This document shows positions 1 through 64,000 of a DNA stretch of 64,000 nt, piece after piece. The DNA is from Okamejei kenojei (taxonomy: Eukaryota), in contig CM069140.1 in NCBI GenBank assembly GCA_035221665.1, positions 22,754,001 to 22,818,000 on the forward strand, written 5' to 3'. Position 1 is the first letter of the stretch, and each line of letters starts with the position of its first letter. Under the pieces are notes generated by a model. The model did no database searches. It was not told the origin of the DNA and saw nothing but the letters and a program-made list of their open reading frames with translations. Made by a program: the position numbers and the translations under genes.

Positions 1-199
1 TAACCAGTGCGTTTCTTATGGACAAAAGGTACCAGCACACATATTTTTCTTGGTGGTGTCAATGGCGGTTTGTTGAACTATAAGCTGCTTTAGCTAGTTA
101 AGGGTCTAACCACCCAATTTAATTAATAAATGTTATTTTTTAAATTACAGTTATTTTTTGTAATATTAAAAATGTGAAAATCTAGTTTATAGAGGTGCC

Positions 200-712
200 A
201 GCACACTGTGGATACTGATACAGTACTGTGCATACCATCATTTAAGGTAATCACGGCGGTACACCTCAAAGGCAGAGCCACTCCCAACATCTACATGAGT
301 CGCCGCTTCAAGAAAGCTGCATCTATCATAAAGGATTCCCGCCAACCGCATCATACCTTTTCTCACTTCTACCATCTGGTAGGAGGTACAGAAGCCTGAA
401 GTCCCGCACCAGCAGGTTCAGGAACAGCTACTTTCCTCCAAAATCTGCTTCTTGAACTGACCTGCAACATCCTAATCCTCAGTAATGGAACACTAGTGAC
501 CATCTGTTGCATTATCAATAATTTATTTTCAAATTGTGTTTTGTACTAATATCTTGTTTTCCGCAATCCTTTCCTTTTCATTGTCGTGAACAATTGATGC
601 ATAATTTATGTTTTTGTGTGTTGTCTGTGTCCGTGTGACTACAAGCAAGATATTTGATGTATCTGTACCTCACTGTCCTTGTGCATATGACAAAAATTCA
701 ACTTGACTTGAC
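200..712 (+). mobile_element. Rex1/Babar-type LINE, decayed 3' end
   Basis: Frameshifted C-terminal motifs KKAASIIKD..H and LPSGRRYRSLKSRTSRFRNSYF, followed by an (ACTTG)n tail near 700-712. Boundaries approximate. Confidence 0.7.
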
Positions 713-1035
713 TTGGGACAGAAAAGGTAAAACTATGCTTCATGCCACCTATCTGTTCCCTGTTTGTATCTCCCATTAGATTAACACGTAGTTTAGTATG
801 AATAAGCAATGCAAAAAAGGTTCAGGGACTATGCATCAGGTGGTTACCTTCATTGGCAAAACAATTTCAAAATTACTTCTGAATATTTTTCATAGCCTGG
901 CTTCGAATTTTCACAAATTAGAAACCACTCATTTGGAGCTTTTGATCTTCCTTCTTATGCAAAATCACGCATTTTGCTATTTAAATGTCACTCAATCCTA
1001 TTTTAAAAATCACAATGTCCAAATTAGTTTATGGT

Positions 1036-3500
1036 CATATAGAAACATAGAAACATTGAAAATAGGTGCAGGAGTAGGCCATTCGGCCCTTCGAGCCTAC
1101 ACCGCCATTCAATATGATCATGGCTGATCATCCAACTCAGTATCCTGTACCTGCCTTCTCTCCACACCTCCTGATTCCTTTAGTAGGTATGTTACAATAC
1201 CTACCTTTAGCAGCACTGCAGTTCTGCCGCTCCCCGTGTGCGTGACTTTGGGGCCTTTCAGAGGGGGGCGGGTTTAAAATCCCGTTTTTCCCCAGACGGT
1301 CCAAATCGATCTATGTCGGGCGATTTCGTCACTAAAGAGAAATCGCTCCTACATTTCATTCATGAAGTTATTTTTAAACTACGCTAGATTATTTATTAAC
1401 TAGAGTAGTTTAAAAATCATCTTCTAAAGCTCTAAACGCTGACAGCAGAACGGACCTAACGTAGGCAATAAAAGAAGCGACACCGTTTATTTTTTCATAA
1501 AAACTTGGTTTTTAGGAAGCATTTAATCACATTTTCATGTTGCGAGAAGGGGACAAAAAGAATGTATGAACTGGCTGTATTTTCCCTGCCGACTTCAGCG
1601 CAAACCGCAATGTTCTAATCCACCGCATTCCACTAAAACCCATTCGCAAGTTGATTTAAATGGCCATTAATTTACAGGCATTAAACACTAAATCCCTTCC
1701 ATTTGGCCTATAAATTCATGAAAATGAGATTTAAAAATCATGTTATATTGTGGATTATTGTGTGAATGTTATTTGGACACTTAGGCAATTTAAAAATGTT
1801 TATCATTTCTTAAGAAATGGATAAATGTTTAGATCTAGTAATTGAATTTTGTAATTAGCTACAATTAGATAACTAACTAATTATATGCTTTAATTTCAGG
1901 TCATCCAAGTAATATTGTTTCATATTTGTTTCAGAATGCTTCAATCTATAATAACTGAACATTTTATTGAGTTCTCTTAATTTTTAAGAAAGTTATGGGC
2001 TTTTGACTGTTCTAGATCACAGCTTTTGTGTTAAGTCAATGGAAAGGCAATGGGGAACAAGATGCTAATTTCCGAGTATGAAAATGGCCATAACTTTTTT
2101 AATACTGAAGATATGAAAGTGAATTCGGTGTCAAATTAAACTTCTTTTTATACTTTATCTGATGGGATAAATTGCAGACTTGATGTTTAAAATCTCAAAA
2201 TTTTGTAACATTGCTACCTCTAGCCACAAGGGCCACATCTAACTCCCTCTTAAATATAGCCAATGAAGTGGCCTCAACTACCTTCTGTGGCAGACAATTC
2301 CAGAGATTCACCCTCTGTGTGAAAATTTTTTTTCTCATCTCGGTCCTAAAAGATTTCCCCCTTATCCTTAAACTGTGACCCCTTGTTCTGGACTTCCCCA
2401 ACATCGGGAACAATCTTCCTGCATCTAGCCTGTCCAACCCCTTAAGAATTTTGTAAGTTTCTATAAGATCCCCCCTCAATCTTCTAAATTCTAGCGAGTA
2501 CAAGCAGAGTCTATCCAGTCTTTCTTCATATGAAAGTCCTGACATCCCAGGAATCAGTCTGGTGAACCTTCTTTGTACTCCCTCTATGGCAAGAATGTCT
2601 TTCCTCAGATTTGGAGACCAAAACTGTACGCAATACTCCAGGTGTGGTCTCACCAAAACCCTGTACAACTGCAGTAGAACCTCCCTGCTCCTATACTCAA
2701 ATCCTTTTGCTATGAATGCTAACATACCATTCGCTTTCTTCACTGCCTGCTGTATCTGCATGCCTACTTTCAGTGACTGGTGTACCATGACACCCAGGTC
2801 TCGTTGCATCTCCCCTTTTCCTAATCGGCCACCATTCAGATAATAGTCTACTTTCCTGATTTTGCCACCAAAGTGGATAACCTCACATTTATCCACATTA
2901 TACTGCATCTTCCATGCATTTGCCCACTCACCCAGCCTATTCAAGTCACCTTGCAGCCTCCTAGTATCCTCATCACAGCTAACACTGCCCCCCCAGCTTC
3001 GTGTCATCCGCAAACCTGGAGATGTTGCATTCAATTCCCTCGTCCAAATCATTAATATATATTGTAAATAGCCGGGGTCCCAGCACTGAGCCTTGCGGTA
3101 CCCCACTAGTCACTACCTGCCATTCTGAAATGGACCCGTTTACTCCTCCTCTTTGCTTCCTGTCTGCCAGCCAGTTCTCTATCCACATCAATAATGAACC
3201 ACCAATACCGTGTGCTTGAAGTTTGTATACTAATCTCTTATGTGGGACTTTGTCGAAAGCCTTCTGAAAGTCCAGATATAAAATATCCACTCGTCCTCCC
3301 TTATCCACTCTACTAGTTACATCCTCGAAAAATTCTATAAAATTCGTCAGACATGATTAACCTTTCGTAAATCCATGCTGACTTTGTCCAATGATTTCAC
3401 CACTTTCCAAATGTGCTGCTATCCCATCTTTAATAATGGACTCTAGCAGTTTCCCCACTACCAGTGTTAGACTAACTGGTCTGTAATTCCCCGTTTTCTC
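1036..3500 (-). mobile_element. CR1-clade LINE, 5'-truncated, split by a DNA transposon at 1184-2216
   Basis: Minus ORFs 2979..3308 ([31 protein letters not shown]) and 2195..3106 (VRPHLEYCVQFWSP, RLRGDLIE, SRTRGH) are CR1 RT and C-terminus with one frameshift. (AGAAACAT)n tail at 1036-1056. The 3' UTR continues across the insertion (CCTTTAG|CCACAAG). Confidence 0.93.
1184..2216. mobile_element. Non-autonomous DNA transposon (TAG...CTA termini, hAT-like) inserted in CR1
   Basis: 14-bp imperfect TIR TAGGTATGTTACAA / TTGTAACATTGCTA (12/14). Flanking duplication CCTTTAG (1177-1183) / CCTCTAG (2217-2223). No ORF. Superfamily is inferred. Confidence 0.8.
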
Positions 3501-3921
3501 TACACTAAGGAGCAATGAAATTCCTCCACCTCATGAAGCTCATAGAGTGAACAGTACACATGGTAATCGTTGAAACAATAAATACAACAGCTAATGCAAA
3601 ATGATGCAAAGATTGTAGTGCAATCAGAAGTAGGGCAAAAAAAAACATAAGTACAATAAAAGGATAACCAAATGAGGTATGAGTACATAGCAGCACCTCT
3701 AGGAAGGGGATGTGATAGAGATGATTGGTTCAGTAGTCTGAGAGCTGTGGGGAAGAAGCTATTTTAAGTTTGGATGTCCAGACTATCAAGCTCCTACTTT
3801 CAAGCTTTCAAGCTCCCAGAAGGTAGAAGAAAAATAAGGGAATGGCCAGAGTGGCCGACACCCTTGACAATACTTCCAGGTTTCCTGATGCAATATACCG
3901 TGAAGATGGACTAGATCGCAA

Positions 3922-4671
3922 ACACAATCACAATAATATTTATTAGCCAAGAACGTTTTGCAACATAAACGAGGAATATCATTTGCCAAGTCAGTCATAC
4001 AAAAAGAAGCAACGGAACACACATAACACATTTTAACATAAACATCCACCGCAGTGACTCCTCCACATTCCTTACTGTGATGGAAGGTGAAAAAAAGTTC
4101 AATCTCTTCCCTTCTTTGTTCTCCCGCGTTCGGGGGCCTCGAGCCTTCCGTTGACGGGACGATCTTCACTCCTGTAGCCGGCAGCATTTTGGCCCTCCAC
4201 ATCGGGGCGATCAGCTCCTGCATCGGGGGGATGTCAGCTCCCCTGTGCTGGCGATCGAACCCTGCGTCGGGGCTGGTTGAACCTTCCATGACTTTGGAGC
4301 TTCCCGACTCGGCCTCTCCCGAGACTGTGAGCTCCCGATGTAAAGTCCGCAGGTCGCAGTTGGAACGATCGTAGGCAAGGGATCGACTCCGGTGTTAAGT
4401 CCACTCCCCACGTTGGGGGCCAAGGTCAGTCTGAGGAGGCCTCCAGCTCCACCGATGGTAGGCCGCAGAGCAACCGGAGACATGATCTAAAAAGTAATCG
4501 CATCTCCGGCAAGGTAAGAACTGAAAAAGTTTCCCCCGACCCCTACCCCCAACACCCACATAAAACAAACCAGAGAACATTTACACAAACCTTTAACACA
4601 CAGTAAAAATTTTTTTAAAAGACGAAAAAACAGACTGTTGACGGGGCTGCCAATCGTACGGCGCCCCTGGT
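3922..4671 (-). mobile_element. Non-autonomous retroposon-like repeat, copy A, nested in the Rex1 remnant
   Basis: CpG-rich body. The minus strand ends in AATAAA plus a short tandem tail (3922-3945). Shares ordered blocks with 4887-5515. Confidence 0.55.
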
Positions 4672-4886
4672 GGAGACAGAAGGAAGTGACAAACATGTGA
4701 TGAACTGGGCTGCATTTACCATTCTCTGTGGGTTCAGATGGTCATAAGCAGAGCAGTAGCCACGCTAGGCCAAGGTGCACCTCGTCAGAATACTTTCTGT
4801 AGGGTATCTGTTGAAGTTCAAGAGAATTCTCGTGAACCTTCTCAGATGCCTAAGAAAGTAAATCTGCTATTATGCTTTCTTGATCA

Positions 4887-5515
4887 AAAGTTTCAAAGAT
4901 CTTTTATTGTCACGTGAACCAATTAATGTACAGTGATATGCGCATTACCATACAGCCATACCAAAAATAGCAACAAGACATATAACTACATAAACATCCA
5001 CCACAGCAGATTCCCCACATTCCTCACTGTGATGATAAGCAATAAAGTCTAATCTTCTGCCCTCATTTTTCTCCCGCGGTCGGTGCAGTTGAACCATCCA
5101 TCGGTGCGTTCAAAGCGCCTATGGGAAGAAGTTCCTGATGTCGGTCTCTGACCAGAGACCGCAAGCTCCGTGATGTTAAAGTCCGCAGGCACATGCGGTA
5201 GAGCTCAGAGATTGATCCCTGGCTAAGGGATTACGAGCTCCGCACTGTTAAAGTCCCGCAGCTACCGCGGTGGCACTTTCAAAATCGGTCCCTAGCAAAG
5301 GCCATCAACTCCTCAATGTTAGGCGCAATGCGGATGGACATACGATACAGAAAAAAATCGCACCTCCGTCGAGGTAAGATATTAGAAAAAGTTTCCCCTA
5401 ACCCCCTCCCCCGCCCCCCCACATAAACAAGCTAAAGAACACTACAAAAATACATTTAACACATACTAAAAAATCAACGAAGAAGAAAGGAACAGACTGT
5501 TGGTGAGGCAGCAAT
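4887..5515 (-). mobile_element. Non-autonomous retroposon-like repeat, copy B
   Basis: Shares ACATAAACATCCACC, CCACATTCCTyACTGTGATG, TAAAGTCCGCAGG, AAAAAGTTTCCCC and AACAGACTGTTG with copy A. Minus-strand AATAAA near 4903-4909. Confidence 0.55.
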
Positions 5516-6466
5516 AAGGGGTTCAGGTTAGATCTCTGGTGATATGGATGCAAAGCAAGTCAATGCTGTTGACCATCTCAATAGCACACTGTAGATGTGG
5601 ATAGCGTTGTGTTCGCCCCTCTGTCCTAACCCCCCCCCCCCCCCCCACAGCTCCCCCCCCCCCCACCACAGCTTCCTTAGATCAACCGCCAACTCCTTCC
5701 TCATGCTGACATGAAGGACTAGGTTGTTCTGACACCATGGCACAATGTTCTCCATCACATTCCTGTACACCTTGTCATAATTGTCATTGATCTGGCTGAC
5801 AACAATGGTACCATCGATGAGTTAAAGATCGTTAGCGCTTTACTGAGCCATATAGTCACAGATGTACAAGGAGTAGAGTAGGGGATGAGCATCATGGAGT
5901 TTATGTTATGATCAATTCGACCCGACAGTACAGATCTTTCAAGTCTTAACTGAAACATACAAGGAGACCAATTGATTTCAACATCTATTTATTTCCAGGG
6001 TTATTTGCATTGTTATTGTACTCCTACCCTTCAAGCATAAAGAAATACATCCTGGCATCAGTATTCAACTTTGCCGCAACTAAATGTAAAATTAGATCAG
6101 TGAGAAAAATGAGATTTAAATGGGATGAAAATAAGGAATGTTGAATATTTCAATTTGTAAATACGTGTACCCCACAAAATTCAGGAAATATTAAAGGACT
6201 TAAAACAGATTATGCTTGTTCTATAAACATCAGAGCTCATAACAAAAACAAAAACCCAATGTCAGATGGTATTTATCCTCCAGCTCTGGGAAAGGGTAGC
6301 GATTTGTAAAGAATTTAAAACCGCTGAGAGAGTTTTTAGTTAACAGGCCAATGAACCAAAAGAGCTGGCAACACAGCACACTATGAATCTTACACTGGAA
6401 ACAACAAATTGTTGTTTGCAAAGTGTTGCCTATCTCTTTACACCACCCAAAGGAGTGTGAGGAAGG

Positions 6467-7262
6467 ATAGACACAAAGTACTGGAGTAGCTCAGCAGGTC
6501 AGACAATATCTCTGGAGAAAAAGGATAGGTGACGTTTCAGGCAGGGACCCTCTTCAGACTGAACGTGGGGATAGGGAAGTGGGACTGGAAGCAAGAAAAT
6601 ACCTAAATAAATCAGGGCCAACAACAGATTCCCTCAGGCAGGGTGGTTCCCTGATAATCAAATTATTGGCAAGAGAGTGTGATCCCATGAGGGATACATT
6701 GTTGCAAACTGGGGAACTTGTTAACTGCCCTTTAGTGGAGGGAGAGTGGGAAGCTAGTGGGAACCTAAATATGAAAAATGTTACATTCACACGGCTGGGT
6801 TGTAAACTACCCAAATGAAGTATGAGGTGCTGTTCCTCCAATTTGCATGTGGCCTCAAGGGCCTGTCCCAATGTACGGTGAGGTAATTCAAGAGTTTGTA
6901 GGTCACGAGCGGCTATTACCTAATTCTCCGAGTTCGAATCAGGGGAAACTCGGGAGAACTCTTGAATTAGCTCGTACAGTGGGACAGGCCCTTTACTCTG
7001 CCAATGGAGGATAAAGGAGGCCCAGAACAGAAAGCGCAGTATGGTCATGGGAAAGGGATTTAAAATGGTTAGCAACTGGGAGATCCAGGCCTTGACGGAC
7101 CGAGCATAACTGTTCAGCGAAACAGTCGCTGAGTCTACGCTTGGTTTACCCGACGTATAGGAGGGTGAAGAAGTGTCCAATCCGAGACATCGTCTTTCTA
7201 TTTCCTCCAGAGATGCTGCCTGTCTTGTTGAAGTCCTCCAACATTTTGTGTTTTGCTTGAGA
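6467..7262. mobile_element. Penelope-like element remnant with inverted terminal-repeat pieces
   Basis: Minus-strand terminal repeat with hammerhead motif (6528-6560), GIY-YIG-like remnant near 7000-7160, and a degenerate plus-strand terminal repeat at 7165-7260. Confidence 0.7.
6858..6992. mobile_element. PIF/Harbinger-like MITE (135 bp) nested in the Penelope remnant
   Basis: TIR AGGGCCTGTCCCA...TGGGACAGGCCCT with 3-bp flanks TCA/TTA. Same family as 13874-14181. Confidence 0.8.
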
Positions 7263-7439
7263 TTCCATCATTTTCATTCATGTGTAACCGAAGGGCCAAT
7301 ATGACCAGGCTCTTAGTTCTAATCTGTCGCTACATTTCATGCAATTATTCAGTTGCTTTTGAGCAGCAAAATATATCACACAAAAATCAGCCTGTATGTG
7401 TCTCTAAAGTCCTAACATGTCCTAAATATAAAGTATTGG

Positions 7440-7750
7440 GTGTAACGGTAGAATTGCTGCCTTAAAGCATCAGTGATATAAAAGCTGTGCTACAACAGCG
7501 GCAGAGCCCCAGGTTCAATCCTAATTACGGGTGCTGTCTCTTTGGACTTTGTATGTTCTCCCCGTGAGTTTTCTCCGAGTGCTCCGGTTTCCTCCCACAC
7601 TCCAAAGAGGTACAGGTTTGTAGGTCACTTGGCTTCGGTAAAATTGTAAATTGTCCCTAGTGTGCGTAGGTTGGGGTAAGTGTACGGGGATCGATGGTCG
7701 GCGGACCGAAGGGCCTGTTTCCGCGCTGTATCACTAAACTAAAACTAAAC
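7440..7750 (+). mobile_element. tRNA-derived V-SINE (HE1-like)
   Basis: B-box-like GGTTCAATCC, V-domain core GTGCTCCGGTTTCCTCCCACACTCCAAAG, and a (CTAAA)n tail. Confidence 0.8.
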
Positions 7751-7949
7751 TCAGCAGGTCGGGCAGCATCCGTGGAGGGAGATGGACGTTGGTCGGCTCA
7801 CTTCTACACTCTTAAGCTTTTCAATTAAATGTTCTCAGCATTTACATTTTTTTTTTTTAAAAAGACCTTTGCAAACTGTCAACTGACCTTCTGACACGTA
7901 TAATTATTTTGACTAAACCGTGCAAAGTTTCTTGACAGTTCCTGTAAAA

Positions 7950-8300
7950 TACACTCCGGCCGGGCAGCGGGCAGCGGGCAGCGGTCAGGTGATCAGCGCC
8001 AACCGCCGCGCTGGGTCACGTGCCTCTCCTGGCGCAGGAGGCGCGCGCACCAGCAAGCAACCGCGCATGCGCAGCGGATCCGGTGCCACGCACTCGTCGT
8101 CCGGCACGCGCGTGCGCGTTGCGTTGGCTCAGAACCCGTAGGCCTCGGTGCAGCCTCACCACTCCTCACATTTGCACCGGCGGTTTTCCCTCTTTAGTAT
8201 TATTGTGTGGGAAATATGGCTGGTTGGGCAGGATTTTCCGACGAGGAGGTGACACGAATGAAGCAATTAAAAGGTAAAAATGTGCATTGAATGCGCGAGG
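7950..8300 (+). promoter_or_regulatory. GORAB: GORAB CpG-island promoter with E-box and NRF1 motifs
   Basis: Very CpG-rich. GTCACGTG at 8015-8022, GCGCATGCGCA at 8063-8073, GCGCGTGCGC at 8108-8117. Directly upstream of the ATG at 8216. Confidence 0.8.
8216..8273 (+). CDS. GORAB: GORAB (RAB6-interacting golgin) coding exon 1
   Basis: Encodes MAGWAGFSDEEVTRMKQLK, matching the GORAB N-terminus (human MAQGWAGFSEEELRRLKQTK). Donor AAG|GTAAAA, phase 1. Not in the ORF track. Confidence 0.95.
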
Positions 8301-9399
8301 TCGCTAATGAGCATTGCTGACGTCCTTAATGTTTCACCCATGGGCTTTCCAATTAATGCACCTCCCTGGGCCTGAGTTGCTCCGAGAGAGAACGACGATT
8401 TCGGTTATGTTGTCATATTTCTCTTACAGCATAAAAATAAAGTAGACCCATCGATGTTAAAGCTCTTAGCGGATCGTCTCTTAGCGGATTGTCTCAAGGA
8501 GTAGAAGGGTTTAAGCGTCTAATGTGAGAAGGAAATAGTTTGCACTTATTTCTGTAGTGCCATTCTTTCAAGATGCCCTGCGCGATACGAGTTACTCGAT
8601 CGGACAGAAAACACGGCAACCCATATGTTGTGCTTTTTTTTTTCAATTTCAGTCATATTTTAAAGTAGCACTTTTTTCTAGCTGTTCAAGATTTCAGGTT
8701 TTTTTAGGTCAAAATCACATGATTTTGTTTAAAATGGGTTAAAACATTAGTACTGCAGAATGATGTGAATGCAGATCTTATTTGTAAATATATTTGCAAG
8801 GTTTCTTCGCTTGGTCTTGCTCTAATATTGCTTTTAAACCTGGAAGTATAGGGTGGTTGCACGTAAGGTCATCAGTTCAAAGGGTGTGACGCATGGAGTA
8901 GCTCAATCCTTCTAGAGTACAAGGCAGCTTCTGGCATACACTAGTAACACGCAACACATGTTCTTACCTGTTAAAAGCCGCCAAAATGGTCAATTTTTGC
9001 GCTGTAAAAATTTGTGGAAATAGGGGTAACCGTGTGAAAACTGCCAAAATCACTCCTGCTCAATGACTTGCGAAAGAGCAGCGGTTTGAGCGCAAGTCCC
9101 GGCCCACAACCGCCTGGAGGGTGACTGAGCGCTCTGAACCAAATGCTCTAGTATCTTTGCTCTGAACCTGAGCACCAAGGTGTAAGCAGCCGAAGGAGCG
9201 CATCCCTCAGGACAGCCCCCACTCTTCCCCTCCCCCCGGGGTCAGCGCTGTCCGCCACGTCTCCTGTGCGGCCGCACTGTCACGGGCTGTGGGTGGGCGG
9301 GCAGTGCCCACACAAGGGGCCGGGTGGAGCGGGGCCGCTGTCCAGGTAGCAGACACATGGGGACGAAACCCTGGCAATGTCCCCGTCAGCTGCAGCAGA

Positions 9400-9590
9400 G
9401 TTGGGAACAGTCTGGCCCCTCCGCCCACCCCGAGGCAGTCATAGAGAGAACGTATGAATTCCATACAGACAGTGCCCTGGCAGTCATAGGGAGAACGTAT
9501 GAATTCCATACAGACAGCACCCATAGTCAGGATCGAACCTGGGGCTCTGGCGCTGTAGCAACACTGCTTTTATGCCATTGTGCCGCCCTG
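9400..9590 (-). mobile_element. V-SINE 5' fragment with an internal 45-bp tandem duplication (9434-9522)
   Basis: Reverse-complement tRNA head (GGATCGAACC). GGCAGTCATAGrGAGAACGTATGAATTCCATACAGACAG occurs twice. Confidence 0.75.
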
Positions 9591-10905
9591 ACAATATATG
9601 ACAATAAACTAAACAGATCTGACATTACAATGGAATGTGCAAGCTGATAAGTTGAGTGAACATAGCAGTTTGATGTCATATTACATGTAATATATAGATG
9701 CATGTCAGGCAATTGATGCAATTGAGTTATACAGAGACCACCAATCTTTTGTTTGAATTCTCTTCTAGTTAAGTAGTGTCAGTAACCTTGCTTTGCAGAC
9801 GATCCTAATACTTGTGGTTGTGAAAATAATTTGAAAACTGGAAATTTAGTGTCATTAGGCTAAATGTTTGTTTTTAATTCATTGATTCATTGATGTCCTT
9901 CACAAAAGCCCTATAACATTTAGCTTTGTGTCCCTGCTGCTAGAAAATGTCAATGTCGTTTGTTGCCATGGAGTTGGGCAATAAATTAAAAAACTTCCAA
10001 CTGTATTGTACCTTTCATTACCCCCCAAAAAAAGCCAAATGAATTACTTGGTCACAGGTGGAAGGGCCTTGTTTGTTAGTTGTCCATATCCTGTTTTTAT
10101 TTTGTTTAAATCACAGCAAAAGGATTCTGGCTCTGACAGCATCGGCACTGCACCAAAATGTCACCTACGATAATGCATTCAAGTTGCAGATTAGCATTTA
10201 AGTTCATGACATTCTGTTAGGGAATTGGTGAATCCTTAAACATCATTGAATAGTTATGATACAGGAGATGACCCATTTGGTCTATTGTGTGTCTGGAGTG
10301 AAAACGAGCAGCCCAGTCTTATCACATGTACAAATGTTTGGAATAAAGCCTGCATGTCACGGCTTCCCAAGTACACTTTCTTTATAATTTTTTTGGTTTG
10401 CAATCCTTTCCCTATCCCTACAACACCACCCCTTCCTCCCTGCCCACTTCCGATGACAGAGACTAATGCTATTTCTCTCTAATCCTACCAAACCGTGTGC
10501 CCATTTTTTTAAAGAGAAATAGGCTTTCCCTTTGCCTCATCTGATCCAAAAAGAAAAACCATAGCATCTGAACTTCCTCGTGTCTACAATATCCCAAGTT
10601 GGGCAATGCCCTAAAATCGATTCTGCACTCTCCTGTGATGCAAATGAAACAAGTTTTGTTCAGATTGATGGTATATTTTACAAGTTATTAACATTTTAAA
10701 CTTTACAAAAAACACGCTTTAAAAAAATAAACACTTTTCCACTTGCCCTGCCCGTCAGCAGCGTTCCACCTCACAATGACGTCACAATGGGATCCCGAAT
10801 TTCAAGGGGCTCTGGTGTTGGGGTGTCTTGAAGAGCATTATGGTGATTCCCATCAGCTTCATCGGTGCACAGAGAGAGGAGAGCAGGGATCTGAGCATGT
10901 TTTAA

Positions 10906-11462
10906 ACGTTTACATGGTAAATGGTAGGGAATTGAGGAATGCTGTGGAACAGAGGGATCTAGGAATAACTGTGCATAGTTCCCTGAAGGTGGAATCGCAT
11001 GTCGATAGGGTGGTAAAGAAAGCCTTTGGTGTGCTGGCCTTTATAAATCAGAGCATTGAATATAGGAGTAGGGAAGTAATGTTAAAATTGTACAAGGCAT
11101 TGGTAAGACCAATTCTGGAGTATGGTGTACAATTTTGGTCGCCTAGTTATAGGAAGGATGTCAACAAAATAGAGAGAGTACAGAGGAGATTTACTAGAAT
11201 GTTGCCAGGGTTCCAGCAACTATGTTACAGAGAAAGGTTGAACAAGTTAGGTCTTTATTCTTTGGGGCGCAGAAGGTTAAGGGGGGACTTGATTGAGGTC
11301 TTTAAAATGATGAAAGGGATAGACAGAGTTGACGTGGATACGTTTTTCCCATTGAGGGTAGGGCAGTTTCAAACAAGAGGGCATGACATGAGAATTAAGG
11401 GACAGAGGTTTCAGGGTAACGTGAGGGGGAACTTCTTTACTCAGAGGGTGGTGGCTGTGTGG
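10906..11462 (+). mobile_element. CR1-clade LINE internal fragment
   Basis: ORF 10743..11492, from YMVNG onward: RDLGI, LVRPILEYGVQFWSP, RLRGDLIEVFK, TRGH. No 3' tail. Confidence 0.92.
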
Positions 11463-13184
11463 TATATGGTTAATTCATCAGAACGGACATGAATGCCACA
11501 GTTCTGTAGTTATGGATGTGGAAGCGATAGTAGAAGCGCACCCAGTACTATTTTATTTTCTAACTAAGGCCAAAAGACACCATTAAGTAATTTTTTTTTA
11601 ACGTTTCTGGTGATGTCAGTTGCAGAAGAAATGTGATGTGAAAACAATAGCCCTATATTAGATATTTATTTTTTTACTTGATCAGGCAGTTAACATTTCA
11701 TTGAATGACATTGCAACAGTATTAAACTGCACTGTACAGAAGTGTCGAGAGAGTTTATTGTCATGTGTCCCAGATAGGACAATGAAATTGTCCTGCGTTA
11801 AATATACTGCCATGACCTTTTGTTTAATCCTAAAGGGAGAAATCACTGTTTAAATTGAATTACAGGTTTTCAATATAATTAACAATGTTACAAGATATAA
11901 CTGGTCTTGTTTGTCTGTATCAAAGATACTTGAGAAGCTCTAATATCTTTGGTCTGTATAAAGAAGTGCATGGATATTTTTGAAGCAAATAAAATGTGGG
12001 GGCCGGGGTTGAAAGCTGTTTATTTAAACTGCATCTTTCCTGGACAATGCAGTGCTTTAAGGAGTCAACATGATTTGGAATTACAAAATAAAATACTTCA
12101 AAACTCTTCATTATATGTAGTACAATTGACATACATTACTGAGGCAGCATTCAGATGAAGTCAACAACCAGGAAAAAAAAAGCTTCATTCAACTGAAGAA
12201 GAGTCTGTGCAAATCCAATCTTTTGAACACTATGGAATCAGTTTATGCTTTTGTGAGAGAAATACATTTGTTTCTAAAAGAGTTGACTTGTGCAAACCAT
12301 GTCCACATTAGTAAGGATTAATAGTTCATGATACCTATAGACTTCCTGTTCATGTGTTTCTTCATGTTGAAAGTCTGGCATCAAATCATGGGAGGGGAGA
12401 TTGGGTGCCAGTCTGTCTGTCTCCCATCTTGCTACCTGAGTTCCAATTTAAGTATTTCTTAAGGTCTTAGCGACATCATGGCTCTGCGGTATAATAAATA
12501 ATGGAAAGGTAGTGTAGCAAAATCAAGAAACTTAAGCCAGCCACTGTTTATCTTGATGCAAGCAGGTTTTGTTAAATGCTCATAGTTTGAACATAAGCAT
12601 TATTCATTTAGACAAGTGTATTTTCAAAGGAGTCACCAGGCTGGCACATACTCCAAAACTGCCTGAATTATAAATCAGAAATAAAACAACTGTGCATTTT
12701 TGTTGATACTGTGTAGTACATTCACTTAATTTAACATTAAGATGGGAATACAAGGTTTCCTGAGCGCTTTCCTGAAAAGTCATTAAAATGTTTAAAACAC
12801 TTACAATTGGGTTGAGGGAATTCAGTCTTTATAGAATCCCAGGATTGAATAAAGCAAACAAAACTGAAAGTGCATGACAAATCATTTCATTCAGTGGTTA
12901 AAATATAATCTTGGATATTTTCTATTTTGAGATCAATAATATTGTTTTGGTTATTTTTAACAAAAGAATCTTGAATGTGAGCAGGAAATGCTGGTTACTT
13001 CAAAAGAGGTGGCATCTTTGGAAAAATAAACAGTTACCATTTCAAATCCAAGAATCTTTGTCAGAACAGGAAAGAGTTTTTAAAATAAATAACTTGTAAG
13101 TTGCAGAGGTGGTGGGAGGAATGTTCAAAACAAATAGCATATCTGATAAGATGAGAATAGGTCAAATGAGCACAGCAGTTAGAA

Positions 13185-13290
13185 GGTACACGAAAATGCT
13201 GGAGAAACTCAGCGGGTGAGGCAGCATCTATGGAGCAAAGGAAATAGGCGACATTTTGGGTCAAGACCCTTCTTCAGACCCTTCTTCAGC
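13185..13290 (-). repeat. Penelope-derived short repeat with degenerate hammerhead motif
   Basis: GCTGGAGAAACTCAGCGGG...GGGTCAAGACCCTTCTTCAGAC, same family as 45849-45945. Confidence 0.75.
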
Positions 13291-13757
13291 AGTTAGAGGC
13301 TGATTATGCCACCTTGCCTGATTGTGAAGCTCATAGCAGGTCACTCTATTCCAATGGAGAGAGAAACATTGAGCCAAAATCACAGGGTTAATGCTAGTTT
13401 CCTCAATTTGAAGATCCAAACCCCAAAAGGTTGTAACATACTCAATATTCCTCCAAATTTAACTTAAATGTATATTACTATTTTAAAACAGTTATGCCTC
13501 TTTTACTTCCATTTATATGAGGTCATGAAAAATTTTGGGGTTAGATTTATTTGCCATTTATGCATTCTTGATTTAATCTAGTTGCATTTTGAAACTGATC
13601 ACGGCTTTCCAAGTGGCTCACAGAACTGAAAATTGTGAAATGCTAAGTTTTACCTTTAATGGGGCTATATCTACCTTGGTTAAATTCTGTTCCAGCCAGT
13701 GCTCCTTAAACTTTTTTTTCATATGACATAAAGATTCACTTCAACTCTTATCCAAAC

Positions 13758-13850
13758 TAGACACAAAATGCTGGAGTAACTCAGCAGGACATGCAGCATC
13801 TCTGGAGAGAAGGAATGGGCGATGTCCGGGTCGAGACCCTTCTTCAGACT
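13758..13850 (-). repeat. Penelope-derived short repeat with degenerate hammerhead motif
   Basis: AGACACAAAATGCTGGAGTAACTCAGC...GGGTCGAGACCCTTCTTCAGACT. Confidence 0.78.
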
Positions 13851-13873
13851 ATCCTAATCCTTATCCTAACTAT

Positions 13874-14181
13874 TGGCCCTGTCCCACTGTACGAGCTCAT
13901 TCAAGAGCTCTCCCGAGTTTTTCAAACTCGTGGAAGCACGTAGAATGTACGTAGCGGGTACGTCGGAGCTCGGGACTTCTCTTAGCAGCTCATAACGCTA
14001 ACAGCAGGTACTCAGGAAACGCGGTAAGCTCGGGAAGACTCGTGAAGATTTTTCAACATGTTGAAAAATGTCCACGAGAGCCCCGAGTGCCTACGAGCGG
14101 CCATTACCGTAAATCTCCGATTGCGAATCAGGGCAAACTCGGGAGAACTCTTGAATAAACTCGTACAGTGGGACAGGGCCA
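13874..14181. mobile_element. PIF/Harbinger-like MITE (308 bp)
   Basis: About 47-bp TIR TGGCCCTGTCCCACTGTACGAG... / ...CTCGTACAGTGGGACAGGGCCA with flanks TAT/TAA. Confidence 0.85.
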
Positions 14182-14752
14182 TAATTCATCCGAATTCAGT
14201 CATGCACAGATCTTCAAATTCCTTTCTTCTGTCTTACTTTTCTTCTACAAATTTGGAGCTTTCATAATATAGTAGTGCTGCGAATCCATCTTGCATCATG
14301 CTGTATTTTCTTTTTGACTTTAGTAGTACTATAGATTCCAAATCTTGATACCCAAGGCAATTCCACATGCAAATATAAAGTAAGCACTTGGATTTTGGCC
14401 AATCTGGAAGTTTTAAGAATATTTTTACGTGGTTCAGTGGTTCAGTTTTGATAACGTACCGACAAGAAATGTAAGTTCTAATTGCTTATCAGAAGCAGAA
14501 ATCATAATTTCTTGCATCTGTGAAACATTGAGAAATGGACAAAGAAGTCACCACACTACCTGTCAAAAGTGAATGCAAGCAAGAAGGCAGGAGGTTATAA
14601 GGTGGCTAGAGAGATCTAGTTGAGGAAGTGAATGACAATAACATGTGAAATACACAAGTGTTTGGTAAATAGTTTCTGACAGGAGTAGCAGGGTGGAGAT
14701 GAGTTTAAGGTTGTGCATATTTACAATACAGGCAATTCAACCCATCAACCAA

Positions 14753-14927
14753 GTGTGTAAGAAGGAACTGCAGACGCTGGTTTAAACTGAAGATGGACAC
14801 AAAAAGCTGGAATGACTCAGCGGGACAGGCAGCATCTCTAGAGAGAAGAAATGGATGATGTTTCAGGTCGAGACCCTTCTTCAGACAGTCTCGACCCGAA
14901 ACTTAACCCATTCCTTCTCTCTAGAGT
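14753..14927. repeat. Penelope-derived repeat, head-to-head pair
   Basis: Minus copy 14753-14886 abuts a partial plus copy GTCTCGACCCGAAAC...TCTCTAGAG. Confidence 0.75.
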
Positions 14928-15594
14928 TCAAAAACGAAAATTAAGTCAAAATATCAAGTGCAATGATGACATTCATTGTGCTTTTTGCGTTGGGGAACAG
15001 AAGCTATGTTTTTTGAACAAATAAGGCACGGGCAAAATGTGTCGCCGGTGCTTTGCAAACCTTCCCTGAATTTCTGCTTCATGGAAGGACTGAAGAATTT
15101 CAGTTTATCTGGCCCTGATGTGTTGAACTGGCTTTCAAACTTTGAGATAATTCATCATGCACCGTTTTTTTTTGTCTTTGCTCACCTCGCAATAAAGAAT
15201 GGATTAATAATCAATGTCAAATTTTAATTATCTTGATTGCAATTTCTTTGTGGAAACTATAATTTGCAACAATGGTATCCATAATCATGATGTCGCTCAT
15301 AATTATTGAGGACCTCATGTCAAACTTGTTGATTGAAAAGAACATGCTCAGAAAGAAGGCACCTCTCAGCTAATAACCAGTGAAAATGTTACATTAAAGT
15401 GTTAAATGTATGGCTGCCAATTGGGTTCACATCTGTACAGATCATATGTATGCAAGTGCTTGAATTCCTCTCTCGAAGGCTTCCAGGAGACCAAACCTGT
15501 TTAATTGTAAGGTTGTGTCAAGTTGCTTCTAAGTAAGGCAGATTTTTTTATTTAATAAGTAATCTGACCAAAGAACCTAATATCAAGATAATGG

Positions 15595-16595
15595 AGACCA
15601 GAAACTGTAGGTCCTGTTATCATGAGCAGAAAGCAAAATGCTGGAGGAACTCAGCGGGTCAGGCAACAACTGTGGAGGGAATGGACAAACGACGTTTCGG
15701 ATCAGGACTCTTCAGACTGATTGGAGTGAGGACAGAGAGCTGAGAAGAGGTGGGAACGGAACAAAGCCTTGCAAGTGATGGGTGGATACAGGTGAGTGAG
15801 ATGGGAGGGGGGGGGGTGTTGTTTTGATTGCCAGGTGGGTGGAGTAAGTGACAAAGATTAGAGTTGAAAATTATTCAAGAGGATAATGAGAGAAGAACAG
15901 GAAATGTAAAGCGGGAGGAAGGGATATGGGTGGAAGGGGATTGGGGGGAGAGGTTGAACGGAGATAAAGGGGAAATGGGGGACTCGCCAGTGAGATGAGA
16001 GTACTTCTTGCGTATAGCGTGCACAGCCTAAAGTTGCAGGACAACTTGTTCTATTTGATCTTATTTGATTATGCATGCCGGGTTGATTGCTTTTGCCGTG
16101 CAGGTTGCAATCTTCCACCCCAGGTGAGAGTACGAAGGAAGGGAAAGGAATAATGCGTCTGTGGGGGGAGGGGTGATGGTGGGAGAAATGTGTGCGCACC
16201 AGAGTGGGGGTGGGATGGCGGATGATATGAACAATTCAATGTCCATACTGTTGAGTGGGAGGTTACCCTTCCATGTGTGCTCCATTTCATCACTCTTTCC
16301 CCCTCCCGTTTGCTCCCTTCCACCCATACCTTTCCCTGCGGCTTTACATTTCACTCCTCTCCTTATCTGATACCCTTTTGCCTCCTTTTCACCTCTAGCC
16401 AACCCGTCCCCCTAACCTGCATCTATCTATCACTCACTAGGCTTTGTCCCACTCCCATCTCTTTTAAAGCTTACTCCACCCCCCCACCCCCCGTCTACTC
16501 TAATCAGTCTGAAGAGGAGTCCCGACCTGAAACGCTATCTGTTTGTTACCTCCAAGGATGCTGGCTGACAGCTGAGTTCCTCAACATTGGTTTTA
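15595..16595. mobile_element. Penelope-derived remnant: purine-rich minus arm and pyrimidine-rich plus arm, each ending in the terminal repeat
   Basis: Terminal repeats with degenerate hammerhead cores at 15689-15720 (-) and 16505-16540 (+). Confidence 0.65.
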
Positions 16596-17144
16596 ATACC
16601 AAGCTAAACCTAAAATAAAAATATTTTGTTCATGTTAATGACCTTGTAGCCCATTTACTCGAGTCAAAAGTTATTAAATCTTATCGGATATTTCATTCTG
16701 ATTTGGTGGACAAACTAATTATCAAGAGAGCAGAAAAACTGTATTGAACTTTGGAACCAATGTTTTGAACTGAAATTTCTGTCTGTTACAATTAGCTGCT
16801 CTTTGAAGGTGTGTAGAATCAATTATCACAATTATTTTCATTGCCAGGTTGCAGCAAGTTGTTTTTGTTTATTGTTTGTTCATCTAATACAGGTAAATTG
16901 TAAAACTTAAAGAAATAAATTATCTTTCGAAAGATTGGCCCAATAGGTTGACATTTGAAACATCTAATCAAAATTATTTGTCAATGAGAAGTCATCTCTT
17001 TATCAATTTTATTGTCTCATTTCAACATTCACTTTTTATTTCAGTGTTTCAAATTGTGGAGTGACTTTATCTAGCAAGAACTTACAAGTTATTCTATTAT
17101 TCCTATTTGGAAGTAATCAGCTTGATAGAGATCTTGTGTCATTG

Positions 17145-18195
17145 AGTCATATGGAAACAGGCCTTTTGGCCCAACTTGCCCACACCAACCAACATGTCCC
17201 ATCTACACTACCCTGCCTGCGTTTGCCCATATCCCTCTAAACCTATCCTATCCGTGTACCTGTCCAGATGTTTTTTAAACTTTGTGATAGCACTAGCCTC
17301 AACTACCTCCTCCAGCAGCTTGTTCCATTTACCTAACATCCTTTGTGTAAAAATTGAAGATTGTCCCTCGGGATCCTTTTAAATCTTTCTCCCCCATCAT
17401 CTTAAACCTATTTTCTTTAGTTTTTAATTTCCCCTACACTGGGTAAAAGATTGTGCATTTACTCTATATATTCCTCTCATGGTCTTATACATCTCTATAA
17501 GATCATCCTCCTGTGCTTCAAGGAGTAAAGTTCCAGCCTGCTCAACATCTCCCTGTAAAGGGGCTGTCTCACTGCGGGGACCTAATTGGCGAGTTTAGAA
17601 GAGTGAGCCCTCGACTCGTACTCGCAGCATGGTTGACACAAGGTCCTATGAGGTCTTTATAATTCTCCTTCATGCTCAAGAATAGTCCCCGCGTACTCGA
17701 GTCCTCAGTTAGGTCGCAGCGTTTTTTTTAGCATGCTGAAAAATGCCCGCGAGTTAAAAAAAGGTTGCCATTTTTTTTTTCCTTCTCGTAGGTTTACTCG
17801 TAGTAGGTCGGCATGTTATTCGAGGGTAGTCAAAGGTAATCAAAGGTAGTCGTTGATAGTCTTCAACATATTCGAAGGAGGTCATCTTCACTCTTCACTA
17901 TTCGGTGTCCAATTTTCCCGAAGCTAGTCTTCAACATAGTCGAAGGAGATCGAAGGAGGTCTTCTACATAGTCGAAGGAGGTCTTCAACATATTCGTAGG
18001 AGGTTCTCTACATAGTCAAGGAAGGTCAAAGGAGGTGTTCTACTTTGGCGATACAACACAAACATGACACTTTTTCATACTCTTCTAAACTCTTCTACAC
18101 TCACAAATTAGGTCCCCACAGTGGAACAAGCCCTTTACTCAGTCCCTCGAGTCCTGGCAACATCCTTGTAAATCTTCTCTGCACCCTTCCCAGCT
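17145..18195 (-). mobile_element. CR1 3' end fragment split by a MITE at 17559-18134
   Basis: Begins ATGGAAACAGGCCTTTTGGCCCAAC (CR1/SINE 3' tail). LINE sequence resumes after the MITE (CTCCCTG..|..CTCAG). Confidence 0.7.
17559..18134. mobile_element. PIF/Harbinger-like MITE (576 bp) with internal tandem subrepeats
   Basis: TIR AGGGGCTGTCTCACTGCGGGGACCTAATT / AATTAGGTCCCCACAGTGGAACAAGCCCT with flanks TAA/TTA. Internal GTCTTCAACATAGTCGAAGGAG-like units at 17859-18040. Confidence 0.8.
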
Positions 18196-19005
18196 TTATC
18201 CTCCTTATGTAATTGAACACTTGAGTTAGATCCTGATTTTAAGGGCTTTTAAGTTTGGTTCTTGAAAACTTAAGATCAGTCATTGCACTACTATTGTTTG
18301 TTTTTTGAGTATATATATATATAATGTGGGTGTGTGTACTTGTGAGTGTGTACATATACACACTGAACTTTTTCTCTCGTTTATCATATTGTTTACAGTG
18401 TACTATGTTTACATATTCTGTTGTGCTGCAGCAAGTAAGAATTTAATTATTCTATCTGGAACATATGACAATAAAACACTCTTGAGTCTTAAGATATAAC
18501 CTTGAGTCTCAATTGGTCCATGTTGAATTGTGGTAGCCAAATACAGTTTTAAGTAATTCAATTCATAGTCAAGAATCAAGTGTTTTATTGTCATATGTCC
18601 AAGATAGTTACAATGATCACTTTAAATATAATTGGGACATCAAATGTCCTATCTACTTCAATGAGTGAAGTAATGTTGCACTTTCCTACCTTTTAGTTGG
18701 GGTAGATCTGTAAGCTACATGTGCTGTGTGTCCATTTGCCATGATATCTTAGACCTATAAGCGAGTTCGGTATTCCGACTGCGCATGCCCAGGTCATAGC
18801 CACTAGCTATAAAACAGAGCCCAACTCTACTTCATCCGCCGGAAGGTCCACCTCTTCAATCAACGATTGCTGGCCCACTTTAACTCCACCAAGAAACTAG
18901 CCCGCCTCCAGGCTGCCCCTTGACACTCCGCGACCCGACCGCCTGCAGGCTCTGGCCCACGACGCCATCTTGGCCACGATCCAGCACTCACCAGGACACC
19001 CGGCG

Positions 19006-19240
19006 AATATCGTTGCCGCACCCGGCCCATTGAACACCGCCGTTGCACTGGGCCCATCGAACACCGCCATTGCACTGGGCCCATCCAACATTGTCGCTGC
19101 ACCAGACCTACTGAACATTGGCGTCACACCGGGCCCATCCAATATTGCCGCCGCAACCGGCCCATCCAACATGGCCGCCTCACCGGACCTACCGAACATC
19201 GCAGCCGGACCAGGGCACGCCGAACATGGCCGCTGCACCG
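19006..19240 (+). repeat. 27-bp minisatellite (8-9 units) in the Penelope N-terminal linker
   Basis: ORF 18970..19413 reads NIVAAPGPL NTAVALGPS NTAIALGPS NIVAAPDLL NIGVTPGPS NIAAATGPS NMAASPDLP NIAAGPG. Confidence 0.9.
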
Positions 19241-19641
19241 CGTCCCACTCACCTCGTCGCCTCACCAGGCTGGCTGAACCGCGCCGCCCCACTGACCATC
19301 TGCCCACCGGGACCTCCAAGCATCACCCGCCGACCTGGACTCCTACCATCGATTCCACCGACCCTTGCCACGCCGTCGCCTTACCTGCAGCCTGGACTCA
19401 GAACCGGGCCTGAAGTTTCCATGCTGCAGATTCCCACTCCCCTGGGTTTGACTGTGCTGGGTCCTAGTGCCAGTCCCCCTAACCCTGGTAACCTCAGTGG
19501 CTGTTCCACTGGGTCTTCCCCATCCCCCTCAAACCATGTGACCCAAGCTCTTCCCCACCCACACTACAGTCTTCATGCCCCCCCCCCCACTCCAATCTCT
19601 TCCCCCCTGAATGTACAGCCATCAACTCGCTCCGCAACAAC

Positions 19642-20642
19642 CAGGCACGTGCCGTGAGTAATTACTCAGGGTAGGCAGTCAGCCGGTTTTTAAAAAAACT
19701 TAAACCGTGTGTGCGCAGATTGTTTTCTTTGTAAAAAATAAAAAATAAGTAACCATTCCATTTTCCCAAGGCTTCTCAATCTCCATTTATTAATTACTGA
19801 ATGGGTGGGAGACGGAGGATGAAGGCAGGTGGAGAGATGGTGGGAAAAACGGGAGCATTCCGGGACGTTGAATCAGTTGTCATCTTATTCAATGGCAATA
19901 CTAAATCAAGGGTCCAATTGGAAGGAGAGTTCCTTTCACAGCATGTGGAGAATCTGTGCCAGGGTTAAAGATGTGGGGAGGGCAGGAGTGTTGAGAAGGA
20001 GAGGGTCGAAGATCATATCAGTAACTCACTGACCGCTGCCGCAGTGCTCCGGGCATGGACAGCAGAACTGGCCGCCACTTCCGGGGATAGAAGCAGCTCG
20101 GATGCCTGCAATTGGCCGCCGGGACCCGACAACAGAACAGGCTGCCTCTTCAGCGCCTTCAGCCGGCCCGCTCACCTCTGGCAGTGCTCTTCGTCTGAAC
20201 ATCTCTCACCTGCTGTTGAACGGAGCTCTCCCCCCACCCCGGGAAATACAGTATTTAAAAACATAAAGCACCAAGAAATGCACTTACCACGTTATTGTAC
20301 ATTAAGTCCATTCTTCACTGTTTGTTTCCTAAAATACTATTAAAATAATGGCAATCCATATTTGAAAATCCCACCAAGAAACTCGCGCTGCGCATGCGCA
20401 GTGCTGCAAAGGCAGAATTTCTGCTGCCTTCAGCTCCCCTTGAAATTGACGGCTCAGGCAGCGCTGACGGCACGTGGGCTGCACAGACCTTCCCGTGTTA
20501 CAAGTGCTGCGGATGAAAGGCACGGAGAATTATGCCTACCTAAGAGATCGATCTCTCAGATAGGCATAATTTTCCCATGCCTTTACTATTAATATTTAAT
20601 AATTGCCATTTCATAATTTTAGTCAGGGTAGGCAGTGCCTAG
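19642..20642. mobile_element. Non-autonomous DNA-transposon-like insertion (CAG start) in Penelope; right end apparently deleted
   Basis: Starts CAGGCACGTGCCGT. The subterminal motif TCAGGGTAGGCAGT occurs near both ends (19666 and 20623). Penelope sequence resumes at about 20643. No TSD found. Confidence 0.55.
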
Positions 20643-23199
20643 CTCGTCAAGGGAGGCGCCGTGGTAGTCTGGCACGTCGATCTCTACAAAGCTGAGACCA
20701 CGCGCCAGCTCTAGGACACCTCCTACTTACCCCTGGACCATGACCCCACAGACGAGCACCAGGCCACTATCTCTAGCACCATCACTGACTTCATCCACTC
20801 CGGCTCCCTGCCCCCCCCAAGCCTCCAACCTCATCGTTCCCCAGCCCCGCACGGCCCGATTTTACCTTCTCCCCAAAATCCACAATCCTGACTGTCCTGG
20901 TAGACCCATTGTCTCTGCCTGTTCATGCCCTACTGAACCTATTTCCACATACCTTGACTCCATCCTATCCCCCCCTGGTTAAATGCCTCCCTACCTATGT
21001 TCAAGACTCCTCCGACACTCTCCGTCGTCTCCGGACATTCCATTCTCTAGACCCCCATCCCCTCATCTTCACCATGGATGTCCAGTTACTCTACACCTCT
21101 ATCCCCCACCATGAGGGTCTCAAAGCCATCTGGTTCTTCCTCGACCGGAGAACCAACCAATCCCCATCTACAGATACTCTCCTTACCCTTATCCTGGTCC
21201 TTACCCTTAATAACTTCTCGTTTGACTCCTCCCATTTCCTCCAAATACAGGCACGCATGGGCCCCAGCTATGCCTGCCTCTTTGTAGGGTACGTCGAACA
21301 ATCCTTGTTCGAGATGTACCAGGGCCCCTTCCCCGACCTCTACATCGACGATTGCTTTGGTGCCACCTCCTGCACCCACACACAACTGACTGACTTAATC
21401 CGCTTCACCACTAACTTCCATCCGGCACTCAAATACACCTGGACCGTTTCCGACACTTCCCTACCATTTCTTGACCTCACTATCTTCATCGCAGGTGATA
21501 GACTTTTGACCAACATCCATTATAAACCCACTGACTCTCATGGCTATCTAGACTACACTTCTTCCCACCCTGCTTCCTGTAAAGACTCCATCCCCTACTC
21601 CCAATTCCTCCGTCTACGCAGCATCTGCTCCCAGGATGAGGTGTTCCGCACTAGGGCATCGGAAATGGCCTCATTCTTCAGGGAATGGGGTTCCCCTCCC
21701 CCACTATAGATGAGGCTCTCACCTGGGTCTCTTCAATACCGTGTAACACTGCTCTCTCTCTCCCCATCCCCTCACTCGTAACAAGTGCAGAGTCCCCCTA
21801 GGCCTCGCCTTTCACCCTACTATCCGTCACATACAACAAATAGTCCTCCGTCATTTTCGCCGCCTCCAACGTGACCCCACCACTCGCCACATCTTCCCAC
21901 CTGCAACGGTGCCCTCCCCGCCCCGCCCCCCCCCCCCCCCCCCCGGTCTCCCACTGAAAAAAGACAATAAATCAGACCCAGACTATACTCTATCTACAGT
22001 GCTTCTGTTCGATTTATATTTATAGCGTTCGACCTTTGACAAATCCCACGATTCCTTGCATTTTTCGGAATACCGAACGAGACAGTCCTGTTTCAACCAC
22101 CAGATGTCATCAGTTGGCCTAGTTAACACAGCGTAATGATTTCCTGAAGATATCAGGTTGCACTCTTAATATTCTATCAGAAAATCTTCTGAAGAATGAG
22201 AGCTGAAATAAAATAGTTGATTCATCTACATCCTGAAAATCTCATTCAAGTGTTGGTTTGGTTTAAAAGATAGGTGATCATCAGTCCTTGATAATGCAAC
22301 TTGTAAGATAAAGAGCAAGCAACAAATTTCATACCATTCTTATCCACCAGTTGCTAAATGGATCAACAACAATCATGCAATTCTTGAAGGATACTTTCCA
22401 AGTTACCATTGTTTATTTAAAACTTCCAGAACGCTTAAACATTTAAGATTTACTTCACTCCCCTAATCTTCAAAATACGTAAAATTCTCTAGCTCTTATT
22501 ATAGGTATTTCAGATGTGATTACTGCAATAACAATCTGTTTTCACAGGTGGAAAGCGTTTCTTTAAATATCCACTGCTGCCCAGGTATTTTAAGTGTATT
22601 TGCCAACTGTATCAGACAACTATGTAAAACATATGATAAGATGCAACTTGAATGTCACACTTTGTGACTATATAACACATAGCAGGTGTTAATTGATAAA
22701 GCTTCCCCATACCCCTGCATGCAGAACGTACTGTCTCCTAGCAGTATATTAGTGATGACTAAGTTGTTCTTTGTTCCATTCCTACTCCCACCATTTATTC
22801 CAATCCGACGCCTACTATTTTAATGGAAAATGGATTTGCCTATTAAATTATTTTATAAGAGAGACTAACATTCATCTCAGAAATTTCAATTTCATGTTTA
22901 TCACTGTTGTATCTACTGCACGATTTAGAATTAAAATCAAGTCATTGCCATTCTTTAATAAACGTTGTATTTATTTCTCATTTCCACACTTAATGGGGGA
23001 GGAATAAGCTGCTAGGTTTGGGATAGAGGAATAGCACTAAATAAGACTCGACAAGACTAATAATATATGGCTACGACTAGGTAAAAGCTCCATGGATTGG
23101 GCAGCATCTGAGGCAAAAAATAAACGCAGTTAATGTTTCCAGGTGTTCTTATGAAAGGTGCATGTGAAACATGAACTCTATTAGAAGGGAAGTAAACGT

Positions 23200-24010
23200 T
23201 AATATGAGAGCGACCAGGAGACCGCACAAGAAAATATAAGCTGCCAACATAACTGGGAAATCCAAATGAGATCCTATAGACATAGAGATCGTCAAAGGGG
23301 ACTATATGGAGGAGTGGGATTATTAAAGTTAAAAATGGAAACGTACATGATCATTGACATTGTTAAGATCCCAAATTAATGTTTTCCATCTATCTTCATA
23401 AGGGAAGAAAGTTCATATGGGAAGAAAGCTTCCAAAGTAATAGTGAAGATCGACAGTTGAGACACTGCATACTTTAAAGTTAATAGCATGAACAAATTAG
23501 AAAAGTTGGTTTAACTTAAGGTCGATAAGTTAGCAGGACTGGGTTCATTCTGTTACTTTGATGAAAGTAAAGGAGCTCTAACCTTTATTTTCCAATGATC
23601 TTGGGATTTACGAGATGCCAGGAAATGCCAGGAGCAGTGCATATTGTTCAATAAAATGGAGCAAGCATAAGACCAGCAACTACTGGCCAGTTGGATTAAT
23701 CTTGATGTTGGGGAGATTTTTAAAAACATCAGCCTGGGACAAGATTAACTGTCACCTGGAGGAAAATAGATTAGGGCAAACTCTGTTCAACCAATTCAAT
23801 AGAATTATTGGATGCCACAAAAAATAGAATTGAGGTTGATATCGTCAATGACAGACAGACAAACTGTAGGCTTTTGACAAAAGTCTTAGCAGCAAAGTTG
23901 ATTAAAATCATGACTTCAAGCAGTGAAAGCATGATTATAAAGTTGATCGGGTAATAGAAACAAGATTCATCATGAATGGATGTTTTATGGACTGGGGGAA
24001 GGTGAAGAGC
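23200..24010 (+). mobile_element. Old, highly decayed CR1-like fragment
   Basis: Residual motifs SNYWPVGL..MLGRFL..WDKINCHLEEN (ORF 23615..23827) and GCTTTTGACAA. Confidence 0.55.
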
Positions 24011-24499
24011 AGGATTTCAAACCCTCAAATACTCTTTCAGAGTATGACCCCAGCATGGAACATCAGGCCATTGCCTCCAAGTGGTCACTGACCTCATTTC
24101 CTCAGGAGATCTTCCAAACAGAGCCTCGGGCCAATGTTCTACAGTCTGCATCTGCTTCCTCCCCAAAATTTGCAGGCAGGACCACCTCAATCACCTTACT
24201 CTTGCCACACCAAATGTACTTGTTACTAACTTGACTCCCTCCTTTCTTCCCTGGTTCAGTCCCTTGCCACGAGCATTTTGGCAGTCTGGTCTGAATCAAC
24301 TTCACTATGGACATCGAGTTCCTCCAGTACCCCACCTCCAACACCCTCATTTACCACCTGAATGCATACTAGCACCAAACAAAATTTCCTTCAGCTCCAC
24401 TCACTTTCTCCAGATTATTAGTACGGTAGTGTAAACTGGTATTTACACAGCATGGTTCAGTCTATCCCTGCCTCTTTCTGGGATACAAGAACCAATTTC

Positions 24500-25490
24500 A
24501 AGTCACGTTGAGTTTAACTTCATACGCACATGTATGGTGAGGGACAAGTACAATGACAATCTTGCTTGAAGCAGCATCTCCAGCAGATAGACAACGTGCA
24601 AAACATAAATTGTACATACATTCTGTAAGAAAAAAGACAGCAAAAACAATATATTAGTGGAAAACACAATAAGAAACAAACCCAGGGTAGTGCAAGAGCT
24701 GCTCAGCAATACATTGTTGAGGTGGAATTAGGATTGTACTACATGGTTCAGACTGGAAAAAAGAGATCCTGACCCAAACCATCACTTGTGCATTCCCTCC
24801 ACAGGTGCTGCCTGACTTGCTGGGTTGCTCCAGCACCTTGAGTTTCAATTCAAGAACCTTATAGTTGAAAGAAAGTCACTATTTCTGAACCTGGTTGTGT
24901 GTGAACACCTGCCAAGTGGTAGCTGCGTGAACGTGATGGCTGTTGCCGTGGTGGCTGGGCTGAGTCTACCACTCTCTTCAGCATCTTAGGTTGTGTGTCA
25001 TGCCTGGGCATGATGCAAACAGTCAAGATACTTTCCATAGTACATCTGTGTTTGATGACATGCCAAACCTCTTCAATCACCTTCTTCATGATTACATCTA
25101 TATGCTGGGCCCAGCACATGTCTTCCAAGATATTAGCTGTTGCGTTTATTTGTACAATAAAGCTCGTACCGCGACGTAAACGGAGTATCTCTTTATTTAG
25201 CAACTCTGTACAGCAGCCACCAGCTCGTGTGCATGCCCGGGCAACTCCCTAACTGCCACACCCCCGGGTTCCCACGTCACCTCCGGCCACCGCATTCCTT
25301 ACACTATTATTCCCATAATACCACATTAGCAACCCAGATTTTGAACCTGCTAACTCTCCACTGCCAAACAACCAATGAAAACTGGCACGTGGTCTCCAGA
25401 CTTCCCCTTTCTGAAGTGAATGATTACTTCCTTGATTTTGTGACATTGAGTGAGAGGTTGTTGTTGTGGCACCACTCAACCAGGAGAGCG
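24500..25490 (-). mobile_element. Decayed Rex1/Babar LINE fragment
   Basis: Minus-strand LVEWCHNNNLSLNVTKSRK and RCTMESILTVCI; tail near 24500-24520. A Penelope-derived repeat is inserted near 24750-24850. Confidence 0.7.
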
Positions 25491-25584
25491 CGCTCCCTCT
25501 CCCTCTCCCTCTCCCTCTCCCTCCCCCCCTCTCCCCCTTTGCTTTGTTCCTCAACTATTTTTCCAGAAAATAACTTAAATTGTG

Positions 25585-26735
25585 TTGCTGCCAATTTCCA
25601 CCCTGCTTTCACGTGTTTTTGATATGATTCTTCCCTTCCCGGATTTCTGTCTCCATCTCAGTGGGGATTGGTTGCCATATCTATTGCAAACCCCAGAGTG
25701 ATCTTGATTATAGTTCCTCCCATCCTGTTTCCTGTAAGGATTCCATTGCATTCTCCCAATTTTTCCATTTCTGTTGTATCTGCCCTTGTGATTAAACTTC
25801 CCACACAGGTACCTCTGTTTGTTGCCTTTAAAATTGTTCCCAAAGCCATTGCTTATCTATTTCCCAAATCTTCGGTCTTCGCTCTATCCATTTTACCGAG
25901 AACAAGGATAGTTCTCACCTTGCATCAAATAGCTTGCATATTTAATGATTATCTTTTGCAATTTGAATCAAAATCAACAGGGTTTCACCACCAGACACAC
26001 TTCCTCCCCTTTTACCATTCTGAAGGAACAGTTCTCATTGCAGCTCCCTGATGTGCTCTTTCATCTGCACCAACTACTCTCGTCCACATGGCAACCAAAA
26101 AGATTCAACATCTGCGCTTTTGCCTTGCCCCTTTGCACTATCCAAGGACCCACATATTCCTTCCAGGTAAACTTTCCTTTGCATTTCAAATTTTGTAATT
26201 GCATTTAATGCTGACAGTAAAGATGCCAAACACAGATTGACCCTGAGCTTCCAATTGCCAGTTATTTAAATGTTTTGCCCAACTTATTTTCTGACCCATC
26301 CGTTGCCTCCCTGCACCAAAGCCCAATGTGTAAGCTTGAGGAATAGCATCTCTTCCATCTAAGCACACTACAGCTTTCAAGACTCTACCAAGTTCAATAA
26401 TTTCCAAAAACTGTAAACAGACTTGGTAATTATGCAATAAATGTATCCATTTGTAATATATTAACTTTATCGTTCAACAGCCACTGTTTAATCTGGGCAT
26501 TTCCAGCATTCTTTTTGTTTCGGTACCAGCTCTATCCTGCATTTCACAACTTTAGCCTGTCCATTTTTATTATCTCTAGATGCCCTTACTATTCAACTAA
26601 CCAAGCAACTCTACCAACTTTAGAATCATGTAGGCAACTGTCTTCACCATACCAGAGGTGTATTCTCATTTTTCTATCTTTCCGCAATATAAAACTAACT
26701 TGTTTTCTCACTTGCACAGTTTCAGCCTGAAAAAT
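25585..26735 (+). mobile_element. Old Penelope-like remnant
   Basis: NFHPA.., TRHTSSP and IQGPTYSFQV remnants parallel the younger copy at 21400-21900. Confidence 0.55.
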
Positions 26736-27739
26736 TAATCTGATCTGTTAACAAAATGTTCAGTTTTTTAAATCTAAGATTATGCATGTACATGTTTATG
26801 AGTATAAGCATTTTAAACAATGTCGGTGAGCTGCAGGCTCAATTAACCATGTGGTTTATGGTGTTGTGACAATAACAGAGACTTGGCTGGTATTGATCAG
26901 GCCTGGGCAGGCAGTTCTGTGGCCAGAGTGAGTGGAATAGAATGGAATGCTTTATTGTCACATGTGACAAGGCACAGTGAGATTTGCTTGCTTGCATATC
27001 CACGGTATACAAATAGCCGCCACATTAACGTCGTTGACAAAGTTACAAAGTACCCCCAGCCGACTCCTCCTTTGTTCTTTCCCCCCTCCCCTTCGCCAGG
27101 TTGCAGGTCGTTGAAAGGGACTGGCAGCACATACTCTTTGATCACAGAATGCTCAGATCCTCGTCTGTCTCACACCTACTGGATGTGATGTTAGTTCATC
27201 TCTCAGCTTGGCTACATTACTCTCCCCAGCCTTTGTTAACAAGTTTTATGATCACTGGCCCCACTGGAAAAATAACCACCCAAACCTCTCCACATAGCTG
27301 TGGAGCAGATCCTTGCTTAACCGTGCCAGTGGAAGGCAAGATATTGGGTCAGATTCGCAGTGCAGCAGCATTCAGTAGCATACAATAACTCCTTTTGGTG
27401 CTGATTTTTTTTTTTTTTACTACTTTCATTCCTGAGGACAGTCTGAGCAAGGTATCAACGTAGAGTGAATTAAAGGTGGAACCAACGTACATTTAAACAA
27501 GACAAGAAATTAATCTGCTGTTCATCATGACTTTGGGATTTACCTCAAAACACATAATTGGTCCAACAACTCATTGGGAACTTGTTTCTTCATCTTTTTT
27601 TCCACAACTGCACGTATATTCTCCAGGATCATTTTGATATTTCTTAATATTGTGACCGAATTGAATAATAACAGTTTTACCTCCAATGTGCTGGACACGT
27701 GAAGCTTTGAACACTGTTTACTCTTCTGTTAAATTAAGA

Positions 27740-28405
27740 TTTTTTTTTTAATTTTCTTTATTAGAAGTAATGTACTTTACAATGATATAAGCCAAAAATA
27801 ACATAATACATTTCCTGTACCACTTCTTATTTTATACTTGAAGAAGAAAAAGAATAAGAAGAAGAATAGAGAGGGTTAGATAGGATAGTAAGTGCGTGAG
27901 AGAGTGATCCGGAAGAGCCCGTAGAAGCGTAAGACACAAGAAAGACTAAAAAAGAAAAACAAAAGAAAATAAAGAAAATAAAATAGAAGACAGAAAATAT
28001 GAGAAAGTAAAATAAGCTAAGATAAGATAAAAGGGATGTACCTCCTTCGTATCTTTACACACCCCTCACCAGGTCCTGATACCATTTATATTCAGAGTTG
28101 TGTTGCACCCTATGCTTGTAATAAGTCGATAAATGAAGACCAAATATTTTGGAAATGGTCTGATTTGCTTGCTAGGAGGAATCTCATATCTTCTAGGTGT
28201 AACGTTTTGGACATATTTGAAATCCACATTTTTATCATTGGTGTGGGGGCGTTTTTCCAGAATTTAAGTATTTTTGCCATTATTAAGCCATAATTAAGGA
28301 AGCTCTTTTGGAACGAAGTCAGCTCAAGGCTGGCTTCCATTGTTCCAAAAATAATCAATTCTGCATTCGGTTTCAATTTTATTTTGAATAATTTTGTAAA
28401 ATGTA
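27740..28405 (-). mobile_element. L1/Tx1-type LINE 3' end
   Basis: ORF 28110..28376 (IIFG..NYGLIMAK..KFWKNAPTP..MW..LHLE..IWSSF) is a typical L1/Tx1 ORF2 C-terminus. Minus-strand AATAAA plus poly(A) at 27740-27762. Confidence 0.75.
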
Positions 28406-28520
28406 TTTTGAATGGGAATTAAAGTTATCTTTGTGTTTATTTAATTATGGCATCCGTGTGAATTATCATCCACTTTGGGTCACACAGTATGGAATCAATA
28501 TAAAATAATTAATTTTCCAG

Positions 28521-28875
28521 ATCCTTTGGTCTCGGAAAAACTTGGACGAGCACCATCAACAAACAAAAGTCGTCAGCAACTCCAAAGGGAAAGGGCATTG
28601 AACCAACATAGCAGAACAAACGGAGAAAATGAAGTTCCTTTCATCCTTCCAGAACAACAACTGTCCAAAACCAAGATGAATCTTCCAAAAGCTACAGAGC
28701 TACCAGCATCTGAGCAGGGACCAAAGCCAAATGTAGAAGAGGCTAATAAACAATTAACTGCAACTGAGGAAAGCTGTAAGAAAGAAACAAAGAACCCTGG
28801 AGCCAAAGCATCATGTGTATTCCAGGATTCTACAATTAAAGAGCTCTCAACAGAACAGATGAAGGGGATGGAATT
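28521..28875 (+). CDS. GORAB: GORAB coding exon 2
   Basis: Acceptor TTTTCCAG|AT completes D-P. Contains the conserved NKSRQQLQRERAL. Frame continuity with exon 3 requires the donor GAATT|GTTAGT (phase 2). Confidence 0.9.
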
Positions 28876-29047
28876 GTTAGTAAGTCTAGAACTAACTATT
28901 GGAAATGGTGCTTAATTATTTATGCAGCCATCTTGGCAATGGTGAGATTCAATGCCTCTCACCCCTTCGGAAAGTAATCAGAAACATGCCAATGAACCAT
29001 ATATTCTGCCTAACTCTAATATAGAAAGAGGAGTTGACCTTCAACCT

Positions 29048-29700
29048 CAATAGACAATAGGTGCAGGAGTAGGCCATATGGCCCTTCGAGCCAGCACCGC
29101 CATTCAATGTGATCATGGCTGATCATCCTCAATCAGTATCCCGTTCCTGCCTTCTCCCCATAATCCCCTGACTCTGCTATTTTTAAGAGCCCTATCTAGC
29201 TCTCTTGAAACCATCCAGAGGACCTGCCTCCACCGCCCTCTGAGGCAGAGAATTCCACAGACGCACCACTCTGTGAGAAAAAGTTTTCCTCGTCTCCGTT
29301 CTAAATGGCTTATGCCTTATTCTTAAACTGGCCCCTGGTTCTGGACTCCCCCAACATCGGGAACATGTTTTCAGCCACTAGCGTGTCTAAGCCCTTAACA
29401 ATCTTATATGTTTCAATGAGATTCCCTCTCATCCTTCTAAACTCCAGAGTGTACAAGCCCAGCTGCTCCATTCTCTCAGCATATGACAGTCCCGCCATCC
29501 CGGGAATTAACCTTGTAAACCTACGCTGCACTCCCACAATAGCAAGAATGTCCTTCCTCAAATTAGGGACCAAAACTGCACACAATACTCCAGGTATGGT
29601 CTCACTAGGGCTCTGGACAACTGCAGAAGGACCTCTTCGCTCCTATATTCGATTCCTCTTGCTATAAAGGCCAACATGCCATTCGCTTTCTTCACTGCCT
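29048..29700 (-). mobile_element. CR1-clade LINE 3' end
   Basis: ORF 29310..29585 (LRKDILAIVGVQRRFTRLIPGM, ESRTRG). (CAATAGA)n tail at 29048-29060. Similar to 1036-3500. Confidence 0.9.
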
Positions 29701-30344
29701 CTTGAGCCTTTTCTACCATTCAGGTAGCCCACATATCATTATCTTGATTTTGTTTAAGGGACCTTGATTCCTTAAAATTTGTACAAATCTATATAATCTC
29801 ATTTAGAATTCTGGATCAATCTATCCTGAAATAGACCAATTCTAACATTTTTCACGTAAAGAAGTAGTCTTTGATTTTCGTCTTATGCAGCCTTGATCTA
29901 ATATGAAGATTATTTCTCCTCCCGGTGTTCTGAACGAACACTTGAGGAGCTATATACCCTAACATATTGTCATAAATACCTAACTTAGATTGCCCCATAA
30001 GTTTTTCTCTTCTTGCTAATGCACACCCGTTGTTTGCAACCTGTGTTAGTGTTATTTAGATAATTTTAGTGGAAAATAGTACAAAACTGCTAAAGCATGG
30101 CTGACCAGTTTGCAATAACGAAAAGACTGGTAATAATATCCACAAAGATAAAAAGAACATGCTGCTGGATCTTCCCTATGCTTAAAACAGTCATGTTTGC
30201 TTTTTTGTTTTTTTTAAATGTATGATCATGTGCAACATTTGATTTTGTTACTGGTTTGAACAACCAGCTATCTTGTATTTATTGTTTTATAGGTTTTAAC
30301 TCAATTGGACCTAATAATGCTTCAATATTATTGTTTATCTGCAG

Positions 30345-30446
30345 GCGCGATAGATCACGGCTAGAACAACTGCAACTAGAACAGCGAGTAATGGAAGAGA
30401 AGAATAAACGCAAGAAAGCACTTTTGTCAAAGGCCATTGCAGAAAG
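30345..30446 (+). CDS. GORAB: GORAB coding exon 3
   Basis: CTGCAG|G acceptor and AG|GTGAGG donor, 102 nt. RDRSRLEQLQLEQRVMEEKNKRKKALLSKAIAER matches the GORAB coiled coil. Confidence 0.96.
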
Positions 30447-31080
30447 GTGAGGGATATTGACATCCAACCCTCATTAATTTTGGACTACATGCTTGCTGAA
30501 TCAAAATCGAATAATGTATCATGTTCCAGAGTTTGACCTATTATGAAGATTGGATTCTAATGCCCATAATTTATTTGTTCCATGGATGGCACTTAAATAT
30601 TGTAGTTCATTGAATTCTCAGGTCAACAAAGAAAAAATGTGGTCATTCTCGGTGACCCCTATATTTGCACGGTTTAGATAAACTGTACATCTAACCATTC
30701 AGACAGTGCTGCAATTCATTGAGTGAAAGTTCTCATGAATAATGACCACTTGTCTATAGTACAGAAGGAAGATTAACAAATATGTATATAAGTGATGTAT
30801 ATAATAAGGGAAGGAGTAATTTCCTTCTGATGAGTGGATTGCAAAATGAAAACTAATATGTATCTTTTTTTTATCTCATTTGATTTCATGTTGATGTTGG
30901 GTATATCTTAATAAATCTAAGACTTTTGAGCACGTTAGTCTTTCTTTGACAATGTTTTATTAGATTAAAGTTATTAAGTTTCTTAGATTAAATTCAAATA
31001 GGTTATTTTTGAAAGATGCCATGACAAGATATCATTGGCTATATCCCCTATGCCTTCCTGACCAGTTGTATTGATTCTAG

Positions 31081-31221
31081 GTCCAAGCGAACCATGGCAG
31101 AAACTGTGAAGCTAAAACATATCCAAAAGGAGCTTCAGTGTTTGGATGACTTGTTATCGAATGGCGTTAATGTCCTCCGGAATCGGATTGAACAGTCCAG
31201 CTGGGAATATTTACTGGCTAA
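31081..31221 (+). CDS. GORAB: GORAB coding exon 4
   Basis: TTCTAG|G acceptor and AA|GTAAGA donor, 141 nt. Encodes [46 protein letters not shown]. Confidence 0.96.
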
Positions 31222-31659
31222 GTAAGAATATATATACATATACATTTGAAGTGACAAACCACTGCTAGTTTGATCATCCATCATCCTGGAACAGTTATAA
31301 TGTCTTATAGTGCTGACCATTTCAGGTAATTGTAGGAAGTGTCATGGCATCAATAATTAGCATTTACTTCAATTCTGAATAAAATTGTATCTTTAATATC
31401 AGTTAATTATATTTCCCATGAACAATTTTCTTATTACCAAAATCAAAAATGTAATTTTCAACTATTGCTGAATCTTGATTTTTGTGTTTTGCCAGAAAAT
31501 TACATCCAATTTCTTTTGCATATTGTTTGAGTCACCCAAAACATGAACAAAAATGAATATCTTATCCTGCAATGATTATAGGTTACTACAATGAATTATC
31601 TTAAGTGGATATTTGACAGAGGAGTGAGTTGCATGCTGATTTTTTTTAAAAAACATGTC

Positions 31660-31835
31660 ACTGTGGTAGAGTTGCTGCCTTACAGCGCCAGCGAACCAGG
31701 CTCGATCCTGACTATGGGTGCTGCCTGTACGGAATTTGTACATTCTCCCTGTGAACGCATGGGCTTTCGCCGGGGGCTCTGGTTCCCTCCTACATTCCAA
31801 ACATGTGCAGGTTTTAAATTAATTGCATTTTGTAA
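31660..31835 (+). mobile_element. V-SINE fragment
   Basis: GGTAGAGTTGCTGCCTTACAGCGCCAG...GGCTCGATCCTGACT head plus the V-domain. Confidence 0.78.
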
Positions 31836-33052
31836 ATCTCTTACAATTTTTTTATGTATTACTTTATGTGATGCCATTTGGTAATGTGTGTGACATTTTG
31901 GTTCACTTTCCAAAGAATGGCCCAACAGAGGAAGTAAGTAGAATAAAAAGAATTTGGTATCACAGCATGTTCAGATAATTAAAGGAAGGTGGTGGGTGAG
32001 GGATACAAGTTGGGTCTCTGCTCAAGGAGGAAATGATAGGCCCTGTCTATCCTGGTGGAGGACGGGGGTGTAACATGTACATGAAGAAAATTAGGTAGTG
32101 TGAGCCAGGAAATTAGAAACTGTTAAAGCCAGAAGGGCCGTAAATGTGAATGAAGAGAAAACGTGGTCTGAACAGACCTGAGTTTTTTAAAGTTTTATTT
32201 CAGATTTCAAGAAACGACAGTAATTGGCTTTTACTAGATTTTGAGAAACATCCACTGAAACTTTATATAAAGCATATGTAATGTATTACCAAAATAGGTA
32301 GCATAAGTAGTGACAAAAACCATGTTTGTACGTGTGGGAAAGGAACAGCAGGATATGAGGATGAGAGATAAATGGCAGCAAAGAACATATATACAGAAAG
32401 ACCCTTTACCGTAAATCTTGAAACTCTCCGTAGGTCTGACCAGTATCCTTTTAAATGCTTTCAAATGATACTGTTACAAGAACAATAATGCAAATATTGC
32501 ATTTATAAAGTCAATAATCTTGGGATTAGAAGAAAGATTTGAGGACTTCATTTGTTTTACAAGTTACAGTCCGTGTGTTTGTAATGTCTTTAAGGACAGT
32601 ATTGGCCCCTTATTTAATGATGAGAGTTTTTGTTTATTTGGAAATATTTTCAAAAACACAAATACCGATGTATTATATATTGTCACAAGTGATTCTAAGA
32701 TAAGACTGAGTTTCAGATCCTTCTGTATCACTGGAGAGCGTAAAATAATTTATTTGCAAGATGGGCATTATTATCCCTCGATATTCTGCACAGTGATGGG
32801 CGGTCATTTGAACACCAGTTAATGGAACAAAGTTGTGTTAAGTTACTAGAGGGTCAGTGTCCTACAGCAGAGCTAAAAAATGATTCCCTATCAATTAAGA
32901 TAATTTTCCTATAACCCAAAGAGGAAGATCGGTAAGGGATCATTGCAAAATAAATATTCGCAGCCCCATTGTATTGCAATGCAACTGTTTTATTGCCTTC
33001 AGATGGTATTTCCACAATATTGCCTCATTGTTTGTCATTTCCTGGCCCTCAG

Positions 33053-33491
33053 GAAGAGGTATGATAAAGCAGAAGTGGAATATGTTGCAGCTAAGATGGA
33101 TCTTCACAAGAAGATTGAACAGAAGGAGCAACTGACTGAGCATCTGTGTGCCATAATCCAGCAGAATGAACTACGCAAATCTAAGAAGTTGGAGGAACTG
33201 ATGCAGCAATTGGAAATGGAGACAGATGATGAGCAGCTAGAACTAGAGATTGAAGTGGAAAATATGTTACAGAGTCAAGAACTAGCCAAGGCAACTGATC
33301 AGACAAGTGCAGGAACTGACAAATCATCACAGCAGAGTATTCAACAGGGAGACAGCAAGAATCAATCACTGAAACAAACTGAAACGGAAACAGAGAATGC
33401 TGTTACTTGTGAAGCAGATAGGAAAAATTCAAAGGACCAATTTAATATTAAAGGAACTGAATTTGAATTGCAGAATTCCAGAGAAGATTGA
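33053..33491 (+). CDS. GORAB: GORAB coding exon 5 (terminal, TGA at 33489-33491)
   Basis: CCTCAG|G acceptor. Encodes [50 protein letters not shown]. The spliced CDS totals 1095 nt (364 aa plus stop). Confidence 0.96.
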
Positions 33492-33694
33492 GACACTTAA
33501 TATAGCTTGAGTATGTGTGGTGACATTCCAAAATTTGGGCAAAATTGGTGCTGATTTTCAAAATGTTGTCAATCTTTTGAGAAACTGAATCCAAATCATT
33601 TATTCACATTTTATTCAAATGTTGTATTTGATTATAATATCCTAAGTTTACTAACGGTTCAATCTTTGAACAAAATTTTGGCTTTGGGATGGAT

Positions 33695-34200
33695 AATAAA
33701 TCATAATCGGTAATACCTGTCAGAAGTGTGACCTGTAATTTTTGGCACTTTACAAATTTTCATGCACTTCATAAATTATTTGATCTCACTACTTTTCTGT
33801 AAAATATGAAATGTGCAATATAGTTTACCCCCATGACAGTTTATCAAATGTAACATGACAAATTATTGAGAGTGGCTAGAGGATATCTCAATTTTATGCA
33901 AGTTTCGCTCTAAAATGCAAAAAAATATACTGTTGTCATTTATCACTTTAGGTTTGCATGCATATTTCTTTATTTTTAATAATATTTCTGGATTATGGTT
34001 TATAGAATTTATAAATATGAGTAACATAATGCAATTATTGATGAACAGATTACTAGTTCTGTTAGTTTTATGGAAATTTTAATTTTAATTTGTTGATGTT
34101 TAAAAATTTTACTACCAGTAGTGTATTATGTTTACAGACTTTGTAATAATACACTAAGACATGATCTTTACTATTTTAATATTCAACCATATACATTAAA
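33695..34200 (+). terminator. Candidate GORAB polyadenylation signals: AATAAA at 33695-33700 and ATTAAA at 34195-34200
   Basis: Hexamers in AT-rich, repeat-free sequence downstream of the stop. Usage unknown. Confidence 0.4.
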
Positions 34201-35361
34201 CAAATCAGAAAGGAGCACCAGTGAAGTAGGTATTTGAAAATAACATTTTATAGAACTTAGAAATACATATTCTATCAATTCGATTCCTCCAAAATATACA
34301 AAACATCCCTGAATTTTGTTTAAAGCCTTTTATTTTAGGTAATGCAGATAACTTATGATTTTGCATTAGCACCTGTAATCGTCCTTTAATGCATGTTGTC
34401 ATATCATCAATTGTGGTAGCAGGTCGCTGTACCAAAATATATTAACTTGCATTTTGTTCCCCTCCACTGCTCATTGGATCATTCCTTAGACTTAAGTGGA
34501 TGACAGAACTATGCGGATGGTTGGAAATTGTGTACGTGACCTATTGTATCTATGTATATTCTGAGCTTGCTCATTTAAGAACTTTATTTTTTATTGATGC
34601 ATTGATTCAAAATTATCCTGCAAATACAAATGACTGGTACTGCAATTCTTGTAATCTAAAATGTATATCGCTTTGATCCCAAAGTACAATTGCGTGTTGT
34701 TTTTGCTTTTTTGTTTTCCCAGATTAATTTGGTTTGGCATTGCCACGTTACAAATATTTGCACAATTATCCTTTGATATTAAAGGAGATCACACTAAATC
34801 TAAACTTGGCTTTATCTAATATGCGCGCGCAAAATGTTTTTCAATTTTAATGTAAATCACCAGCCTAACCCTTGTTAGATCCTGAAGCACCATTTGCCCG
34901 ACTTAAGGACAAATGCCTTAAGTTCTGTAGAAGAAATCATTTTTGTGATATTCGGAAAAATCATTTGCTTTGCTTCCCACCAAAAATGTTTCAATTTTGG
35001 GCTTGAGTCAAGTACTCAGCTACTTTGTTTAGGAGTTATTTATCTTACTCTTCTCTGCTCTGCACTCTTTTCAAGAGTAAATACCTTGTTATTGGTATTT
35101 ACAATTGAAGATTGAAACAAAATAATCTCCAGATTGGCATTCCTGACCTACAGAAGAATTGCTTATTTTCTGTCAGACAGCCCCTTTTCCTGGCACAGAG
35201 CAAGTATGAAACTAAATGGGCTTTATTTTAAAAGTAGGTCTTGAGTGAGTAAAAGGTACATTGGATTTTGAGTTTCTCTAAATTGGTCTGCATTGGTGCA
35301 ACACATTTCCTGTTGCAAATTTAATTTAATTATGTTCCAGGGGCTCACTTAACTATTCTTC

Positions 35362-35427
35362 GATTGTCATTCCAAGCCAATTACACTCTTCTGATTGTCA
35401 TTCCAAGCCAATTACACTCTTCTGATT
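35362..35427. repeat. Perfect 31-bp tandem duplication
   Basis: GATTGTCATTCCAAGCCAATTACACTCTTCT twice, then GATT. Confidence 0.95.
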
Positions 35428-37404
35428 TCACCACATGGGATCTCTGAGAATTTTGCACACTTGTTTTACAATAGATTTTATTTAGTAACGTGTAATATTC
35501 TTAAATAAATGATTTTGCATGTTGATCTTTGATCCTTTGTCTCCATTTAAGGCACATGGAAAATGAATGATGTTTTCTGGAACAGCGTACCAAACTGTAT
35601 TTTGACTTGGCACAAGGAGCGGAATATAATCCATATCTTCAGCTAACAAAGAAATGTAATATTTCACAGTCAAACGATCACAGATTTTTCTAAAATTGAC
35701 TTTGATCTGCCATTGATTCATTCTCCTTTTGAGCTGTAATAATAGCCAAAGCAATCAACAATGGCCCTTTTTTATCCATTGCTTCCACCTGTTTCACGCC
35801 TATTATTTTCGGAGGTGCTGCAGTCGTTCATGAAGATGGTTCACCATCACCCTTTGAGCACAGTTAGGGATGGGCTAAAAATACTGGCCTTGCCAGTGAT
35901 GCCCAGATGTAATAAGAAAACATTATCATCTGTGAACCAGAAGCATTGGTTTCTTAGATCTCTGCCCCTCAGAATAATTTGACAACATTGCAGGATATCA
36001 AAAGTTCATTTTTATTCAATTTATGAATTGCTCAAATAATTTCCATGAATATTAACAGCCAAAGCAAGACCAGAATGAAATTTGTATGTACTTTCTTAAC
36101 CTTTTTACAAGCTGTTCTGCTCTGGCAGTAAGTGAAGTTTAAATCTCAGGCTAGAAACAATTCTCTAGGAACAAATAGAGATAGTTTTGCTGGAAATATT
36201 GTGTTCAATACTATTGGTGAATGGACTGATCCTTAAAAAAAAAAACATTGACTTAACCAGCCTATATGATACTTACGGCTGTACATAACATACTATTGTG
36301 ACTGAATTATATGGATCATACATGTAATTAGCCCTTCAATATCCAATGTGAACCCAGCAATCATGGTTGACGATGTTGTCAAATGCAAAGCATTAATCTG
36401 CCTTGTTTTACTGTGAACAAGTGGGATAGCCCATATTGTCAAACTCAATCCATGTGGCTTTACATAAATGTGCACATTCTGCTTTTCACACCAGTAAGTT
36501 ATTTTGTCTTGCTTCTTAATTATCCTTTAGCATTTCTAATTTAAACTCCAGGATGGCCCTTTTACCTTTTTTTAAAGTTTGTCCTCATCCATGTTCCAGT
36601 TTGCCCTTTTATCTCTTTCCACTCACAGTCACATAATTCTCAAAGGACTGTTTAAAGCAACTTTTCCAATTACCAAGATAAGCTTTTGATCATTGGTTGC
36701 TTAATCCCGAGAGAAAGGTGCTTCTGTTTAGCCTATTAACCATCATTCTTCGAGCCGTTTACAAAAACATCAAAATTAACCACAAAATTTTCAAAAATCT
36801 TGAAATGTACGTTGTTCTCACACCTTGCCCTTCTAGCTTGAAGTTGTGGCTTTAATTTTATTTTTCTGTTGAATTCATTACATAAATAAAAGTATGGAAT
36901 GTGTAAAAGCTGGTTTGCCTCTCACTCTCTCTGACATTGTCTCCAGAGCAATGACTCCATTCACTAATGTGGAACATGGTCTTCTTGGCACAATTAACTC
37001 ATCAAGTCAGTCCCATACCAATTAAGAACAGGAGCAGGCTTCTCAGACCCTCAAGCTTGCTTTGCATTTCAGAAAGTCAAGGCTGATTGGATTGTAACCA
37101 CAACTTCAAATTCCTGTCCGCCCATGGTAACCTTTCACCCACTTGTTTATCAAGAATCTTTTTACCTCTGCTGTCAAAATACTCAAAAGATTCTGCTTTG
37201 GATTTGGAAGAAAGTTCTAAAGACTCGTAACCTTAAGAGAGAAAAGATTACCTTAACTGGTCAACCCCTGATCTGTAAGCTTGTCTATATTCTCCAAGAG
37301 GAAACATTCTCAATATATACATCCACACAGAACATATTGTGTTTTCATTAAGTTCTCTCCCCCCCTCCCCTTTGTTCTTCTAAACTATAATTTACTTGTG
37401 CTTT

Positions 37405-37442
37405 TGTAGTTGAGAGACATCGTCTGATGTCTCTCAACTACA
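37405..37442. repeat. Perfect inverted repeat, 17-bp arms with 4-nt spacer
   Basis: TGTAGTTGAGAGACATC-GTCT-GATGTCTCTCAACTACA. Confidence 0.95.
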
Positions 37443-38894
37443 TCCCTCCCTCACCCACCTAGCTCCATCTGCCTATCTCTCCCCTCACCTGGCTCCGCCC
37501 ATTGCTTGCCAGGCCCTACCTCACCCCTCCTCACCTGGCTCACTCCCTTCTGCATTGATGCAGGATCGTGACCCAAAACATCGACTACTACTTTCTCTGC
37601 ACACATGCATGCACCCTTGAATTCTTCCAGTAGATTTTCTGCTAAAAATCTAGCCTGAGCAACCTTTCCTTAAAGAGGACCATACCATTCCGGATATTAG
37701 TGTAATAACCTTCTCTGAACTGCTTCCAAGGCATTGACATCGGGAAGGGGAAGAACACCGTACACAGTATTCCAACTATGGCACTCTCAAGTGGTGCATA
37801 TCTTCCCAAATTTTATTCAATTTGCCATATCTTTGCCATATATCCCTTTTATAGGGTTCTTGTCCACTTAATTTCCTAACTAACTGCAATACAGCAAATT
37901 CAGCAACCGTATATTTGGTACTCCATTCCAAGTCATTTCTGCAAACTAAAACGTTGAGAGTTCACAGTGCATGGATAAAGGTGCACATATATGTTACCTC
38001 TAGTTATACAAGAAAATATTTAATTTTTTAAGATGACTTTCTAAATGTTAGCTGGCCTATCTTCTGTCCATGCCTAAATGTAAGCTCCTGCATCATGAGC
38101 TTTTTTGCAATAACATTTGATGCAAAACATTATCAAATATCTTCTCAAAAGCTTAGTGCATCCACTGGGTCTGTTTTACCAATAGCGAACATGTTAATAA
38201 TTCAAAGAACTTTAATAATCTTGTCAAGCATGATTCTTCTTTCACAAAGCCATGTTCAAATCATCATCAGCTCTACTAAATGCACAGTGGGCCCCACAGC
38301 TGTAGTAAAGCTGATTCAGTACTTACTGAGGAGTTTAGTCATTCCCCCTGAGTGGGGTTTCCTCTGAATGCTCTAGTTTCCTCCCATATGCCAAAGGTGT
38401 GCAGATTGGTAGTTTTAATTAATGACTGTTAATTGTCCTTATAGATGGTGGAAGAATTGAGGAGCAGTTGATGGGATTGTGGGGAGAATAAGTTTCAAAG
38501 AAAAATAGTGGGGAAAGGATTGTTTTGTGTTGAAATAGGTTGTCATTTCGGTCCATTTAGCACATTAGGAAATTTGGAAATACAGGTGACATTTCTTGTG
38601 CTATCCCCCTCCTTTGAATCTACTGTCATCAACCTGGGGAAAAAATAAAGCAGCCTTTGAAACCTTCAAACTTGCAAACTACTGTCCCATCTTTGATATC
38701 TCCAAAGTTAATGAATTTGTTGGAATATCTGAAATTTATGACCATCTTGCATGACAAGATGAAACACAATCCGCCCATACCCCAAAAGCTAACAGTTCTT
38801 ATCACAGTTATTAACAACATTGTGACTTTATCAAAAATAATTATTGTGGGCCTGTCTGCAATATTTGATCACACAATCCTAACATGCCTCGATT

Positions 38895-39425
38895 ATTGTT
38901 TAATTTATTATTGTCATGTGTACTGAGGTACAGTGAAAAGCTTGTGTTTGCGTGCTATCCAGTCAAAGGAAAGATTATACATGAATACATAAAGCTGTTC
39001 ACAGTGCATGGATAAAGGTGCACATTTAGTGCAAGATAGAATATTGATGCCCAATAAAATTCAAAGATAGTTCAAAGGTCTCCAATGAGAAAGATGAGAG
39101 ATCAGGTCTGTACTCTAGCCGATGGGAGGACAGTTCAATTGCCAAACAACTGCTGGGAAGAAACTCCCTGAATCTGGAGGTATGCATTTTCAAACTTCTG
39201 TACCTCTTGCCCGATGGAAGAGAAGAGGGAGTGAGACCGGTCCTTGTGTTGACGGCCTTGACAAAACAACGTGAAGTGTAGATGATGTCAATGGAAGAGA
39301 GGTTGGTTTGCATGATGGTCTGAGTTATGTCCACAACTCAAATTTCTTGCAGTCTTGGATGCAACTGTGCCCAAACCAGGCAGTGATGCATTCGGATAAA
39401 ATGCTTTCGACAGGTCATCTGCAGA
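38895..39425 (-). mobile_element. Rex1/Babar LINE 3' end
   Basis: ORF 39026..39334 (YTSRCFVKA, LPSGKRYRSLKMHTSRF); tail near 38895-38915. Confidence 0.78.
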
Positions 39426-39924
39426 CCATGTTCATCTGTTACCCTTCTTATCCATCCAGTCATATAGTATCATTTTCAGTAGATTTATATCCTGGCATTG
39501 CTAACTCTGGTTTCCTTCAAAGGTCCACCCTCGACCCTTTTCTTATTTCTCTCCAGTAATAATAGAAAACGGTGTACTTATAAAACAGTTCTATGATACT
39601 GCCACCTTTGTAAACCATGCAATTTATTAAATTGTCAGACTGCCCAGCATTCACCACTTCATGGGCAGAAATTTCTGGACGTTTTAGGTTTTCCAGGCAA
39701 TTAGTTGGATGCAGAAATTTCATCCAACTCAAATACCTGGAAAAACCAAAAACATCCTTGTTTCTTTTCACCAACACAGTATTTTAATCCCTAATCACTT
39801 TTTGAGGTGAAGTAGATGAATCACCATATTAGCACCATATTCAGAGACAATGTTGAACTGTGTATCCATAGATATGATAGGATTGCCTAGTTTTACTTCT
39901 GTAACGTTACTTGATTACAGTCAT

Positions 39925-40200
39925 TTTAGTTTAGATTAGAGATACAGCGTGGAAACAGGGCCTTCAGCCCATTGTGTGCACACCGCCCAGTGATCCCTGC
40001 ACATTAACACTATCCTACACTAGGGACAATATTTTACATTTATACCAAGCCAATTAACCTACAAACCTGTACGTCTTTGGAGTGTGGGAGGAAACCCATG
40101 CAGGTCACGGGGAGAACATACAAACTCCGTGAAGACATGCACCGGATCGAACCCGGGCCTCTGGCACTGTAAGGCAGTAGCTCTACCACTGTCACCATGC
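39925..40200 (-). mobile_element. V-SINE, near full length
   Basis: (TTTAG)n tail, TTTGGAGTGTGGGAGGAAAC core and GGATCGAACCCGGG B-box, all in reverse orientation. Confidence 0.82.
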
Positions 40201-43200
40201 CATCCTACTGTTGAAATATTTACTGAGCATTATTAACTCTTATTTGGAAGCTCACCTTTTTCCTTTCCATGAACTTGAAGTTATCCAAAATGACACTGTT
40301 CATTTCTAACTTGCATTATGTTTTCCCATCCCCCTCTTCTTAATTACCTACATGACTCTGTTAGACCAATAATTTAAATTAAATTCTCACTTGTTTTAAA
40401 ATCCTTCCACGGTTTCAACATAACATGCTTGAGTCCTTATAGCCTCTCCAAGATATCTAAGCCTTTCTAATTCCGGGTTTCTGATCACTGCATTTACTAT
40501 TGGCAACCATAGTTCCAGAATCGGATATTGTTAAACAACACTGGGGTGATTCGTTTGACAGCACTCCTAATTTGATTTCAAATATTTTCATCATGCAAAG
40601 CTCTAAATAAAGGGACATCAACACCACTTGTCAAACCATTATGTGTATAATACTTGTCTGAATTATATGGTTCTTTCCTATTGTTGAACCAAGAAGATAT
40701 ATGAAACTCAGCTATCTCCACAACACTAATAAAATGCCAAGTAAACATTTGATGGGGAATACCAGTTTGTGATATCTTTCACAATAATCCCTACCATAAG
40801 ATATTGATTCATTTTGTGATGATCGGGAGTAGGTATAATCTGTTAAAAAGTAAATAGTAATGAGCAAGACTTTCCATAAGAAAATTGGTCTTTGGCAATG
40901 GTTGAGGCCACAGAATAATTAATAGGAATACTACCCACTATGAAAAAAAAACTTTTATCTCCAAAGCCACTGTTGCTATTTTTCTCTGCAATAAATTTAC
41001 TTCCTCAGTCAATGCTATTGAAATTAAGAAAATTATAATAGTGCCATGTTTCCCTGCAAAGCAACAGAGCAGAGAACCATTAGTTGCCCAGTTATTTGTT
41101 CAGTTAGAGAACAGCACACAACAGGTTTTCAAAGGAAGAGCCATACAGCATGGAAACAGGGCCTTTGGCTATGCCGACCAAGATGCCCCATCTAAACTAG
41201 GCCCATTTGCCCACATTTAGCCAATATCCCACTGTCTTCACTATCATTTTGAAATGGTATACCAAAAAAAACGTAAGCAATTCTCTAATAGTATAATGTA
41301 GGGTATGATGAAACAGTGAACTAATGCAACTGGTTAGGGTATGGACATTACTGCAAAAGAAGGTTGTTTGTACTGAAAAGGCAGTTATGGAGCAGCTTTA
41401 TACTGCAGAATGACTCATAGTGTGATTAAGAATGTATCGTGTTGGTTGGAGATTGCAGTCACACATAATGTGAACCAGCTAAGAACTTCGAGGAGCAGTA
41501 AGAATTTTATGTCAACTTAACGGTTGAAAATCATAACCGATTTGTACCTCAAATCCAATCAGCTACTTGAGCCAACATCCATAATAGTTTAGGGGCAAGA
41601 GTTCCAAATTTCTCCTACCGGTCCTTGTAAAGAGAAAGGATTTCCTGCCTACAATCCTGGATGGCAGAGCTCACTAATAATTATTGGTCTGGCGGTTTCA
41701 AGATTTTCCAATAATATTAAAGATAGGTGTGTGTGATTAACATGAATGATTGTTTTCGTGGGAGTTTATTGAGTTTAGAACCTTCTGTGTTGAGGATTGA
41801 TCATTTTTCCATTTTGGTAGTTAGTAATTATTTTAAGCTTCCCTGCCTATTATAGAGTCCTTAACTAAAAGGCTCAAAAGAACACCCCCTCCTGTATTTT
41901 CATTTCACACACCATTCATCCTAGTGGCCTCTCTACACGAGGTCGTCCAATTATGGCAATGACTTGAGAATTTTATCAGGTTTATTGCAATAGGTTCAAC
42001 ACTACGGCGAATGGTAGTGACCCAGCCCAAATTAAGGTTCTTAAACACTTCATGCTCGTCGTTTAATATTAATCAGCGAGGAGACTTCCAAACAGCACTT
42101 CAAGCCGAATTTAAATTCCGATGCTGTATTTGAAAAGACTGCTAATATTTTGCCAGGTTAAAATAAAATCCTCTCTGAAATCGTGTACGGAATTAATTAG
42201 GTTCATAGGCAAAAGTATAAGAACACAACATAGCTGGTCCTTTGTACATCGCACCCCATCAGAACAAGGGGCAACTTCGCATTTGCAATCTCTGGATCCG
42301 TCCCCTCTGCCGAGAAAAAGTGGGATTTTCACTCCATCAGCATTGGTGTTCTTAAGCACGGTATTCAGCAAGTACTCCGTGTAGGTAAAGTTCCACTGCC
42401 ACGCCACATCAAAATTAGAATTTAAACGTATTTTTATCTCCATGACTCGCGCAGCATTTTTAAATTAAAGGTAATCTTTCCCATCTCAGCAATTAGAATC
42501 AGATCTGACAAATGCACAATCCGGAGCCACTGGTTTATAACCAGCGCCGAGCCATATATTGCAGCGAAGTATCGTTTATCATCTGTAGCTAAATTACGTT
42601 CGCTTTGTCCAAGAAGAGATGCAAGAACCCTGTTGTTGCACGTTATACCCTAGGTACCTCCAGGAATACAATGCAACTCGTGGAACACGTAATTGGAGAC
42701 GGGTGATTGTCTTAATTCTGGTCATTTCAAAATTAACAATATTGAATTGAAATATGTTTTAGGTTGAGGAACCAATTGATCCAAACACATGATAAATATA
42801 AAAACATCCATTTTACTGCAGAATATAAAGTTGGGACTTTCTAATTAAATAGTTGTCGTCACTGGTTATATTGGCAAATATGCGTTTTAAACGGTTAGGA
42901 CAGAGTGACATTCGCGGGAGTGGGACTTCGCGATAATTCCAGGGTTGGTGCAATTTATTAATGAGTTGCTCCGAAATGCGCAGGTTAATCGGATTTGTCA
43001 ACCCTTTCTCTCAAACACCTTTGCTGAGATTGAAATGTAATCTTTAACAGTTTCGCTCTTTTTTTTTCAAAATCACGATTTACAAACCTAACGGAACATG
43101 TTTACAATCCATGTCGTTGCCAAGTTGAAAACCCTTGGGATGTTTACTGAATGCAGTACTGTTTAATTCAGCCCATCTAGGAGCGAATACTGGCCAGTTC

Positions 43201-43523
43201 TGGTTTTCAAGGATATTTCTATAGCTAGCTCACGTTGTATTCAACTTGACGTAGGCGAATATATTTATCAAAGTAAACAAACTTATTTTAACAACTGTCA
43301 CAAAATAGTTATGAAGTTTTTTCATTCTTGCTCGCTTTATATGACAAGGTGAGTGGAGATGACATTCGTGATTGTTTGGACTGCCATTTACTGGATATAT
43401 CTAAAGTAAGCAATATAATTTTTAAAACGAAACAATACTGGCAAGTGCATAAGATGGAAGCTCGATTCAAATGCTAGAGGATTATGTTGATCTCATTCGC
43501 CACTCAGAAGTGACGGCTATAAA

Positions 43524-43757
43524 GTGTAGAAATAAGGAACTGCAGTTGCTGGTTAAACAAAAGACACCAAGTGTCGGAGTATCTCAACGAATCGGGCAGC
43601 ATCTCTGGAGAACATAGATCGGTGATGTTACGGGTCGGGATCCTTGTTCAGAATAATTCGGGCATCAGTCTGAAGAAGGGTCCCGAACCGAAACGTCACC
43701 TGTCCATGTCCTCCAGATATGCTGCCTGACCCGCTGAGTTACTCCAGCACTTTGTGT
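43524..43757. repeat. Head-to-head pair of Penelope-derived hammerhead repeats (long hairpin)
   Basis: Arm 43562-43652 is an imperfect reverse complement of 43669-43757, with a 16-nt spacer. Confidence 0.85.
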
Positions 43758-45848
43758 ATTGTATTGTAGTTATGCAGTGGCCGGGTTGATCGGCCAAATT
43801 ATTCCGATCAAAGTAAGGATCAATGACCTTCCAAATATTCCGCTGCAGGTGTTAAATTGTATCTCAAGGCTTTGAGCAGAATATCGAATTGTACCATCAA
43901 GTTCGCTGCTCCACTGATGAGCAGACTTCGACCCGAATGGACTGTGGAAAGTGAGTAGGTTTGCAGTGCAGATTGTCGATGTCGAACTGGCTTTGGTGAC
44001 TTTTCCAGTGTGTCTCGGGTCTGCCATACTCTTCAGGAATCTAGACAGAGTTACTGTACTTTAAATGTTTCAAACGCCCAGTCTGGCGCCCTCAAAACAC
44101 TTAAATGTAATGCACTCAGTGAGTGTATGTCCCAGAACTGAGTCCAGTATCCTGACTGCGGTGACAGCAGTACGACTCAATCCGGTTCTCCCAAGTCAAA
44201 ATCGATTCTGGATCAGCTAGGATCGCATATTATTAGGCGCAGTATAAGCATAACCAAGACGAAGAGAGGGAGACGATTAATCTCTCGAGTCTAGAAAGAT
44301 GTCTTTAACTGAATAATCTCCCAATTCACTGTTCTCAAGGGGCCCCATTGTAACAGTCTGCGCAATGCCTTGGGTTACCATGGTTAAATAAATCAAATGC
44401 GTGCGCTCTTCAAGTAAAGATCTCTGAAAGGGTCAAACAATCAGATTTAATCTAAACGGGTTGCTTCAAACACGTGGGAGAGACATTGCTGGTCTTAAAT
44501 TTCTATCCACAGACGATAAACCGGCAAATCTTTTTTTTCTGTAATGAACAACATTCGGTGATGCGATGCACAATGCAGCGAGAGTATTTAGGTTGTTTTC
44601 ATTTCTCCCGACAAATGAAAAATCGTGTTGGTACTTTAGACGATCTCCCGTTAAAAGTCTTTCTGATTTTTGTGGAGCCAGTCTTTCCAGACATGTTGGA
44701 ACGGATTATGTAATCTGAGAAGTGGCTGGACAGTGAATTCAACCTTTCTTCTGGAAACGTTGCCTCCGGCAGTGCAATCGCATTTTAGTTTTTAACCATT
44801 GTGTACATGAACCTAATATTAAATAGCATAAAATCCCGCAGCTATTTTTAGAAAGAGTGGTGCGTTGTACTAAATTCATAAACTATTAATTCCATACATT
44901 TGGAATTCATTATCTTTAACATTTCCCTTATTCCGTCGGTAGTAAATTACAAAATTACCTTTTAATTTTTTTTTGTGAATATAGAAATGAATTTTAATCT
45001 CTGTTTCTTCAGGGCGGAGCACGGACGACCATAAATCGCCCTCCGTAACCAGATTCCCCAAATTCCTGGCTCTTATCAATATACAGTCAGATAAATGTCA
45101 AATAGATTATAGGTAGCATTTTGCCAAAAGAAAATTACGGTATGTGATTGGAAATATTTTGTTCCCAAGTCTGTGTCTTAAGGTTTGGCGGTTTACAAAA
45201 ATGCTTTTATCTTTACAGCATAAATTAGTTAACATGGATGACGCTATCAATGTCTCATAATTAACGGACCTAAAGAATGACAACATTGACTGGCAGCGGT
45301 GGAGTCAGAGTAATCTTCAGTTTGTGAAACGTGTTGCTATCTATATTAACAATCGGGCAAAGAAACATTCCACATATTGTGACACATGAAAACTAATAAT
45401 TGGAAACAATTACACATCTTGTTCGTTTTTTTAAATGTTTTGATAACCTGAGAATTTGTTTTAATTCAATGTAAATATATATTCAAAAACTGAGTTTATG
45501 TACCCATTTGATTTCCTGATTTGTTATTAAACCTTTCTACATCTATAATGAAAATTGCGAACTATCGTCCGAATGGCGATGCCCGATTGTCATATTTCAG
45601 GTCAAATTAGATACTATCTGCCCTGTGACATCTGTAAGTAGAGGGTTGGTTAATTACTTAATTATTAACAAACTTTGATTTATATCACGATGCTATTCAC
45701 CAACTGACATCGCTACTAATCCGACGTAACTTTAAACATCATAGGTTATTTACCTCTGTTCCGAGCGCCAAAACAATAGTTTCGGATATATAAAGAAGGT
45801 TATATTAACTAGTTCAGATTGTTTGTTAGTTCTGGGATTCTGGAAAAC

Positions 45849-45882
45849 GGTCTGAAGAAGGGTCTCGACCCGAAACGTCACC
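45849..45882 (+). ncRNA. Minimal type-I hammerhead ribozyme motif in a Penelope-derived repeat (repeat extends to about 45945)
   Basis: GGT-CTGAAGA-A-GGGTCTCGACCC-GAAA-CG-TC^ACC: helix I GGU/ACC, core CUGANGA...GAAA, helix II GGGU(CUCG)ACCC, palindromic ACGU helix III, GUC triplet. Activity untested. Confidence 0.7.
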
Positions 45883-46999
45883 CATTCATTCTCTCCAGAG
45901 ATGCTGCCTGTCCCGCTGAGTTACTCCAGCATTTGTGTCTACCTTCTAGAAAAACCTAATATGCACGGCATTGATTCAAATCATATTGGTTAATTATATG
46001 CCAGCAGCATAAAATAGATTTTAAACTAGACCTAACCGCCATCATATCAAATAGATAGGTAATTTGAAAGTAACTACAATCAATTTGTTTTATACCCGTA
46101 TCATATATGTAGGTGAATTCCTTTGCTTTTTTCAAGTGACTAATTACAATTACTGCATCATTATCCCAGCATGCATACACACACTGTTGATATATTCTAC
46201 CAGGTCGTTTGAAACTTTACCACCGCAAGTAGAAATAGACAAATCATTCACAGCGTGGACAACTGATCAGCTAATTTTTACATTATATTCGCTAAGCACC
46301 GCGCAGGTGTTGATCAGATGGCTGGGCTGGCTAGCTGATTATCGTACTCGTAATACTTGTACGACGTTTCAGGTAGGAAATTAACTTTTGTGCAGTAGTC
46401 ATAGTTTATTCAAATTTATATTTCAAATTGCTTTCTAATGTACTGCCACTGAAAAGCTGTTTACTGTTAGCTGATTACATCCGTGTGGGTATTTACGTAT
46501 AAGTGTGGAAAGGTTTAACATAACATGTGTTGTGCAGTGATAACTAATACATGTGTGCGTTATCTATGGGTTTTGCAATTACACATACACTTATCCGTTC
46601 ATCTACCTGATATCTGATGTACACCGCTTTTAATATAGCACAATACCACCAATTTTACAAAAATCATTCAATGAATTTATTACAATTAAATGAACGACCA
46701 TAAATGAAGATGAAAAGATGAAATCTAATTGCATTTAGCCTCCATCGTTCACTGTTATGGCCCTGTCGATAATGAGACCTGCGAACCTGGCAGCAACAAT
46801 GATCGTTGGATGAGTTCAGGTAATGAGTCGCAGGGACGGTGTTTGAAAAAAAATGCTTGAGAATATAGGTAATCTATTCTCCTTTGTACTCTTCAGCAAG
46901 GACATAAAATGCGATCTTAACGATAGTCAAAAGGAGAGCTGTTTTCAATGATGGGGTGTAGTTCTGCAGTACGGATTGGATTATTCAGAAAAATGCACA

Positions 47000-49100
47000 T
47001 TCATGTTTTCTTAAAAAAGTAAACTTTGAATAGGATTAATTGAGGATAGTTGACATCCTATTTTATCTGCATATCTTCCCCGGTGCTTGTCATCAACTGG
47101 TCTAGATTTCGATTTAATAACTGAGTTTAAGCAGCCTCGCTGAGAATCTGCCATTGATAACGGATCCGCGGGCATTGACATAAACCATGAGCAATTCACC
47201 CAGAAAACAGCTAACAAATGGCCCGTTTCCTTTATCGGCATTACTTTTTATTTTAATTCATTCGGCAGTTCCTTCCTACACAATGCAACTTCCTCCTCCA
47301 CTCAACTCACACACACACATGTGTTCGGGGTTTGGAGAGTTAATATTTATTCCTGGTTTAATTGTGGATCTAGCTTGTCTTTAATACCAATGAATTGGAT
47401 GGCGACAATTGAAGTACTCGGATCAATTACCAGCATGCGGCCGGTTCACATTCACAGTGTACAGGTGTTTGGTGCTCTGGGTATCACAGATACCAAATCT
47501 TCACATTAGCATTCTCCTCAAATTCGTATTCTCTTTACTAAAGCAAAGCGATTGTACTATAATCATTTGGGACGAGCCAAGTGCGTTTTAATAAATGCAA
47601 ATTCATTCGCATTTACTAAATAAATTGTCTTCAATTGCATTCTAACATACACCCGGAAATATACCTGTTTGGTTATATTTCAATATTTTAACATTTTATT
47701 CCACACTACAACGTGTGAACGTGAACATTTTGTTCAACGCTACAACATATCACGACAAAAGCGAAAATGAGTTGGACAGCAATCCTGCTGTGAAGATTCT
47801 AATTGTTTCTGTGAAGTTTATCTGTGATTCCATGAACTGCTGCTGTTAATCCTCAGAGAAAGGACAACAAAAAAAGGACTGGCCATTTGTCCAAAATTCG
47901 TATTTATCTAAAAGGAAGAGTGCAATTAAAGCGTAACTTGGTTTTATTTACATTATCACAGTAACAACATTTGTTTCAGTTTCGCTCTGGAAGTCCTCAT
48001 CCAAAGCGTCTCTTTAATTGACCCACATTGTTAATTGGAGAAGTCCCGTAAAACAACGGCCTTTTAATTTTTGCCCATTCCTTGATTTAAAGAGACCATT
48101 TCAAATATCATTTGGGAACAAAACTGCACAATATGTCAGTTCCATTGCTGTTTTCCTTTTCAAATTACACAAGTATATATGAACAGTTAAGGTCAGAAAA
48201 TCAAGGTCAAGGTGCAGTTGTAGCGCCGGCAACGTTTGAAAATGTGTTCTCAATGTAAACCGAGAGGGAAAATGATTTTTAAATTGTACGAGATATTTAC
48301 CCAATACAATCAACCTTAAGAAGTACATAAAACCTAATGGAATCAATCATCTCTCAAATGCAAATGATTATTATTTGGAACAGAAACGCCACTTATTTTT
48401 AAAGATTAATCACTAATTTTACTCTGTGTCAGATCAAATATTCACTTCATTTATTGGCACGGACTTGTTTCTTAAATGGGCTCATTGAGAACTTCTGAAA
48501 CAAACCAATATTTTGCAGATGTGGAATTGTGCTGACCATAATTTCATTTCAGCGCCAGTGGTGCCAATCCGTCTGCCGTAAGGCAGACTTTTTAACAAAG
48601 GGTTTTGGGGTGAGTCAAATCGTGGGAATTTACTCCCCCACCCCCTTCTCTGCCCAACCACCAACCCCGCCGCCCCCTTCTGGGAGAAACCGCTGATATC
48701 GACCCAGATGCCAGATTGGAGCCAAACATAAAGTTTTATGAATAAAATTCTTGGCTGCATTTCCAATAGATTTTTGCGGTTTCCATTGGTAAAGGGATAG
48801 CAGTTTAGGACCCAACATCGAATAACTGGACCATTTGAAGGGGGTGGGGGTGTTTGCGCAAAGAAACGGATTGCACCGACAGTTGACCTGATATCCTGGC
48901 GGGATTTCATTTTTTGCAGGGGCTGAGACGCATACTTGGAGCAACGTTTCTGTTGAAGTGCTGGGCAGTGACCTCTTGTGATTATTAAAGAGCCGTCTGA
49001 CCGCCACTCTGTTCCGTTGCCCTCATTTATAATAAAATATGGTTTTAGTGGCACTCTATTCGTACCACTTATCTTAATTAGAACTTGGTCCACACACGGT
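47000..49100. promoter_or_regulatory. Candidate PRRX1 distal enhancer region
   Basis: Repeat-free sequence dense in TAAT/TAATT and TTTTATG/ATAAAA motifs (e.g. 48734-48747 and 49025-49036). Inferred from motifs only. Confidence 0.4.
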
Positions 49101-50603
49101 TTTACTAGGATTGTGGGGGCGGGGTGATGCGGTGAAGGAAGGGGGGCACAGATACGGAATGCATTGTATATGTGTGTGAGGATTTATGTGGGACAGAATG
49201 GTACACTGCATGCCACAAAGTAAGTGCAAAAATAATCCGTGGTTGCACGGTTAACATGTTGTTACTAGCAGTTAATCGATTAAAATTGAATTAATATCGG
49301 ATGTTTTGTTTTAAAGCATTTTAAACCTAGACTCCTTGTTGTTTCCAGATGTACCGTCTTTTGAGAGTTTTGTTTTAGTTTCTGATCTTTTATCATCGGA
49401 AAATATAGCACACATTTCAGGACATGGAATTGCATGTAGATGATATGACCGAGTATTTGTCAAAGACTCCGACGAAGGCGGTCACACCAGAAACATTAAT
49501 TTCTCGATTTTTGCAGATACAGGCACGCCTCCTGTCATTTCCTGCAATGTTCCTCGTTCCAGGTTTTCAATGTTTAAAAAAATTATGTTCTGTAACATTT
49601 TCGCATTAGCATTTCATAGATTCAGCAAAGTGGTGTGCAGATCGTGAAATAATGGAACACTGTGACCAATTTCTGTCAAGATAAATATAGCAATTCAAGG
49701 AGTGGCTAACATTTGAAAAAAAATCTATTTCAGCGGTGTTTTGTTAATTCGACCACGGAAGGACATTGTGATTAGACGCGGTGCAATCTGATTAGAATTG
49801 CAACATATATAGACCGGAAGAAATGTGGTAGATTGTGAAATAACATCCTTTGCTAAATACCGTGCACATCCTTTGCTAAAAACTGGATCAAAACCTTAAA
49901 AAGCACGAGTTTTCCGCCAAATTTTGCTATTGGACGTGCACCAGTGAAATTGACAGCATTTGATGACCACGTGAATTCCATTCATGTTCTAGATTCAACA
50001 CTAACAGAGCTTTGCAACAAATTGCAATGAATCTGCCCAATTCCATTAGGCGATGTTTTAAATATTAAATTATAATGAGGCTGGGGTTTCAACCAAACTG
50101 CATTAAAATCAGCCGGATTTTAAAACCAAACTCGCAAAGGTTGTGTAAACTCACACGACTGCATCAATTTTTACTTGGATTTTTTTGATAATTTTATTAT
50201 AAGCGCGCACACGCTTTATATTTGCTCATTTGAGGCCGCCAAACCGAAGTATAAAATTCACCTTCGTCAATGCTTTTCGCTCCCAAGAGAAATAATGAAA
50301 AATGCCGAAAACAAACGTGGAAAAATATCCCTATATTTATAACCACAACGCGTTATCCGCTGCTCTGAAATATTGCCTGCATTTGTCGATGCTAATTATA
50401 TTAAGCTTTGCCTTTCAATCGTAGATAGGTAAATTAAAGAAACAATCGGGAAACTACAATCTATGTTACATTACTCTATCGTATTTATGTGTTCATTTTA
50501 AATTGATTCGATTCTTCTCCATATTTTCCTTAATATTCTGAATGAAATCACTGCAGAATTCTTGGGGTAGCCTCGGAAACATAAAGATCAAAATAAACAT
50601 AAA

Positions 50604-50667
50604 GTCTGAAGAAGGATCCCCGACCCGAAACGTCACCTATCCATGTTCTCCAGAGATGCTGCCTGAG
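50604..50667 (+). repeat. Penelope-derived repeat with hammerhead core (helix II altered)
   Basis: GTCTGAAGAAGGATCCCCGACCCGAAACGTCACC. Confidence 0.75.
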
Positions 50668-50983
50668 TTTTGATGAACACCCGGAGTGAACGCGTTAGAT
50701 GACAAAACATAAGTTATTTCAAAACAATTGTTATTTTAAAACCTCTCAAGAAAAATCACACATGGGTTAGTTATCCTATAACATGAAGTTATATATTGAT
50801 GAACAGAGAATAATGGAGTATCCTAGCATTATTTGCTATATCAAACAAAGAAAGGATAATATTTTGCAAACAATGGACCATTCTGGGCTCCACCTTTCCT
50901 TGATCATCGTTGCTTTTGCATATCTTTCATTCATTTGTTCAATTTACCTTCTCTATCTCTTGTTTTCGTTTCCCGTGACTCTC

Positions 50984-51017
50984 AGTCTGAAGAAGGGTCT
51001 CGACCCGAAACGTCACC
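50984..51017 (+). ncRNA. Minimal hammerhead ribozyme motif in a Penelope-derived repeat (repeat about 50865-51075)
   Basis: AGTCTGAAGAAGGGTCTCGACCCGAAACGTCACC; core identical to 45852-45882. Confidence 0.68.
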
Positions 51018-52910
51018 TATTCTTTTTCTCCTGAGATGCTGCCTGTCCCGCTGAGTTAATGGAGCGTTTTGTGTCACTCAAGGGATAATATTAACGGTTC
51101 TAGCATGGAAGTACCGTGGAAATAAACCATATATAGTGATACTATTCCCATTATATGATTTTTCTTTCTTGGAGAGAGGACATCCAAACTAACACTTTAT
51201 ATCGGAAATCATCTTTGGGATATTCTATCACCACCCTTTCAGCTAATGGGGCACCTTTAGCACATGTCTGTGAGACAACTTCTAAACATCAGTGAAGCAA
51301 CTAGCCTGCATTTGGCTGCTTGTGAATTCTGATCAAACATTTGACTCCCCATATAAAGTGATCCCGGAATTGAAGGGTGGGACCTCAATGTCCAAGCTGC
51401 CAGCTGAATATCTAAAACGAAGAAACGAGCTGAAAAAAAAATCACATAAAGATATTTTATGTCTGCTATTGTCGAATAATTTCCTCTCAAGTTTCCAGCA
51501 TCTGCGACTATTTTTTTTTAACATTCATATTCCATAATTGGAAACATTTTAAAATACAAATATAACAAAAATGCAAACAGCCAGTGCGAATGCAAACCAA
51601 ATAGCGTTGGTTATTTTGACTGGATAGCATCATTTGCGTTTCCACCGCTGCTTTGCCGGCGCTTCAAAAAGAGAACAGAGGGACCTGGGTTTGGTGTATG
51701 GAGAACTTCAATAAAAGCAAATCTGACGGGGATCCTGTGGGCAGTGCATGTTGGATTGTATTCTAATAGATCCCGCCAACGATTAAACAAATCATTCTCA
51801 AAAGTGCTGAATTATACCTCACGCTACCAGTAAGAGAGGTGATTACGGCATACTGAGCGTGTTAAATTCTGATTCTATTTCAGAAGTGCTTTATTAGTCA
51901 CATGCACCGGATGTGAACCGGAACAATGAAATTGTTACTTCAGCAGATTTATACTATTCTATATTAGTTTTAAATTAAAAATAGTATCTCCGAACTTAGA
52001 CCTGTTCAACTTCATCTAGCCAAAGTGGGGTATGTGTTTGTGAGGGAAGGGTTGATTGTATGGTACTTTAAGTGGGTCCCGCCGACGCACCCACGCCAGC
52101 AGAACGAGGCGTTTTGACATCTGGCAAATTTCTTCAAAATAAAGGTTATAACGCGATTTGAAAAATAAACACGCACGTCGGTTGGAGGAGCAATTAGACA
52201 CCGTACAATATCAGGTTAATAAACTTCCTGGCGAGTTCATTTGACGTTTCCTTCCGTGACTATGAGTCCGGCTTTAACAAATAATGGGGAAAGGAGGGGG
52301 GAGGGGAACGTTTTCGCCAAACAGATGTTGACAGAAGTCTCAATTCAATGATATTTGTAGATGAAAAAGACAGACATATAGCACTGGCACCGAACTGGCC
52401 GCCCAAATCTAGGAAAAGGGTCTGGAGGGAAACTAATGATGAAAAAAAAACGTCTACCCCGTCTCAGTTGCCTTAATTAAATGCATGGAAAGAACCGAGA
52501 GGCTCACATCTGGTTTCAATATGGTTCTCTTTGATGGCATCAAGTGTTCTTTTCCCATATCAGGCCGCCGCAAGTAATAGGACGTCTATTCCAGCGCGGA
52601 GCCCAGACTCCTGCCATTTCCACACATGGACTCCCTTCATTCCTGTTGAGTCCTCTTACTGAAAGCTCACGCAATCTTCGGCATGAGGACAGAATATCAC
52701 GGAATGCTGCGGGGCGGGGGAGGGGAATGATAACTTCAAAACTATATAACATCTTTGCAAAAATTTAATAAAAACGAGAAAGGAACTGAATCTTTCACAT
52801 GCTTGTTTTTGCTGGTAATGCGTTCAAACGCACCGCGAGACACTCGCGGAAATCGCCAAACAGAAAAAAAACAACTGAAAATGCCTATTCGTGAAAAAAA
52901 CTTCTGGCAT

Positions 52911-52921
52911 TTCCCTCCCTC

Positions 52922-52963
<42 letters not shown>

Positions 52964-52970
52964 CTCCCCC
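52911..52970. repeat. Poly-C tract (about 38 uninterrupted C)
   Basis: Seen directly. It produces the spurious poly-Pro in ORF 52755..53174. Confidence 0.9.
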
Positions 52971-53149
52971 GATCCGTGTGGTTCTGATCGCTGCTACACA
53001 AGTGAAACAAAAGCTAAATGCTGGCCGGGCTGGCTACACACAGGCGTGATCACTGGCTCTGTGTTGCTCCGACTCGGAGCGTCCCGCCAGTGCCGGCAGG
53101 CGCAGGAGCCCAGGTCACGTTCAAACGCACCGGGCACGGTTTCTGTCTG

Positions 53150-54213
53150 CCTGCTGATTGGAAATGTAAGTTAGGGGCATTGGATTAACTTTATTTGCCA
53201 CAAAGTTGACTTGGCGTTGCATGTGTAGGTGAGTACATGGCCCTTGTAATATTTTCTTTCGCCTGAAGCAAGGAACTATTTATGGCCGTATGCAAAGGAA
53301 AAGCGGATTTTTTTTTAATTCAAGGGGAGGGGGAGGGGAAGGTGCTCCACGATTGGTATAAAACATGCAAATTAGTTCTTTAACCGCAATGCAAAACAAG
53401 TCTGGGTGAGTTGACGGGATAGATAAACAAGCTGACTCTTTGAAGTATTTTCCTGGCTGTCAGTTTCTCTCTTTTTTTATATATTTTTCAGATGATAATT
53501 ACGTCTTCTAACGAATTACAAAGGGATCCGAGGACAGATTACAAGAGAGCAAAGGTTTCACTTGCCCGCTCTAATCAAAGTGGTGGGAGTGTTGTGATGG
53601 AGAGGGGTCTGTAGAACGTCAGAGGTACAGAACACAGGGGCTTTGCCACGTAATTACAGGCCTGTATTACCAGAATCTCGTCTCCCTGGGGTCACCAATT
53701 TTAATTTATTCGGCGCAAAACAATCCCTGGACGGCACTCCGCTGGCTTTTGAAGTGCCAGAAAGGCCTTTTTTTTCTGCAAGCAGAAGTATTGCACACTT
53801 CAGAGTTCCCCCCGCCTAGAATCTTCCAACCAAAAACTATTTTACCCTCCTGTGTGTGTGTCTCTCTCTCTTAAACCAGAGTAAGTTGAGAAACCTCACT
53901 TGTACATCTGCAAAACATCATTCTTTCTAAACTGATGTCACCTATGTGAGTCAAGAAGGAAGGACAACTTTTCTTCAAGTTCCTGACTATGTACTGCTGT
54001 TGCATTGGCGCCGGAGAAGTTACCGACTCTAAGGAAAGTTTGCTCATTTTTTTCCTTTTTTAACGTTTTGATTTTTCCGGCGTGGGGTTCAAGTGTGTGG
54101 AGACCTATTCTGACAGCATTCGCCTCAACTGGAGGCGAAAGGTGCCGAGGTTCAGAAGATTAATCGAATTTGTATATATACGTTTTGTTTTCAACAAAAA
54201 TAGTTCCTAAACC
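53150..54213 (+). promoter_or_regulatory. PRRX1: PRRX1 promoter, proximal enhancer and 5' UTR region
   Basis: Repeat-free. ATTGG (reverse CCAAT) motifs, ATGCAAAT at 53365-53372, CTAATCAAAG at 53571-53580, CACGTAATTAC near 53648. TSS not determinable. Confidence 0.55.
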
Positions 54214-54463
54214 ATGACCTCGAATTATCCCCACGTAATGGACAGGCAAGCGTCCTCTGTACCCACTCGCTTGGAGAATACTATCACAGCCAACATGGAC
54301 AATTTACAGTCTAAAAAGAACTTCACGGTGAGTCACCTGCTGGATCTGGAAGAAGTGGGGGAGATGAATCTTCAGCAGGCCGACGAGGGAGTGAGCGAGG
54401 CGGGCAGGAAACTGCTCGAGTCCCCGGCGGTGACCAGCGGCAGTGACACTCCCCAACAAGAAA
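54214..54463 (+). CDS. PRRX1: PRRX1 (paired related homeobox 1) coding exon 1
   Basis: Kozak ACCATG. MTSNYPHVMDRQ..KKNFTVSHLLDLEE..EAGRKLLESPAVTSGSDTPQQE matches the PRRX1 N-terminus. Donor GAAA|GTAAGT, phase 1. Confidence 0.96.
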
Positions 54464-57102
54464 GTAAGTGTGAACAAAACATAAATAAAATGGGGGACAA
54501 GGGTTTACTAACGGGATTATCACTGTGGCGCAAAGAGTGATCATCGCATTAACACGTACGTGTAAATGTCGTGGAGCCGTTTGTTATTACGGAAGCTTGG
54601 AGATGTCGCTTGGCACAGTCCCGAGGCGCCTTTTATGAGGCAGATGGAGGTAAATGTTTTGCGGAGGGGGGGCGGGTGAAGGAAAACACACTTAAAAGTT
54701 CCTTATGCAAGATGTTCCGTATTCTAGCCTGCTATTTACAGAATTTCCCTAATGCGAATATGTTTTGGGTGTAGTGAAAATTTAAAATAATCTATATCGA
54801 GTTTCGCCCCCTTACACAGTGCGGTCTAACTAACTAGTGTTTCATACTGAAAAGAAGAAGTACAGGTATGTAGGAAAACAGAAACGACTGACTCATAAAC
54901 TGAAAATTAACAGCCAATGTCAATAATTGTGACTTCAAGCAGTAATGTTACAATGCAATGTGAGTATTGGAGTAGGACAGTATGGAGATTGAGGTGGGCT
55001 GTTGCGTTCTGGTCGGCCACATTATACCAATGGAGAATATTTCAAGGTCATGTCTATATGGATAACGCCATTAAATGCAATTGGTTTGGCAAAGCGAGAT
55101 TATTGTAAATTCAGAGTTGTGCCGTCCAACTGTTTAGCAATGCGTCGGGCCCATTAGCAGAACCATATTGCTTTTGATCGTTCATTATCTGAGAACATGT
55201 GTAGCCATTACAAGTGGACGTATTGAATTTGACAAAAGTGCTTTAAGTGTCCCCACAGACAACAACACTGGTAATGACAGCTAATCTGATTAGATTGATA
55301 AATTGATTGGTCATGCATCAACGATAAAAGACGACATCTTTGTTTTCAATGAATCATGCCTCGCATGTGAAGTTAAGGAAACATTTACTTCCAATTATCC
55401 ACGGCAACAGGCTGGCCAAAACTCACTCTCTCCCTGTGCACAGAATAACTCCGATTTTTTATCACTTTTTGAAGTGAAATAATTTCCACATCCAGTAACA
55501 CTTGAATCTTTTGCATTTTCCGTAAGCGCCGAATATAAGGGAATGCGAGGAATGATTTAAACTATCTACCCTACAGAGATGGAGGCCCAGATGAGAAACG
55601 AGGATCAATTGGTACATGATTTGACGTGGGACAGTCAGTTTTATTTGCTCCAGTTGTATATTTTAAAAAACACAAGCCCCTGAAAATTCAATTCTCTCCC
55701 AGGGCTGGCACCAGTTTGCTAATAAAAGATAAGGGAAAAACGTGTAAATTCTTAGCTTCTTTCATCCTAGTGCAGTTAAGATAAAGATTGTTAGATGTTT
55801 TCCGCCTGCCTGTGGATCAGAGTGAGTTCGATGCTGTCTGATTGATGTGTGGTGTTCAGAATGTCCCCCCCCCCCCCCCCCCCCCCCCCTTCCCTTTCCC
55901 TCCAGAGACCTCTACTGACCATTAGATACGGCTTATTGAGCCAGCCTGGCCTAAATTCATCAGCCCCCACCCCTTTACATTTCTCTGACAGCACAGCAGA
56001 TGTGGATCGGCGCCGGCAATGTGCCCCTGACCGGAGATCTGCCTTGATCCCCTGGTCTGAGAATCTGCCCCGAGCAACACAACCAGTCTGACATTCTGAA
56101 CAGGGCCCCGGGAAACGACTACTAACATTTTATAGTTTATAGTTGCCCCCGCTACATTTTAACAGTCCAATTACGGAACACATTGCTGGCTGAGGCCATT
56201 TTATATTTATAACAAGTTTCATAATGCCAGGTATTAAGCCAAGGGAATATTTGAGGAGAGGAAAGGGAGTCCGTTCTATCGAGTTAGTACACGCTTTCAA
56301 ATGAAGACCCATCCCTCCTAATAAAGCTCCCAAGTTTAAAGGCCCAGAATTAACCGCTGGCCTCCAAGGGATGTGATATTAACCAACGCCGTTTAACCAA
56401 AGCAGTACAAGGTTTTATTTTGGAAGAAGTGCCCTGCAGTGGTTCATCGCTAAGCAGCCAGTGTCACCCTCGGCAGAGTGTGGGGGAGATGTTGGGTGCT
56501 CTCACCTATACACAGGGGATGATCCATTCAGTCGACACACTTCACACTTTTAAACACTTGCGGCAGCCAGACCAGCCAGGCACAGACCGACTCGTCCGCA
56601 AGTCGGAAAATAAACTGAAGAGGAGTTATACAATTAAAACAACGTGACACTATTTCTAGTGGTGGTAGAAACCTAGTTTGCTTTCCCTTTTGAAGTAGTA
56701 AAGAAGTGGAGTTGCATCTGTACAACGGACATCGTTTCGCGTGAGGTTGGTGGATAATCACAATACAGATAGAATGAGGCTCACTGCGGAAGTGTTGTTG
56801 CATAACCTTTCACCGGTTGATTTTTCCTGGTAGATTGGAAAGACAAACAATCAAGAAACACGGCCGTTATAATGTTACAGCAAGAAAGTTGCTATTTATT
56901 AATCCGATTCGTAAAGTCACCGGTTGCAGCTGTAAATAATTATTTAGTGTTTGACAATAAGAATTATTTCAGTGAAGGTCAGTAGGTCTCCAGTGGATAT
57001 ATACGGAGATTATGAGTAAGAAGGAACAGCAGATGCTGGTTTAAATCGAAGATAGACACTCCACATCACCGTCTATATCTCTCGTGTTCCTTATCCCTAA
57101 CC

Positions 57103-57136
57103 AGTCTGAAGAAGGGTCTCGACCCGAAACGTCACC
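57103..57136 (+). ncRNA. Minimal hammerhead ribozyme motif, sense strand, PRRX1 intron 1 (repeat about 57015-57200)
   Basis: AGTCTGAAGAAGGGTCTCGACCCGAAACGTCACC; intact core. Confidence 0.68.
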
Positions 57137-58760
57137 CATTCCGTCTCTCCAGAGATGCTGCCTGTCCCGCCGAGTTACGCCAGCTTTTTGTGTCTATCTA
57201 CGGAGATTGTGATTTGCTTAAGCCTTGATCTGAAGCATTTTCGGGCGGAATCAACTGTTCGTTAACAGTTGCATGCAGCCGTCTACAATATCATGAAATA
57301 CAGGTTGACTTGCGCAAGATTACAAACCTATTCACGCACCCATATAAAGGGGCACTGGAATGCAAGTTCGAATCTGGAGCAGAGTTTGAATACAACCTTA
57401 CACCGCAGCAGAAATAAATTGTCTAAGAAATATCTAAATTGGAATGCACACCCCGCTGGCACTTCAAGCGTTGTAGCCATGTCTTCAATTAATGTGAGAA
57501 ACAGGCATCGATTAAACCAGGTGCATTAACCGATTCAGGCAAGTGGCTTTTTTCTCAAATCAGCATGTACCACATCCACTGTTATAAGATTGCAATGCCA
57601 TCAAAAGCACCTATTTTCAGCGCTAAATCTCAACTATCCATCATGAACGGGTGGCTATTTGTTAATGCAGTATAGTGCCCAGTTTATTGTATCACAACAG
57701 TTAACTCGTACAATATGTAACTCGCATCCATCATATAATTATATTATTCTTCAGTATAGTGTCAGATCATGGAAACAAATCTGAAGTTGCTTGGAGACTC
57801 CTGCAGGAGACACGACTTTCATTGGTAGGATGGCCATTTCATTGCAGTTTTAGCCATTGTAAAAACTGCCCTTTAATGGACAAGGGGAAATATCTTAGTG
57901 TAAATATTTCTCTTTCCTCACGCAAGTTTCCTGTTCTAGGAAGTTCCCTGTCGTGGTTTCTGTTTCAATTATACCTCGGGAAACCTGTACTTCTTGGGAA
58001 AATATTGATGCTTAGAACCGCGAATCCACTCATCAATCAAAGCATCGGCCTGATTTTGGAAATGAGTAATAAAGATAAAAGAAACGGTTTAGTTAAATGG
58101 AAGATGCAGCCCCAGGTATTCAGGGCAGAAATAATGTTGGAAAAACACGGAGCACACAAGCCCTATTTTATGACCCCTTTATGATTTATTTTTAAAAATA
58201 GGACTGTAAAGGGGTTCGAAAAGCAACAGGAAAGATTCATCTGATAAACTGAAGTCATATCAAATAGCTACAGATGTAAAACTTGCAGGGACACCTACGG
58301 AGAGAACATGCTAGCCTGTCCCGCTGAGTTACTCCAGCTTTTTGTGTCTATCTTCGGTTTAAACCAGCATCTGCAGTTCTTTCTTACACATGCTACATTT
58401 ATTAAATAATTGTTCAGGATCAAATGGCCGTTTGGTCTGGACATTTGCCCTTGGCTTGGGGAGATCGACCAGTTTTGCAGACAATTCCAAGTGCGAAATG
58501 GCAATGTTTTAGTTTGAAGTGCATGGATCGTGTTGTCTCTTGCTTCCTTCTCCAGTTGAAACCTAGCAGTAGTTTTAACAAAATGATCAGCATTAACCTT
58601 CGCGGAGAGATATTTGACGGTTAAACGCGGCCATAAGACAGAGAGACAGGCTGCAACCGAACTGCACAAACAGTATGTTCTTCAGATCCCTTGTACTCCA
58701 ACTAGAGCCTTCTTTCTCGTTTAATTCCGCAAGTGCTAACTGATTAAACGGTGCGTATAA

Positions 58761-59036
<276 letters not shown>

Positions 59037-60473
59037 TAAAGGAATAGAGAAAGCAAGTAGACAGATATTTTTTAAAAAAACTATTTTTACAGGTAATGTA
59101 CTCTCTGCTGTTGCCCACATCGTTACCTGTGCTGCATATTATGTTCCCTTATACTAAGAGCAGCTGAATACTCTTCCCCGCCCCCCCCCCCCACTTTTTT
59201 TTGCTTTCAATTCCATAAAGCACAAAATAAAGCAATATTGCCATCATAAACAGTCTGGATTAGGGCACTGAATTATTAGTGCACTTTCTAATGTACAATA
59301 CGCATAAATGCTTAAACGTATTTATCATTTCACCTAAACAAGACCCACACATGTATTGAGGCCACAATAATTTATTTAACAATGCTTGCATACCCTGCTC
59401 AGTCTTGAATTCTACGAACATGTTCAATATCGATCCATTTCCAAATTATAAAGTTCCAGTGTTTCATATATCTTATGGGACATTAAACAAACCAAAGACT
59501 AAAGGATATCGATAGCTGGCGTCTGACATTTCATCGAGTCCTCGTATTCTAGAGAATGATAGCATATATGTAGTTGGATTCAGAATTAGTGTGACTGGAA
59601 ATGGCCACTCAGTGACCTGCCTGTCAGGCAGGGTGTTCATTCCAAAAAGAAAATACGCTGTAAGAATGGCAACGACAAATCTCAACCGCACGGAACGAAC
59701 TGGAATGAATATATCCAATTTGCGGTTCTGATATTATAATCACAATATTTTACAACTTTTATTCAAAACATCGCTTCTCTGAGCCCGGGTCCCCCAGTTT
59801 ATCAAACGCTACAATCGAAATAATTTGTGCATTGGTGTTAGATTTTAAACCCAATATACTAAAGAGTGGGATCATGGACCAAGCAAATTCATTTTCCACT
59901 TGAAGATACAGAACATTTTATTTTAATGTTTGGAGCGACTCATCATAATGAATGTGTTTCAGATGAATTTAGTTGCGCGCTGCAGTGCTTTTATCTGGTT
60001 CCATCGTCTCTCTGGTCAATGTAATACACGAACGAATTCATGGGCATCCTTGTCCGCCCGCACATTTCAATATTTTTTGCTTTACCAGGCTTCCTGGTAA
60101 AATGGGCGTATTAGCCAATTAGTGCCACATAATGCAATGTTATGGTAAGTAAATGATATGGAGTGACGCATCACAATGTATTGTAGACATAACTCCAATG
60201 CTGAAGATGGATCTTGAACTGTAGAGGAGTTAATGTCCTGTTGCGAGCTTATAAACGAGACCCGAAAGCCAGAACATTGAAAAAAAATCTCCCGCATTAA
60301 CTATTTCCATCTCGAGAGTGGTTGTAACGCACCGACGACCTAGGAGCCCGTTGCGAATGGCAGTATATTCATGGCATGGCAGCAATATATAAATGTCTGC
60401 GTTGCAAGCAATCTGTAGGCAGATTGGTGTGATCGTTTTCTTTAGTCCACGAGATCCGCCATGTAATATTAAG

Positions 60474-61165
60474 ATGTGTGGGAAGGAACTGCAGATGCTG
60501 GTTCACACCGAAGATAGACACATATGCTGGAGTAACTCAGCGGGACAGGCAACATCCCTGGAGAGAAGGAATGGGTGACGTTTAGGTTCGAGACTTGGGT
60601 GCGGAATGAAATCCCCGACTCCCACAAATCCCAATGTAAGAAAACAGGGGAAGGTTCGCACTTTAAGCAAGTGTGCCTTCAAGCTGAGAACCGAAATCTC
60701 CCAAGCACAAGAACTCCAAATCAATAATTGTGCGTAAACCAGAAAATGAAATAATGGTATCGGTATATTCATCAATCCTTCCGTTCTCCAGTGAGGATCC
60801 AATGTACCACGTGTAGCAAGGAACTGCATATGTTGGTTTCAATGTTGGAGTAACTCAGCGGGACAGGCCGAATCTCTGGAGAGAAGGAATGGGTGACGTT
60901 TCAGGTCAAGACCCTTCTTCAGATTTGGGTGATGGTCTGGTTTGCGTCCGTAATTCTCTGCAATTTTTTTTTTTTTTTTTTTTTTTGCAGTCTTGCATGG
61001 CAGCATCTCTGGAGAGAAGGAATGGGCGACGTTTCGGATCGAGACCCTTGTTCTGATGGGAAAGGGAAACGAGAGAGGTCTGAAGAAGGGTGTCGACCCG
61101 AAACGTCACCCATTCCTTTTTGTGTCTATTTTCGGTTTAAGCCAGCATCTACAGTTCCCTCCCTC
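60474..61165. repeat. Cluster of Penelope-derived hammerhead repeats in PRRX1 intron 2 (three minus, one plus)
   Basis: Minus motifs at about 60573-60596, 60891-60922 and 61024-61056. Plus motif GGTCTGAAGAAGGGTGTCGACCCGAAACGTCACC at 61077-61110. Confidence 0.82.
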
Positions 61166-62154
61166 ACATTATGTTCCCAGGTATTGGGCTCATATATATA
61201 TATTCACATTTCACTATTTTCAAACTCAGCAGGAAAGATAGAAGACATCATCCTGTAGGTCAAAGACATCACCATGCTGTAGGTGACACACTTTAAAACG
61301 CTCCGATGAAGCCCTTATAAACGCGAGCCGGTTCGCACGATAGTCTCCGCACTCTAGATGTACCATCAAACGTTATTCTACGAATTAAAATTCCTTCCAA
61401 TTTTTATTTCCAACAGGAAAATGTTAGATCAATCATTTGTTTAAACAGCTAAGTTCTTTAGGTAGAATTGTGATTTTTTTTTATATGGGTCAGCGAGGTC
61501 ATTCAAAATGGACTGACAACTCGCCAACTTATAAATGGGCCCTTTTAAATCTGTAAATTGTTCGTAACTGTTTATCTAGAAATGATTTGCAAAATATTGT
61601 AATGTTGGTAAATCCCTTGGGTGTTTTAAAAAAAAAAAACTGGGCACTCATCAGATCCCTATTTCCAAGAATTCCTATTCGAAATAAAAAATAAAAATAA
61701 CATATATTGGGCTGTGCGGATTCACCCCAGAAGCGAGATGGTGCAGTTTGACTTCCGTTCAAGTGCATGGGAGCCGTCCACTATCTTCTAGTAAGCAGGA
61801 AGGATGTCGTGAATAATGAGTTATGTGGACATTGAGGGTTGGGGTTTCGATTGTTTACAGCAGAAGCAACAGTCAGTCCCCGTCTCGCTGGCAGTAAAGT
61901 AATTCTCCCTGCTCTTGAATAGATTTGAAACTTGTGATGGGACTGTGCAGAAATGCTACACTAAAAAAAAACGATCGATATTGTTTGTCAAGATTTATAA
62001 CGCTGGCGTTCAGTCTCCAACATACAGTCCTCAATTCAGTTCCCCAAATGCTAACTGTCCTTTCACGCCGCCCCAGTCTGTGAAAGAGATGTATTTTACG
62101 TGGCATGTCGTTGTCAGGTAAGCTCTTCATTGTGTAACGAACACGTTTAGGATG

Positions 62155-63430
62155 TATCTGCAGCAAGGAACTGCAGATGCTTGTTTAAACCGAAGAAAGA
62201 CACAAAAGGCTGGAGTGACTCAGCGGGTCAGGCAGCATCTCTGGAGAAAATGAATAGGCGACGTTTCGGTTCCGAAGGAGGGCCTCGACCGGAAACGTTA
62301 CACCTAATCTTTTTTTCTTCAGAGGTACTGCCCGACTCGCGGGGTTGCTCTAGCTTTTTATGTCTTTCTGACGTTTGTTTAGATGTATACAGAAGAGGCA
62401 AGGCACTGCAGATGCTAGAATCTTGGGCAAACACCACGTACTGGAGGAATCAGTGGGTCCGGCAGCATCAGGAGATGGAATGAACAGGCGACGTTTCTGG
62501 CCCAGACCCTTCTTCACGCTCAATAAACTCTTTCCCATATAAACAAAACTTCCAGCAAAATACTCTAATGGTTAAACAACCAAGCGACTTTAAAATATGT
62601 TTTAATTCCCGTGTATCGACTTGAGGTACCCAATGTTATGGAATGGTCACACTCATAAACTATTGAAACCTCTTTACTGCAGATGGCTAGTTGAGAAGAT
62701 GTACAACTGGTCTATTCGTTCCGCCTGCCAGTTCCTAAGGTTTGATGATGGTACAGCAGGGGGGGGGGTGGTCGCTAACGTCCCAAACCAAAATATCATT
62801 TCAAAAATGCAACTTTAATGTTGTCTCCCAAAATATCCCCTCTGTAACTCTGGAGATTGCATCATCAAAGCCATTTTCTCCCGATCAAACGACGATCCCT
62901 GAATGGCTTCCCAGAACGCTTTACTCGGGCTATGCCCCATTATAGAATGTAATGAGCGATACACATTTTGACCTGGCAAGAAACTGAGCCGGAAATAAAC
63001 CGCTGGAGGAACTCAGCGGACCAGACAGCATCTGCGAGGGGATGAACCTGATACATGATCTGTGTAGGACCTGTGTCTCCCTGATTACATTTTATCTCTG
63101 TTTGCTTTGTTGTCACCTTCTTCCAGCTAACAATTATCTATTCTAAATTTTCCTTGAGCTTTTATCTCTTTTGATATCTCGTTTTGACACCTTTCCCTTC
63201 CTTATCGCTGAGTCTTGCTCTCCCATGACTTTCAGTCTGAAGAAGGGTCTCGACCCGAATCGTCACCCATTCCTTCCACCCAGAGATGCTGCCTGTCCCG
63301 CTGAGTTACTCCAGCATTTTGCGTCTATCTGAGACATGGTCTGTCCGCTGCCGCTGCCGCTGCCTGAGCCTCTCCAGCACTTTTGTGTTTTTTGATGTAA
63401 CTAAAGATTTCAGCATCTGCAGCCTTTTGA
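62155..63430. repeat. Further Penelope-derived repeats in PRRX1 intron 2 (62155-62370, 62400-62520, 62990-63430)
   Basis: Same family. The copy at 63234-63268 has GAAA changed to GAAT in the catalytic core. Confidence 0.75.
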
Positions 63431-63522
63431 GTCTTCCAGAAAATGGCCTCATCTGTTTTGGTCAAAATTGGAAAGGATAAACGCACGGGATTTATTTTTG
63501 TTTGTTCTCCCTCTTCTCCCAG

Positions 63523-63698
63523 GTTTGGTTTCAAAACAGAAGGGCGAAATTCCGTCGAAACGAGAGGGCCTTACTGGCCAGTAAAAATGCGTCCATCCTC
63601 AAGTCATTCAGCGGAGAGGCGGTGGAGCAGCCGATGGCGCCGCGCCCAGCGCCAAGAGCCCAGGATTACCTGTCCTGGGGAACGACATCTCCATATGG
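63523..63698 (+). CDS. PRRX1: PRRX1 coding exon 3 (gene continues beyond the window)
   Basis: Strong pyrimidine tract, CCCAG|GTT. Encodes VWFQNRRAKFRRNERALLASKNASILKSFSGEAVEQPMAPRPAPRAQDYLSWGTTSPY. Donor GG|GTAATC, phase 2. The OAR-coding exon is not in the window. Confidence 0.96.
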
Positions 63699-64000
63699 GT
63701 AATCTCTTATTGGTAATATAGATATATATTGTCTGGAAATTGCCTTTGTATAGTCGCAGCCAATCTCTCCTGACTGCAGCCGCCAAGGCGATTTAACTGC
63801 CCCTACATGGCGCTAAATTTCATATCGTCCATACGTGTTATCAATTGGATGCTACAATCCCCGATTCCAGATCGTGTAGTCTGGTTTTAACTCCGAGCTG
63901 AGAACAATTGGCCATCAATTTCTCTCTAAGCATAACTAAAATGTAGCCACCCGAATCCACGAACACTTATCCTGGTTTAGTCCTTTGGTTAATGCAGAGC

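Follow-up and report, generated by a model that had tools for sequence, protein, structure and literature searches.

Hammerhead-bearing short repeats in the skate Okamejei kenojei as probable by-products of a Penelope-like element

A short repeat in the genome of Okamejei kenojei carries what appears to be a minimal type-I hammerhead ribozyme, and it raises the question of whether such copies propagate by themselves or descend from a larger element. The stretch analysed, hereafter the window, comprises 64,000 nt of assembly GCA_035221665.1 (contig CM069140.1, 22,754,001 to 22,818,000). A sequence-only reading of it had proposed a retrozyme-like non-autonomous family. The evidence collected here argues with good confidence for another origin, in which the hammerhead belongs to the terminal repeat of an EN+ Penelope-like element (PLE) and the copies of ~100 nt are likely dead cDNAs of the first 97 bases of a likely capped RNA. 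Positions in the element are numbered from +1, the A of AGTCTGAAG in the parent element, which places the predicted cut between +31 and +32.

The hammerhead parts described at 45849-45882 read as they had been drawn (Table 1), the conserved core CUGANGA ... GAAA ... UH is present, and the minimum-energy fold of the isolated 34-mer is the drawn hammerhead fold. The stability of the 34-mer was not above that of shuffles (z +0.74), and in the 98-nt context of the motif another fold beat the hammerhead fold. The min-HHR descriptor matched 6 times within the window and 20 times across 600 kb taken arbitrarily from the genome, that is 26 in 664 kb, against 0 matches in each of 10 shuffles of the 664 kb. 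G-C was the commonest pair at 10.1-11.1, and the extra base between core and helix II was present in 25 of the 26 matches. The extra A had been entered as a caveat, which falls away because PMC4209133 counts the extra base among the features conserved in this class.

Helix I had been given as GGU/ACC, and three pairs do form in the 45849 copy, but in that copy alone, as G45849 is not element sequence. G occupies +1 in 3,308 of 48,215 exact cores and the ORF-linked copies carry A (AGU with GCC), so the family helix I consists of 2 bp with an A.C mismatch at the third position (79 of 84 copies). A modelled dimer fold via the palindromic 15.2-16.2 reached -10.7 kcal/mol, and an alternative helix II duplex was lower, at -22.5. 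An Rfam scan of the window returned no hammerhead match at E<=10. Core columns were kept better than the 3' part (0.94 versus 0.84), a difference driven by subfamily mixing and hence no proof of selection on individual copies. Hammerheads of other PLE families were sought with a pattern carrying U at position 7, and the 100 matches listed out of 964 were mostly same-family variants. Helix II showed no compensatory changes among the copies, which varied little and departed mainly by CpG decay; the argument for selection on the fold is therefore carried by its conservation across divergent endonucleases and UTRs, described below. The motif matches the minimal hammerhead pattern of the Penelope-like kind, an assignment supported by the descriptor and by its location in PLE terminal repeats, and self-cleavage is predicted.

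Table 1. Positions of hammerhead parts, hammerhead-bearing copies and Penelope-like coding remnants in the window
Feature	Position	Strand	Basis or remark
5'-truncated Penelope-like copy: endonuclease C-terminus, 3' UTR, hammerhead repeat	6468..7163	-	
Head-to-head pair, one partial arm	14793..14926	both arms	
Broken Penelope-like ORF pieces: N-terminal parts 18813-19588, RT 20649-21899	18813..21899	+	69-89% identity to intact protein
Head-to-head pair, tail on one arm only	43561..43761	both arms	
Probable imperfect target-site duplication, left copy, 10 nt	45839..45848	+	sequence
Minimal type-I hammerhead motif	45849..45882	+	fold matching, descriptor
Junction G (A in parent element)	45849	+	supplies the third helix I pair in this copy only
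Tailless solo copy (older subfamily B) of the head of the Penelope-like RNA, from +2 to roughly +97 of the element	45850..45946	+	
Hammerhead core CUGAAGA	45852-45858	+	sequence
Hammerhead extra A	45859	+	sequence
Hammerhead helix II, 4 bp, CUCG loop	45860-45871	+	sequence
Hammerhead GAAA box	45872-45875	+	sequence
Palindromic helix III ACGU, loop-less	45875-45878	+	sequence
Hammerhead CG; UC	45876-45877; 45878-45879	+	sequence
Predicted hammerhead cut	after C45879	+	sequence
Probable target-site duplication, right copy	45945..45955	+	sequence
Copies likewise preceded by PLE 3' UTR (as at 57103)	50984-51079; 63234-63330		
Copy preceded by PLE 3' UTR, ordinary 5'-truncated insertion	57103..57199	+	
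Two partial copies head to head, one arm with 3' UTR bases	60999..61159	both arms	
Head-to-head pair joined via helix II microhomology, one-arm tail	62163..62366	both arms	

About 20 intact or decayed copies on both strands had been noted from the letters alone; a profile built from 18 natural copies found 27 in the window and 0 in its reversed sequence, covering all 16 positions that had been given. Self-comparison of the window gave the hammerhead repeat up to 18 partners and other repeats at most 2, in agreement with its description as the commonest short repeat. In 60 arbitrary 10-kb stretches the profile found 244 copies (0 in reversed sequence), from which 1.12 +/- 0.21 million copies, making up 3.3% of bases, are estimated for the 2.76-Gb genome. 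Genome-wide there are 48,215 occurrences of the exact 28-nt core (control 0) and 77,222 of a degenerate core, so that the claim of very high copy number is borne out. Elsewhere in the window, a coiled-coil frame at 32904-33491, which gave no Pfam match, presumably resembles the last exon of GORAB, and 2195-3356, 10731-11492 and 29226-29700 hold what we take to be fragments resembling CR1/L2-type LINE reverse transcriptase ends.

The Penelope reverse transcriptase (RT) placed at 20643-21903 is indeed there, but it is a frameshifted fragment with neither endonuclease (EN) nor pLTR attached and is unjoined to any hammerhead copy. This fragment has many relatives in the genome, some in open frames of up to 1197 aa, and in all 20 of the 20 long-ORF loci the repeat lies downstream of the ORF, 5 of them having it at both ends. 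A match to the termini of full-length Penelope elements, whose absence the sequence-only reading had named as counting against it, is found. One locus, L032, is a partial tandem consisting of an endonuclease end, 3' UTR, repeat, 165-nt leader, ORF, 3' UTR and repeat. The parent protein, 1197 aa in a single frame, carries DKG, YIDD and GIY-YIG motifs with a CxxC before the YIG, and its Pfam matches (RVT_1, E 5e-6; GIY-YIG, E 0.004) both fell under the Pfam cut-off. A CX4CxxC linker between RT and EN (residues 1064-1072 of P0001) points to the Neptune or Nematis clade, for which a CX2-5CxxC linker is the criterion in PMC8557442. The parent element has a partial-tandem pLTR, an optional tail and inverted copies.

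The unit at 6468-7163 ties the hammerhead repeat to a PLE inside the window as well. Both main subfamilies were also found joined to endonuclease, and the subfamily B repeat stands in addition behind endonuclease ends 43-84% identical to the parent protein and behind several differing UTRs, so that the hammerhead was kept while its neighbours diverged. Two intact 1197-aa elements, L031 and L032, are ~98% identical with near-identical terminal repeats; their family is young and may be active. The ORF start of L032 (2308-2345) is part of a predicted hairpin and shares bases with AAG/GTATG, a splice donor that looks strong and is kept in several subfamilies.

The short copies have a characteristic anatomy. 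Among 253 scorable random copies, 36 were UTR-linked (a lower bound), 93 head-to-head and 124 solo. The 5' ends of 79 young subfamily-A copies lay at -10..+6 in 40 cases, at -200..-11 in 1, further upstream in 31 and inside the head in 7; another subfamily's 3' UTR is possible in some of the 40 short ones (at least one, and five look so). For 123 young subfamily-A copies, the 3' ends fell at +91..+104 in 79 and at +120..+143 in 40, with 3 running into the ORF and 1 elsewhere. A flank word of >=8 nt was shared in 19 of 39 solo short copies, versus 2% in shuffled pairings; target duplications accompany many of the copies. The copy at 45849 follows the solo pattern, with probable left and right target duplications differing by one mismatch and one indel (by eye); it is probably inert, and its G45849 is likely a copied cap or possibly an A>G change. 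Starts at +44 were seen in 55 of 357 solo copies of selected loci versus 1 of 124 in the random set. At C4:11448775-11448981, C2:137651883-137652108 and C6:118521266-118521418, matches spaced 57-64 nt apart hint at small tandem arrays that span +32/35..+93 and leave out the hammerhead.

This anatomy bears directly on the proposal of a separate non-autonomous retrozyme- or SINE-like family, with its own transcription, cutting by paired hammerheads and re-insertion via circular RNA. In its favour, 217 of the 253 sampled copies (~86%) have no detectable PLE 3' UTR, leader-length head-to-tail joins exist, if rarely, retrozymes have been proposed to arise from pLTRs (bioRxiv 10.64898/2026.07.22.740005), and Penelope promoters can be internal (PMC2377424). 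However, 279 random copies included 21 same-strand neighbour pairs within 330 nt, which yielded 1 partial direct join and 0 full-leader tandems, and only 1 of 78 tandem arrays of period >=30 touched a copy. The copies begin at +1 rather than at the predicted cut site, and they stop at +97 or +131, without the RNA ~55 nt past its start sites that the anole element PAc requires. The same subfamilies are, moreover, joined to endonuclease and 3' UTR elsewhere in the genome. Lacking tandem monomers, endonuclease- and UTR-linked in its subfamilies, and ending where the parent RNA starts and at two RT start points, the repeat does not bear out the retrozyme-like family, which is now considered improbable; a minority of self-propagating short masters is possible.

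The 5' edge is informative in a different respect. Restart insertions, in which the head runs from +1 to about +38 and then begins again at +1, gave 372 matches, and several of their junctions sit inside one target duplication. The base before +1 at restart junctions was G in 94 cases and A/T in 23; this G is untemplated, as the restart position excludes a target origin and the donor sequence lacks G. In full-length L1 insertions the cap is marked by an additional G at the 5' end (PMC11702581). The untemplated G before +1 accordingly suggests an RNA that started at the first bases of the hammerhead and likely was capped there, although terminal-transferase activity, which can act at any RNA end, may also have produced it. 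Ordinary genomic junctions had a weak G excess, 37% and 49% of non-templated bases. The hammerhead's 5' edge carries YCAGTCT, which looks Inr-like.

If the copies were instead plain 5'-truncated insertions of the 3' repeat, the +1 edge would mark an RT stall or fold-back at the hammerhead inside a longer RNA. Most PLE insertions lack their 5' part and have inverted partners (PMC8557442, PMC3846280), helix II microhomology occurs at some inverted joins, and the +1 edge is spread over about 15 bases, which counts for a stall. A stall would, however, be expected on the 3' side of the structure, before the enzyme has passed it, only 1 of the 79 starts lay at -200..-11 yet 31 lay further upstream, and the untemplated G points to a physical RNA end, all of which makes a stall an unlikely source of the edge.

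Still less probable is a reading of the +1 edge as a 3' splice site (CAG/TCTG, CTRAC upstream), the copies then deriving from spliced or back-spliced RNA. YCAG is found at the +1 edge in all UTR-linked subfamilies, copies at two loci show an exact join of the leader's GT donor (+163/164) to +3, and the D. virilis Penelope intron ends at helix I (PMC4209133). Yet this join yielded just 3 exact matches, from those two loci, among 20 allowing one mismatch; joins from about +190, with no following GT, were equally common, most copies keep the AG, and no constant upstream exon precedes them. In L292:1166-1597 (C16) and L293 (C3), where +163, just before the ORF's ATG, is joined to +3 after CAG, the copies look like processed copies of an RNA that was either back-spliced or had its entire ORF spliced out.

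Fossils of ribozyme cleavage were looked for at +32. Only 244 of 40,214 subfamily-A copies (0.6%) started at the predicted cut site, compared with control starts of 459 at +35 and 112 at +29, so there was no 5'-end excess at +32 among these copies, and 3 of 30 inspected +32-start rows were clean solo truncations. Restart junctions, by eye among the 100 of 372 matches listed, fell for the most part at +34..+39, immediately beyond the hammerhead on its 3' side, and dropped after +39, with +31 not being the main landing point; they could represent jumps onto short capped RNAs or re-priming beside the fold. The lack of a cut-site end excess agrees with the uncleaved template and protein-needing cleavage of PAc (PMC11167929), as it does with the finding that min-HHR dimers are only slightly active (PMC4209133).

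In the 116 scorable of 150 head-to-head pairs, the tail was present on one arm in 94, on neither in 16 and on both in 6, versus expected values of 57.6, 34.2 and 24.2; pairs of the random set alone gave 30, 5 and 1. The long inverted insertions L038 and L044 obey the same one-arm rule and carry target duplications. Truncation fell on the tail arm in 28 pairs and on the tail-less arm in 14 (p 0.04), a difference that is not relied on. As the two hammerheads of a pair lie on opposite strands, a single transcript holds one of them. Most pairs have one end point per arm. This split of +97 and +131 is read as one site per target strand in inverted pairs, and this step stays inferential because PAc in vitro showed no strand difference in start site (PMC11167929).

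Taken together, these observations can be assembled into a mechanism. Transcription would start at the 5' edge of the hammerhead, where the RNA would be capped, and a protein of the element would bind the leader and cut both target strands. Reverse transcription would then be primed internally at +97 and +131, the ends being observed here and the mechanism borrowed from PAc, whose two internal start sites and tail they match. Where the RNA is primed in its 5' repeat, only a dead product of 97 or 131 nt running off the cap would result, and where it is primed in its 3' repeat, the ordinary long or 5'-truncated copies, a distinction suggested by the bimodal 5' ends. Both target ends would prime, one per site, to leave two cDNAs joined head to head. 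The template would be mostly uncleaved RNA, and cutting by the ribozyme would need either dimer formation or the aid of protein. A more speculative extension, considered rather doubtful, makes the hammerhead, which would occupy bases 1 to 34 of the capped RNA, a decapping switch and not a cutter of tandem monomers; its protein-assisted or dimeric cut would remove the cap and sort RNA between template use and translation or decay, coupled with an enzyme dimer priming the two strands at +97 and +131, with ~1 million copies recording both.

The role of the hammerhead in PLEs is an open question (PMC8557442, PMC11167929), and a very large fossil record narrows it, suggesting that template RNA was likely capped at the ribozyme's first bases, that insertions came from uncleaved RNA and that start sites were split between arms. 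The cap signature, the arm rule and the missing cut-site ends make the question more testable, and a young intact element is at hand for tests. For annotation, ~3% of the genome that looks SINE- or retrozyme-like would be better filed as PLE by-product. The literature listings covered showed no paper on this skate family or on twin priming in PLEs.

The ribozyme class and its Penelope-like home are already known, minimal hammerheads having been described in the pLTRs of metazoan PLEs in 2014 (Cervera and de la Pena, PMC4209133). The skate motif shares with the min-HHR the CUGANGA and GAAA boxes, the unpaired base between 9 and 10.1, G10.1-C11.1, the palindromic 15.2-16.2 without a loop, the place in both pLTRs, and the occurrence as mostly single dispersed motifs with some close opposite-strand pairs. 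Helix II has 4 bp here versus 7-8 bp in Schistosoma, and helix I has 2 bp, as in D. virilis, versus 4-5 bp in Schistosoma. Supplementary file 2 contains no shark or skate row, and the 48,215 exact cores of low sequence variety contrast with the ~4,000-9,000 motifs of coelacanth and Xenopus (PMC4209133).

With animal non-LTR retrozymes, the skate copies share a non-coding nature, a type-I hammerhead, pLTR kinship and high copy number (PMC7229834; bioRxiv 10.64898/2026.07.22.740005). Retrozymes, however, form head-to-tail tandems of 150-450 nt monomers with hammerheads that are canonical in the cases tested in PMC7229834, whereas the skate copies are solo or head-to-head, their motif is minimal, and in place of the cut-site-bounded unit of retrozymes they start at +1 and end at +97 or +131.

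The closest functional parallel is PAc, the Poseidon element of Anolis carolinensis, for which two internal RT start sites, cutting and extension of both strands and an uncleaved RNA template were reported in vitro, with hammerhead cleavage needing protein (Frangieh et al. 2024, PMC11167929). Two internal RT starts ~35 nt apart that define the tail, a hammerhead upstream and the absence of apparent cut-site ends are common to both elements. In the skate element the hammerhead and both starts lie in the 165-nt leader upstream of the first ATG, in contrast to PAc, where they lie across the ORF start, and the skate protein has a CX4CxxC linker of the Neptune/Nematis type, unlike PAc. With the insertion units of EN+ PLEs (PMC3846280, PMC8557442) are shared the head-to-head inverted copy, the target duplication of ~9-14 bp and the 30-40-bp tail on one end, which was already described there qualitatively; unlike the described units, those of the skate mostly have 97-131 nt per arm, and the one-arm rule has been counted here (94 of 116). 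Inversion was attributed in PMC3846280 to self-priming on an antisense template, whereas the skate data fit priming by both target strands on sense RNA.
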